Source: Marsupella aquatica | Lineage: Eukaryota > Plantae > Marchantiophyta | Direction: 5' to 3' | Length of the DNA: 64,000 nt | Assembly: GCA_973895155.1 (NCBI GenBank) | Contig: OZ316891.1 | Location: forward strand, 18,260,666-18,324,665 | Shown here: one piece after another, positions 1-64,000 of the stretch | How the letters are laid out: every line of letters starts with the position of its first letter | How positions within the stretch are numbered: position 1 is the stretch's first letter | Notes under the pieces: generated by a model | Told to the model about the DNA's origin: nothing | Database searches by the model: none | The model's input: only the letters and a program-made list of their open reading frames with translations | Translations under genes and position numbers: made by a program

Positions 1-175
1 TCCATGACAAAACCTGGATCCACCAGGTTTCATCATTTTTAGTACCATTTTTCTGAAATTGTGTAACAAAGTTTCACCCTAAAGGAGAGAAATGTGAAAA
101 AGTGAGAAGTTTTGGACACTTCTTCATTTTATATGGACATCCATTTTATATGGACAGTGGTGGTTTAAAAATCCT
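1..175. repeat. Dispersed short repeat (probable DNA-transposon/MITE end); diverged copy at ~56546-56700
   Basis: Both loci share ccatgacaaaa(a)c-tgg-tccacca ... tttggacact ... tatatgg(a/c)cagtggtggtttaa in the same order. Confidence 0.6.
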
Positions 176-1914
176 AAACTATAATACAAGGTTGCGCCTT
201 TTTATGAAGTGGTCGTCATTCAAATTTGCAGTGTCCAAAAAACATTAATCATGTCAAAGAGAAAAACTAGTATGTGGGTCCAACTCAATTTTTTTAACAC
301 ATTGGTAATATTGTATTTGTTTGTTTTACTAATTCTCTTTCCTGGTCTTTCCTGGTTATCAAGTTTGCCAAAACTCTATGATGTGCCCAAATACAGTGCC
401 AAGAATTTGGAAGGAGCTTTTAGCGTGCTACATAATGTTGTCATCCTTTGTTTGTCTCCACCTCTCTCATGTTCTTTTCACTTCTCTAACATTGCAACTC
501 CTCACTGTAGCAATCACCTTGCTTGTTCGAGTGACAAATTATTCATCACAAGGGTGAGCAACAAACTATCTTGGAGGCAAGGAGCTAGGCAATCACCTGC
601 ACTTCATTGTCTTGCAATGTTTTTGTGCAATGGATAATTATGCATTGGACTTGTCTATAAAATTATAAGATGTTTTTAAAAGTATTTGAAGTTTGCATAA
701 TAAAAGTTTACATCACTAACAAACAAATTCATAAACTCAAAAACTATTTATAGCATTGGTTTTTTAATTGTTTTGTGGGGAGACAAGTATACTTTTTGTT
801 TGGAAAGTGTAATTTATTCATCATGATTTGTTTAGTAATGACAAAAACAAAATTCTCATCAATTTTAATGGCAAATGGAAACAAAGAAAAAACCCATAAG
901 TGTAGAATCATAATGATCATGTTGGGAAGAGAGTAACTTTATACACAGGCACCTTCATGAGAGAAGAAACATACTAACTTCATTTCTATTTTTTAAATGT
1001 ATGTTTTACTAATCAATAGAAAGTCATAGCCTTATTTTTGTAGAGATTTTATAATAATAGAATAGTTTAATGTTTTGAGAATTGAATATGCTAGTGAGTT
1101 TTGACATTATGCTTATGACTTTTTTGGTATGTATTCAAGGAATATGTTTGAATAAGGCCTAGGGGAGCTACACTCAAGTGACATACAAGATATTTTTTTA
1201 AGATTTCTCATGGTGACTACCATCAAGGTAAATGTTTATATCAGTGCATGTTTTTTATGACTAGAACTTGTGTTTATTTGTTATTTGTGAAGTGACTTGA
1301 TATTTTGTCCATTCAATTGACATGAGCAATTTTGTGTGAGTTTGTAGACAAATTTTGGCATCACTAAGAAACAACCCCAAGCTATCATCTAAGCTTGAAA
1401 TAGAGGTTTGTTTCTCTCTTTATTCCTTGTTGAATAAATGTGATTGTTAAAGTTGTTCACTCATAAAGCTAAATCAAGCATGGAATCTATCTATACTTTA
1501 AAATCCAATTTTCACTTATGTAATATTGATCATAATAGAGTTTATTTTCAAATAAATTATCAGATTAGCTAAAAATTTGTAGCATTATCATATATGGATG
1601 TGCAAATATTAGTATATTAATTATTTGCCACAACACTGAGAGCTTTTATTTGAATCAACACAATAGATTTATGCAATCTTAACAAAACTATAAGTAATTG
1701 TAATTTGCAATTTATTTGTAGAAAGCAATGCTCTTGGTAGGTAGATGAGTCTTTTGTAATCTTGTTTCATATTATTATGGTTATCTTAGGGTATTACATA
1801 TTAAGAAAGTGAAATTTGCCCTTTGTTGGATTCCAAAAAGCTCTTTGTACCTAAAATTATTCACTTTTAGTTTATTATCAATCGGGTACTATAATTATAA
1901 GGTCCATATCATAT

Positions 1915-2620
1915 GATTCAAGTTAAGGCAATAAACTATAGTACACACATATGCAGAGGTCGGTGTAATTTTTGACCCTAATTGTAACTTTAAAATCAAT
2001 ATAAGATTACAAGTTCAGGCATTCTGGTACACACATCTGCAAGGGTCGGTGTATTGTTTGACCCCAGTTGTAACTTCAAAATAAATATAAAGTTACAAGT
2101 TAAGGCATCCTGGTACACATATCTGCAAGGATCAGTGTACTGTTTGACCCCAACTGTAACTTATAAAATCAATATAAGGTTACAAGTTAAGGCATTCTGA
2201 TACACACATTCGCAAGGGTCGGTGTATTGTTTGACCCCATTTGTAACTTCAAAATCAATATAAAGTTACAAGTTAAGGCATTCTGGTACACACATCTACA
2301 AGGGTTGGTGTACTGTTTGACCCCAGTTGTAACTTATAAAATTTATGAGTATAAGGTAACTACAAGTTAAGACATTATGGTACACACATCTACAAGGGTT
2401 AGTGTACTGCTTGACCCTAGTTGTAAATTCAAAATCAAAATTAGGTTATCCGGGAAGGTTACAAGTCAAGGCATTTTGGTACACACATCTACAAGGGTCT
2501 GTCAACTTAGGGTTTGATCCCATTTGTAACTTCAAAATCAATAAGGTCATAAGTTAAAGCAATTGGTACACATATATTCAAGGGTTTGAGTATTGTTTGT
2601 CAAGTTGTAACTTAAAAACA
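1915..2620. repeat. Tandem array of ~8 diverged ~86-90 bp units
   Basis: Recurring gttacaagttaaggcattctggtacacacatct-caagggtcggtgtattgtttgacccc-ttgtaactt; the acacacat anchor recurs near 1943, 2029, 2115, 2202, 2288, 2382, 2481 and 2568. Confidence 0.9.
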
Positions 2621-3109
2621 AGGTTATAATACTCTAGAGTTTACATTCCAAAAATATAACATTCAATACCACTTCAAAACAATATTTTCATAACTAGACC
2701 CTTCCACATGTTAACATTGTAATAATCCTTGCATTAAACTTCAATGTAAGTTGCCCATGACCAAACCCTTGCTTATTCACCCCACCTTTCTCATGATTTT
2801 TCACCCCTATTTTTATTTCTAATATTCTTTCCCATTTTACTTGTATGGCATCAAGAGGTTGAGAGAATGCTTTATATGTTGCTTACCAAGCTTTTTTATT
2901 TTATTTTATTGCAATTAAATTGCCCTTTAAAATATACCTAATACCCAAGCTGGAGATTTCTCAAATATTGATTTTTTTCAAAGCTGACCTACTCCCCAAG
3001 TTCTTCTTATTCCTTAGGCACCATAAACGTCATAATCTAGTTATGTCAACATCCAAGCATGGATAGGTTTAGTTTAATAGAGTTGTTTGTGTCGAGAAGT
3101 GACATTACT

Positions 3110-3360
3110 CTTCACACGAGGTTTCACACACAAAAGCAACATAGATCATTGGATTCAAAACATCTAATGGTGTAAAAGTTCTTTTTGAGCTAAGAGACCA
3201 CACGCGTATTCACACACAAAATGAATCTGGATGGTTGGATTCATAACATCTAATGGGTAGGAAAGCTCATTTTCAGTTGAGAGGCCACACGAGCCTTCAC
3301 ACGAGTCTTCACACACAAAATGGATGTAGATGGTTGCATTCAAACCATCTAATGGCTGGA
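3110..3360. repeat. Three diverged ~90-100 bp tandem copies
   Basis: ttcacacacaaaa...gat(gg/ca)ttg(g/c)attca-aacatctaatgg occurs three times. Confidence 0.7.
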
Positions 3361-4199
3361 TATTTACAAGGTGATGTGGAATTTTGACAGAATTTTCAGA
3401 TTTACAGAAGTCTCTAACTGGACCCGTAAAAAGTTATATTAAATTTAGTGTGCACCAGAAACATAATAAATACATTTCAAACAAACGGGGAATCAAATGG
3501 GGACACAAAAGTAGGAAGCCAATGTTAGAACCAATTTGGCACACAAAACAAGAGAGTGAATGTACATGCATGAGTATCAAGGAGGTGTACACATGAAATA
3601 CAAAAGTATATAATATATATGATATTATATATTATTGCAAGTATTATAATATTATAAAATATAATAATGATAGTAATTTAATTAAAATAGGTGAATTAAA
3701 AATAGATTAGATTACAACGACCATATCAAAAGCTATAATAAAATGTTACTTTTTTTTATTATAGTAGTCATTCAAATTTGCAATATCCCAAAAATGAAAA
3801 ACATGAAAGAATGATTTCTTTTGTGAATGAAAATGGAGAGCAATGTTTCCAAGAAAAAGTTAATTTAATAGTACAAAGAAAATAAGGAGGGTCTCTAGCA
3901 ATGCAAGAGTATCAAGGAGACATCCCTTTACCATGTACCACTGACTACAATCTGATCGGGTCCCTTTACAAACTAAAAAAATGTGACAATCAATCTTGAA
4001 TGTTCATCAAAACATAATTTTTTATACACTTTAACATCCATCCATACACCCCTTCTAAAAATAAGTTCCTGCCCAAGTTACCCTTTAACCTTCCCATCCC
4101 TGCCACAATTGAAAACATTAATCAAATTTTAATTAAATTTATTAATATATAAATAATTATAATTTTTTTGAAATAATTTCAAATATAAATAAAATATAG

Positions 4200-5125
4200 A
4201 TAAAATATTTTCTCATTTTGACATCTTTTTTCATATTAAGATCTTCTCACCTCAAGATCTTTGCTCATCTTGACATATTTTTCTCACCTTGAGATCTTTT
4301 CTCACCTCAACATATATATTAGATTTGTCCCATTTTGCCATATTTTTCTCACCTGGTCATCTTTATCTCACCACAACATCTTTTTTCACCCTCAACATTT
4401 TTCCTCATATTGACATCTTTTTCTCATCTCACCATCTTTTCTCTGCTTGACTTATTTTTCTCACCTCTGAATGTTTTTCTCTAATATGACATCTTTTTCT
4501 CACCTTCCTATATTTTCTTTCCTTGACATATTTTTCTCAGCTTTTCTCTTATCGACATCTTTTCTCACCTTGATATATTTTCTCACCTCAACATGCATCA
4601 TTTGTGCAATGCACAGGTATCAGCACAGGTATCAGGCCCGATATGTATTTAACAACATCTTTTTACTTCATGACATTTTTCACATAAGAACATCATTCTT
4701 GGGAAACACAACATATAATTCTCTTAAGAGCATTTTGGGTGCCACAACACTTTCCTCTTAGTGACATCTTGGGGGACACTATATCTTAGGCGCCACAACA
4801 TCTATTTTCTTAACAATATCTTGGGCGCCATGATATCCTTATTTTAATGATATTTTGGGCAAAACAACATTTTTTTAGCGACATCTTTTGTGCAATGCAT
4901 GGGTAATTTCCCTCATCTTGGTCGACACGACATCTTTTTTTCAATGACATCTTGGCCGACATGAAAACATTTTTTTCAACGACCTCTTGGCCAACATGAC
5001 ATCTTTTTTCTCAATGACTTTTTCTCTCAACCACCTCTTGGCCGACACGACATTTTTTCTCTCCACGACATTTTTTTTTCTCAACGACATCTTGGCTGAC
5101 ACGACTTCTTTTGTGCAACGCACAG
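4200..5125. repeat. Degenerate minisatellite (~19-30 bp pyrimidine-rich units)
   Basis: Many variants of gacatctttttctcacct and gacatcttgg-c-acac; the ORFs over this region are by-products of the repeat. Confidence 0.75.
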
Positions 5126-5139
5126 GTATTGAGCTCGTG

Positions 5140-5492
5140 AGGTGATATTAAATTGGACAGTGGTGGTTCAAAAACGAGGTGGTATTAACTGGACAGAGGT
5201 GGTTCAAAAATGAGGTGGTATCAACTGGACAGTGCTGGTTTAAAAATGACGTGGTATTAAACCCCACCCCGCCCAAAACAACCTATGCTACTCCCTACAC
5301 TCATGCTTGTTAGGCGGAAAAAAAAATCACAAGTGCAAGACGTCTTGTAAAGCCATGGTATTAACTGGACAGTGGTGGTTCAAAAATGAGGTGGTATTGA
5401 ACCCTACCCTGCCCAAAACAACCTATGCTACTCCCTACACTCATGCTTGTTAGGCGAAAAAAATCACAAGTGCAAGACGTCTTGTAAAGCCA
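5140..5492. repeat. Short tandem repeats plus a ~140 bp direct duplication immediately upstream of CBP20
   Basis: ggacag(t/a)g(g/c)tggtt(c/t)aaaaa occurs four times; accc-acc-gcccaaaacaacctatgctactccc...cgtcttgtaaagcc is present at ~5261 and ~5401. Confidence 0.85.
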
Positions 5493-5734
5493 CCCGGAGA
5501 TTTGAACCCGTCTCGTCTGCGCCACATTCGTCACTATCCTCGTGTAAACAACGACGACAAGAGCAGCAGTAGCAGTAGACGAGACGAAATACACGAGAAC
5601 AGAATGTCGGGGCTGAAGGAGGCTGGCGCCGAACGAAAGTGCTGCTCCTCTCCCGAATGCCAAATTTGAGGAGAAGAGGAGGAGCATTTTGAATAAAGCG
5701 ATTGCAGGAGGAGGTGGAGGAGGGAAATCGAGCC

Positions 5735-6535
5735 ATGGCTCGGCTGTTCAAGAATCCGGAGCAGCTCTCAGCGTACCGAGATCGGCGCTTCACAGGGTCG
5801 CAGGATGAATTCGAGGTCGCGCTTCGCACTTCGGTGACGGTGTACGTGGGAAACCTATCTTTCTACACCACGGAGGAGCAGATCTACGAGGTGTTCTCGC
5901 GGACGGGCGAAATCAAGAAGATAATCATGGGGCTGGACAAGAACTCGAAGACGCCCTGCGGGTTCTGCTTCGTGACTTATTATACGAGAGACGACGCCGA
6001 CGACTCCGTGAAGTACATCAGCGGAACGATTCTGGACGACCGGCCAATTCGGGTGGACTTCGATTGGGGCTTTCAGGAGGGACGGCAGTGGGGGCGGGGC
6101 AGGAGCGGGGGCCAAGTGCGGGACGAGTACCGCACTGATTATGATCCTGGCAGAGGAGGTTATGGCAAGATAGTGCAGAAGGAGCTGGAGTCTCGCAGGC
6201 AGCTTGTAGACTATGAAACTCCGGTCGGTGGCCTCGGAGCTGTGCCAAGTTATAACCCTAGACATGAAGGGAGAACGTTGGCTGAGAGGCTGGGGCCTTA
6301 TGGTGGCAACGGTGGTGGTGGTGGTGGAGGAGGAGGTGGTGGTGGTGGGGGCGGAGGGGGAGGGGGAGGGGGAGGGCATCGTAATAGAGGAGGTGGCTTC
6401 AAGAGAAGGCAGAGGGAGGAAGATCAGGCTCCAGCTGATGGTGTGAAAAGAGTAGACCGCGGTGCCAGACCTGAGCGGAATCCAAGGTTTCGGGAGAAGG
6501 GGGATTCTGACGAAGAGGACGGTGGAAAAAATTGA
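5735..6535 (+). CDS. CBP20: Nuclear cap-binding protein subunit 2 (CBP20/NCBP2), 266 aa, intronless
   Basis: ATG in gccATGg context. RRM with [35 protein letters not shown] and [36 protein letters not shown]. Plant-type C-terminal tail [14 protein letters not shown]. Confidence 0.97.
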
Positions 6536-8633
6536 TACCGCCTGTAGGGTTTCAGTCACTCTGAAATGCGTAGATTCTGATGAAGGTCCAGGTGGAGAAA
6601 AATCCATATGGCCTATAGGATTTAGTCACATACGAGAGCGCGGAAACAGATTCAACTTAGTTGTATATTAACGTGTTTTTTAGGTCACTGTGAGGATTCC
6701 GATGAGGATTATGGAGAGTCTACCAGATTTAAGCACACCATTTGTATACCAGACTGCTGGTGTTTGAAATTGATCGTCAATGATTGATCTCCCAATCGGT
6801 AGGAGAAAATCTGTCAATTCAAACTGGCTTCGCAGGGTAATTCTCTTACGTGTGAAACAAGGAGAACAGGAGGATAGACTGAAGTGTAAATTAGAGGACT
6901 GTGATCTTCTAGATCAGGGTGAGATTTGAAATGAGGAAAATGCACAGGCAATCTTGATTTCAGCGTACCAGTTGCTACATCCAAGTACTGTATCAAAGTG
7001 GTCATGGGCTTGAATCATATATGCGGTAGCATCAGGAGGTTTCTATGTTAGGATTTTGTCGAGATAACTCACCCGCCGGTTCTTACCAATTTTGTCAGCA
7101 GCAGGTGTGATTGTGCAACCGCCGCTGGTATGCCTAAAAATCGGGATTGCCTTGAGCATTCCGCTTTGAGTGGGTTTGAAAAATCAAAATATATAAAGAA
7201 GCAATTCATTAGGCTCGCGAAATCAATCCTGCTCCATGAAATAGTTGCTTGGGTTTTTCAGATGACACTCTTTTGATTTGTCGCCATTCTCCTCCTTTGA
7301 TTTCTGTCACCATTCTCCGAATGGATGCCCGCTTCAGAACACTATTCTCAGGGTTCCACAGTATATCACGTTCGGCCTTCTTGGCTCTGCGATTTTACTT
7401 TACTTCTACCTCTATTGCTTCACGCCTTAATTATCCCGCACTAATAAGGCCCGCTTGGTAGTCGAAATGGAGTGTAGACATGGGCTCCCTAAAGAATCAC
7501 CCGTCAAGACGTGAAGTGCAGTATATAGACTGCAGTATACAGCAGGCCTTCCGTGTGGGTTTCTCATCGCGTGCATACCGCACTCGCCATTCATATGAAG
7601 GCATATGTCATACTTTATCTGGTGACTTGTTGCAACATACTTTGCGCTATTTCTCTATAGAGGAAACGGCCATAACACACAGGTATTTGCACACAGCAGG
7701 TAGTTTCCAATGCCTAACTGAGAGCCATGCCCAGGATCAAACGAAGTATACTGTATACCACTAAAAATAATTAATTCCAGAATCACACGCCCGCTGTCCT
7801 TTCCAGTGGACTAGTGTTGCTCGTACCTATGGCAGTTAATGTGGGTGTACAAACGGGTCTTGAATATATCTGTCTTGGGGCAAGATGTTTAGAATTTACA
7901 TCGTGCTGAATTATCAGCGTACTGCTGTTGCCAACGACCCCGACCGTCGATTTATTCAGAAAATTGTATATCAATGTTCCGAAGTGAACAACATAGTCAA
8001 TTTGGAACTCCAAACTTTCAAAACTCTTTTAAAACTACTGTAGATATATTGTGCATCACTTGATGTATTGCTGGGGGTCTACTGCAATACATCAATGTTG
8101 TACGGTGAAGACGTTCTCTAGTATGTGAAGCTGCATCCAGAGTTTCACAGAATTAAGAGTATGAAAACTATGATATGGCTGCGAAGAATCAAGATGACCA
8201 ACAGAATCTTCCGTCATAGCTTCCCTGACATTGACAATTATATTGCTATGTACGTGTGGCTTCGGTCAGGAGTACAGAGCTTTCTTTCAGGGTATGTGAA
8301 CTTATTCAAGGATTTCTCTTCCTTCTGTCCAGTTCAACGACTTCCTGAGGTCTCCTTCCAGAATTGTGCTGTTCAACATGGATTTCTAATTCTTGCAAAT
8401 AATCAGTGTCCTACAACAAAACGTCTACATAGAAATTAATGCTCCAAAACATGATTTGGTATTATTGCTGGGTCTACTGCAAACACTTTGTTTGAAGACC
8501 AACCTGGATAAATCCTGCTAGCTTCTCCTTCGGACAGAGTAACTAATCCTACTGACATTTTACAAACATCCACTCTCTACTAGAGCTAAAACACATCACA
8601 TTTCTAAACGATCAATATGACCGGCTGTGCTTC

Positions 8634-8670
8634 TTCTACTACTACTACTACTACTACTACTAGTACTACA
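8634..8670. repeat. (CTA)n microsatellite in the COX10 3' region
   Basis: Run of ctactactacta..., about 9-10 units. Confidence 0.9.
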
Positions 8671-8747
8671 ACAGTAAATATGGACCGGACCAAGATCAGT
8701 TGAGCTCGATAACGTCCATCGATACATGTGTTCCTGACAACACGCAA

Positions 8748-10316
8748 TTAATAATAATCTGGGGCCGGAAGAAAAGGAAAGGGGGCAGCAGATATGCGTG
8801 AAATGGGAGGTGGAGGCAGGTCTGTCCCTCTCCTATGCTGTGCTGTCCTTTTCTGTTCTGAATCACCTGTCGTATGAGCACTTAGTAATGGACGAGGAAA
8901 ATTGTGGAACTCTCGAGTTTCATGGGCATCAATTGTAGCAAATTGTTCGGATTTTACATTCGAATTTGGAATCCGGTGAACAACCATGGCAGTCATCAAA
9001 ATTGGAAGGTACAACAGGCTTGTTCGAAAGAGCTTGCGAGCAGATTCAGGGCCCGGTCGGTGGTAAAAAAGAGCAGCAGCTGCACCTATACCAGCTGTGA
9101 GGACAAGATTCTCGACTCCAAAATATCCAGATGTAGTGCCCCACTGTTGGGCAAGGAACCCCAAAGGAAGAAGATATACACAATTGCGTAGAGCACACAA
9201 AGCTGTTCTTTTGCCCGAAGAATCCAGCAAGGACAGCATTTTGTAGCCTCCTGCAGTATAATCCCTCCTGAAAAGAAATGCCAGAGCCATGAAATGTGGA
9301 ATCTGCCAAAAATACAGAGCAGAGGCGAGAACCCATGCTCCTGCATCAACCTGACCACTGGCTGCAGCCCAGCCAAGTAGTGGTGGAATGCCACCCACAA
9401 CTGCCCCAACCCACGTGTTGATATAATGAATTTGCTTCAAAGGTGTGTACACTAGTGAGTACAGCAATATATTCGCTGCTCCCAGTTCTGCAGCCACAGC
9501 AGAGGTTTTGAAGGCCAACAAATAGACCCCAGTGATGCCAGCAGTCACAGCGAATGCCAGAGCATGAGCCGTGCTCATCCGCCCTGCTGGCAAGGGCCTT
9601 CGCATTGTCCGCTTCATTCTTCCGTCATTTGCCACTTCCAAAATCTGATTCAATGCATTGGCAGAAGAAGCAGCCAGCATAGTACCCACCGACGTCCAAG
9701 CAAGACCCATCCAATTCACCACCTCTCCACTACCCATCACATATCCCACAGCTGCTGTTGAAGTTACGAACAAACTCAGGTGAGCTTTCGAGAGCTGGCG
9801 ATAACAATCCCCATAAAACCGAATCACCTGAAGAATTCCACTTTGCCCTGTCAAATTAATCGCCCCAGTATTAGCACTGCCAGATACGAGAGATGCTGCT
9901 GCCACTTGCCCTGCTCCGACTCCTCCTCCGCTCACAACAGTAGGCTTCACTTTGGCAAACTTTGCAGCTTCCATAAACCATCGCGAACTGAATTTCGGGC
10001 TGCCATGAGGCCCCTCAACAGAGAATCCCAGACGATTTGGCCTGGCTACGAATGTTCGCCTCAATGCATACGACGAACCAAATCCAACAAAGCTAAGCAA
10101 ATCCTCTTTGCTCGCACCATTTTGCGCGCATCTCAGGCGACAAAGATGCGAAACCTCCGATGAAAAATCTCTACCTGTACTCCACACAGGATAACGGAGA
10201 TTTTCACCGAGAGAGGGCAATCTGTGTTCTACAACGTCCCTCAAGCCTCGGGTAGCGAATTTCACCAACCCTGTGCCAACCCTAAACGCCCTCTTTCCCC
10301 CTTCTCCCATCATCAT
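8748..10316 (-). CDS. COX10: Mitochondrial protoheme IX farnesyltransferase (heme O synthase, UbiA family), ~522 aa, intronless
   Basis: Motifs LSKAHLS, ANALNQILEVANDGRMKRTMRRPLPAG, YSLVYTPLKQ, NTWVGAVVGGIPPLLGW and WQIPHFMALA. Long basic N-terminal extension consistent with a targeting peptide. First ATG at 10316 (the ORF track starts at an upstream TTG). Confidence 0.95.
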   Translation of the reverse strand: MMMGEGGKRAFRVGTGLVKFATRGLRDVVEHRLPSLGENLRYPVWSTGRDFSSEVSHLCRLRCAQNGASKEDLLSFVGFGSSYALRRTFVARPNRLGFSVEGPHGSPKFSSRWFMEAAKFAKVKPTVVSGGGVGAGQVAAASLVSGSANTGAINLTGQSGILQVIRFYGDCYRQLSKAHLSLFVTSTAAVGYVMGSGEVVNWMGLAWTSVGTMLAASSANALNQILEVANDGRMKRTMRRPLPAGRMSTAHALAFAVTAGITGVYLLAFKTSAVAAELGAANILLYSLVYTPLKQIHYINTWVGAVVGGIPPLLGWAAASGQVDAGAWVLASALYFWQIPHFMALAFLFRRDYTAGGYKMLSLLDSSGKRTALCALRNCVYLLPLGFLAQQWGTTSGYFGVENLVLTAGIGAAAALFYHRPGPESARKLFRTSLLYLPILMTAMVVHRIPNSNVKSEQFATIDAHETREFHNFPRPLLSAHTTGDSEQKRTAQHRRGTDLPPPPISRISAAPFPFLPAPDYY

Positions 10317-10984
10317 CCACAAGGACTCCAGCAGAAGCAGGAGAACCCTAATAGTCCTCTAGGAAGACATCGTAGAATTATTCTCAATAAGACCGTCGAT
10401 CCCAACCTTCCACTTCTCCGGCGGATCCGTTCATCTCGTAGATAAGCTCCATTTCTCAGCTAGAGGATTACATGTAGTCATCATATTTCAAGTCTTTCAT
10501 TCTCGCCCACCTTCTGGAGTCGGTCTGCTGGTTAACACATGCTCAGGTCCAAAGAGAGATCATCGAATTCCAGAAAACAACAACAACACGAGGAGAAACG
10601 AAGAAAAGAGCTAGCACGCCTGCCACAAGCCTGGTTTTTCGCTATGGAGTTGTGAACTGCAGAAGAGGACGGGTTCCAGCCATTGCTACAATTCCGAGAC
10701 GATTTCGAGAACCCAATTGTCACAACCCTGATTCGATAGATTTCGGATCTTCAACCTCCACTCCCGCTTGGAAGACATCTCCAGGTTCGCCACCTTTTCG
10801 GAAGTGAGATACAGAGCTCATGCACAAAGAAGGGCAGACTGAAATCAAGTGTAAAACACTGGGGAATGGATGCGTCAACTGTCCTGAATCTGCAACCCTC
10901 GCTCTCGACTCTCTACTCTCGAGGGATCGAATTGGTGACGAATCTCATCTTGTGTGAAGGAGAAATGCTAAGAATGTTAGTCAC

Positions 10985-11620
10985 AGAATATTCCTAGATT
11001 AATTTTGACTCTTAGACATCTCTAGATATTAATATTCCTAGATTAATTTGGACTCTTAGATGTCTCTAGATTTAAGGATGACTGTGGATAATTTTTACTC
11101 TTAGATTTCTCTTGATAATAATATTTCTAGATTTCAACTCTTAGATCTCTCCATATTTAAGAATGACTGTTGGATTCTGGCTATTGGGGTGTGTGGCTAC
11201 ATGAGAAATAGATGAGAAACGGGCTAGTTGAAGACAAACAGCCTGGCTAATCTTTGCCAAAACTGCAATATTATTATTTTGACTTTCAGACCTCTCTAGA
11301 TTTGAGAATGAGTGTCAGATTTTAGCTATTAGGGTCTGTGGCTAGGTGAGAAACTGGCAGTTAAAACAAAAAGCTGGGCCAATCTTTGCCAAAAGTGCAG
11401 TATTCCAAGATTAATTTGACCCTTAGATCTCACTAGATTTAAGGTTGCCAACAGTGTAATATTCCAACATAAATTTTGACCCTTACATCTCACCAGATTA
11501 TGGATGGCTGACAGATTTTGGCTGTTGGGATTGGGGCTAGGGTAGTTGAAGACAATTACAAAAGCTTGGCCAATCTTTGACAAAAGTGGGAACAGCAGTG
11601 AGGTGGAATTTGGCCAATAT
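10985..11620. repeat. Degenerate repeat family with internal tandem units; related sequence at ~22830-23030
   Basis: Repeated ttcctagattaattt-gactcttaga-ctctagattt-ag and aatctttgccaaaa; similar ctagatttaaggttg...gccaaaagtgg...gaatttggc upstream of DXS. Confidence 0.55.
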
Positions 11621-11695
11621 AACCGCTCAAAGAAAGGCTGACCTGTATTATTCATACAAAACCAGAAGTTGAAGCTTGGATGGATACAAAGGTTT

Positions 11696-11914
11696 GATGT
11701 GATGCCCGGATAGACATGTGAAACCCTGATCTACACAAATATTAGGTGGAAGTGTGAAGTTTGGATGGATGTAAAATTTTGAGGTAATACTCGAACCTCC
11801 AACGTGTGATGTGATGCCTAGATAGACGTGTGAAACCCTGATCGACACAAATAATTAAGTGGAAGTGTGAAGTTTGGATGGATGTAAAATTTTGAGGTAA
11901 TACTCGGACCTCCA
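11696..11914. repeat. Near-perfect tandem duplication (~112 bp x2)
   Basis: tgatgtgatgcc...gtggaagtgtgaagtttggatggatgtaaaattttgaggtaatactcg-acctccaa is present twice. Confidence 0.9.
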
Positions 11915-12583
11915 AACAAAGTGTGCACAGCTCAAAAAGTTTGGGACTTGCTTTGTGTTGTTAAGTGGTGTCAGCGAGCACTACAGTAGTACTGCTCAAA
12001 ATCTGATATTCTCAGTTATCATTTCAGTTTTTTTGTAGAAGCTGATCATCCTTATGGTAGAAAGTGTTCTGTGGATTCCTCTCATATTCTGTCAATGGAG
12101 CACCCTTCATTCTCATTCAACTGATAAAGTTGGGTTCCCTGGGTTATCATGGTTATGGTATCTATAACTTCTTACACTTCTATATCATGACACTACCTAT
12201 GTTCTGAGGGTATGGTAACTTGTCATGTCTTAAAACACTTCCATACGTGTCTTAAACACTTCCATACACTAACGTAGTAGGAGTATCTTGACTCTATGAA
12301 TTGGCCTTGTCCATCCTAGTAACAATCTCAAACATTTGTGTCCATCCTAGTAACTGTCAAACGTTTGTGTCCATCCTACTGTAGCTTCCAGTTGAAGAAA
12401 CCAACGTTGCAAAGAAAAGAAGGAAAGAAAAAGAAACCTAAAAAAACATGAGGTATTTGCTTGATGGACCCTCATAATGAAACTTGTTAGTCGATCTACC
12501 CCCTGAGGTCTATGAACGGTCCAGATCTGAGATCAAGAGGTCCATTAAGTGTGTCCAGATTGGGGAAAAGTATCAGAGGGTTA

Positions 12584-12797
12584 ATTAAGCAAACTTTTTT
12601 CAGAAGGGGGGTCTACTAATCATATCTCTCGAAAAACATAGAGCTTGAGGGGAAAGAATACCCTGTAATTGGTGACTGGCTTGACCGGTTGATTAAGCAA
12701 ACTTTTTTCAGAAGGGGGTCTACTAAGCATATCTCTCGAAAAAACATCGAGCTTGAGGGGAAAGAATACACTGTAATTGGTGACTGGCTTGACCGGT
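12584..12797. repeat. Tandem duplication (~108 bp x2) in the NSA2 upstream region
   Basis: attaagcaaacttttttcagaagggg...gaaagaatac-ctgtaattggtgactggcttgaccgg is present twice. Confidence 0.9.
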
Positions 12798-13035
12798 GAC
12801 ATTCAAGGCCGATACTGTATACCCGGTCTCCAGCGACTGTCTCAGCCGGTGGCCAAAAAACGAAACTCGCAGCCTCCAAAGGCGAGAGAGAGAGAGCGAG
12901 AGAGAGCGAGAGAGAGGCAAAGGTCGAAGAGGGGTTTAGGAAGCGCGAGCGACTGATTGCATTTCGGGTGGCAAACACAATCCGGGAAGAAATTTCACAC
13001 ACGATATCAAGCTAGAGCATTGATCGTTCGCCAAA

Positions 13036-16000
13036 ATGGTAAGTCTGCTCATTTTTCGACTGTTCATGTGGTGCATTTGGTGAGGCGAACCTGTGTGTGT
13101 GTCTGTCGAGCGAACTGTCGCTTCTAGGTCATGGAATTTTGGATCGAGTAAGTTTTTCGCAGCGTCTCAATTCGACTGCTCCGCATCGGAGAGGTGGGGT
13201 GTTGTTTATGGCAAGCCTCGCGTCAGTTGTGTCTGTTTGTCGAGAGAATTGCTGTTTAGGTCGTAGAATTTTGGCCCTAGTAGGCTTTTATCTGTGTCTC
13301 AATCCCTTGCGCTGTAGCTGCGTATGTGGATTGGACTTTTAGGCTAGTAGTAAAACCCTGGCGTTATTGGTCTAAAGGGTGAGAGCAGTTCCTTGGATGA
13401 TCCTTAGCTCGCTGGTGCTACCTTTTTGCTTATGTTTCAGTATATTTTTTGCGGTTCTGCTGCGAGCCGGAGTCGTCGGGGTTTGGGTTGATGATGTTAA
13501 AGCCCCGATACTAGGGTTTTAGTTGCAGTGGAGTAGCTGATTCGTTGTCTACTCGTTCGATGTAACGTTTTTTCCGGCTATGGAATTGTGAACGAGTTTG
13601 TGAGACGTCAGTCCTTGCGGAAAGATTGTCAAGGGCACTTGTGGATAGGTTTTTGGACCTGTTGCTGGAGTAAATTTCATTGCGTCATATCTGGGCCCTC
13701 TGTCTACGCAGCCACAGGCTGTTCTTCTTTGAGTCAAATCACCCTGACCTTGTCAACCAGGCCCCAATGGTCGGTCTTACTTTTTCCCTTGGAATCCAAG
13801 ATTTTTATTCTTCCGAGGCGCTCGAAATCGTCGTGATGTTGGCTAGGGTTAGGGCGGCTGGTTGTCCTTGGACGAAGTGGGTTAAATTGCGTAGTCTGGA
13901 ATCTTCATTTGAAGGTGTGAACGCTGACCTGTATCGTTGCAGTTGAAGTCTGATTGGGTATGATCGTTGAGGATTGCAGCCGCAGGGAGATCATATAGAG
14001 TTGCATCGAAAGCGGTTTGGATACCGTCCAGATTATTTTGAGAAGAAACGCAAAAAAGATGCCAGGGAGGTTCACAAGCGGGCGGCCTTCGCCCAAAAGG
14101 TAAGTATTTGCAGCTCCCTTCCCAAGGCTTCCAGTGGAATGGTTAAATGTTTCTTGCATGTGCACGGAAAAGTTGTGTGGTCTACATCTGTCCTCGAGGA
14201 AACTAATGCTTCATGTCAAAGCACCTTATCCATATTTGCTCCCAGTCTTGTCTTGTCTGAGCGCTGATTTCTTGAACCTTTTTTGTACGCTTTGGCTAAT
14301 CACCTTCCAATTTAATTTGCCCCTATGTTTGGTGATTACAGGCGTTGGGTATCAAGGGCAAGATGTTTGCAAAGAAGCGTTATGCGGAGAAGGCCACCAT
14401 GAAAAAAACGTATGCACTTAACCTGCCCAGCAGTGTGCAAGACCTTCAAATTTTGGAATAATGATTCGTGGGTTGAATTCTGTCGTTAACTGGCTCCTCT
14501 TGGTTGACTCTTGCAGGCTTGCTATGCATTCGGAAAGGACGAACAGACACAAGGCAGAGGATGAAGTTCAAGAAGGAGCCATTCCTGCTTATCTGCTTGA
14601 CCGTGAAGAAACGGCTCGTGCCAAGGTGCGAAGTTTGACATTTCGCTTCTGGAACAGATTAGTGTCGGTAGATGCTTGAGTCCATGTTGGGGATATCAAG
14701 TCCGAAAGTACACTGACTGGCTGTCGGTGAGTATGACTGGCAAGTCGAATTGTTCAGCTCTTAAGACTGATGGTGACTTACAACCCGATAGAGGTTAAAT
14801 GAGGTTTAAATGTTCATTTGTAGCCGAGGGTGACATGTGCGGTCACACAGGATGTTGTGGTTGTGTCTATTGGTAGACCCATAATATCTTGCTGGACTAA
14901 AAACTTTCGCCCAATTTGGCCTCACCGAATATGCACGGTTTTGTATACAGGTTTTAAGTAACACTATCAAGCAAAAGCGCAAGGAGAAAGCTGGAAAATG
15001 GGATGTTCCTCTGCCCAAGGTATTGTCTACTCCATTTCTCACGTTGCTCTCTGCAGAATGCCGTTAGCTGTGCTTCTACTTTCTACATTATACTTGTCTT
15101 TACTTTTTAAATCTTATCTTTCTAAGACTGCGCTGCTCTGAATATCTCCATTGATGACATTGTCTTTTGCAGGTGCGACCAATTGCAGAAGACGAGATGT
15201 TCCGTGTCATCAAATCTGGAAAGAGGAAGAGTAAGTTTTGACCATTATGATGGATACCTGTATGTAGATGTCCTTGAAAGAGGCGCCGTGAGCTATGCCT
15301 TCGAAAGTTATTCCGGGTTGGAGGAAGGTTCCTGTAGGGTACGGAATTATGTACCGGTGACTTGACCCCGCCCTGTATTTATTATTTGATACAACGTGAC
15401 CCTCGTCTTTCTCACCTTTCACTTGTTTTTTTTTAAAATGCAGCTAAGCAATGGAAGAGACTGGTCACCAAGGTGACTTTTGTAGGTCCTGGCTTCACCA
15501 GAAAGCCACCAAAGTATGAGAGGTTTATCCGGCCTATGGCACTTCGCTTTACAAAAGCCCATGTGACACATCCAGAATTAAAGTGTACCTTCAACTTGGA
15601 AATAATCGGCGTCAAGAAGAACCCAAATGGTCCCATGTATACATCCATGGGTGTCATTACCAGGGGTACTGTCATCGAGGTATGTGAAACGTTTCTTATT
15701 AATAAAATAATGTCATGCTGGATGCCCACATTTACTTTTCAACCCTGAGAAGTAAGATGTGTGCATGTTTCCAGATTGCAGTCATATCTGGCTTTCTTTG
15801 ATGGCAGGTACAGAAAATGTGCAAGGGACTGATAAATTAGAAATGCCACTTATAGGATCCCAGTAAGGGTGAATTACTGTTATGGATGTGTTGTGTTTCT
15901 GTGGTAATTGACAAGTTATTGGAAATTAAAGTTGCATACTGTGCTGGTGATGATTGTTGGGCGACTGCAGGTCAATGTTAGCGAATTGGGTTTGGTGACT

Positions 16001-16216
16001 CCTGCTGGTAAAGTGGTGTGGGGTAAGTTCTCTATCTCAGGCTTGCCACCGATCATGTTTTAACTGGGATGTTCAAATCAGACTGATTCTACTGCAGTCA
16101 TGAAAATCCTTTATCTAATGTCTGACAGGCAACTCTGGATGCGTGCAGGAAAGTATGCCCAAGTTACCAACAATCCAGAGAATGATGGATGCATCAATGC
16201 TGTCTTACTCGTGTAG
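13036..16216 (+). CDS. NSA2: Ribosome biogenesis protein NSA2 homolog, 260 aa. Exons 13036-13038, 13980-14099, 14342-14409, 14517-14625, 14951-15019, 15173-15230, 15444-15679, 15971-16022, 16149-16216
   Basis: All introns are GT-AG and the exons join in frame to 783 nt: [15 protein letters not shown]...KWDVPLPKV...[24 protein letters not shown]...[22 protein letters not shown]. Confidence 0.96.
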
Positions 16217-17196
16217 TCTGAATAGGAAATCTATCTGGACATGATTGTCAAGTACCTACTGTAGTATAAAATTGAAGAGATGCAATTTTTTGGCGGCTTT
16301 CTTATTTTTCACTCGTAACTCCTCAGTAATGGTTATGGTGCTTCCAGCTCTGGAAGTTGTTTCTGATTCCATGAATGGTGTATACCTTAGTGTTATAGAA
16401 TGGTCTACTACGATTATCAGTCCGGGTTCTTCATTGCTCTCTCCACCACAAGTAGGAAACTAGAGAAAATCAGGCTTAGACTATCTTGTTTTTTTACACA
16501 TGCAGTTGGCCATAATTCTTGTCCTTGCGATTGTTATTTTCGTTGTCAGCCGGTCGGATAATGCCGAAACACTCTGCTGATGGATGCCTCGCCTGGTTAA
16601 GTGGCCGGTTGATTATTCTTTGCATAACCATGTACTAATCACTAAAATAGAAGTTGCTGGTCGGTTCAATGTTCACATGTCCCAAGATGTTTTACAGGAT
16701 AAGGTGCCCGAAGCCGGTCATGGAACAAGCAAACGAACTAGATGTATACAAGCTGAACCTGATGAATTCTGCTGCACAAGCCTTGTCCTGGTAGGCATGG
16801 AATTTCTCGAGAGAAACAAAATGTAAACAGAGTGGAAAAGATCTGGAGAAAGTGAACGAACGGATGAATGAATATATGGATTTGAACTTTTGGGGTCCAC
16901 TAGAGGCAAATACAATCCCACAAATTACCAACTTGACAGGGACCACTTGGCTCTGGAAAGTAACTGGGAACCAAGCAAGATTCCCCGTTTTCAGAAGTGC
17001 ACATGTAATTGAGCAGCTTAGGTTCACAGTGAGCAGATTCCCCGTTTTCATAGTACCCACGTAGTTGAGCATCCTAGGTGCGTAGCTGCAGCTATGACAA
17101 TTTGTGCCCCAGAAAAGTTGTTGGGACTTCGGTCTCAATTAGAACTACTGATGATAAATACATGTCCGCCTGGAAACTGTTCCTCTCCGCGGGAGT

Positions 17197-17440
17197 TACA
17201 AATGGTATTGTCTAGGAGATCCTTCTAATGCTGAGAAATTCTCCCCGTACTTGTGTTTGATGGCAGGGCCAATTCTTGCGATCCACATCGTGAAAATAAT
17301 TGCATGCTCCGGAGCAGAATTACAAATGGTATTGACTAGGCATTCCTTCTAATCCTGAGAAATTCTCCCCTAACTGTGTTTGATAGCAGGGCCAATTCTT
17401 GCGATCCACATCGTGAAAACAATTTGTCATGCTCCGGAGC
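17197..17440. repeat. Tandem duplication (~123 bp x2)
   Basis: ttacaaatggtattg-ctagg...gccaattcttgcgatccacatcgtgaaaa...catgctccggagcag is present twice. Confidence 0.85.
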
Positions 17441-17904
17441 AGGACGCCTATCGGGGAACCCCTGTCAGGATACGTCTCTCCAAGGAGCCCCCAAAATGGG
17501 CCTAAAACTCTCTGCAGTTGTGCGATCTTCTGTCGAATTGAAAGTGCAAAGCCAAATTGCCAGCACCAAAGCTTTGCCACATTGGGCCAAACGGAGCCAG
17601 CTTTTTGGATGCTCATTAATCATCGTCTCCCGTCTGACAGGACCTCCATCAGAGCGAGGTCATCAATCGTGCTTCACCTTGCGTTTTTCCTCATCAGGCC
17701 CCACTTCATCACTGACAGTTTTCTTTGCTGCTTTGATCTTGGTCATGTTCAGTCATTTGTCATTTGTCATGATTCGTCTCACGAAATTGAATTCCATGTT
17801 CAGACTTGAAGTTGAAGATCACACAACTCAGTAAATTTTCTGGAGATCTTGGGGAAATCTTGGAAGTATATTTAAGTTTTCCATAAACTGAGGTTCCAGG
17901 GTGA

Positions 17905-18275
17905 CTCACTTGCACTTTTGGCCATTAATCAAGGTGAGATACTTTTAGTGCTAAAAGTGAACTAGTCAGGGAAAAAAACAGGTATGAGAGTGAGGAAGGT
18001 ATGTTCTCTTACCTGCACTTTTGGCCATTGCTCATTGTGAGATACCTTTAGCACCAAAAGTGGACTACTTAGGGGAAAACAAGAAGGGAGTGAGAAAGGT
18101 ATATTTTTTGGTGAGATACCTTTAGCACGAAAAATAGACTACTCAGAAAAAAAACAGGTATGAGAGTGAGAAAGGTATATTTCTCATCTGCACTTTTGGC
18201 CATTCAGGGTGAAATACCTTATCACCAAAAGTGAACTACTCAGGTAAAGAAACAGGTATGAGAGTAAGAAAGGCA
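17905..18275. repeat. Diverged tandem array, ~4 units of 70-105 bp
   Basis: Repeated tgcacttttggccatt...gagatacctttagcaccaaaagtgaactact...aaacaggtatgagagtgag-aaggta. Confidence 0.8.
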
Positions 18276-21200
18276 TGTTATGACATGACCAAGTGAGAAT
18301 CACCTTGGAATATTTGTGTGCAGCTATACTTTTTGTTGGGCAACCCCACTTTCCTGCCCTAGCAAAGAGTATTCCATGATCGCCTTTGGGACCATGTCTC
18401 CCGGTTCGGCCTTCCTGTCTTTTTGGCAGTGTGATATATATAATAGTGGAGCATAAAGTGGAGCTGGACAAGCGTAGCTGAGGGAGTAGCCAAGAGCTTC
18501 AGGCCAGGCCAACTGTGGACTCATAGCCCCTATTCATGCAAGGTACACAAGAATGTTGCAGGCTCCTCACAAGGGAAAATGACAAGCCCAAAAGCACTTT
18601 GTGGATGACAGGCTTTCTAGGGAGACAATTGTTGCCCTATTGCCCTCAACTCTACCCCAAATGTCAAAAGTCAGTTGACCAGGAGTTTTTAAATTAAAGT
18701 TCAATTTAGGCTCACTTTACATTAACTCTTGTTTCTCAGAGTGGGTTGAAACGACCTTAACTTTGGCCCTATGAGTTTACCAAAATCTCTTTTGAGTTGT
18801 TGTCCAATGCATCTTCTTAAATTGAAGTTGTGTGGCATCCAGACGCACTCTCACCTGCTAAAAGTGCAGTTTACAGATATGTGGACTTGACCTGCTAGAT
18901 CATAGGATGAGTGACTACTAATTGACTACATTCAGGAATTGACCATTTCTGACCAGCACGTTACATGTATGGACCTGTGTTCACACAGTACTAGTCCAAC
19001 TACCTGTTCCTTAAAAGTAAGTAGAGCTGAAAATTGGAAAAATAAGTTAAAAACACATTCTATGCTATTTTCTTGTCATCTTTGCCCCATCCTTGTATTT
19101 AATTTTTGTCCTTCCTCAATTTCAACTTTTTCCTTAATTAGTGAGTCTGTGTCATGTCTGTCCCTTATTGAGAGTTAGAGGGCTAGTAAGAGGCTTCATA
19201 GACAGTAGCCCTAGAAAGAAGCTTAGCATCACGCCCAATTACCCAACATAAATAGATTGACCACAAAAGAAAAATCCTGAGGAAAAAGGATTCTATGCTA
19301 CTTCCTGTTAGTCTTTGCCCTCAATCATTCATGTTTTAGATTTATCCTCATTTCAGTTTTGTCTTTATTTAGAGTCAATGTCACTTTTTGTTCAATTCAT
19401 CTTTGCTCCCATGTCTGTTGTTTAGGATCGTTGTCAGTTTTATCTCTAGAGGCTTCACTCTTGACAGTGAGTGGGCCTTTAAAGTAGCCTTCATTTGCAG
19501 ATTATTAATAAGAGAATTGGATATGAAGACTAAACAAAAATCTTGTAAAGAAAAGGACTCTATGCTATTTGGGCTCATCTTTGCCTAATCCCTGTTTTTT
19601 GTCCATCCTCATTTCAATGATGTCTTTATTTAGAGTCGATGTCACTCTTTTGTTCACCCATGTCTGCTTTTGGTTCATCCCCATTTTCAATTTTGTCCTT
19701 ATTTGGGATCATTGTCAGTTTTGTCCTTACTAGAAGTTATGGTTCACTCTAGACAGAAGACCTTTAAAGTAGCTTTTGTTCGTGAATTATTAGTAAGATT
19801 CTCTACAATTCTGCCTAGAATCATGGACCATTATTTGTAGATGACCCATTGAGGCTAGGGAGGTTAACAATTCACTAAGGATGGACTTCACTGGGTTGAA
19901 CTATTGGGTTCAGTGGAGGTCTTCTCTTTGTTAAAAAATGTGACCATTTAAGGGGTTGCAATCACTGGGTTTTGATGAGCTGTGCCTTTAATTTACAATA
20001 TATTAATTATTAATCTGGCGATGGAAGGTTGATGCACAGATCAGAAAGCGCAAACTAGTCTGCCAAAATAGCTATATAACCCGCTGCTTGTTCAAGCGGA
20101 GATTGAACTCAGGTGAGCAGATTTGCTATCTGCAAATGTAAAATTGTACTTAATATGAACAGCTTGCATTGGGTTGGGTTGTGTTTCTCTTGGGCAAATT
20201 CAAAATAACTAGCAGGGCCTGAGCAGGGGCCTGAGTGCCCATTGTTTGAACAAATATAGAGGTGGGTACATTGAAGCCAGCTCAGGCATGCATTTAATTC
20301 ACACTCACCCTAGTACCCCTGATCCTCCTTTTGCACACTTGTTTGCACCTGCCACCTCACTTCAGTTATGTCCTGAGAGTTAGGGTCTAGAGGTTTCACT
20401 TTAGACCATAGGGGGGCCTAAAGAGTAGCTTTTGATTGCACTTATGTAGTGGAATACCATCTCTCACTACTTGTGAAAAAAATTAAGTATATTAGTGTCA
20501 TCTCGGTAAGAGGAGAGTAATAGTATGGCGTTGTCTTATAGACTCAATTTTTGTTTTTGTTTTTGCAGAGGTCCTGTGCAAACTGGGATTCTAATAAAAT
20601 TCGGGCATTTTCCTTCTAAGTATGTGAACACAAAAATGCAATTTAATGTGTAGTGTGCATATCAGCCATCATCAAACAACACTGGTATAATTAAGTGCAT
20701 TTCTTTAAAAAAGTGCACACAAACATGCATTCATCCGTAGCTACAACCCTCACACAAGAAGCCCATATCGATAAACCCTAAACCCAGCAATTATAGAGTA
20801 ATTCAGTGCACTCATCTAAGTGAATTGTGCAGTATGAGGCCTTGGGGTAGACAAGATATTGTGTGCCAGCCCACAGCACATATGGCGAACCCAATGGGGA
20901 AGTGCATAAGATTTTTTGACACTATTATATATATAGAACACCTCTATTTCAGTCTTCCCCGCCCCATTATTATTATTATTATTTATTATTAATACATTAA
21001 TTTGGGCCAAGACGGCTGTCTCCTTTGTTAATATCCATCTTATTTTCAAAATAATATGAATGTCCTTATACATGTTTTTCATTTCTATCTCTACAGATGT
21101 CAACCGTTCCATGCCCCTGTTATAATGTAAATATTTAGGTTTTCGTCTGACTTGCAACTTTGTACCCTAGCATCATTATGAAAAGACTAGCCCAATGCCT

Positions 21201-24200
21201 TGCACGATTGTAGTGTCCCCATTGGGGTTCTGGTGGTCATTGGTTGTCATTGCGCCCATATTTGCATCCATGCGGTCATTGTGGCCATGTTATTGCTTGT
21301 GCAAGCTTAGTGTGTAGAAAATAGTCAAAGAATAATTAGAAGTCAATCACTCACAATTAATTACTGTTTATACAAATTTAGTGTTAGTAAGACTATTTCA
21401 AGAGGGAATCAAATTTTTCCGAGCTACACAATTAGTGTTAGTAACACTAACTACGGTAACCAGTGTAGATGACTATAACCCAAGTTAAGTTAGCTTTTAA
21501 CCATTATTAACTCCAACAATGCAAACAAGAATACCCAACAAGAATGTATATCATCCATGCATACAGACGCACATGCTGTTTTGAATACCATATTCAGGTT
21601 TGTAGGTGTGATGGAAAATAAAGTGCAATAGAAGATAATTATGGCGTTTACGTTTACCTGCTTATGTACCTAATGAAAAACAACTCGGTTACGTTAAGGA
21701 ACAATGTATAAACCTCAGCATTCTTGCTAATATAGCCTACCTGAACAAATCTCACATTGAGCAATTATTATACCAGTATTGCAAATACTTCGTAGAAAGC
21801 AAGTAGTGATATTAAGAGGAATGCTGCAATGTTCAGTCTTAGACAACTATCATTGACCACATTCCAATGATTGATAACTTTCTAGTGATCACTATATATA
21901 GAAAGTACGTTGCAGCACTAACTAAGAATGACTTTCTGTTATAATTTATATTGAAGCTGCCAAGGAGTCCAATTTAATACTCGTGTTATCATGCCACTCT
22001 TGTCTCCAGATCACGCTCCAGATATAATGTAATAATAGCTTGGATTAGTGTTAACTGTGTGCTCAAATCAATAATACCCCATAGCTAATAGATCTAAACC
22101 TGGGGTCCTCGCTTTTTTTTTTTCAACCCGTCACGTGCAAATAAATAACTACATAGTTCTTTTTAGTGAGGTTAATAAAAGACTTTAAAATTTTTGTGGA
22201 AGAACATTAAGGGTGTTTAATCCAAGTTAGAGAATTATCATAATCATAGGGTTTTTTAAAACTAAACATGAGAATATCCAAATAGCATATTTGAAAGTTA
22301 GGGTTAGAAAATCATTCAAAAAAACTTAATGTATTTACTTAACATTTAAGGGCCTGTGTTTATTCCCCCAAAATTCTGCGCGTGATCTGGGACCCCCTTG
22401 GAGTGAGGCCCTCAAGGATCTAAATACAGAGGGCCAACCAGGAATACCCAAAATAGAAGGAGGAGGTCAAAAGCAAGCTTGAGGGGTACTGAAAAGTCTC
22501 CCATTTTCTCCACAAAAAAGGACATACTCCTTGTCCATATATTCCATAATGACTAAAATGTGACATGGAATGGTTAGGATTGCTTGGAAAAGATTTAAAG
22601 GTTAGATCTTGCATGTCAAGTCTTTGGAAGTGTGCACAACATTGTTGTAAGTGCCTCCAACCTTGTGAAAGGGTGTCCAATCTTTTGGGGAGTGTATTCA
22701 ACTACATTTTAGTGACATTTTCAGTCTTAGCTTTCCTTCAGTTCAAACCAGCCTATTTTTTGAGGATTTAAGTTTTTTGCCAGAGTGGCAAATGTAAAGT
22801 GTGTGACAGGGAAGATGCTCAAAAGATTCCTTATTCAATTATTTTCCTGACCGTCAGATCTTCCTAGATTTAAGGTTGACCGTTAGATTCCGGCTAATGG
22901 GGCCTGTGATCAGGTGGAAACAGGCTAATCATACAGAAAAATATATAGTAGCAAATTCTAGCCAAAAGTGGCCAAAGATTTTTTGGGAAGGTAGAATTTG
23001 GCAAATTTTTGCCACTAAAAACCACTCTGGTTGAAACCTAGTGGCAGTTAAACTACAACAGCCACTTTAAAGAGCTAGGGGTTACTTGTCCCTTTCATTA
23101 TAAAGTGCACAAGTTCATAAATGTGCTTGACCTCCACAAAAGGTGGAGAGTGCTTCACCTTTTATGGTGAAACACACATGGTGAGACACACAGGTGCATA
23201 AAAGTGCTTGAGCTTCACAAAAGGTGCTGATGAGTGCTTCACCTTTTATAGTGAAACGCAATGCATGAGGAGTAACGAGGGAGGGAATGGGGCTTTTTTA
23301 TATGGACAGGTGTGGGTTAATATTAGGTGGTTTAATAAGAGTACTGGAGAGCAGGGAGGGAATGGGGCTTTTCTATATGGACAGGTGTGGTTTAATAATA
23401 GGTGGTTTAATAAGAACACTGGAGCTGAGGATTGGATAGTTGGAATCCTCCGCGTTGGAAAGGGAGGCGAAGCAATGGGTCTGGGTGGCTGTTGCCCTCT
23501 TGGAGCGCTAGAGAGGGAGGGGCGAGTGTTCGTCGGCACACTGTGCTCCATATAAAGTGGCAACACTTTTCGTTGGATGGGTGAAGTACTTTGCTTTGGA
23601 AAGAGTGACGAAGAAATCGGTCTGGCAGGGTGGCTCTGGTCCTGTTCGACGGGCTCTCGAGTGTGAGTTCTCTTCGGAAATTGTGCTATTCGTTGAATTG
23701 CTGTTGCGACCAGGAGGAAGCCCACCAGCCAACGTGCGTGCTGGACGATGATCGTTGTTCGTCTCTAGCTGCCGACTTGATATATATATAGTTGTTTAGA
23801 TTTAGATGTAGAGACACGGACCAATCTGCTGAGGGCAAGGTTGTTGAGTGTCAAAGCGGGAGTGTAGTCCACGAGGCGTGACGGAAGTGTAGTACGTTGC
23901 GATCGATCAGACGTGCGCTCGTGGGAATAATTGTACGTAGAGGCGACGGGGAAGGGGAGGAGAGCACCTAATCGCTGGTTTTATTGATTCTATAGAGAGC
24001 TGGCTACTCCGCTACTGTAAGTGGTCGAGGCGGAGGAGTTTGCGTTATTATTGTTTTCTGCGAGCGGGATGATGCAGCTAAAAGCAGATCGGAACGGTAG
24101 CATAGACCTCCGCAGTTCCCTGCTGAGGTGTTCCCAGTCTTGAGGGTCAACAAGCGCCGAGATACGGCTCGATTTCCAGTTCTACATTCGGAATCGTAGC

Positions 24201-24519
24201 TCGAATTTAATTTGGCGAATTTATTGGTGAAGCTTTTGCTGTGAACAGAGCTGACTAGCTCGCTTGTCGTCTAGAGAAGCTGAAGAAAAATATAACAGAG
24301 TTTGTGATCGTTGATCCAAGCGCGCAGTTCCGTCGTTCATCCGGTGGTATCGATAGCTGTGAAGTTATATGGACAAGGCCATTACCGTGGTTGATCGAAG
24401 TTTCCTCAGCTGAAGATAGCAATCAAGAAAGAGTTCCTCCGGAGGGCTGGGAAAGGCCAGTCAAGAATTAAGCCTAGCTACCTCAGAAGTAGCCAACCCA
24501 TCTGTGCGCGACCATAACA

Positions 24520-27500
24520 ATGGCTGCAACTATACCTGCCGTCGGTGCCAAGGGAACTATATGTTGTCAGAGTGGTGCCGCGCACAGTTCTGCTCCTCAA
24601 TTGGAAGCGGTTCGTTCCGGATTGTTTGCGAGCGTAAAGAATCACTGCGGACTGCACAAAGTTGTCCCTCGGAAGAGTGTGAGCCGACGCCCAATCTCCT
24701 CCACTACTCGACGTGCTCTGCAGGTAAGAAGCTTGCCCTAGCTGACTTAGTCTGAAATGTACTTGACACTCGCTAACCTCAGAAAGATTCAAAGACAGCT
24801 CTTAAAGGTAGACTTAAATTGTAGTGATGCTCCTACACTCACACATGGCTCGCCTGAACTCCATAGACATATACGTTGTTGTCCGCGCACCTGGTGGAAA
24901 GTAGGCCACATCTCAGTAGACTAAATTTGTTGCAACCGTACGTACGTTCGAATTGATGAGTTAATTGAGATGAAAATCTTCTGATTAACTAAATAGATCT
25001 AGATCGAAGCCCCTTATAATGGAGTACTTATGCTTTAAGTAAAAGAGTAGGGAATGATCCTCTGATAAGCTTCTTGCTGTAATTTGCTGCCACGGTACGG
25101 TGAGGAGCATCACGATAAAGTTTGTAACGCTGGATTTCTCACTTGTACATGATAGAAAAATGACGAAACCCCAGTCGCCAGCCCGAATGGATCTATGGTG
25201 CCGTCTCACGGCAGTGATGGGATTGAGTACTTCACTGAGAAGCCAGCGACGCCATTGCTGGATACGGTCAGCTACCCAGTTCACATGAAGAATCTGACCA
25301 ACACCCAGCTCAATCAACTTGCAGAGGAGCTGCGAACGGAGATGGTTTTTGCAGTTTCTAAGACAGGAGGCCACTTAGGGTCCGGACTTGGTGTAGTGGA
25401 GCTCACCGTGGCTCTCCACCATGTCTTCGACACTCCTGCCGACAAAATTCTGTGGGACGTTGGCCACCAAGTATGGGCTTCTTACAATCTTAAGTCAACA
25501 TATATCCATCCATCTATATTATAATTTAGCTATTCGAGATCTACCTTTTATGACCTGTTCCATAGATGAATGAATCCATTTCCGTAGAGGCAGTAATTTA
25601 TGTGACAGAAATTGTGGTATGTAGTTCTTGTGAATGGGAGTCTGAGCATTCGGTCTAGGTGGATTTTATAAGCTGTTAATTGGACACGTACTCTATGACT
25701 TTATACAGTCATACAGCTTGCGGGCTGGTCGGATTTCAAAAGCTATTATTTAGAGATTCTATGGCTTTACTCATTCATTTCAGGTTTCGGCCTAGTTGGA
25801 TTTTAAAAGCTATTAATTAACTAGACGCACTCTATAACAATACTCATTCTTGTTTATTAGAAGAATAGGAGTCGACACTTTACTTCATAGGGTGGTGAAC
25901 ACATTACTAGAGCAGCTATGACGAGATCGAGCTGTAGATCTAATATGAAAAGCGAATTCATTAATACTGTTTCCATGCTTACTGTTTCCATGCTTTCGTG
26001 TCGCTGCAGACATACCCTCACAAAATTTTGACCGGACGCCGAGACCAAATGCACACAATGAGGCAAACTTCTGGGCTGGCAGGATTCACAAAGCGAAGCG
26101 AGAGCGAGTACGATGCATTCGGCGCCGGCCACAGCTCGACCAGCATCTCCGCTGGCCTTGGTATGGATTCTGATCCTTGCTTTAAAATTGGATTCAGTAT
26201 GCGGAGCTCGTTGGTACAACCAAAAGTGACTAGACGAGTGTCGTCAATATCATATCGGAGTTGATACGACCAAATAAAGTGACCAGACTAGTGATTTTAA
26301 ATTCACATCGTTAAGAATTCAAGAATGTGTGTAGCAGTTCAAGGCTTACTGTAGAGTTAGATTCTGTGATTTTTCGTGTGCCCGACATCTGATTAGGAGC
26401 TGGCTATCTTAGTTGTCATTAGTTACCAAAAACGCACGTCCGTTAAGATAGACAATTGTTGATGCTTTGTGTTGACAAAAAGTATATTCTCTCAAACGTG
26501 TAGCGGGGGCTAACTTTCTCAAGACAAAAGTGTCTGGAGAAAACGTGCTGTCAAAAGTGTGACAAAACTGTAGACTTTTCGGTCAATATCATATCGGAGT
26601 TGATACGACCAAATAAAGTGACCAGACTAGTGATTTTAAATTCACATCGTTAAGAATTCAAGAATGTGTGTAGCAGTTCAAGGCTTACTGTAGAGTTAGA
26701 TTCTGTGATTTTTCGTGTGCCCGACATCTGATTAGGAGCTGGCTATCTTAGTTGTCATTAGTTACCAAAAACGCACGTCCGTTAAGATAGACAATTGTTG
26801 ATGCTTTGTGTTGACAAAAAGTATATTCTCTCAAACGTGTAGCGGGGGCTAACTTTCTCAAGACAAAAGTGTCTGGAGAAAACGTGCTGTCAAAAGTGTG
26901 ACAAAACTGTAGACTTTTCGGTCAACACCCTTAATTTGTTACGTTAAGAATAGTCTCCAACTTTGTTTTTCTCAATTGTAATGTTCTCTGGGGTATCTAA
27001 CATGTTTTCACTGTACTACTGTCCTCTTTAAGATTCTTCGAGCAGATAATGTTGTGAAAGACGATATCTCGGTCCTGCGTGATTACTAAATTTCGTCGTA
27101 ATAAATTTCCTTTTTGCACAGGAATGGCAGTTGGGCGAGATCTCCAAGGTAGGAGGAACAACGTGATCGCGGTGATCGGAGATGGTGCTATGACGGCAGG
27201 CCAGGCGTACGAGGCGATAAACAATGCGGGGTATTTGGACTCGAACATAATTGTCATCCTCAACGACAACAAGCAAGTGTCTTTACCGACGGCAACTCTG
27301 GATGGGCCCGCACCCCCGGTTGGAGCTTTGAGCTCCGCTCTCAGTAAGCTCCAATCCAGCAAGAAGTTCCGACAACTGCGGGAAGCCGCCAAGGTAATGA
27401 AGAAATCCCTCTGGGTAAAGGCAAGAGAGGGTCATGCGAATCCAAATTCTGATATGAATTGTTGACAACCGATCTTGGATTGACAGTTTCGATGGAACAT

Positions 27501-30487
27501 TTTTCAGGGCGTGACGAAGCAGATCGGAGGACAGACCCACGAGATTGCGTCCAAAGTAGACGAGTATGCCAGGGGTATGATCGGCGCACAGGGCTCCACG
27601 ATGTTCGAAGAGCTTGGGCTCTACTACATCGGGCCGGTCGATGGACACAACATGGAAGACTTGGTGACCATTCTCAACAATGTCAAAGCCCAGCCTGCTG
27701 CTGGCCCCGTGGTCATTCATGTTGTTACTGAGAAAGGCCGCGGTTACCCCTATGCCGAACGAGCCGCTGATAAATATCATGGTGAGTGCAGTGTTCATTG
27801 GTCATGAACAAATATATATGGAAACGTAACATACTCCATTAATTCCAATAATTATGACAGTCCAAAACTCAGGTACTATTCAGTTTCGATCTAATGCTTG
27901 CGAACATTCTAAGGGGAGACTCGGGTGGGGAAAAATTGAGGGATCGCGCGATCTAGCGCCGTACAGCAGTGATCGATACAATAGTCTACATTCAAGTTGG
28001 TATGCCCTCACATTCAGCGATGTTAGCTGGACGGAATTGAAATCAAATCGAGAGTAGCGCGTGAAAGCTAGAGGAGATGAATAAATCTGAATCCAGAGTA
28101 CAACGTCAGTTGCTTTTGCGTCTGCTTCGAGAATATGGAGTAGCAAGTGCTCATTTTTCCAGTGGTGCAAGATCGCTGACAAGATATGGTGAATGTTGCT
28201 TTGGAATCCTTCAGGTGTGGTGAAGTTCGATCCTCCCAGTGGCAAGCAGCATAAAGTGAAGACCCCGACAAACTCCTACACACAGTATTTCGCTGAGGCT
28301 CTAGTTGCAGAAGCTGAGCTGGACGACAAAATTGTCGCCATCCATGCGGCCATGGGAGGCGGCACGGGCCTCAACATCTTCCAGAAGCGGTTCCCCGACC
28401 GCACTTTCGACGTCGGTATCGCGGAGCAGCATGCTGTTACGTTCGCTGCCGGTTTGGCCACCGAAGGCATGAAACCCGTCTGCGCAATCTACTCTTCCTT
28501 CTTGCAACGAGGTTATGATCAGGTACGTAGATAAATGCCGAGTTTGAGCACTAGTGCTCGGATTTCACGCCAGGGCTTGTCTAAAGTGCGCAGTCTTTCT
28601 CCAGTACATATGGGAGCGAGCTTGCGGGGAACTAATGTGCATGAGATGCATTTAGTCCCACTTTCGTATTGGAATTTCTTACACGTGTACAATCGAACGA
28701 GATCATGCTTACGACCTACCGAACTGTCGAAGGGACATTCAACTTAAAGAATTTACACGACAAGAGGAAACTCAACATTCCTGTTTCATGTTCGAGTGGG
28801 CCCGGGAATTGTATCTCGAGCTTATCTAGATACAATATATATTTTTAAACCGAGCTAGGTTTAACAAACTCTTTCTGGAGCCTGATATTTTCAATATATT
28901 TGAATCTTAGATGCTCGACATTAGTTTGCACTTCATCCTGAATTCGGGAGGGGTCTGAAGTGGTAGTGTGGGCCAGGATGACGTCAGGATCTTCAAATTA
29001 CAAACTTCAGTCTGATTTCGCCATCAATCGGGATTCTTTCTTGGAAATTCTGGAATTGAGTACGCTGTCGATGATCCCTAAATATGAACGAGCGGGCGAA
29101 CTCATAATCACTAGATCTACAAAACAAGAATGAGAATTCGCAAATCCGATGGCAATTGGGAGAAACGGGACGAGTGAGATGGACTTCAATTACAGGCTTG
29201 CCCTGTTAGTTTAATTAATTAACAGTTGTTCATATATTTGGTAGGTGATTTGGTGCTCATGGTATTGAACATGGCGCCGCAGGTTGTGCATGATGTGGAC
29301 CTCCAAAGCTTGCCGGTGCGATTCGCAATGGACAGGGCGGGGTTGGTTGGAGCAGATGGCCCGACTCACTGCGGGGCTTTTGATGTGACCTACATGGCCT
29401 GCCTGCCAAATATGGTGGTCATGGCTCCGAGCGACGAGGCGGAGCTGATGCACATGGTGGCCACCTCCATCGCCATCAATGACCGCCCTATTTGCTTCCG
29501 ATTCCCTCGCGGAAACGGCGTGGGAGTGCCGTTGCCCGCCAACAACAAAGGCACAGTCCTCGAGATTGGCAAGGGCCGAGTGCTCATCGAAGGCTCCGAA
29601 GTTGCCATTGTCGGGTATGGCACCATCGTTCAAAACTGCTTGGAAGCCCAAGCAATCCTCGCAAAGAAGGGAATCCACTGCACTGTCGTGGACGCTCGCT
29701 TCTGCAAACCTTTGGATGAAGAGCTTATGACCAGACTGGCCAAAACGCACAAGGTTTTCATCACTGTCGAGGAGGGATCCATCGGAGGTTTTAGTGCACA
29801 CGTAGCCCACTTCTTGGGTCTTCAGGGACTGCTCGACTCCGGATTAAGAGTACGTATATATCCTAGCTACTTCCACTGTGTCCAGATCTCTCTTCTTTCT
29901 CGATGATCACCCATGCTGTCGTTAGACATTTCAATCCTAAATATATTATCTAGTACTACTATGAATTAAATCTTCCCGTCCATAAGACTCGCAGATCCAA
30001 AGTATGTGTCATGATCGACCACGTAATCTGCTGGAAATGTAGATACAGCTCTTAAACTTTGGGGGGAAGTTGTAGATATTCGAGATAATTGCAATTTACT
30101 TCCTTAAATGCTGGCCATGATCGAACTCAACTGTTCAAAGGTCCCGCGACTTCGCCCGAATAGCTTGGAAACTTCGATGTTTAATTAATACTTGTCAAGA
30201 GTCCTGACCCAAAGCTTCAGAGTCTGAATCATTATCGTTTTCGATTTCTAATTGATAAATTCGCTCGCTCTGTTCGAGGCGATGTCGGAGAATCTCTGTC
30301 TAGCTGCTGAATGATTTTGGCGGCATGCATGATTGTGCAGTGGCGGCCAATGGTATTGCCCGATAAATACATCGATCACGGAGCACCCAAGGACCAGATC
30401 GAGGAAGCTGGGCTCACGGGTTATCACATCGCGGCCACAGTACTGACCACTCTAGGCAAACCCAGCGACGCCCTGCTCTTGAAGTGA
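24520..30487 (+). CDS. DXS: 1-deoxy-D-xylulose-5-phosphate synthase, plastid-targeted, ~745 aa. Exons 24520-24723, 25156-25470, 26010-26160, 27122-27393, 27508-27781, 28215-28522, 29283-29849, 30341-30487
   Basis: Motifs [20 protein letters not shown]|[26 protein letters not shown]-binding [16 protein letters not shown]...[22 protein letters not shown] and [17 protein letters not shown] introns keep frame (2238 nt). Exon 1 is Ser/Ala/Arg-rich like a transit peptide. Confidence 0.96.
26243..26925. repeat. Apparently perfect 339-bp tandem duplication inside DXS intron 3
   Basis: gtcaa recurs at 26243, 26582 and 26921 (period 339); the two units read identical by eye. Confidence 0.93.
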
Positions 30488-31380
30488 GCTCGAATTTAGT
30501 GACCACTACCGAGGCAGCAGCAGCACGTACATATATGTCTGGGTCTTGCCTCCCAGGTCAGCCTGCTCGGAAGTTGAAGTACTTTGTGGACCTTCTCACG
30601 GGACGACGATTCTTCATACACGAAGACAACAGTCTCCAATCTTGTATCAGCTGCTGGGACTTTGTAGCTCAGCAAAATTATGGCTCCGAACTGCGGGTCT
30701 GGATGATTACGTGCTCGGAACGAATATAGCTTAGGCCCTCCGCGCAATTAGAAGTATAGCTCGTTACTTGAGAAGTCCACGAACTACACTGACTGTAGAA
30801 AGTACGTACAATTTCGTCGACACCTCAAGTAAGGTGCCTCAAAGCTAGAGTTCGTACACAAGTAGAGTGACTGAACTCCAATTAATAAAGGACAAGTTTG
30901 AAGAAAAGTCATCTTGTAGAAGGTGTAAGCTCAGTGAAACCTCGGAACATACGAGATTTTTGACGAGTATCTAATTTGTAGCGATGGTAAGGACTTTCTA
31001 GAAATAAGTCGGTCCACTCCTATCCGAACTCAGAGATATTGTAAAGCTTCGAACGAAATGGTCCGTTAGCTGACCAGTCAATCACTTTGATTTCAATGTT
31101 TTAAGTGACTGTGGACCTTCAATGTCCAATTACTTACTTTGCTGCAGCTTGGTTATTCATTGGTTTTGTAAGTCTTATCGTGATATCCTGTAATGAAGTT
31201 GCATGTCTAATCGTTCTGAACGAGGTCATTTATATAATTATCGGTCCAGACCTTGTCCATACACTAAAGTTAAAGTGCCTGAGCCCAAATGTATCAGGTC
31301 TAGAAGTAATAATGCAATTCCCTGAAAGAAACAGCTGCTTGCTCCATTCTTTAGACCACCTCAAGAAGTAGACTAATTTT

Positions 31381-31987
31381 CGTCGGGGAGCCCCTACGGG
31401 AGCATAGGGACATCCCCATGAAGCTGTGACATAAGTTAAAGGCTATTATCTGCTGGAACCTGCGTAAGGAGAAGTACCCACTTCATTGAAGACACCCAAC
31501 CCCACCCACAAGGAATTATCACAAAATCCTGGCATCTACTCGGACTCTACCTATGTCATGATTGGGCCCGGATTAAAGTTAGTATCCAGGCTGGACAGAT
31601 CACTTCAAGGGAGGCGCACAACGAGATGGCGTTTCACTATCAATGGCACCTGGGCTGGCCTTTGGGAACTCCACGAGGAATCTCTCCAAGTCCCACCAGT
31701 GCCTCCACGACCACCATGAGTCACTTTGGTAGTTCAGGTTAGGAAGTTGCACTCCAGATTGACTGTTCGAAGCTTTACTCCCACACGGATCCACTAGCAG
31801 GTCTTTAGGAGTGTGCTGCTCCAACTGTACTTCCTAAATTACTTGTTTAGTTGCCCCTTATGGTCCCAGCCCCACAGGTTTTTGTACTTTGATCTCTGGT
31901 CCCTTGGGTTGGTGCCCCTTGTGGGCCCCCCATTTTGTATGTTGACTATTTGAATGGAATTAATTTGGTTCTTTCGAGGCAAAAAAG
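31381..31987 (+). mobile_element. 5'-truncated non-LTR retroelement (LINE 3' end or SINE-like) with an 18-bp TSD
   Basis: Flanked by aagaagtagactaatttt (31363-31380) and aagaagtggactaatttt (31988-32005), one mismatch. Ends in a T-rich UTR-like stretch followed by a short A tract. Confidence 0.7.
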
Positions 31988-32034
31988 AAGAAGTGGACTA
32001 ATTTTTTGACAAAAAAACATATACACCAGCAAGA

Positions 32035-32670
32035 CAAGGATCCACAAGGGGTCCAGTGACATATGAGGTAGTCTGGTCGACATGCTTTTACTTGACTGTG
32101 CACCCAAGCTAGTGACACATGACTAAATTTGATAATGGTTTTACTTGACTGTGCCCCCAGGCCAAGTGATCCACAAGGGGTCCACTGACATTAATATGAC
32201 TAAGTTTGATAATGCTTTTACTTGACTGTGACCCCAAGTGACACATGACTAAATTTGATAATTGTTTTACTTGGCTGTGCCCCCAAGTGATCCACAAGGG
32301 GTCCAGTGACATATGCCTAAGTTTGGTAATGGTTTTACTTGACTGTGCTCCCAAGTGACAGACGACCAAATTTGATAATGGTTTTACTTGAGTGTGCCCC
32401 CCAAGTTCATCTACAGCAAAGTCTGGCCTGTGTGCACATTTTGTAATATATGTTTTTGCCTTGAAACCAAAAGCTGACCCAAGGATCCACAACGGGTCCA
32501 GTGACATATGACTAAGTTGGTAATGCTTTTACTTGAGTGTGACCCCAAGTGACAGGTGACTAAATTTGAAATTATGGCTTTACTTGACTGTGCTCCCAGG
32601 TCTATCTACAGCAAATTCTAGCCTGTTCTCACATTTTTCAATTTATGTTTTTGCCTTGAAACCAAAAGAT
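32035..32670. repeat. Complex tandem array of ~45-60 bp units
   Basis: Recurring gatccacaaggggtccagtgacatatgactaa-tttgataatg-ttttacttgactgtg-ccccaagt. Confidence 0.85.
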
Positions 32671-33629
32671 CCAACAGAGGATAGCTATCAACTCTGGAGC
32701 ATATAGCCCTATATATGGTAGCCCACAAGTGGGTTGAACCAAAGCCCCAAAGCAGACAAGAGAGGGTGACGAGAAATCACTCAGGACTTCCAACACACAC
32801 ACCTTGCATGGCTAGATTGTATCTCACGACTTCCAACACACACACACACACACACCTTGCATGGCTAGTTTGTATCTCATCCATAGGACAAAAAGGCTAG
32901 AATGTATCTCACACGTAGGTCAAAAAGGAAACTCTGCCCCCAAATTCTTGGAAAGCCAGTCTTTGTCCCTATTTTCTAATTTAGTGGCGTTCTCGTGGAC
33001 CTGACAAGTCGATAAACCAACTAACCAAGTAAAGAAAGATCCGATTTCTGGAATTTTGTGAGTAGCAATGAATCTTAGCTTTATAGCCCAGTTGGCGAAA
33101 CGATTCAGTGTTCGACTGTAGGCCGCGCATACTTAGGGCATTGAAAGATTGCGAGTTTGAACTGACATGAATCTTCAGCCGTTCAGAATCCGATCGACTA
33201 TTTGTCGTCTGTGTGGGCCAAACCCTTTTTGTTTGCAAACTGGCCCCAGCCTTTCAATAGCTCGAGGAATATGTCGTCGATTCACAGACACAACGTGAGT
33301 CAGACAAATTAAATTTGTGTTTGGTTAAGGGCTGTTCTTCGTGCTTTGTCAGTACCCTGAGGTTGATGGCGGCTAACGTTTTGGAAAAGGCGACAAGCGA
33401 CTTGCGTAATTACGACAGATGGTTAGTTTGAACTGAGGTATCAAGGACACTTCCAATTGTCGGTGACAACACATGGTTTGGCCTCCCTTCTATCTGCGAC
33501 TCATTTGTATCCGTCGGTAGCAAAGATGGAAGTATCTGTTGCTGACGCTGAGTTTGGTCCAACAGCTCCTCCGACTGCTCTGCTGAATCGGATTTACACG
33601 ATTTCAGCATCGTTCGTTTTGTCATGGAT

Positions 33630-33906
33630 TCGCTACAACAAGTCACGGATCGGCATAATTCTGTCTCGTATGGACTGAAAACAAAATCTCGCCGGAGTAT
33701 TACCGAGAGGTCCCACAAAACGTAGACCACGGATGTCTGTCGTTGACAATACGAAGCATCGTTCATTTTTGTCTTAGATACGCTACTACTAGTCAGTCAC
33801 GGATCAGCCTAATTCTGTCTATGGACGGAATAAAAATTCTCGCCCGAGTAATACCGAGAGGTCCCACAAAACGTAGACCACGGATATCTGTCGTTGACAA
33901 TACGAA
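33630..33906. repeat. Diverged tandem duplication (~150 bp period)
   Basis: agtcacggatc-gc-taattctgtct...taccgagaggtcccacaaaacgtagaccacggat-tctgtcgttgacaatacgaa is present twice. Confidence 0.85.
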
Positions 33907-34539
33907 TATCGTGAGGATCGCTCAGTATGTAGCGATGGCATTTCGGATGTTTGAAATGGTTTGACACATCTTCAAACTACTTGAGGGTAAGTGTCCAATC
34001 CTTCAGGCTAAGGACATTCATGTAATGACGGGCAAGCTCAATAGTAATCCATATATATTGCCAAAAAGCAGGAGGCACTGAACCCGGAGAGGCACTGAGC
34101 ACTGAACAGGGGAGATATGATCACACTCAACAAGCAAAAAAACCCAATCCAGTGAGAATCAAAAAATGTCAAAAAGCCGAAAAGACCAAGCACTAGCCAA
34201 GCGCAAGGAAAACAAAAAAGACACACAAACCTGGATACACAAACCAAAACTCTACCAAAATGAAGAGCGTGGTAAAGCTCAGGTAGTAAAGTGCCTAATT
34301 AGGAGGGTCAAGTAAGGAAATCCAAGCTCAGGTAGTAAACTGCCTAATTAGGAGGGTCAAGTAAGGAAATCCGACTAGATGTCAGGAAACCAACAGTCTC
34401 TCCCCTACGAAAAAATAAAGAAGGCTTGCGCTCACTAGAGTGCAGTAGATACTCGTTGTCTAAAAAAATCAGTGATAACAGACGGGGGATAAGGGTGTCA
34501 CTTGGCATAATGAACCGCACAAGAACGCAAGAAACGGTC

Positions 34540-35060
34540 TAAAGTCGGGTGCAACGATCAAAAGACCTCCACAGCAAACGGGTAGAAAACATCCCCCTGG
34601 TAAGGCATAGCATAAGACTCCTCCTTAAGGCGAGCAGCCCTCGCTCATGGCCCTGGATATGGGCAGCAGACATCACATTGGCCCCACTCGTAGGGTAAAC
34701 AACAACCACATGCCCAAGGGCATATAACACCAGCACCAAGGAAAACCAAATCAGCACCTAAAGACAGGGCATGACCAAGCTGGACCAAAAAGGGATCCAT
34801 TCTCCATTCCCATGACCCAAGCCAAAGAGGATACTTAGGCCAAGGGTCCACAATGAAACGCAACACCAAAGCACAAGCCACCTGCACCAAACTATAAAGA
34901 AATGCAGAAGGAGCAGTGACTACTGCTAAAGACATCCCCATGCCACCTCCCAATGGCGGGAGTGTCGCCTGCCTAGCCACCAAAAAACCATCCTATCCAC
35001 CAAGGGCTCCCGGACCGATAAGGCGACGAAAGACCCTAATTCACCGTGATGTCAAATGAA
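34540..35060 (-). mobile_element. Decayed non-LTR retrotransposon ORF fragment (region C-terminal to the RT core)
   Basis: Minus-strand VARQATLPPLGGGMGMSLAVVTAPSAFL resembles the QAxLP--GGLG----A-AAF motif of non-LTR RT thumb regions. Stops and frameshifts are nearby. Confidence 0.45.
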
Positions 35061-36285
35061 GAGAGCAAGAACAAAAGCATTGGATCTGGAGGGACAGTCC
35101 AGAGAAAGTAGGAGAGGTGGCAAACAAAACACAACCAAAATCAAGAAAACAATCAAAGTGTAAACATCATGTGTCAAGGCAGCCTACAGAAACTCCTTCT
35201 CAAGGACTATTCCCCCAAAGGATACTCAAAGGACCCAAATGCCATCAGGTGAATGGGGATATCAAGAGGGGGGTGGATGACTCCAGGAGAGGAAGACTAG
35301 ACCAGACCCCACCATTAGATGTTTTGATGATTCACTGTCTTCCCTCAGCACATATATTGACGTGCAGTGCAATATTTTGATGATTCAGTTGTGCCAGTCA
35401 GCAGATATCTTGACATTCAAAGGGGCTCAAGTTCTTTCCAACTGGCTCAAGCTCCAGCCATCCATGGAAATCTCTTGCGGTGGGCTTACTTCTCAGAAGC
35501 CTTGCACAGAGGATGTGCTTGCTGCAGATTTAGTTTCTACTTCAAAATCAATAGTAATCACTCGCACCTAGTTAGCATAATCGTTGTTCCGGTGTAGATT
35601 TCCTCACTGGATTCTTTCTTTTTCTTTTTCGTTTGGTACTGTTTGTAATTTCTCATTTTTCACTAATTTTGTTCATTTCCTCCCTTTCATATGATTTTCA
35701 GATGACTTGCTGGTTGGGTCTCTATACACATGGCCAGGATATCATTGAATCACGTATTGAATGGATGTAAAGAGTCAATTGACCCGAATCGGGTGGATAG
35801 TCAGAGATAACCACAAAACATTTGAACACGAGATACAGTCACTTCACGTTTCAATTTACAAACAATGTTGAGATTAGCAGACTGTCCTCATCACGAATGA
35901 CAAGGCGGCTTTGGGAGTCAGAGACATCTCTTCACAATCGATTTTACAAAATTGTTCAAACTTACAAACATTGCTCAGTCTAGAATCTACAACTGAGACT
36001 TGGAAAGGTTGATAACAAATCATCTTCTCAAATCATATCAATTGCTTCAAAACAATTTGACAACTAAATTGTCTCAGAACGATCTTCGAAACTGGTAAAA
36101 GATCTAATGCTGAGACATCTGATGATCGTTCTAATCCACACCGTCTCGCGTAAGCAGGAATAAAATCTCATCTCCAAAGTCGTGGCATTGTTGGATTTAC
36201 TGAATGCTATACACAAAGATACAGTCTCCAACTTGAACTGATGAGATGAGATTTCCCTGAATAAAAACTACATTTCTCGAAGGCT

Positions 36286-38529
36286 CTACATTTCTCGAAA
36301 GCGGATGACCACGCATGCAATGTCATCGTCGCTGAGTCGTCGTCGCGCTTCCAAAACTAAACTTCTAGCAGCCTCGCCAGGATCTGCGATGTCTTTCACT
36401 ATATCTACAGCTTCATCCCTGGAGAACATAGACCAGAGCCCGTTGCTGGCTAGGATGAGGAACTCACAGGACAAATCCACTACAAGATCAGCCATGTCCG
36501 GCTTCGCACTCATGTGATCCTTCAACGACTTGTCTCCAAACGCTCTCGCCAGCGCCAGTTGCCCGTCTACTCTTGGGACATCCCCTGCGATCTCCAACAA
36601 ACATTATCAGTGTAAGAAGATATATACGACATCGAGATTAACCTACACAAACTTCGGAAGCACATATAGGATAATGTCCAATTTGATGTCAACTACGATG
36701 CCATGACAGGGAGCATAAATGAGACGGTAAGTCTCTGAATCACGGGATAATCCCAGATGTTAAGACCCATCACTCTATCGTCTTCCACCATATATTTTCA
36801 TTATGCTTTCAGATTGCCATTCAAGCAGATCGAATTACAATTCTATTTATTCACTTACTCACACATCGATCTTTCCTCAAGCGAAAAGTTAAACTCGGCG
36901 GCCACTTTTACAGCCTATGGACTAGACTTCTATGATCAATGCATCTGTCTTCTTGGATTCTCACATACTCAAATTTATGCCCAGAAAGACACATGTATCT
37001 CTACTCTTTCATAGAAAAAGCATCGTTACACATCGTCTCGATTTGTCCACGCGTCAGCGGAACTCCATATTCTCAATTCATATATAACACCCCTCCCCCC
37101 AAAAAAAAGACACCGGACAGTGACACATTTGCGTCAGCACAGGCAAACAAATTCAATTTAATTACAAAAACTCCTACCTTCACGCTTTCCAGTCAGTCGT
37201 AAGAGGTGTCCTGATGGGACACGCTCGAAAACTCTCTTGCTTCAAAACAGACGTCCCTTTACGGAAATGAATTGGAGAGAAGGAAAGTTGAGACCCAAAT
37301 ATCAAACAATGTCTCCAGTGATACGGATAGTGAAAACCCAGAATTTAAAAAATCAACTAGCAGAGCAGGAGCTGCGCTGGGCTTTGTACTGATTAATGTA
37401 TGCAATGAACTACGTATGCACGTTTTTGCGGAAGTGCTGCACGCTGTTCTGGATATTTGACATCCAACCCTTGCTTCAATTTTGTCCTTGAAATTCTACA
37501 TGCAACACACTCTTCACTTATTCAAGGGGTATCGACGCAAAGTGCATTCTCCTTCGACCAACCAGCAGCTATAGGTGGGACACAAAGGATCACCAAACCC
37601 CCAGGAAAACTACACCTTTTCAGTACAGAGTGAAATTTTAACTAGAGCTTGTGAGCTGCTAGGGAGCTCAACTACAACTACAACTACATCACTTTGTGAT
37701 CCATGAAAATTGATGAATGCATGTCACCAACCAAAAAAACATTTGTGAGCAACACACACCCAAGATTTAAGCAGCGATATCAGAAGATTACCCTGAAATC
37801 GAATCAAACGAGCGACATAGAGTCTTCACACCCATGCATTGCAGTACCTACTTCAGAGTCAAAAGAGACGAAGAGAAGCCAGGAGGACGGGACAAGAGGG
37901 CGTACTGCACCTGGCATTGTTAGGACAACACCACCTCGGCTCTCCACACGGGCACGCTCCACGGGGCGGCCAGGGTCATGGTCTACAGAGAGCTGCACCG
38001 CAACACCATTCTTACAAAGCACCGCTCTGGAGTCCCCCACATTGGCAACGATGAGCCTGCTCCCATGCTCCAGGATTATCGCCGTCACAGCAGTGCTCCC
38101 TCCTTTTGCAGTCGTCGCAGGCGACTCGAGCAGCTGCCGATCGGTGAGCAGGTACCCATCCCGAATGGCTCCAGCAGGATCGGCCCATACGCCACCCTCC
38201 CCAAGAATGTTATCAAACAGCCTAGCCTGCAGCTCCCGTCCGACCTCAGGACCTCGATGAGAATCGAAAATGGCAAACAATCCCACCTCGTTGCCATCCT
38301 CGGAACCATCTTGGACCTCACAAATCTCTGCGACATGAAAGTCCTCCATCTGGTGGCCCCGAGTGTTCGGTGCCAGCGCGTATCCGAAGAGCACCTGCGG
38401 CTGCAACTGCGTGCTCTCCCCGCTTCCACTAATCCACCCCGTCCCGTTCTCCCATTGCGCTTTCCGCTCCCGTCCGGGACCTAATCCTCCCGGCAGAGCT
38501 TGAGCTCTCATCTGCTGCAGCGCTTCCAT
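36286..38529 (-). CDS. Protein phosphatase 2C-like (clade F-like), 305 aa. Exons 38529-37911 and 36584-36286; catalytic motifs altered
   Basis: HQMEDFHVA, LFAIFDSHRG, GGSTAVTAI, LIVANVGDSRAVLC, QLSVDHDP, G|DVPRVDGQLALARAFGDKSLKDH, FLILASNGLW and DDIACVVIRF. A GT-AG phase-1 intron joins the exons in frame (918 nt). Confidence 0.92.
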
Positions 38530-39739
38530 GCGCACCTCCAGCCCTATTGTGCTAACCTTCTCTACAGAATGTTTAAATCCACCTCAAGTATCCTGAAACT
38601 TAACCTCCAGGGTCTCACCTCCTACGATTTTAAGTTCTACCTTAATTTCACTTCACTCCTGATTTTAAAGACTAACCTCCAAAATGTCCAACCTCCCACA
38701 AATTTTCGTTCCACCTTGATATTCCAATTCAATTCCAAATTTCAAGCTTAGCCTTCAACAGTCTCCAACTCCAGACACTTTTCTTACTATGATACTTCGC
38801 TACAGGGGTAAATTTGAAGCTTAGCCTCAAACTCTTTCAACCACTGCTACTCTTGCTAACGGTATGTGATCATCCTTGTCCGTTTGGGCATTCCACAATG
38901 TTCAATGGCTGTCCATGATAAATATGATCTAATTGCACTGGCCCGTTCTATACGAAACCATGACGAGTTCGAAGGTTCCTGGACCTAACATGTACGAGCG
39001 AGCTAGCCCCCGAGAATCTTGAATGTGCCTGTTCTCAATGTGCAATTCAGCATTGCTCTATACTCCCAAGGAATCTCCTCCACAAACACGTCTCCTCCAA
39101 TCGGACGCCAGAACAATTCGCTCTTGCTTTCGATACAGGTCGGTCGGTAAGCTTACAACAAGACGTCCGCCTTTAATTCCACCGATGCTTTGGTAGCCGG
39201 GAACCGACCAATTGCATCACTGGAGCCGATCACTTTACGATTAATCGTCAACAAGAAAAAGAAAATGACTGTGTCAACTATCCTCCTCTACCAGCACCGC
39301 AAGGAGATGGGGTTGGCTAACTGAAAGCGCTGTCTTTCCAATTCCAATTGCAGCTCACCTACGTCCGAAGTTTACATCAAACCATCCACCAATCGTCTGT
39401 CCAGTCTAAACCCAATTCATACACTCTGGTGTGTCTGCCTGTCACTAGGGCAGAACTGTCTTGGAAGGCAATGGTAACCCGTCGACTGAAGACGAGCGCA
39501 GCAAAGACCGATTCTGTACCAAAAACCCGCCGAGCACCGGACAATAACTGCAAATGCAGCTCCCAAATCGGACCAAAGCTGAGCCCGCCTGAGCTGAAAG
39601 TGCTCCACTTTCCGCTACGGTTTCCGCGACACGACTCAGGAGCCGCAAAATTGAAAATGCAACCGAGCCTACTTGGCTTCCTCCAGCAGCTGACACGAAT
39701 CGATCAAGCCAGGGCCACAATCACGAGTCTTCTCCATAA

Positions 39740-40525
39740 GTGGCACGTCGTTCTTTTTGCAATTGAAGTATTGAACGCAACCATAGCCAGCTTGGATGCG
39801 CTACGGAGGACCACAGTAGTCTGGCACGGGAGCAGTCTTGGAGAATTCTTGTTGGGTGTCATGAAATTGAGCTCTCAACTCCTCTCTTTCTCGTGTAATT
39901 CTCTCTCTCTCTCTCTCTTTTTTTGTTTGGTTTTTCCAGATTACCGTAATTTTCGTACCGAAGACACCCATTTGTACACGTGGAGCGATGCCCATACCGC
40001 CTCGGAGGATGGGACGTGGCATTGGATAAGCTTCCTGCCATGGGCAAATCAGAGTACGGCGTTTTCCACGTGGCGCCGCAATTTGGCTGGCCCGACTGGC
40101 AGCCAGTAGATTAACCCTGGTCGATGGTGGGTTTGGGGTTAACCTACAGTAGGGTTTAACTGAAGTTGTCTGAGACACTTGTGGGTGCCCAGTCCGATTA
40201 ACCCTGGTTGATTGTGGGTGTGGCGTTAACCTAGGGTTTAACTGAAGTTGTATGGGTACACTTGTGGGTGCCCAGTCAGATTAACACTGGTTGCTTGTGG
40301 GTGTTGGATAAGCTTCCTGCCACGGGCAAATCAGAGTACGGCATTTTCCACGTGGCACCGCAATTTGGCTGACCCTACCGGTAGCCAGTAGACTAACTCT
40401 GGTCGTTTGTGGGTGTGGCGTTAACCTGAGGCTTACCCAAGGCTGTATTAGTCTTGGGGTCGAACCCCGTGAGGGTGAAGGAGGGTGCCTATAAGGCGAA
40501 GCTCCCTCTGTGAGCCACGTGGCAC
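39740..40525. promoter_or_regulatory. Cluster of G-box/ABRE-type ACGT elements upstream of the PP2C-like gene
   Basis: CACGTG(G) at 39977, ACGTGGC at 40014, CACGTGGC at 40067 and 40349, GCCACGTGGC at 40514, CACGTC at 39744. Part of the cluster was multiplied by a local duplication (~40022-40140 / ~40305-40427). Confidence 0.6.
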
Positions 40526-40780
40526 TCCATTTTGAAATGCGCTATGTCCCACGCCTCATGGATCTCATGCTGCGTTTTCTTTACTGCCAAAAATATGGCA
40601 ATTTCCATGTCCCTAAACATTTATAGCCATTTGGCAACAGTTTGTCACGCTTTGTCTTTGATTAGCCTTGTCACTCTAGCCCAGTGACATTACTAAAGTC
40701 TAAAAGTCAGAAATTATTTTGATAAATTAGATAAAGACTATTCTTGGTATTTTGTCCTTCACATGACTTCGGTCGCTTTG

Positions 40781-40920
40781 ATTAAAAAGGAAAAACTCTC
40801 AAAAGTTTACTGTGGTACCTGTGCTGGCTACCACTGTGATACCACTAGTATTAAAAAGGAAAAACTCTCAAAAGTTTACTGTGGTACCTGTGCTGGCTAC
40901 CACTGTGATACCACTAGTAT
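40781..40920. repeat. Perfect 69-bp tandem duplication
   Basis: attaaaaaggaaaaactctc...gataccactagt at 40781-40849 and 40850-40918. Confidence 0.95.
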
Positions 40921-41168
40921 CGCATTTTTTCCCGTGAGGAAAATATAATTATTAACCAAAAATAAGAGGGGAGGGGGGATCAGAATGCTTTAATGAAAAC
41001 CATCTTGATTTTGGGATTTGGTCACCAATATTCTGAGTGAAATTCAGCCTTAGAAGGTAGTTGCTAATGCCTGAAATTATCATTAGTTCCCCTTTGTCCA
41101 CTGAAAAAGTTGCCCATACCGTAGCAGAACTCCCGGTTCACCATTACTTCTTTACAATCCCCCTTCCC

Positions 41169-41455
41169 TGTTAGGATATGCCTCTAGATAACCTATATAT
41201 TTCCATAGAACTTGGTAGACTTCAGTAGACTAGGCTAGCACTAGTTTGAGTTACAATTTTTCATAGACCATGGGAAGGGTGTACCCAAGGGGAACACAAG
41301 CTTGTGCTCACACTTGAATGTTCATTCTCTAGGAGAGAGAAAGAGTGAGGAGGTGAGAGAAGGAGCTCTAGCATGTTAGCTATGGTGTAATGCGTTGAGT
41401 ATTACTGGATTTCTCTCACGGCCGTGGACATAGCCCAGACAAGGTGATCATTAGT
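41169..41455 (+). mobile_element. Degenerate or truncated copia-like LTR fragment
   Basis: Starts TGTTAGGAT like the LTR at 41748 and contains a GA-rich tract and ccgtggac-tagcc...ggtga, as in the right half of that LTR (48403-48440). No clear right end or TSD. Confidence 0.4.
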
Positions 41456-43244
41456 GTCGAAGTCTATGGATGTTGTTCACAAATTTTGATGTTCACTCTC
41501 ATTCAGTCTAGATTTATTCCAAATATTCCCTTGGTCACATCAAAAAGTGTCCCAAGAGGCCGATTATGAATGAAATAGACTCAAGGTGCATATTTAAAAT
41601 CTCCCATACTAGCTCAGCAACAGCAAATTACTCAAAGCGCTCCTTGTAACACCAATAGTGCACTATCAAAAACATGTTTTTGCGATACAATTGCGATACA
41701 TTTGTGAAAATTGAACTTATTTGGGCTTTAGCTTCCCCCTAGCTTTCTGTTAGGATTTATTTTTAGATCTAGAGTTACGACTGTACCATAGTTAAGGCTA
41801 ACCTTAGTCGCAAACTTGGTTAGGTTAGTCATGTTATGCACACTCTATAATTAAGCGGTGTTTGCTTGGAGAGTGGGAACTCAAGCTCATTGTTGTGACG
41901 GGGCCAATGGTCCCAAAGAATGATTTTAAAGGGTAGTAGTGACGCACACATGTAAATAAATAGATTTGTGTCAAGTTTTTGTTCTCTTACAACCTCGCCA
42001 AAAGATAGTTTACGTACAATAAGATGAGGTGAGTATTGATGGTTTTTATGTCCTCTTAATTTTAGTTTTTGGCCAAGCCTCAGAGTTAGGGGGTTGGCCG
42101 CTGGCCGGTCCGGGCCAAGGCATGTGCCCTATTGCCATTCCATGTTGGAGCCGGGGGATTATCTAGCTTTACATTTTTTATCACCAGCCCTAGTATTTAC
42201 GTATGGGGGCCGGTCGAAGAAGTTAGTGGCCAAGCGTCGCATGAGGTGCCCCGGCCAGCAACACGGACCCCAACACAATTAGCCCCGGCCAAAAGAAGCT
42301 GGCCATAGCAAGCAGGAGGCCCGGGAGAGGGAGCCGGCCAGGAAGAGCAGAGGGAGCCGACCAAGGGGAGGCCCGGCCTTAGCTTGTAGGGGTACAAAGG
42401 GGGGATTAAATTCCCCTTTCAAAAGGAGTTGGCCAGGGGCAGGAAAGAAGGCCCGGGAGAGGGAGCCGGCCAGGAGGAGCATAAGTGGAGCCGGCCCGGG
42501 AAGGAGCGAGCAAGAAGGCGCAAAGTGGAGCCGGCCAAGGGGAGGCCCGGACTTAGGAGGGGGCACAATGGGGATTAAATCCCCCTTCCAAGGGGGGGCC
42601 GCGGCCATAGGGGCGCGAGCCAGAGGGAGCCGGCCAGGAGGCTTCGCGAACCTGAGCAGATGCGTAAGGAGGTAGGGGGATTAAAATCCCCCCAAACCTG
42701 GTGGAGAAGGTCCGAGGGGGAGGGGGGCAGTTAAGGTCCTTGGATCCCAGGGGATCCCCCAAATTTGGGGCTGAGCAGGTACGCAGGGCAGGAAGGGAGG
42801 CCTCAGCCATTAGGAGCGAAACTAGGGGGAGGAGCGGCCTACATAAGTGCTCCTGTCCAACTCTTTTTTCTCAGTTTTTTTTGCGCTCCTCACTCATTGC
42901 CGAACCTCATTTTTTCTCCTCATCAACCTTCCTCTTGGTGCCATGTTCTACCTCTATTTTCCTTGAGTGATTCTGAGAGTGGCCATGGAGTGAGCTGGAG
43001 TGGGGATTGACAAGGACTTGGAGAGGGAACCTGATTTATTTTATCGTGGTTGGGTACGGGGCCGCACGAGGCCAAGCTCTGGGAATTGAGGAACGGGAAT
43101 TGGTCATCGGTTGTGCTCTTGAGGGGGAGTGGAGTGGATGAGATCTCAAGACAGACTTGAGTTCACCAACGCTCGCATTAGGAGGTACAAGGCGGCCTAC
43201 CGGGAGTACTAGAAGAAGAAGAGAAATTGGCAACCAGGGCCACA

Positions 43245-46200
43245 ATGTCAGGGACCAGTGAAGCACCCATGTCACGAAGGACTCAACGACGTTCATACCC
43301 CAAGACATTGGCCAAGCTTCTGGACGATAGCCGTGAATTGTTTGAATCCACCGGGATTATCAATTTAATGCGAGTGGACATGCGTGCCCCAGTGGATAGG
43401 CATTGGAAGATTGAGGATGGGATGGACTTACGGGATGATGGATTGTACTTTGCATGCATCAAGCGCACCCTCCCTCATGACGAATTGACTCGGTTGCTGA
43501 TGTTGCACAACCAAGACCTGACATTCTACCCCATGGAGCCACCAAGGACACTCACATTGGAAGAGCTGGCCATGTACGTGAAGGAGGCTACCTCTGTGGT
43601 ACACATTTCCCTTGCATCCTTCAAGGACCCAGCGCTTAGGGGTTTTGTTGGAAAGGTCCATCAACGGATACTCAGCCGAGTGCAATCAGGTATAATTACA
43701 GGGGAACACTTGGCCATTGCATTGGACATCAAGCAGCACCCGGAGCACACGTACGGATGGTGGGTGTTTGGTTTGAGGAAAACGCTGACCGCAGATCCCA
43801 AAGGCCACAAGCCTGGAGGAATCATCCATTTTCTTGGGTCATTTCTCTTGAACAGGATGGAGGGGCTCATCTCAGTGCCCGAACCAGAGGAAGGAGTATT
43901 GCCCTCCTTCCCCACCGTCTTACGAAAGATTGCCACCACTGTCGTACAGAATTTGACCACGGATCCCACCAAGGAACTGGCCACTGAGCCCGTGGTGGAG
44001 GGGGCACCGGATGAAGAGGAGGATATGGATGAAGAGTTTACCATGCAGTGGTTGGAGTCCTTGATTGGTAATCCCGAGGAGCCCATTGTGTATGACATTC
44101 CAGAGGTATACTTGGCGGAATTGCAAGAGTACCGTGATGCTATTAACGAGGGCTGGCAATTGTGCAAAGCCATGAAGTGGGCTCTGAGTAGGGCCAATGC
44201 GAAGGTGGCCACCTTGCAAGTTGGGCACAAGTCGCTGAAGGAGGTTATACTGTCCAAGGAGGAGACTATTCAAGAGAGGAGTAAGTTGTTGAAGCAGGCC
44301 TATGACCAAGTTGGCCACTTGCAAGGAGCCCTGTCCACAAAAGCCAAGGAGGCCGAGGAAGTAGTTGCTTTGAGAAAGGAGCTGGTAATGATGAAGCAAG
44401 CCGAAAAGGGCGTGGATGCCCTCAAAAAGCAGATTTCATAGTTGCGTGGTCAGGTGAGTGCTTATGAGACAAGGGCCAAGAGAGCCGACGCCCTAAGTCT
44501 AGGTGTAGTATTGCACTAAGGACATAAATCAGCATTTAATGCCCAAAACTCGGTATTCGATCCCATGGAAGAACAAGAAAGGAATGATTTTCTATCATTT
44601 AACACTTATGAATGACTAAGGTAACAAAAACACAGGTTTAAGCCTTTTACTATGATTGCTCAGCAAGGCATAGATTTGAATGTTTACTTAACATTGTAAA
44701 TGCAATTAATAAAATGGAAACAAATAACAAAACACAATGAAATCTTGAGGTATGATGAGAGAGTCTGGAAAACACCAAGGTAACTTCTCATCAATACTTC
44801 ATTTGATGTGATTTGGGTGGAATATCCGTAAGAACATTTTTGGAATGGATTACTGTACTAGGTTGATTACTAAAATGCCGTCAACACGTCTCAACTTTTC
44901 CTTCCAAAGGTACTCAGAAGAAACTAGTAATCAATCACTTCGATATCCAGTCGGTACTCTGAGTGACGAATAATAAACACCATCATGATCAAATTGAAGT
45001 CACAGGTAATTGGTGAGTAACAATCTTTACATCCCATGCACAAGCAATGTCACGCCAAAAATTATGCATCAAGAACTCAAGAAGATGGCTTGTCACCACT
45101 TAAGGAATCTATTCCCTCATACTTCTGAGATTCAACTTCATACAAGTAATTTTACTTCAATGATCTAAACTCTCAATCATTCAGACCAAGGAAGGGAGAA
45201 GAATTCCTTTTGCATTTGCAAGCAAAGGTGATTCCAGTGCTGCAGCACATGCCACAGCACTACTTTATTTCTTCACACTTGAAAATGACACAAATTCTAC
45301 TTCATATAGGCTAGCAGGAACCCAAGGAGACTGAGAGACTAAAAGGACGTGCCCTTTCATATCTAAAGGGTCCTGAATAAACTTAATGACGATCATCCTT
45401 GAAAAGTGAATGGACACTGCTGAAAGTGTCAAAAATGCAGGGGACGCTTCTCAAAGCGTCGAGGTTTGAGCGAACGCTTTGCAAAGCGTCGGTGTTTGAG
45501 GTAAAACTAATAAATAGTGATTTTAATCTAATTTTAACTTCTAAACTAAGAGTCGGAATGAGCTGAAACTTTCCTAGAGTACTCTACTACATATAATCTC
45601 TATGCTGGAAAAGTTTCAGAATTTTTTGAGATCTCTAAGTGCCTCAAATAAATCGGTAAAAGTGACGCGGTGTTATAAAAGTGCGAAAACTAAAAATATT
45701 TCTAAGTGTCGGGAAGATAGTGGACGCTTCAGAAAGCGTCCAAACCTACAAAGGACTTTTGTGGACGCTTCAGAAAGCGTCGGCTGAATTTTGAGGTTTT
45801 GGTCGCAACGTCCGTCTTCTGGTCTTCGGGCGGGACGCTTCAGTGGGCGTCACAGTGTCGAGGTCGCCTTCGGGGTAGCGGACACTTCTGAAAGCGTCGA
45901 AACTTGGTGGACGCTTTTCAAAGCGTCGTGGTCTTGGGTGGACGCTTCAGAAAGCGTCCAAAAATACAAGGGACGCTTTTCAAAGCGTTGGCGAAGTCGC
46001 GGCTATGCAAAAAAAATAGCTAAACTAAAATAATTTTAACTTTCAAACCACATTTTGGTTTGAGATGAAACTTTCAGGGATGATTCTTCTATGTAACTAC
46101 TAACTCCTGAAAAAGTATGAGACTTTTCTGACCATGATAGCTATTTAATTAAAATAGCAAAGATCGGTTGATTGTGATAATTGCACACAGAGCTCATTCT

Positions 46201-46938
46201 TGCTGAAGAAGTGTTTTGGAGGCCAGTTCTTGAATCTTCTAGTCTGCATTGCTTCTCCAATGATGTCCAGTCTTCTTTCTTGGTAGCATGTAAAGAGCAA
46301 GGATTTATATTGTCGATCCTTGTCCAATAGAGGCAATAGCCTCCGATGAAGGATAGCATTAGCTAAAGTGTTCAGTTGAGCTAAATTGCTACAAAAGGTA
46401 ACTAGACTACACCTTTGAGTTAGAAAAAGTTCAAAATTTATAAAATTTCCATCATTTCTAACTAATGTACAGCATTACACTAGGGAAGAGGAAGAAGCCC
46501 TGTCCCCCTGGTGTTACTCCCGTTGCTTCGCCAGAGATGTTGGCCAAGGCCATTGATGCAGTGGTCATCGAAGTAACCAAGACTTACGGGCCAATGTTGG
46601 AAGCGGCCAAGAAGGACAAGGAGAAGTGCAAGAGCCTGGAAAGTAAGTTGAAGTCAACCTGCAAAGCACTAAGGAACGCAACGTCTGGCCAGGGAACCAC
46701 TGGTATGCCACCTAGGTCGGTGACCCCAGGGACTCCCATGGCCATGGGCCAAGTCTTGCCACTGGAATTGCGGGGTGATGAGGAGACAACGTTGTGGAAG
46801 GACACCATCACGGATACATCAGGGCTTGGCAAGCTTTGGCGGCATTACGGAAGCAAGGAACCTCGGGCCAAACGTTGGGAAGGGCCACCCCGAGGAAGAG
46901 TAGGGGAGGAGGTGTTGCATCTACCCAGGGGGCAGTGA
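43245..46938 (+). pseudogene. Disrupted retroelement accessory ORF (~570 codons reconstructed from 43245-44503 + 46485-46938)
   Basis: The frame continues through a single TAG (44439-44441) and across the removed insertion: ...KKQIS*LRGQVSAYETRAKRADALSLG|KRKKPCPPG... N-terminal globular region, acidic linker and a long predicted coiled coil. Confidence 0.75.
44504..46479 (-). mobile_element. 1976-bp gypsy-type solo LTR inserted into the ORF above
   Basis: TGTAGTATTGCAC...GTACAGCATTACA termini (imperfect inverted repeat). Perfect 5-bp TSD ctagg (44499-44503 and 46480-46484). Minus orientation inferred from a TATA-like cctatatgaag near 45305 and from strand composition. Confidence 0.85.
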
Positions 46939-49900
46939 GGCCAGTGATGACTCTCGGGGATGGAGCCCCGGCACCGTAAGTGAGTCCGAGGAGGATTAGT
47001 AGTGGTACGGAGGTTGGTTTTGGGCACATGTCCAACTGGCCAAATCATGGTCTTATTGGAAGGAGCTCGTCGAGCTGAATCTAACGATGTAAGACACGCC
47101 TCAAACGGAGTTAAAATGAGAGAGATATGGACCGAAACGTTTCGGTGAAGAATTAGGGTCCGGCACCATACGGACGTCCGTACAACCTTCAGGAAAGTGA
47201 CCCGGCCAAGTCAGGGCATGTGGCCATGGCCAGGGTACCTCATTTTGATGTCGTGATGGGAGGCCGGGACCGTACGGACTATTTGGACACGATGGTGACC
47301 AGGTTAGAGTTTGGGACTCGGTAGGCCATATCTCGGGCGTCTGATGTCCGTTTTGGGAGCCGTTTTCGGGGTTACGATCAGGATGGCCGTGGCTACTCAG
47401 AAAATTTCTCAGGACCAGATTTCGATCAACTTCTACTTTCGGCTATTTCCATGGCCAGAGTAGTGGGAGGCGTTGGCCGCCACGTAGTAGGGAGGTAGGC
47501 CATGGTCTACTCATATAGGACTTAGTTTAGTTTTGTTTAGGTGATGTGATGGCCGACGAAGGCACCATTGGCCTCACTTAGGTAGCAATAGGATTAGGGG
47601 TGCATGTGTGTGCCGCATGTGTAGAAAACTTTTAGGTTAGCGGCGCCGCTAGTGGATGGCGGCCAGCCAGGGCAGTGGCCGCCGCCACACCCTACGGCTT
47701 GTATGTTCACGCATTGTTGTTTTCAGTATTTAACCAGCAGCCCCCGGTAGGAGCAGGGGGGAACTCAGTCTAGTGTTGTTTTTGTGAGGATTAGCTTTCG
47801 ACAAGAGTAGGGAATTGATCCGGAGTATTGAGGTGGAGAGGCTCATTGTCCCGTGAGGCAGGAGTTGGGTAGACGGTAGGAGACCGGGTTGCCCATGCAA
47901 TGTGTTACCTTGGCCACCAATAGATATGGATTCGGTTGGATTTTCATGACTTCTTGTGTGTTGTTCCCTCTCTTGGTTGCACGATTGTGTTCTTCCCCTA
48001 ATATGAGTATTTAGAGAAACTTACATGTCTTGGTCGACCCTGTGAGTGGGAGAGTGGTGACAACACTTTGCCAAAGGCCATGAGGAGTAGAAACAAGGTA
48101 GTCCACGGGACTTGATCAAAAGCAGAGTACGTATAGTCGGTAGACTTGATCAAAAAATACATTTCCGGGAGCGGAAACGAATCTACTCATCCTTAGTATG
48201 AAATTGATCCATATAGCGTCCCTCCACGTCCCCATCATACGATACAAACAATTTTTAGTGGAACCATGTGGTGCTTGTTGTGTTAGTCGTTTGATAAGCA
48301 GGTGACAATTGTTACGAAGCTACTTGAGAGATAGAGAGAGCTTGCGCTGTGGATGCTTGGTATGGCTGTTCGGCCTAGAGTGCAGTAAAGCTCTTGTGTG
48401 TTCCCGTGGACGTAACCTCATGTGGAGGTGGACCACGTATCTCTCTGTGTCGACTCTTGTGTGTTGGATGGTTCATGGGCTTGTCGTTGTGATTGTCGTC
48501 TATGCTCAACATTTTCTTGGTTGGAGATGTTCCCTTGGTTCACAAGTTGTTATTTGTTTATTAGAAACTGGCTAACCAAGAAAAACCCAACAAATTTAGC
48601 CAAAAGTGACATAAATTTGACTTCACTAAAAAAAGGTTGAACCTACACCCACAACATGACACTGCCCACCCTGCCCAAGCCCCCTCCTGTCTTCCTGAAT
48701 GCCCTGCCTTCATAGATGTACTCGATGAACCCCCAAAAGTTTTACTTGATGGACCTCAAAAGTGATCCAAACCATTGATAGACCTTAAATCAATGTACCA
48801 AAAATCTCATGGAGCTCCACGAAATAACACTTTTCATTTTAAAGGTCCATCAAATAAATCTATGGTCTTGCCCCAAATTTTGCAATAAATCCATGAGCAT
48901 TCCAGCCTGTGCTTGCCTGGTATTTGCTTGATGGACCCCCAAACCAAACTTTTCTCCCCATCCAACCCCATGAGATTTTGGATAAGTTGATTTCAGGATT
49001 AACAACTCTATGAATGATTCATGAAGTCTATCAAATAAGACTTTTCATTTATGTCCATGTAACACATACTTGCTCTCTGGTGGTTCATGATTGGGGTCTA
49101 TCAAATAACACTTTTCATTGTGTCCATCAAACATACACCCCAAAATCAGTTCACCTGCCTCAAACTCAAACACACTACCCTCCCCAAAAGAAGGTTCCAT
49201 ACTTCTTCTGTTTTTCCTGTGCTTACCCGACCTACCGGCTCCCATAACTTTTACGGGAGTTCCTGTAACACTTGGGTTAAGGGAGCACTTGAATTAAAGG
49301 AGTGCCTAATCTTGTTCTTAATGGATTCCCTAATGGACAAAACTACAGTACTTGACGACCTCGAGAACTTATTAGGGCCTATCAAAGTTCTCCCATAACA
49401 CTTTGATTACTTGACCACCTCAAAAACTTATTAGGGTCTGCCAAAGTAACACTTTGATTACGGGTTAATTTTTTTGGGTTTACCACCCATATGGGTACTT
49501 ATTTTGGTAACCCATAAGGAATGTGTCCTGGCCATAATTGTGTTTTATGTCCTGTGTGTAAATAAATCATGTACAAGTGCGCTTTGACACGCCCTATTGG
49601 CCTCGCCAGAATGTGACGCTTCTAGTCCTCTTCGCTTGCTGAGTCTGCCATCTTTTTCCTCACCGACGTCATCGTTGCCATTCTAGAGACAGGAGCGGCG
49701 AACAATTCTTGCAACGGGGCTCTCACTGCGAAATTGTTGGGTCATCAGGGAGCTCAATTTGAGACTCACCCAGTTCCAGAGAGATGCAGTTGTGATTGAC
49801 TGATTTGGGTCTTGTTTGCAGGGAAAGAAACATCTCCGAGCGCTGGAGAGGAATCGGAGCGAATTTGGGACAGAGATGTCAATTTTGTTACGTTCGCGGA

Positions 49901-50104
49901 TAGCAAGGATTTGAACAGTTCCGATAGAAGGGGATTGGAGTGTGATTTCCGGCATTGGCGGAGCGAGATTGATAGATCCGTCGGTCGTGTTGCACCTGCT
50001 CTGCTGTTGTAGGGGGTGTCTGTCTGTTGAGAACTGCAATTGCAGGAAACTTGTGAAAGTTTGCTGAGTTGTTGAGTTGACAGTACTTGCTGAGTTGAGA
50101 CACG

Positions 50105-51852
50105 ATGGTCGAAACAATGCCGAGAATGTCGTCTACTTTGAATCCTAACGCGCCTCTCTTTGTGCCGGCGTCGTACCTTGCAACGGAGGACTTTTCTCCC
50201 GAGTGGTGGCATCTGATTCAAACGTCTCCCGCCTTTCGTGACTACTGGTTGCTAGAGAGGTCCGAAATTTTGGAGGAGGAAGGGTCTGCGGCAGCTGCTT
50301 CTCCCGTGGATGATTCTGATCACTTTGAAGAACTTCTGGATATCGAGATTCAATTCGAGGAGGCGGAGAACGCCGGCTGCACGCAAGAAAAAGGTACGGT
50401 TCTCCACCAAAGGCTTGCATTGTCTATGATGTGGTTTCAGTGATGTTATCGGTTCTCTCTAGGCTTTTCCTCCCGTCGAAACGGTTCAGGCTTCTTTGTG
50501 CGAGGAGCAGAGATGTAAACAAACGCCCGGTGTGACTTTAGCGAATGCCTTGCCTTGCGGCGGTCCTCTCCAGCAGCTATCTTGATTTCTAATTTTGCAG
50601 TCCGTTGCCTCTTCTTGTGAACGGGCTGTTCTCGAGATGCGTAGGCATCGAGTACTTCATGTGCATTGATCAAGAGTGCTAGTCCAAGCAAATTATATGC
50701 GGGGCGCTGTCTGTTCAACGGGACCAATTTGCCTTCTAATTTTGGTCGGTCTTCACTTTCTGCGAGCTAGATCCTGTAGTTCGGCCTGTCGGTGTCCAAC
50801 AGGACTTTCGTCCTTCTGAATTAAACGATGCATATCTCGATCTGGATTAAACGATGCATATCTCGAGGAATTTTTGGACGTCGTCGTCACGCACTGCACA
50901 TTTCGATCACGTCTTCGAAGAAGCGGGTCATCGAGTTTGGATGCGTGCCAATTTGGCGTTTCGGCAAATCGCAATGGATTGCTCCGGAATGTCGCCGTTT
51001 AGGTTGCACATGGGCCTTCTATCCCGACTCTGTTCGTCGACGAGGTTCGGAAGCTGGCCCAGTGACACCACGGGGACTGTATCATCGAAGCCAAATCTGC
51101 AGCCTCAAGAGAAGGCCTTAATGTGGATGCCAAGGTTTTGGTGTACTAGTTCTTTCTCCCACGACATTCGTTCCACCACGCGGTGACATGACGTCGACTG
51201 TTCTCTCGATACCTTCTGATTTGTTTCCAAACATGGCACCTCTTTAACAATTTGTCTCTGACTTGTCTTGTGTACGAATTTGCATGTTTTCTTCTCATTT
51301 CGAAGAGATCATGCGACCAGAAGAGGTTGAGGGCCTTTTCACTCGGCCTAAGTTATCTTATGTATTGTAGAGCTCTTATCTGCGTCGGAGAACTGTGAGA
51401 CAGGAAGCAATGCAGTGGCCGTGTAGTGGCGGGTACGCTTTCTGGGGCGAGAAGTAGGCAACGATATTCCTTCCTCGCTCTGCCCAAGCCTGAGATGTAG
51501 GATTGATTCGCTCGTTGGCCAAGTCGTTTGCACTAGAGTCGACGCCTTGCTGGAAGGACCGTCGCTGTGTTGTTTTTCCTTCCCTTTCCTTGTGCAATGT
51601 CTAGAGTTTCGTGACTTCTCCCTCTCTGGACCCTGACTAACTTGCCGGTTTGATTACGTTGCAGGCGCCGTGCGCGATGTTGAGAAGGAAGTCTTATCCG
51701 CTTTTGCCGGTCTTGGTGTGAACGACCTGAAGTCCCAGCAGCGTATGTGGCGTGAGCCGCTAAAGCAACACGAGAAAATCTTAAACATGACTCCAAGAAG
51801 TCCCGGGAAATGCCGTGCAAATCAGTTTCGTATTCAACAGCCTCGTGCCTGA
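50105..51852 (+). CDS. ERD15: ERD15/CID-like PAM2-motif poly(A)-binding-protein interactor, 158 aa. Exons 50105-50393 and 51665-51852
   Basis: PAM2 motif [34 protein letters not shown] and C-terminal RIQQPR. A phase-1 GT-AG intron joins the exons in frame (477 nt). Confidence 0.9.
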
Positions 51853-53089
51853 ATCATCCAATAGCCACCAAGGACTTGTACTGTTACGAGATGGTACATT
51901 GTCGAGCACCACAGCAAGTCTGTTGCCCATGCAATCTGCTCTTCAACAACCCAAGTGCAACACAGCTTTCTTTGGGAATGTTCTTGAACCCACATTTTTC
52001 CTGTCTAGATGTAACGTGTTAGATTCATTGTAAATTTTCTAGCAGTAGTTAGTTGTGGATATGCAATGAGAAATCTTGGACAGCTGCATGTTAATTGCGG
52101 CTTGTAATTAGCTAATGTGAAGCCAGTGTCGTCATCGTTTCTCGGCATTATAGCGAGTCTCTTCTGCAATGCAAATCTACAGGAAAGGCCACAGGGGAGC
52201 AATACCCAAACATCCAATCCCCCAAGCTCGCATCCAACTCTGCTAGAGACCAACCTACTTTCTGACCACGCTACCTCTTGAAAAACGATCGGTTCAGCAC
52301 CATACTGCAGTTCCAAAACGACAGGAGACATTGCTTCTAAAGCATGATAGAGCGAATGTCTGTCTGGAAAACGAAATTACTCAAATCCAAGCTCGACAAA
52401 AGTCAAAACCTCTCTCCACAATTGCGTTGTGACCACACCCAGTTCCAACCATGATCCTACCTCGATTTGCAACTATCAATCCAGCAGTCTCACAATGGCC
52501 ATGAGCATTACAATGGCAATGAGCATTACGTCGTCTGGCTGATGGCAAGAGACGTCAGTTCAGGCAGACGAACATACAATTTCAGGCTCTACATGTGACA
52601 ATTCATGTGACCATTCTCTAAATCAATCCACGAAGAGCAAAATGATCGGATGGTCACCAAGAGAAATTTGTCTAGGAGCCTTAAAACCAAGGGACTTTCT
52701 CTCCAAATAATAATGAATGTCTAACTTTGTGTCCCCATAGAGGCTTCTGGCATGAGAAACACCAACATTATCATTAACTTGGGCATGTCAAATCTCAAAT
52801 CATACCCTAGCGCTAGCCTGTTATCTCCACATTGGTGTGGGGAGAAAACGTTTTAAGACTGAAAAATTCGTACTTTTTCTTGTTCAATAACTTAATGACG
52901 CGTGGTGAACCCGGATGGTGAAACAGAGTGAGGGAGCGAAGGAGCGCATTCTGGAGGTAATGGGTTCTCGAAAGACAGGCAGAAATATAAACGGAAAAAA
53001 AAACGGATCAGGACAGTAGGAGCTTAGGGGCTTCGGACTGGGATTGAAGCTTTGAATGGGAAATTATGTTGCGAGGGGGAGGGGGGCCG

Positions 53090-53760
53090 AATTTGTTGTC
53101 CTTTGTTTGGAGCAAAATCTACATACACTTCTAAATAAGAATTGACAAGTCAGAGACCTGGACCTCAGCCCTAGTAATTTAAAAACCTCCTGTGTTTTTC
53201 TATCTTGCACTCCTAAAATATTTGGACCAGGAAAACTTTCCAGACTGAGTTACTACACAAAACAGCCTCAAACTTGCCTGCCTAAGTTCGAGCTGGCCTA
53301 CAAACTCTTTGTCTTGATTGAACACATCCTTTACTGACAAGTAAAATGCAAGGAGAGAGTTACTGGCAATAAGAGAGTACAGGCCAGTAATCCCCTAAGG
53401 AACTACAACAACCGAGGATCGGCGAACTCTTCCCATGTTAAATTTGCTGTCCTTCGTTTGGAGCAAGAACCACATACATTTCTAAATAAGAATTGAAAAG
53501 TCAGAGACATGGATGTCAACCCTAACCCTCTGTGTTTTTCTATCTTGCACTCCTAGAAAATGTGGACCTGTAAAACTTTCCAGACTGAGAGACTACGCAA
53601 AACAGCCTCAAATTTGGATCAAACTTGCCTGCCTAAGTTCGAGCTGACCTTCAAACTCTTTGTCTTCAACACATCCTTTATTACAAGTAAGATGCAACAA
53701 GAGAGTTGCTGGCAATCAGAGAGTACATCCAGTAATCCCCTAAGGAACTACAACAACCTC
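53090..53760. repeat. Diverged tandem duplication (~350 bp period) downstream of the acyltransferase
   Basis: aatttg-tgtcctt-gtttggagcaa...ccagtaatcccctaaggaactacaacaacc is present at ~53090 and ~53440. Confidence 0.85.
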
Positions 53761-53905
53761 GGACTTGCAAACGCTTCAAATGGTGCAAAAACAGGGTTCT
53801 GTTTGCAAACTCTGCTTGTAAAGGCATTGGGATCTGCTTACAGCAAGAATAATTGAATTTTCGAGGGAGTAATACAAAGGCTGAAGGTCAACCAGTCAGT
53901 TTTTC

Positions 53906-55245
53906 TCAAACCTTTTCACTTTTCTTGGTTGATGGAACAGTGCTGGGCTCCTTCATTCCCACCAGAATTGTCAGCAGGGCGAAATGTTTCCATAGAAGGA
54001 GATGAGTAAGTACGAGAGCAGAACTGGCTAAGACCACAAACTTGACCAGAATGGGGGCATCCGAAGAACCAAGCAGGCCATCTGCAAGAATAGCAAGGGG
54101 TACATCGTGCAAAATGTAAACAGGAAATGCCTGGGTTGCCCACACCGATGGTGGTGCCCTTCCTGATAGAGCATGTCGAGCGTATGTTAGGAGTGAGAGG
54201 ACCATATACCAAGCACCTAGGGCACGGAATGCATGGCTATAGAAAGACTTAAGCGGGCTCCCAAACAGGGGAGAAGAAAGCAGGCAGAGAGCACTAGACA
54301 AGATTCCTATTACGAGGTTCATTTTCCAGCTTTCATTCAAATGGACTTCCAGCACTGGATATTGAGCCAAGTAGAAACCAGTGACAAATAATGTTGAATA
54401 GGACCAGAAATTGGCCCAGTCATCAGTGAGATTTTGGAATCCTGGCCAGCGGTCACGCAAGCTGACTTCAATCACCACCAATAGGACCACAGGAGCATTC
54501 GCTAGCACCCATCCTCCCCATCCATGCAACCACTTCTCTACAAAGCTTACCCTTTTGAGAAGCCAAAACCCTGGCAAATACGTAAAAACAGGTAAGTGCT
54601 GAGGAATCTTTAATGTCAAAGAATGAGGCAGTAAAACCAATGCGAAAGGAGCACAACATATGGAGAAAATTCGGAGCATTGAAACAAAATTCTGACCTGG
54701 AAAGCAGGGAGCTGGGCAAATAAGGAGAGCACAGAAGCAAAAGTCCAACCTGGCAAGTAGATAACGGTGAATGTGAAAAGATAGGCCAGAAACCACAGAT
54801 GGCTCCAAGTAATTGCTACTCCACTGTAATAATACTCTTGTAGGAAAGTGGTGAATGAAACGGAGGGTTGTGCTGGGAGTTGCTCCCCTGTTTGGATTTT
54901 GAGCAGGCCATGCTTCAACGCAACCCATTGTGGGAGAGCGCACCAAAAAAATAAGCCGAACAGAAGTGGGATGAAAAGCCTCCGTGCCCTCTCCAGCAGG
55001 AAACCCCAGGCACCCCTTCTGCCTAAGGAGGCCTTAGAGGACCAACCAGCCAACAGGAAAAAGAGGGGCATGTGCCAAATATGCACAAATCTCGTAACCA
55101 AATCCATAGTCCAGGACAGCTCCACATTCTTGATATAAGTCCGCTCCTGCAAATCGAAGAACTGGGCAGTGTGATAGACGACTACCAGGTAGGACGCCAG
55201 GGTGCGCAACCAATCCAGATCGTGTCTTCTCGCTGCTTTCTCCAT
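53906..55245 (-). CDS. Acyltransferase family 3 membrane protein, OpgC/MdoC-like, ~386 aa. Exons 55245-54750 and 54570-53906
   Basis: RRHDLDWLR...VVVYH, WHMPLFFLLAG, FLLERARRLFIPLLFG, WSHLWFLAYLF and AFPVYILH are acyltransferase-3 hallmarks. The two overlapping ORFs are joined in frame by a 179-nt GT-AG intron (...IYLPG|FWLLKR..., 1161 nt). Confidence 0.85.
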
Positions 55246-57126
55246 GGCTGCCGATTGAGTGAACTTTTGTAATGTAGTCTCTCGATCCTAAAGTCGGAAT
55301 TGAAGAAGTAAATCAGACTTCCCCAAGGACAGACAGGAAGAACTGAAGTCCTCTCGAGCAGATTCTCATGTGGGAGGTAAAAGCTTTTCCAAGAGGAACT
55401 TTCCCGTGGGCTTTCATTTCGGAGGTCTCTCAAAGAGGGTAGAGCTCTACAGTGCTTTGAGCAACAACCAAGATTGTGGATTTTAATTCTAGTCAAACAG
55501 AGAAAACAGTAGAGTGTCCGGGTACTTTCTCGACCTTCAGGTGGGAACTGCGGAAGATATCAGACTTCCTGATAGACTGGAAGAATTGAACTATTCACCA
55601 CAGTGCAGTCCACCTTCTCTATACGTGCAAAGCAGAACCCATCTTCCCCAAACCTTTCCACATTATTACTTGTATTTGCACTTTTCCTTGCAGTGTGCAT
55701 AAGTGCAAGTCCCCATTCACGAGACGACAAATATCAAAGTACAAATCATGAATAAGTAAATTACCCATACAGTGTCCCTGTGTCTAAGTGCAGGCTCCCT
55801 GGAAGGCATACCAAGCCTGCACTTATCCACACTATTCACTATATCATAAGTACACTGGATATCATTTACAATAGGCACCTCTCCATATGTGCTTGTTGCA
55901 CTATCCAATAAGTGCATGTGAAATTGTTTATGCACTTCCTCATATATGTTGTTGGGCTATACACAAAGGACTGCCCATACCCTTAACTCTCATACTGCAC
56001 GATTCAACTGGATAAGTGCATGCGCTACTGCACTACTGCATGTAGTTGTCCACTGCACTTATCAATAAATGCTTCCCACGTAAGTGTTGCAATAGCTGAT
56101 AAATGCACATGCACTCTTAAGAAATCCAACTTAAAAAACTATATATTTCCATTGACAATTCAATAAATCTTTCTCAAATGATTAAAAAGACTCTAGATTT
56201 TGTTGCGCATGATGTGTTAGCTCCATGGAAGTGGCCCTCCAAGCTCAAGGCTATGGGGGACCCCAATGCTCTCACGATCAAAAGTTGGTGTCGTACAATT
56301 ATCACACCCTTGCAAGAGTAAATTGCTGCATGCCCAAATGTCCGGAATCCTCCCTTGGGAAGTGGCTTCATGGTTTTCAAGCTTTCTTCTGGTTTCATGG
56401 GTGTGAACTGGGATTGGGGGTCTGCCACTACCACTCCCAATGTTGGGAGCCTGGTTCCATGGTGGAGCCTGAGTCCATTTGGAGGCTCTAAAATATTGCA
56501 CTGTATTTATTTGTGTCTTCTTCCTTTTAAAGAGCCACTACTGTAGCCATGACAAAAACATGGTTCCACCAGTTTTAGTATGTTTTTCCTGAAATTGAGG
56601 AGCAAAACCTCACGGTAGAGGAGAGGAATGGGAAAAGGGAAAACTTTGGACACTCCAAATAATAATAATAATTTATATGGCCAGTGGTGGTTTAAGAAGA
56701 CTTCCTTTAGAATTCTGTTTACGGGCATCGTAAAAGGGAATTCGCCACAATCGAGATGAAGAGCCTAGCAGAATGGAAGGCTTTTCAACAGTGACGAGAA
56801 AATCCGCCGTGAGACAGAGTTTCTCAATTCATTATTGCAGCACAAGGGCGAACGAGGAATTGAATCATGGTGCTTACTTCCAGGAATTGGAAAAGGGTGG
56901 GGACATCAAATCCAATCCGGAAGGACAATAGGGGAAAAATGTGACAATTCATGCGGACTGAAGAAAGCTCGTCCTCGAGTTGAGAATTCATCGGCTGTGC
57001 ATGAGCTCAGGGTTTATGGCTCATCGTCCATTTTCTCGTCAAGAAGGACTTCCTCTTCGTTCCGCGAACGTATTGGCTAGTAGTGTGCAAGTGAAGAGCC
57101 ATTGTTAACGAGTCGAGGCGGGCAAA

Positions 57127-60100
57127 ATGTTGCGTTTCCAGGACTTGGAGGACTCTGATGAGATTCCTCCCTTACGGGAAGCGAGGAGCAGTAGCAGCAA
57201 CGCAAGAACGCTTCCGCCACTGGGTCGAATTTTTGGGATACTGTTCGCTGCAGAGCCGCGAGAGCTGAGCAGAGGTCTTGCTGCGCAAGATAAACCAGGC
57301 TTTCAACAAGGTGGTGAGCCCAGCTACCGAACCAATTTAAACATTCTGTGACAAATTTTTCCTCGCTCTGTGCTGGCTTCCTTGTGGAATGGATTCTGGA
57401 GGCTAGAGGTTTTTAAATATAGTTTCCTTGTTCTGAGAATTTTGTTTGTGTATATATCACCTCTAACACTCAACAAATGATGGAAATTTAACAGGGGATT
57501 GGATTGTTGTGAAACGGTCAGAAATAATTTTCAACCTGTCCAAGCGGGGAGTTTAGATTAGACCAGCATCATCTTGCTTGTAGTTGTTGTTAACCATGGG
57601 GTTTGATTGAGTTCTGATGTCCTCCCGGAAGTAAAATGAACAGTCCACAGAGGGCATTGACAAATCCTTTGATGGCACGATCTAGCAGTACGAGATGTGA
57701 GATGGTTTTGCAATTTTTTCTCTCAGGATCCAACTCAAGACCGCACAGAGAGGACTTGGAGTGAGAACGTGCTCACGTCAGTGTCACGGGTATCCTGCAA
57801 CTGTTGTCATCTGAATAGCAGAGGCTGTACAGGTCCGAGCTGGCTTTTGATATTTTTTGGTGTATGTAGGATCCGTTGGCAGAGCAGCTGTGGGTCTGAT
57901 TCAACATGTGAAAGATAGGATTTCGGCTGGATTGTCACTGGAGCAGACATATGTGCCTATCTTAGAGCATGTAAGTTAGTGTACGGCTGACTTACTCTCT
58001 GCACCTATTCAATGTTGCAAATCAACAGATGTCCTCTAACCCTGTCTAAACCTCCAGGCCCCACTTTCAAGTGCATGCCCACTGGCAAGAAAATGTCTGG
58101 TTTTTGGTTGGCTCTTCCGCTCCCCTCCCGTCGACAGATGTTAATCGATAACGCATTCGTTCTCTTCTACAGGCTGTGAAGTCTAAGGATTCTAGTCATC
58201 GCAAGAGGTCTGTCATCCTCTTGCGCTGGCTGTTAGAGAATAGGGATGTTGGAGTGGCAGTTGCAGTCACTCTTGAGACAGTCATTGGAGCCACCCCAGG
58301 GAACAACAGGGTGAAATTAGGCTGGTGCGTGCTCATTCGTGAGTTGGTGCAAGGGTGGTCAGGTATGTATGGATTTTCTATGACATCCTTTTGAAATAGA
58401 TGTACCTGAGATGTCACAGGTATCAATTAAGCAAGAAAATCACGGTTACTCTTTCTGGAGTAGTTGTATGTCTTGGGCATTCTTCTGACCAGATTGTTTT
58501 CTGATTTTTGGATCAAAATTCAGGGCAGGTGGATACGGATAATCCGCTCCACAATAAGACAATGGAGACTTTTGTGGCTTGTATTTCTCAACTAGCTAAT
58601 ATTGTTGTCCTATCAAGGTAAACTTTGCTTATGCTCCAGTCCGTTTATGCCCTCTCTTTCGAACTGTACAATACTTATAGAACACGCAATTGTATCCAAA
58701 ACTTCTGGATTGCATGTTACTTGCCATCTGGAATCTTCAGATCAACGACCTTCTTCGAGTTATACTACCCATCATCAGGAATTTGCAGGAGCGTTATCTA
58801 CGGGCACCACCGAGATCTGAATAATACTGAACTTTTAGTAGCGCAATGTACTAACACCTGTCAACGTTGGTGAGTTCTCAGTGTAAAAGAAGGCAAGAAA
58901 AGGGTTCCAACTCGCCTGACAATCGCTGCGGCTGACTGCTTGCTGGCGATCACCAATGCACTTGCAGCCGGTCCTCCAGCTCAGCCTGACGTCTCACCAG
59001 AACAAAATATCGGTGGTAATCAACAGAAAAGATCGCTCATAACTTCTATAGATTCCAACTCTGACTCTGAAAGGAGCAGTTGGCTTGGTGTTGACAGCGA
59101 TGTGGACAATTTTCCGAGCACTTCCAATAGTGACCTTTTCAGCAATAAAAACAGACGAGAATTAGCACTTTGGGAGCAGCTGGACTATCTCCTCTCTTTG
59201 CTGAGGGAGCTCGAGGAGGTTCGTATTCGTTATTCCTTCTCACCAGTATGTATTTATCTAGTGCGTTTTGCTTTGTCTAGCATGAGAGACTTGGTATGAC
59301 TAAAGTTGTCTTTATCTTTTTGCTTGGGATTGTGGACTCTGGGTGAATTGTCTCAAAAAGCACATGATTGTCATGTTCAGATTTGTCACGTTCCTTTGTC
59401 AAAGTTCTTTTTCGAGCGAGGGGGAATATTTGCAGACAGTTATCTTGCTCTGGAATTCAAGGTGGCACTGAAGTTTGAAAGCTTCTGTTTCACTTGCAAA
59501 GATGGACGCTTTCATGTGCATCGTATTGTGTGTATTTGCAGTGGAATGACAAAGACAGGCCTGTTTTTACCAAAGGATTGCAGTGCATTTATAGGAGGTT
59601 GCAGTTGCTCGCAAGCTACCGTGACTCTCTACAGTCTCAAGAAGGAGGTCCGAAATGTCAGCCTTCTCGATTGACAACTCCCTTTGATCTCAGAAATTTT
59701 CATGTATCATTTTCCCCTGTCGTTACCAATACTATTGGAGTTTTTTTTGCCGCAGAAGGATTATAAATTGTTTCTGTATCACACCTGTTGTATGATGCCA
59801 ATATTTGTACAGAAGCGGAACTTGTCTGAGACTTCATTCTTAAAACGTCTGTCGTTCATTGGAGCACTTTCAAAAAACTCAGCTCATGAAGTGAACATAT
59901 TCATTCTTGCATGTGTTTGGGCGTAGGGGTTACTGACTGATAAGGGATGGTGGGCTGATATCTCAGGAGAAAGTGAAGTTTCAGTTGGAGCGGCAGTCCT
60001 GTCTGCATGCTGGCAGCACTATGGGGGCCTATTACTTACAGAGGACAAGAAACTTTCCTCACACCCAGAGCCGATCCTTCAACACTGGCTTGGTGCCCTA

Positions 60101-63100
60101 CAGGTTATTCTGTTCTGAAAGACCATATTATGAATCAAACAGCGACTTTTACCCCCCTCGGCTGAAATTAGTTCGGCTAGTTTGTACTATATAAGCTATT
60201 CAAAGATCTGATTATGCTTAAAATGAATTCACGAGACGGCATTTCCTGCGTTGTTGGCATGCAGTGCAGTAACTCGCATTCTTGTGAACCATGCAATGTC
60301 TGTCTGGTAATGCTGTAACTTTTGGATTCGTCCTACATGTCCAAACGTGCCTCTACTGGGTCTGATGTAATCGGTTTTTTCTCACCCTTTATTGTCCTCT
60401 TTGTCTCGTGGCCAAGCAGTACTATTTACAGCAAACAGAGGATTCTGACACAGAGGAAGAAAACAGGAAAACTATGGAAATGAGAGGTTACGCTCTGGCC
60501 TGCCTAACACTTGTCTTAGGGAGGCTCGATGCACGTCGCCTCGAACTGGCACTCCAGGAATTGGGGCCAGAGGTATTGAAAGCTATGTTTGATCAGGTAT
60601 GTGTTTATATGACGATATCTTGGTGTTTGTTTTACTTGGATTTCATGGTACGCGGCATTTTGCATCTTGCCCACTGGACAAAACCTTGCGAACATGGGAA
60701 GACTTGTAGTCCTATTGTACATGCATGCCTGCATGCTTCTTTGAACAAATTTTGGTTTGTTTGTTATCTAGCTGCGTGGGGCAGACGACAATATTGTAGA
60801 CCTGTGTGTTGCAATTCTACGGATAATTTTGTTCCGGCCATCATCGCCTACATCAGGAGACTCTATGTCTGTAGCACAAATGGAGTCTGTGGTACCAATG
60901 CTCTTGGAAATGCTTGATAAACGAGATATTGCATCGAGAGCTGTGGTACTCCTTGTGGCTGAATACTTTGCAGCGTATCCTCAACTACGTCCATTTGTTT
61001 TTTTTAAGTGCTATGCATAAGCTCATTCAACAAATAGCAATGTGTGGCACCTTCAGTCGTTGTAGTCATGCATATGCTGGTCATTTGCCATATTGATCTG
61101 CACACCGAAGTTTGTAAATATCTATTTTTCGCCGAGCTTGTTTCCTGGAACTACGGACTTAACCATTTTGAAGCCATCCTGAATCATTTGAAATGGAGCA
61201 GCTCTTCTCTCGTCTTGATTCTGAGGATTCTGGGCACCGGAGAAATGCCCTTGATGTCCTCACTGAACTTTTATCCATTTGTACAAGATCAGTGGACATG
61301 ATAAACTCATCTCTCAGGTCCTTACCTCAGCCTCATTTTTTAAGGCTGTGCTCGGAGATCTTCCTTAGCTGTTTCTTTGTTCATCTTCTTCATAAAGATT
61401 TATCTACATAGCCGTCGTGGAGGGTGAAGAGATTAATATAAGGAATGGGGAAGGAAAACCAAAAGGGGAACATTGTTTTCAGATTTCTGGGATAAATTTT
61501 TAAATCGTCAAAGCTTTCACGACATTAACTTCTTAATGTTCTAACTTTTTACCCGATTTTCACTAATTGCCACAAACTCCGTACTTCTGATCCTTGGTAG
61601 CCAGACGATTGCCAAGAATCTGTTCAAACGACTGGGCGATATTGAGCTTACCAATCGGGTGGTGGCATCTGCTCTTTTTGCTAAACTAGGTACAATATTT
61701 TGTATGAAAGCTTTCGTTTCGCTTAGAGGAATGTAATTTTGAAAACTGCAACCACATGTAGTTGTCCGTCCGGTATACAGTTCCAAAATTCTGAATACGG
61801 TCCCTGGCACACACTGGCGCAGATCCCTCATTCACACTCCCAGCTTTATTGGAATTCCTTTATTCCCCCGACGGCCGGATTCGGTCAGCTGCTAGTATAA
61901 GTGTTCTATCGGTGCTGAAGGGCCAAGTAAATCAGGGCAAAGTTGTTACTGAGCTTTTGGACTGTGCGACGTAAGTCCAAACCAATCCCGAGTTTCTATT
62001 TGTTCAGGATTCTTGATTGCCATAAATAGTTGAAATTTTGCTTGACGTGTTCGTACAAAAATGCAAGAGGTACTTCATTTATGTGTTCTCACACAGGCAT
62101 TGTAGAACTAATACTGCTATGCTCATATCATCTTCTGATAGTTCAACGTTCATGCTGTAGGAAAATGGTGAAATCCTGCTCGCCAGTACAAGATCATCGA
62201 TATGGGGGAGCAGTTAGTAAAGGGAGAAAGGCAGGTAGAAAGTTGTTTTGCAGTTGATCTTAGCCTCTTGTAACTAATGACTGCCTATCCTATTAATAGA
62301 AAGTTGTCCCTGTCAATATATAAGTGTCCCTGTCAATATACAAGCAAACCAAATCTCTGATCTTCGAGCGTGTTTCGGGTATCTCGCTTAAAATAATGAT
62401 GCGAGACGTATAATGTTGACATCCCATCTTGCTTGCCTGCAGATGGCCCCATTGACTTGGACCGGATTATGCGCCTTATACCAGATTGGGCGGAAACGGT
62501 GTGTTTAGCTCATTCAGATACTGTTGTTGCATTTCACCCATCCATCCAACATCCTCGCGTGATTAAATTAACTGACCTTAATACTTATTGCTTCCACAGG
62601 TTGATGATTGGGAGAATCTGATTCGTGTGGTTATATTAAAAATGTTTCAAGAACCTGCAAATGCTGTAATTCCACGATTCTTGAGCTCCATCAGCAATCA
62701 ACTTGCACATCACGTCCACGTTATCTTCCCTCTCATATTGGAAGAAATGCGTGGTCAACCTAAGTAAGAGCGCAAACAGTTTTGAACACTTGACTTTGTA
62801 CTGCCAGACCTATTCCACTGAACTGGTTCATCCAGGGCACAGTGTCTAGCAGAGATGCTTAACCATGACTAGAGTCTCATTTCTGTATGTAAAAAGTTAT
62901 GTGGTTAGAGCAGGTGTGTACGTCTGAGCACAGTTGGTTGATGGTTGCATAATGGGTTTCTATCTAGGGTGTTCTAGCTTTTAAGTGAGAGCACGTCATG
63001 CTCCTCAGTTGATATTCAGTGGTTGTAACACGACGCTTTGTTTTGCATAGACTCACTCCGGAACTCCTTTCAAAGCTTAGCGAAGAAAACTCCAAGACAA

Positions 63101-63773
63101 GCCAAGAAGGTGGTGCTCTTGGCAAGGAACTCTTTCAGCGACTTAGTCCTCTTCTAGTTTTGAGAGTTCTACCTCTCGATTCCTTCGATGAGCGCACCTC
63201 CAAAGAGCTATACGGTGCACTGTCTGCTCTCAATGCAGGTAACTCTGCGTACAAGAGCTGGTTGGAATGCTCTGATGAAAGTCATCTGGAATGACTATCT
63301 GCTTGGCATCGTAAAACTCCACAGTCACGCAGTTGAGCTTGCCGAATGCAGGTGATGGAGTTCTGGATACAGTCATTGAAGAGTCGATTACCAGCCTCTT
63401 AATGGACAGGTACCTCTTTTGCCCCTGGTGTCCTTTCTAGGAGTGCCAAATTTGGCTTTATGTACATGAAATGGGACAGTAAGTAGTCATATCATTTCAT
63501 AGTAAGACTAAACCATTTTCATAACTAGGTGCTGTGGTTTTCCCATCCATCCTCATGACAGTGTGAATCTAAGTGTGGAGTTCAATTTGATATGCATTCA
63601 AATGTAGCTCGTATATGTGCAGTTCCTGGTGCAATAGATGTCTTGTAGCAAGTTGAGATGTTATTTGATGCATGATTTGTGGTGTCTTCATGTTGGTTAG
63701 AGTGTGTGGAGGGTTTGAGTTTGAAGATGTCCGCAAGGTTGCATCGGAGCTCACTGGCCGTATTCTTCCCAAT
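57127..63773 (+). CDS. Large ARM/HEAT-repeat protein of unknown function, partial (continues beyond the window). Exons 57127-57313, 57870-57970, 58173-58362, 58524-58617, 58882-59218, 59542-59647, 59967-60103, 60420-60596, 60772-60974, 61174-61317, 61601-61689, 61823-61970, 62161-62234, 62443-62498, 62600-62763, 63051-63238, 63352-63409, 63701-63773
   Basis: Consecutive GT-AG exons keep phase and give a helical Leu-rich protein (VPILEH, LGWCVLIRELV, PTRLTIAAADC, SACWQHY, LFQRLSPLLVLRVLP, EFEDVRKVASELTGR). From memory it resembles Arabidopsis At3g57570, not verified by search. Some exon edges are uncertain. Confidence 0.8.
60975..61173 (+). other. U12-type (minor spliceosome) GT-AG intron
   Basis: Donor /GTATCCTC. 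Branch site ACTTAAC at 61157-61163, about 10 nt before the AG, with no polypyrimidine tract. Splicing here preserves frame (AEYFAA|HPESFEMEQL). Confidence 0.8.
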
Positions 63774-64000
63774 GTAAGTTTTCGTAAGCTGATCACAGCA
63801 TACTCTTTAGAAGACAGCATTATATCATGAGAAGAATAACAGACTTCTCTACAGTGGTCGCAAGTTCAATATAGGTTTGGATTGGATTCTTGTATAAATT
63901 GACAAACAAAGTCACTTAATTTTCTAATCAGCTTCACTATACCGATGGACAACCCCAGTTTCAAGTATTGCTTAAATACCGTCTTGTTTAAACCCCCAAA

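What the first reader, a model, noticed from the sequence alone, without database searches (positions are those of the whole stretch)
53906..55245. Bacterial-type OpgC/MdoC-like acyltransferase in a plant nuclear genome: candidate horizontal gene transfer
Seen: an intact ~386-aa multi-membrane protein embedded between ordinary plant genes (ERD15 and the ARM gene) and carrying a spliceosomal-type intron, which argues against contamination. Established: R-x-x-LDWLR, MPLFF, ERxxRLxIP, HLWFLxYL and YIxH are motifs of acyltransferase-3 enzymes such as the periplasmic glucan succinyltransferase OpgC/MdoC, and this subfamily is not part of the standard angiosperm wall-acetylation toolkit (RWA/TBL/AXY9). 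Inference: a domesticated bacterial gene that could give this lineage an undescribed cell-wall or extracellular glycan acylation (e.g. succinylation) route.
Basis: partly seen in the sequence, partly recalled or inferred. Interest (0 to 1): 0.8.

Follow-up and report, generated by a model that had tools for sequence, protein, structure and literature searches.

The report
Bacterial acyltransferase gene kept by liverworts
This is a real, spliced liverwort gene for a membrane acyltransferase, shared with Marchantia and Riccia; it was likely taken from a bacterium early in liverwort history and is predicted to add acyl groups to a sugar-bearing molecule that is still unidentified.

Summary
The gene is real. 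Two exons (55245-54750 and 54570-53906, minus strand) and a 179-nt GT-AG intron give 386 aa. Contigs from 3 of 4 laid runs of related species skip exactly this intron. The protein is an acyltransferase-3 (PF01757) with the family motifs intact. Orthologs occur in Calypogeia (80%), Riccia (52%) and Marchantia Mp4g02910 (50%), so the host is a liverwort and the gene is old, not a private gain. Every other named hit is bacterial. The liverwort clade nests in a bacterial subfamily rich in Myxococcota and Binatota; grouping with cyanobacteria or alphaproteobacteria is rejected (p-AU 0.0013 and 0.0076). Horizontal transfer is well supported. The OpgC/MdoC label is not: 19% identity to E. coli OpgC, far below the MdoC cut-off, and no opgG/H in 80 bacterial loci, where 24 of 80 have a TetR regulator upstream instead. 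Acyl donor and acceptor are untested; acetyl is my best guess, succinyl about 10-15%. It is a credible and testable case, but one of many known bacterial transfers into bryophytes.

The parts
54750..55245 (-). Exon 1, coding part (residues 1-165 plus one base)
   Evidence: PF01757 E 1.1e-18 for this frame; 77-78% identical to Calypogeia P0001; covered by contigs of X1, X2, X4
54571..54749 (-). 179-nt GT-AG intron, phase 1, inside the glycine codon of YLPG
   Evidence: skipped in contigs of runs X1, X2, X4 from three studies; present unspliced in contigs of X5 and X6 that span it
53906..54570 (-). Exon 2, coding part, to the stop codon (residues 166-386)
   Evidence: 82% identical to P0001 residues 163-384; covered by contigs of X1, X2, X4
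55246..55309 (-). Likely part of the 5' untranslated region
   Evidence: the spliced contig of X1 aligns without a break up to 55309 (table 8); a relative's transcript, so approximate
55171..55215 (-). TM1 motif D11-x2-R14-x10-H25 (AT3 signature)
   Evidence: motif defined in PMC12423673 and PMC9558356
55045..55071 (-). TM2 motif MPLFFLLAG (FxxxxG)
   Evidence: PMC12423673
54979..54990 (-). RxxR motif, R86-R89
   Evidence: PMC9558356
54787..54801 (-). HLWFL motif, residues 149-153, shared with E. coli OpgC and the bacterial relatives
54407..54424 (-). DDWANF motif, residues 215-220, shared by the liverwort proteins and their near bacterial subfamily and absent from E. coli OpgC
54107..54118 (-). 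YILH motif, residues 317-320 (late-helix histidine)
   Evidence: PMC2824669 lists a second conserved His in helix 9
50099..52048 (+). Left neighbour: spliced plant gene with a PAM2 motif (ERD15-like); context, not part of the transferred gene
   Evidence: PF07145; contigs of relatives
56900..61317 (+). Right neighbour: multi-exon spliced gene, family not identified here; context
   Evidence: GT-AG joints in contigs of relatives; no family at cut-off in five frames

Best explanation
The locus is a spliced liverwort gene for an acyltransferase-3 membrane protein, likely gained once from a bacterium before leafy and complex-thalloid liverworts split, and predicted to O-acylate (most likely acetylate) a sugar hydroxyl on a lumenal or extracellular glycoconjugate. 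Shown: gene structure, splicing in relatives, family, motifs, orthologs in three other liverwort genera, nesting among bacteria. Predicted: the TmAT fold (model of the Calypogeia ortholog). Inferred from the family: acyl-CoA enters from the cytosol through the pocket formed by DxxR, FxxxxG and RxxR, and the TM1 histidine helps pass the acyl group to an acceptor on the far side. Inferred from the lack of an N-terminal extension before the first helix: it sits in the secretory pathway, not in plastids or mitochondria. Untested: donor (my odds: acetyl 55-60%, succinyl 10-15%, other 25-30%) and acceptor (wall or mucilage glycan about as likely as a glycolipid or glycosylated metabolite). The transfer alone I put at about 0.9.
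For: Orthologs named Calypogeia fissa, Riccia fluitans, R. sorocarpa and Marchantia polymorpha top; identities 80, 52 and 50%. In the 120 rows listed in each, no other plant, alga, fungus or animal is named. In a 413-sequence FastTree the plant clade has 8 rows (support 1.0): the window, six named liverwort proteins and one unnamed exon-1-like fragment. IQ-TREE quick trees give the liverwort clade SH-aLRT 100, with leafy and thalloid pairs as sisters, and place it inside a bacterial group. AU tests reject a clade with 6 cyanobacteria (p 0.0013) and with 3 alphaproteobacteria (p 0.0076). The 12 best of 80 GTDB loci are all Myxococcota, Binatota or delta-proteobacterial MAGs. The model (pLDDT 83, pTM 0.86) matches HGSNAT at Z 15.5 (rmsd 4.9, 295 aligned) and GWT1 at Z 9.8 (rmsd 5.3, 290 aligned), with the next row at Z 5.3. 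Four runs holding the DNA cover the gene at depths like those of the flanking genes. GC3 is 0.52 against 0.85-0.95 in four bacterial relatives.
Against: No activity, donor, acceptor or location was tested. The immediate sisters are unnamed metagenomic proteins, with support 96, 89 and 0.78-0.97 in different trees, so the donor phylum is not fixed. The liverwort stem is long (about 1.0 changes per column), the careful trees did not finish, and several rows fail the composition check. Only the top 120-150 rows of each search were shown (1220 and 5455 hits), and most rows carry no name, so distant eukaryotic AT3 proteins were not placed. Foldseek found no PDB match at E<=0.001. No RNA holder of the window's own species was listed. 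A simple hydropathy scan found 7 segments, not 10.
Confidence: 0.6

Rival explanations
1. It is a functional OpgC/MdoC equivalent that succinylates a plant glucan.
For: MdoC is the best-scoring NCBIfam model; HLWFL and the general motifs are shared with E. coli OpgC; JGI labels some relatives 'glucan biosynthesis protein C'.
Against: Scores 41-75 bits against a cut-off of 338, while E. coli OpgC scores 637; 19% identity; E. coli OpgC is a very long branch outside the subfamily; no OpgG or OpgH match in 80 loci averaging about 10 kb; JGI gives the same subfamily three other labels too.
Confidence: 0.1
2. The acceptor is not a sugar but a lipophilic small molecule (a terpenoid, phenolic or lipid), or the protein only moves acyl groups across a membrane for a partner.
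For: A TetR regulator gene lies directly upstream in 24 of 80 bacterial loci, which suggests induction by a small molecule. Other neighbours include an endoglycoceramidase-like GH5 in 3 Binatia loci, MAPEG, a fatty acid hydroxylase and PQQ or DUF2147 fusions. Some bacterial AT3 enzymes acylate macrolides (PMC9558356).
Against: Nearly all characterised AT3 acceptors in the passages read are sugars, including those on antibiotics. The 24 loci are related, so they are not independent. Bacterial context need not carry over to the plant.
Confidence: 0.17
3. The gene entered earlier (land-plant or streptophyte ancestor, or through an organelle) and was lost outside liverworts, or it came by way of a fungus.
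For: Large bursts of transfer in streptophyte and embryophyte ancestors are reported (PMC12513842); fungi have their own bacterial-derived 10TM acyltransferases (PMC2824669); my searches show only top rows.
Against: No non-liverwort plant or fungal name among the listed rows or among 30 looked-up proteins and their cluster members; AU tests reject cyanobacterial and alphaproteobacterial sisters.
Confidence: 0.12
4. It is bacterial contamination or a decaying pseudogene.
For: The two halves are in different frames, and no single listed contig spans the gene and a neighbouring gene's coding exons.
Against: The frame change is a spliced intron; orthologs lie on 3.5-57 Mb plant scaffolds; the gene tree follows liverwort groups; depth matches the neighbours in two studies.
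Confidence: 0.01

Closest known systems
Acyltransferase-3 family (PF01757), TmAT superfamily
   Same: Pfam hit above cut-off, DxxRx10H, FxxxxG, RxxR and late His motifs, HGSNAT-like predicted fold, stand-alone architecture without an SGNH domain.
   Different: Belongs to an uncharacterised subfamily marked by RWPGxQNLxDDWANF, and is encoded by a spliced plant nuclear gene.
Marchantia polymorpha Mp4g02910 (Mapoly0080s0008) and its Calypogeia and Riccia orthologs
   Same: One clade; 50-80% identity; similar length (384-389 aa for the full-length ones); an alternative Marchantia model resumes just after the YLPG junction, which suggests the same intron (inference).
   Different: Different species. 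No paper in the library names either identifier.
E. coli OpgC/MdoC glucan succinyltransferase (NF003014)
   Same: Same family and size; best-scoring named NCBIfam model; shared HLWFL.
   Different: 19% identity, far below cut-off, distant in the tree, lacks the DDWANF motif; the bacterial relatives of the liverwort gene have no opgG/H nearby.
Plant RWA/Cas1 proteins (PF07779) with TBL and AXY9
   Same: RWA/Cas1 is a distant member of the same 10TM superfamily (PMC2824669); Marchantia already has TBL enzymes that acetylate mannan and pectin (PMC11360243).
   Different: No PF07779 hit for the window frames; separate origin; so this is an extra enzyme, not the standard wall-acetylation route.
Other bacterial transfers into bryophytes and other eukaryotic AT3 groups
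   Same: 1,809 transferred gene families are reported in 49 streptophytes (PMC12513842); three other eukaryotic 10TM acyltransferase groups are said to come from independent bacterial transfers (PMC2824669).
   Different: A liverwort AT3 group is not mentioned in the passages read; the spreadsheet listing the 1,809 families could not be read.

Membership tests
AT3 (PF01757) | Pfam score above the curated cut-off | tested here: met
   67.8 bits against 31 for the exon-1 frame; the exon-2 frame alone scores 14.2; orthologs carry PF01757
AT3 (PF01757) | DxxR-x10-H in TM1, FxxxxG in TM2, RxxR after it, late His | tested here: met
   D11/R14/H25, MPLFFLLAG, R86/R89, H320; definitions
AT3 (PF01757) | About ten membrane helices in the TmAT fold | tested here: met
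   Model of the Calypogeia ortholog (80% identical), not of the window's protein: all-helical, Z 15.5 to HGSNAT, rmsd 4.9, 295 aligned; membrane helices were not counted on the model and a crude hydropathy scan found 7
AT3 (PF01757) | Acyl-CoA-dependent transfer to an extracytosolic acceptor | not testable with these tools
   needs an assay
OpgC/MdoC | NCBIfam NF003014 cut-off of 338 bits | tested here: not met
   44.7 (exon 1), 41-75 (three full orthologs), 89-99 (six near bacteria); E. coli OpgC 637
OpgC/MdoC | Relatives encoded with opgG/opgH | tested here: not met
   0 of 80 bacterial loci match E. coli OpgG or OpgH by tblastn at E<=1e-3; some loci are short and the rest of those genomes was not searched
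OpgC/MdoC | Succinyl transfer to glucan | not testable with these tools
   needs complementation or an assay
Horizontal transfer from bacteria | Nested among bacterial sequences with support | tested here: met
   quick trees only, long stem
Horizontal transfer from bacteria | Not of plastid or mitochondrial endosymbiont origin | tested here: met
   AU p 0.0013 and 0.0076; groups chosen after the first trees; one cyanobacterial MAG row (L017) left out
Horizontal transfer from bacteria | Integrated in the host genome and expressed | tested here: met
   spliced contigs in relatives, matching DNA depth, orthologs on Mb-size scaffolds; no long read and no RNA of this species
Horizontal transfer from bacteria | Absent from other plant and algal lineages | tested here: inconclusive
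   none named in the listed rows, but only top rows are shown and most have no name
RWA/Cas1 (PF07779) | Cas1_AcylT domain match | tested here: not met
   no hit at E<=0.1 for either frame

The most novel reading that the evidence does not exclude
Liverworts have carried a bacterial single-protein acylation route since early in their history, and use it to put a non-acetyl group such as succinyl on a wall, mucilage or glycolipid sugar, a decoration outside the RWA/TBL/AXY9 system that may shape water holding or microbe contact.
Probability: 0.15. Interest if true: 0.72.

Novelty: new member of a known kind. Interest (0 to 1): 0.4.

Why it matters
It gives an old, conserved, liverwort-restricted enzyme candidate whose ortholog sits in a model plant with knockouts, so its acceptor can be found directly. 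Few eukaryotic AT3 proteins have a known substrate (PMC9558356), and the bacterial subfamily is uncharacterised too. Against that, bacterial transfers into bryophytes number in the hundreds per genome (229 per species on average, PMC12513842), so the transfer itself would not surprise a specialist.

Tried and rejected
No whole genome is held for this window, so copy number and paralogs were not checked. Other intron readings, such as 54696-54599 or 54696-54608 (413 or 416 aa), keep the frame but disagree with homologs and spliced contigs. No RNA holder was listed for this species. A profile search of PDB sequences found nothing, and Foldseek found nothing at E<=0.001, though HGSNAT ranked first. 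Plasmid search gave 12 records at 22-35% identity with generic names. The ESM Atlas returned generic AT3 clusters only. No TetR homolog lies in the window. A C-terminal dilysine ER signal is seen in Calypogeia (KKGN) but not in the window, Riccia or Marchantia, so I did not use it. A first attempt to list bacterial neighbours by longest ORF was spoiled by shadow frames and replaced by recurrence clustering of 49 of the 80 loci. Careful IQ-TREE runs did not finish. Literature: searches for Mp4g02910 and Mapoly0080s0008 found 0 papers; searches on HGT+OpgC+plant, liverwort+HGT+acyltransferase+Marchantia and acyltransferase 3+liverwort gave no listing about this gene (listings only). Supplements of PMC11906373, PMC12890914 and the one readable file of PMC12513842 lack the identifiers. 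The Marchantia genome paper is not held. Earlier scan findings: none.

Full report
Observation. The minus strand holds two overlapping frames, 55287-54616 and 55033-53906. Both match PF01757, the first above the cut-off (67.8 bits against 31) and the second weakly. An intron must join them, but 400 GT/GC-AG joins would restore a frame, so outside evidence was needed. The Calypogeia ortholog switches frame at YLPG. Contigs from runs X1, X2 and X4 (three studies, related organisms about 90-93% identical here) skip this stretch; no listed piece of X3 crosses it. The same runs lack the introns of the right-hand neighbour, so they are transcript-derived even though the tool only guesses RNA. No RNA holder of the window's own species was listed.

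Host and integration. The best hits are named Calypogeia fissa, Riccia fluitans, R. sorocarpa and Marchantia polymorpha Mp4g02910, on scaffolds of 3.5-57 Mb. Full-length identities are 80, 52 and 50% for Calypogeia, R. fluitans and Marchantia. The window is therefore most likely a leafy liverwort (inference). Elsewhere it carries ordinary plant genes: a heme o synthase, a DXS, a PP2C and an RRM protein. Four runs from two studies and two organism codes cover the gene at depths similar to the flanking genes, for example 61-81 in the gene against 55-101 in the other bins from 50.1-55.8 kb and 57.0-64 kb in X7. One of these may be the source sample. One contig spans 52333-55923 without a difference, but no listed piece links the gene to a neighbour's coding exons.

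Distribution. Three word-index searches (120 rows listed of 199, 1220 and 151 hits) and one full HMMER search (150 listed of 5455) show no named eukaryote other than liverworts. Most rows have no name. Thirty proteins were looked up; the named members were the liverwort proteins, Myxococcota, Deltaproteobacteria, Desulfomonilia, 'bacterium' or JGI functional labels. One unnamed 166-aa protein, P0219, ends at YLPG and is sister to the window; it looks like exon 1 of another leafy liverwort. Absence from mosses, hornworts, ferns, algae and fungi is therefore suggested, not proven.

Phylogeny. A FastTree of 413 AT3 domains (of 443 sequences; short, split and duplicate ones dropped) gives an 8-row liverwort clade with support 1.0, nested several nodes deep among bacteria. 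IQ-TREE quick trees of 69 and 40 rows agree: liverwort clade SH-aLRT 100, window with Calypogeia and Riccia with Marchantia, which follows the split between leafy and complex-thalloid liverworts (the split is from my own knowledge, roughly 400 million years). The nearest rows are unnamed metagenomic proteins (96 and 89). The 12 best GTDB loci of 80 are Myxococcota, Binatota or delta-proteobacterial MAGs, but no tree gives a supported branch that joins the liverworts to those alone, so the donor is only 'this subfamily'. AU tests on the 40-row set reject a clade with six cyanobacteria (p 0.0013) and with three alphaproteobacteria (p 0.0076). Caveats: the careful searches did not finish, the stem is long, the groups were picked after the first trees, and L017, a Pseudanabaena MAG that sits with Binatota and carries their TetR cassette, was left out. 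GC3 is 0.52 against 0.85-0.95 in four bacterial relatives, which fits long residence.

Protein. The AT3 signature residues are intact: D11-R14-H25, MPLFFLLAG, R86-R89, HLWFL and YILH. In the passages read, PMC12423673 ties the superfamily's conserved residues to acyl-CoA binding and the TM1 His to function, and PMC9558356 names the same motifs. A model of the Calypogeia ortholog (pLDDT 83, pTM 0.86) matches HGSNAT (Z 15.5, rmsd 4.9, 295 aligned; Z 12.8 for a second entry) and GWT1 (Z 9.8), with unrelated rows at 5.3 and below. Foldseek ranked HGSNAT first but not significantly. The first helix starts at residue 8, leaving no room for a transit peptide.

Is it OpgC? No, by every test available. 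The MdoC model is the best NCBIfam hit but gives 41-75 bits for the liverwort proteins and 89-99 for near bacteria, against a cut-off of 338; E. coli OpgC scores 637. Identity to E. coli OpgC is 19% against 35-40% to the near bacteria. None of 80 bacterial loci matches OpgG or OpgH. Instead, one TetR family lies directly upstream in 24 of 80 loci, 23 on the same strand and one divergent. Other contexts are fusions to DUF2147 or a PQQ dehydrogenase and, in three Binatia loci, an endoglycoceramidase-like GH5 below its cut-off. This points to an inducible role in the donors and not to periplasmic glucan synthesis (inference). AT3 enzymes use acetyl, succinyl, propionyl or isovaleryl donors, and nothing seen here tells which.

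Mechanism. Most likely the protein binds cytosolic acyl-CoA in the conserved pocket and acylates a sugar hydroxyl on the lumenal or outer side of a secretory membrane (inferred from the family). I favour acetyl on base rates. The acceptor may be a wall or mucilage glycan, or a glycolipid or glycosylated metabolite. Marchantia already has TBL acetyltransferases for mannan and pectin (PMC11360243, passages), so this enzyme would be an addition with a narrower job.

What is known. PMC2824669 (passages) reports several eukaryotic 10TM acyltransferase groups from independent bacterial transfers, naming nematodes and fungi. PMC12513842 (passages) reports 1,809 transferred families in 49 streptophytes and 229 per bryophyte on average. 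Its spreadsheet was too large to read and may well list this gene. The two Marchantia identifiers occur in no paper of the library nor in the readable supplements searched. PMC12448838 has no occurrence of 'acyltransferase'. Papers not named here were seen as listings only.

Verdict. The OpgC label and the succinylation idea are not supported, and the gene is liverwort-wide and not private to this lineage. It is a new member of a known kind, with a clean experimental handle in Marchantia. Interest 0.4.

Noticed in passing
window 53090-53782: A diverged tandem duplication with about 345-nt spacing (83-96% identical blocks) lies just downstream of the gene's stop codon.
   Followed up: partly
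window 54570-54577 and 54749-54756: Both splice junctions carry the same eight bases, and the intron end also reads YLPG in the exon-2 frame. This could be a trace of intron gain by duplication, or chance plus splice-site consensus.
   Followed up: no
window 8748-10358 (-): Uninterrupted 536-aa frame for a heme o synthase (COX10-like), above the TIGR01473 cut-off, with a long N-terminal extension and no apparent intron.
   Followed up: partly
window 43182-44441 (+): A 419-aa frame in a GC-rich stretch with no Pfam or NCBIfam match and an acidic, coiled-coil-like end; possibly part of a transposable element.
   Followed up: no
window 45000-49400 and 55800-57000: High-copy repeats by read depth, with an extreme peak near 48170-48800.
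   Followed up: no
L003-L009, L014, L023, L036 and others, directly upstream of the match: A conserved TetR + AT3 two-gene cassette across Myxococcota, Binatota and Actinomycetota MAGs, in 24 of 80 loci, with AT3 fused to DUF2147 or a PQQ dehydrogenase in some; I did not search the literature for it.
   Followed up: partly
proteins P0121 and P0001: Calypogeia fissa has two copies, 97% identical, on different scaffolds.
   Followed up: no
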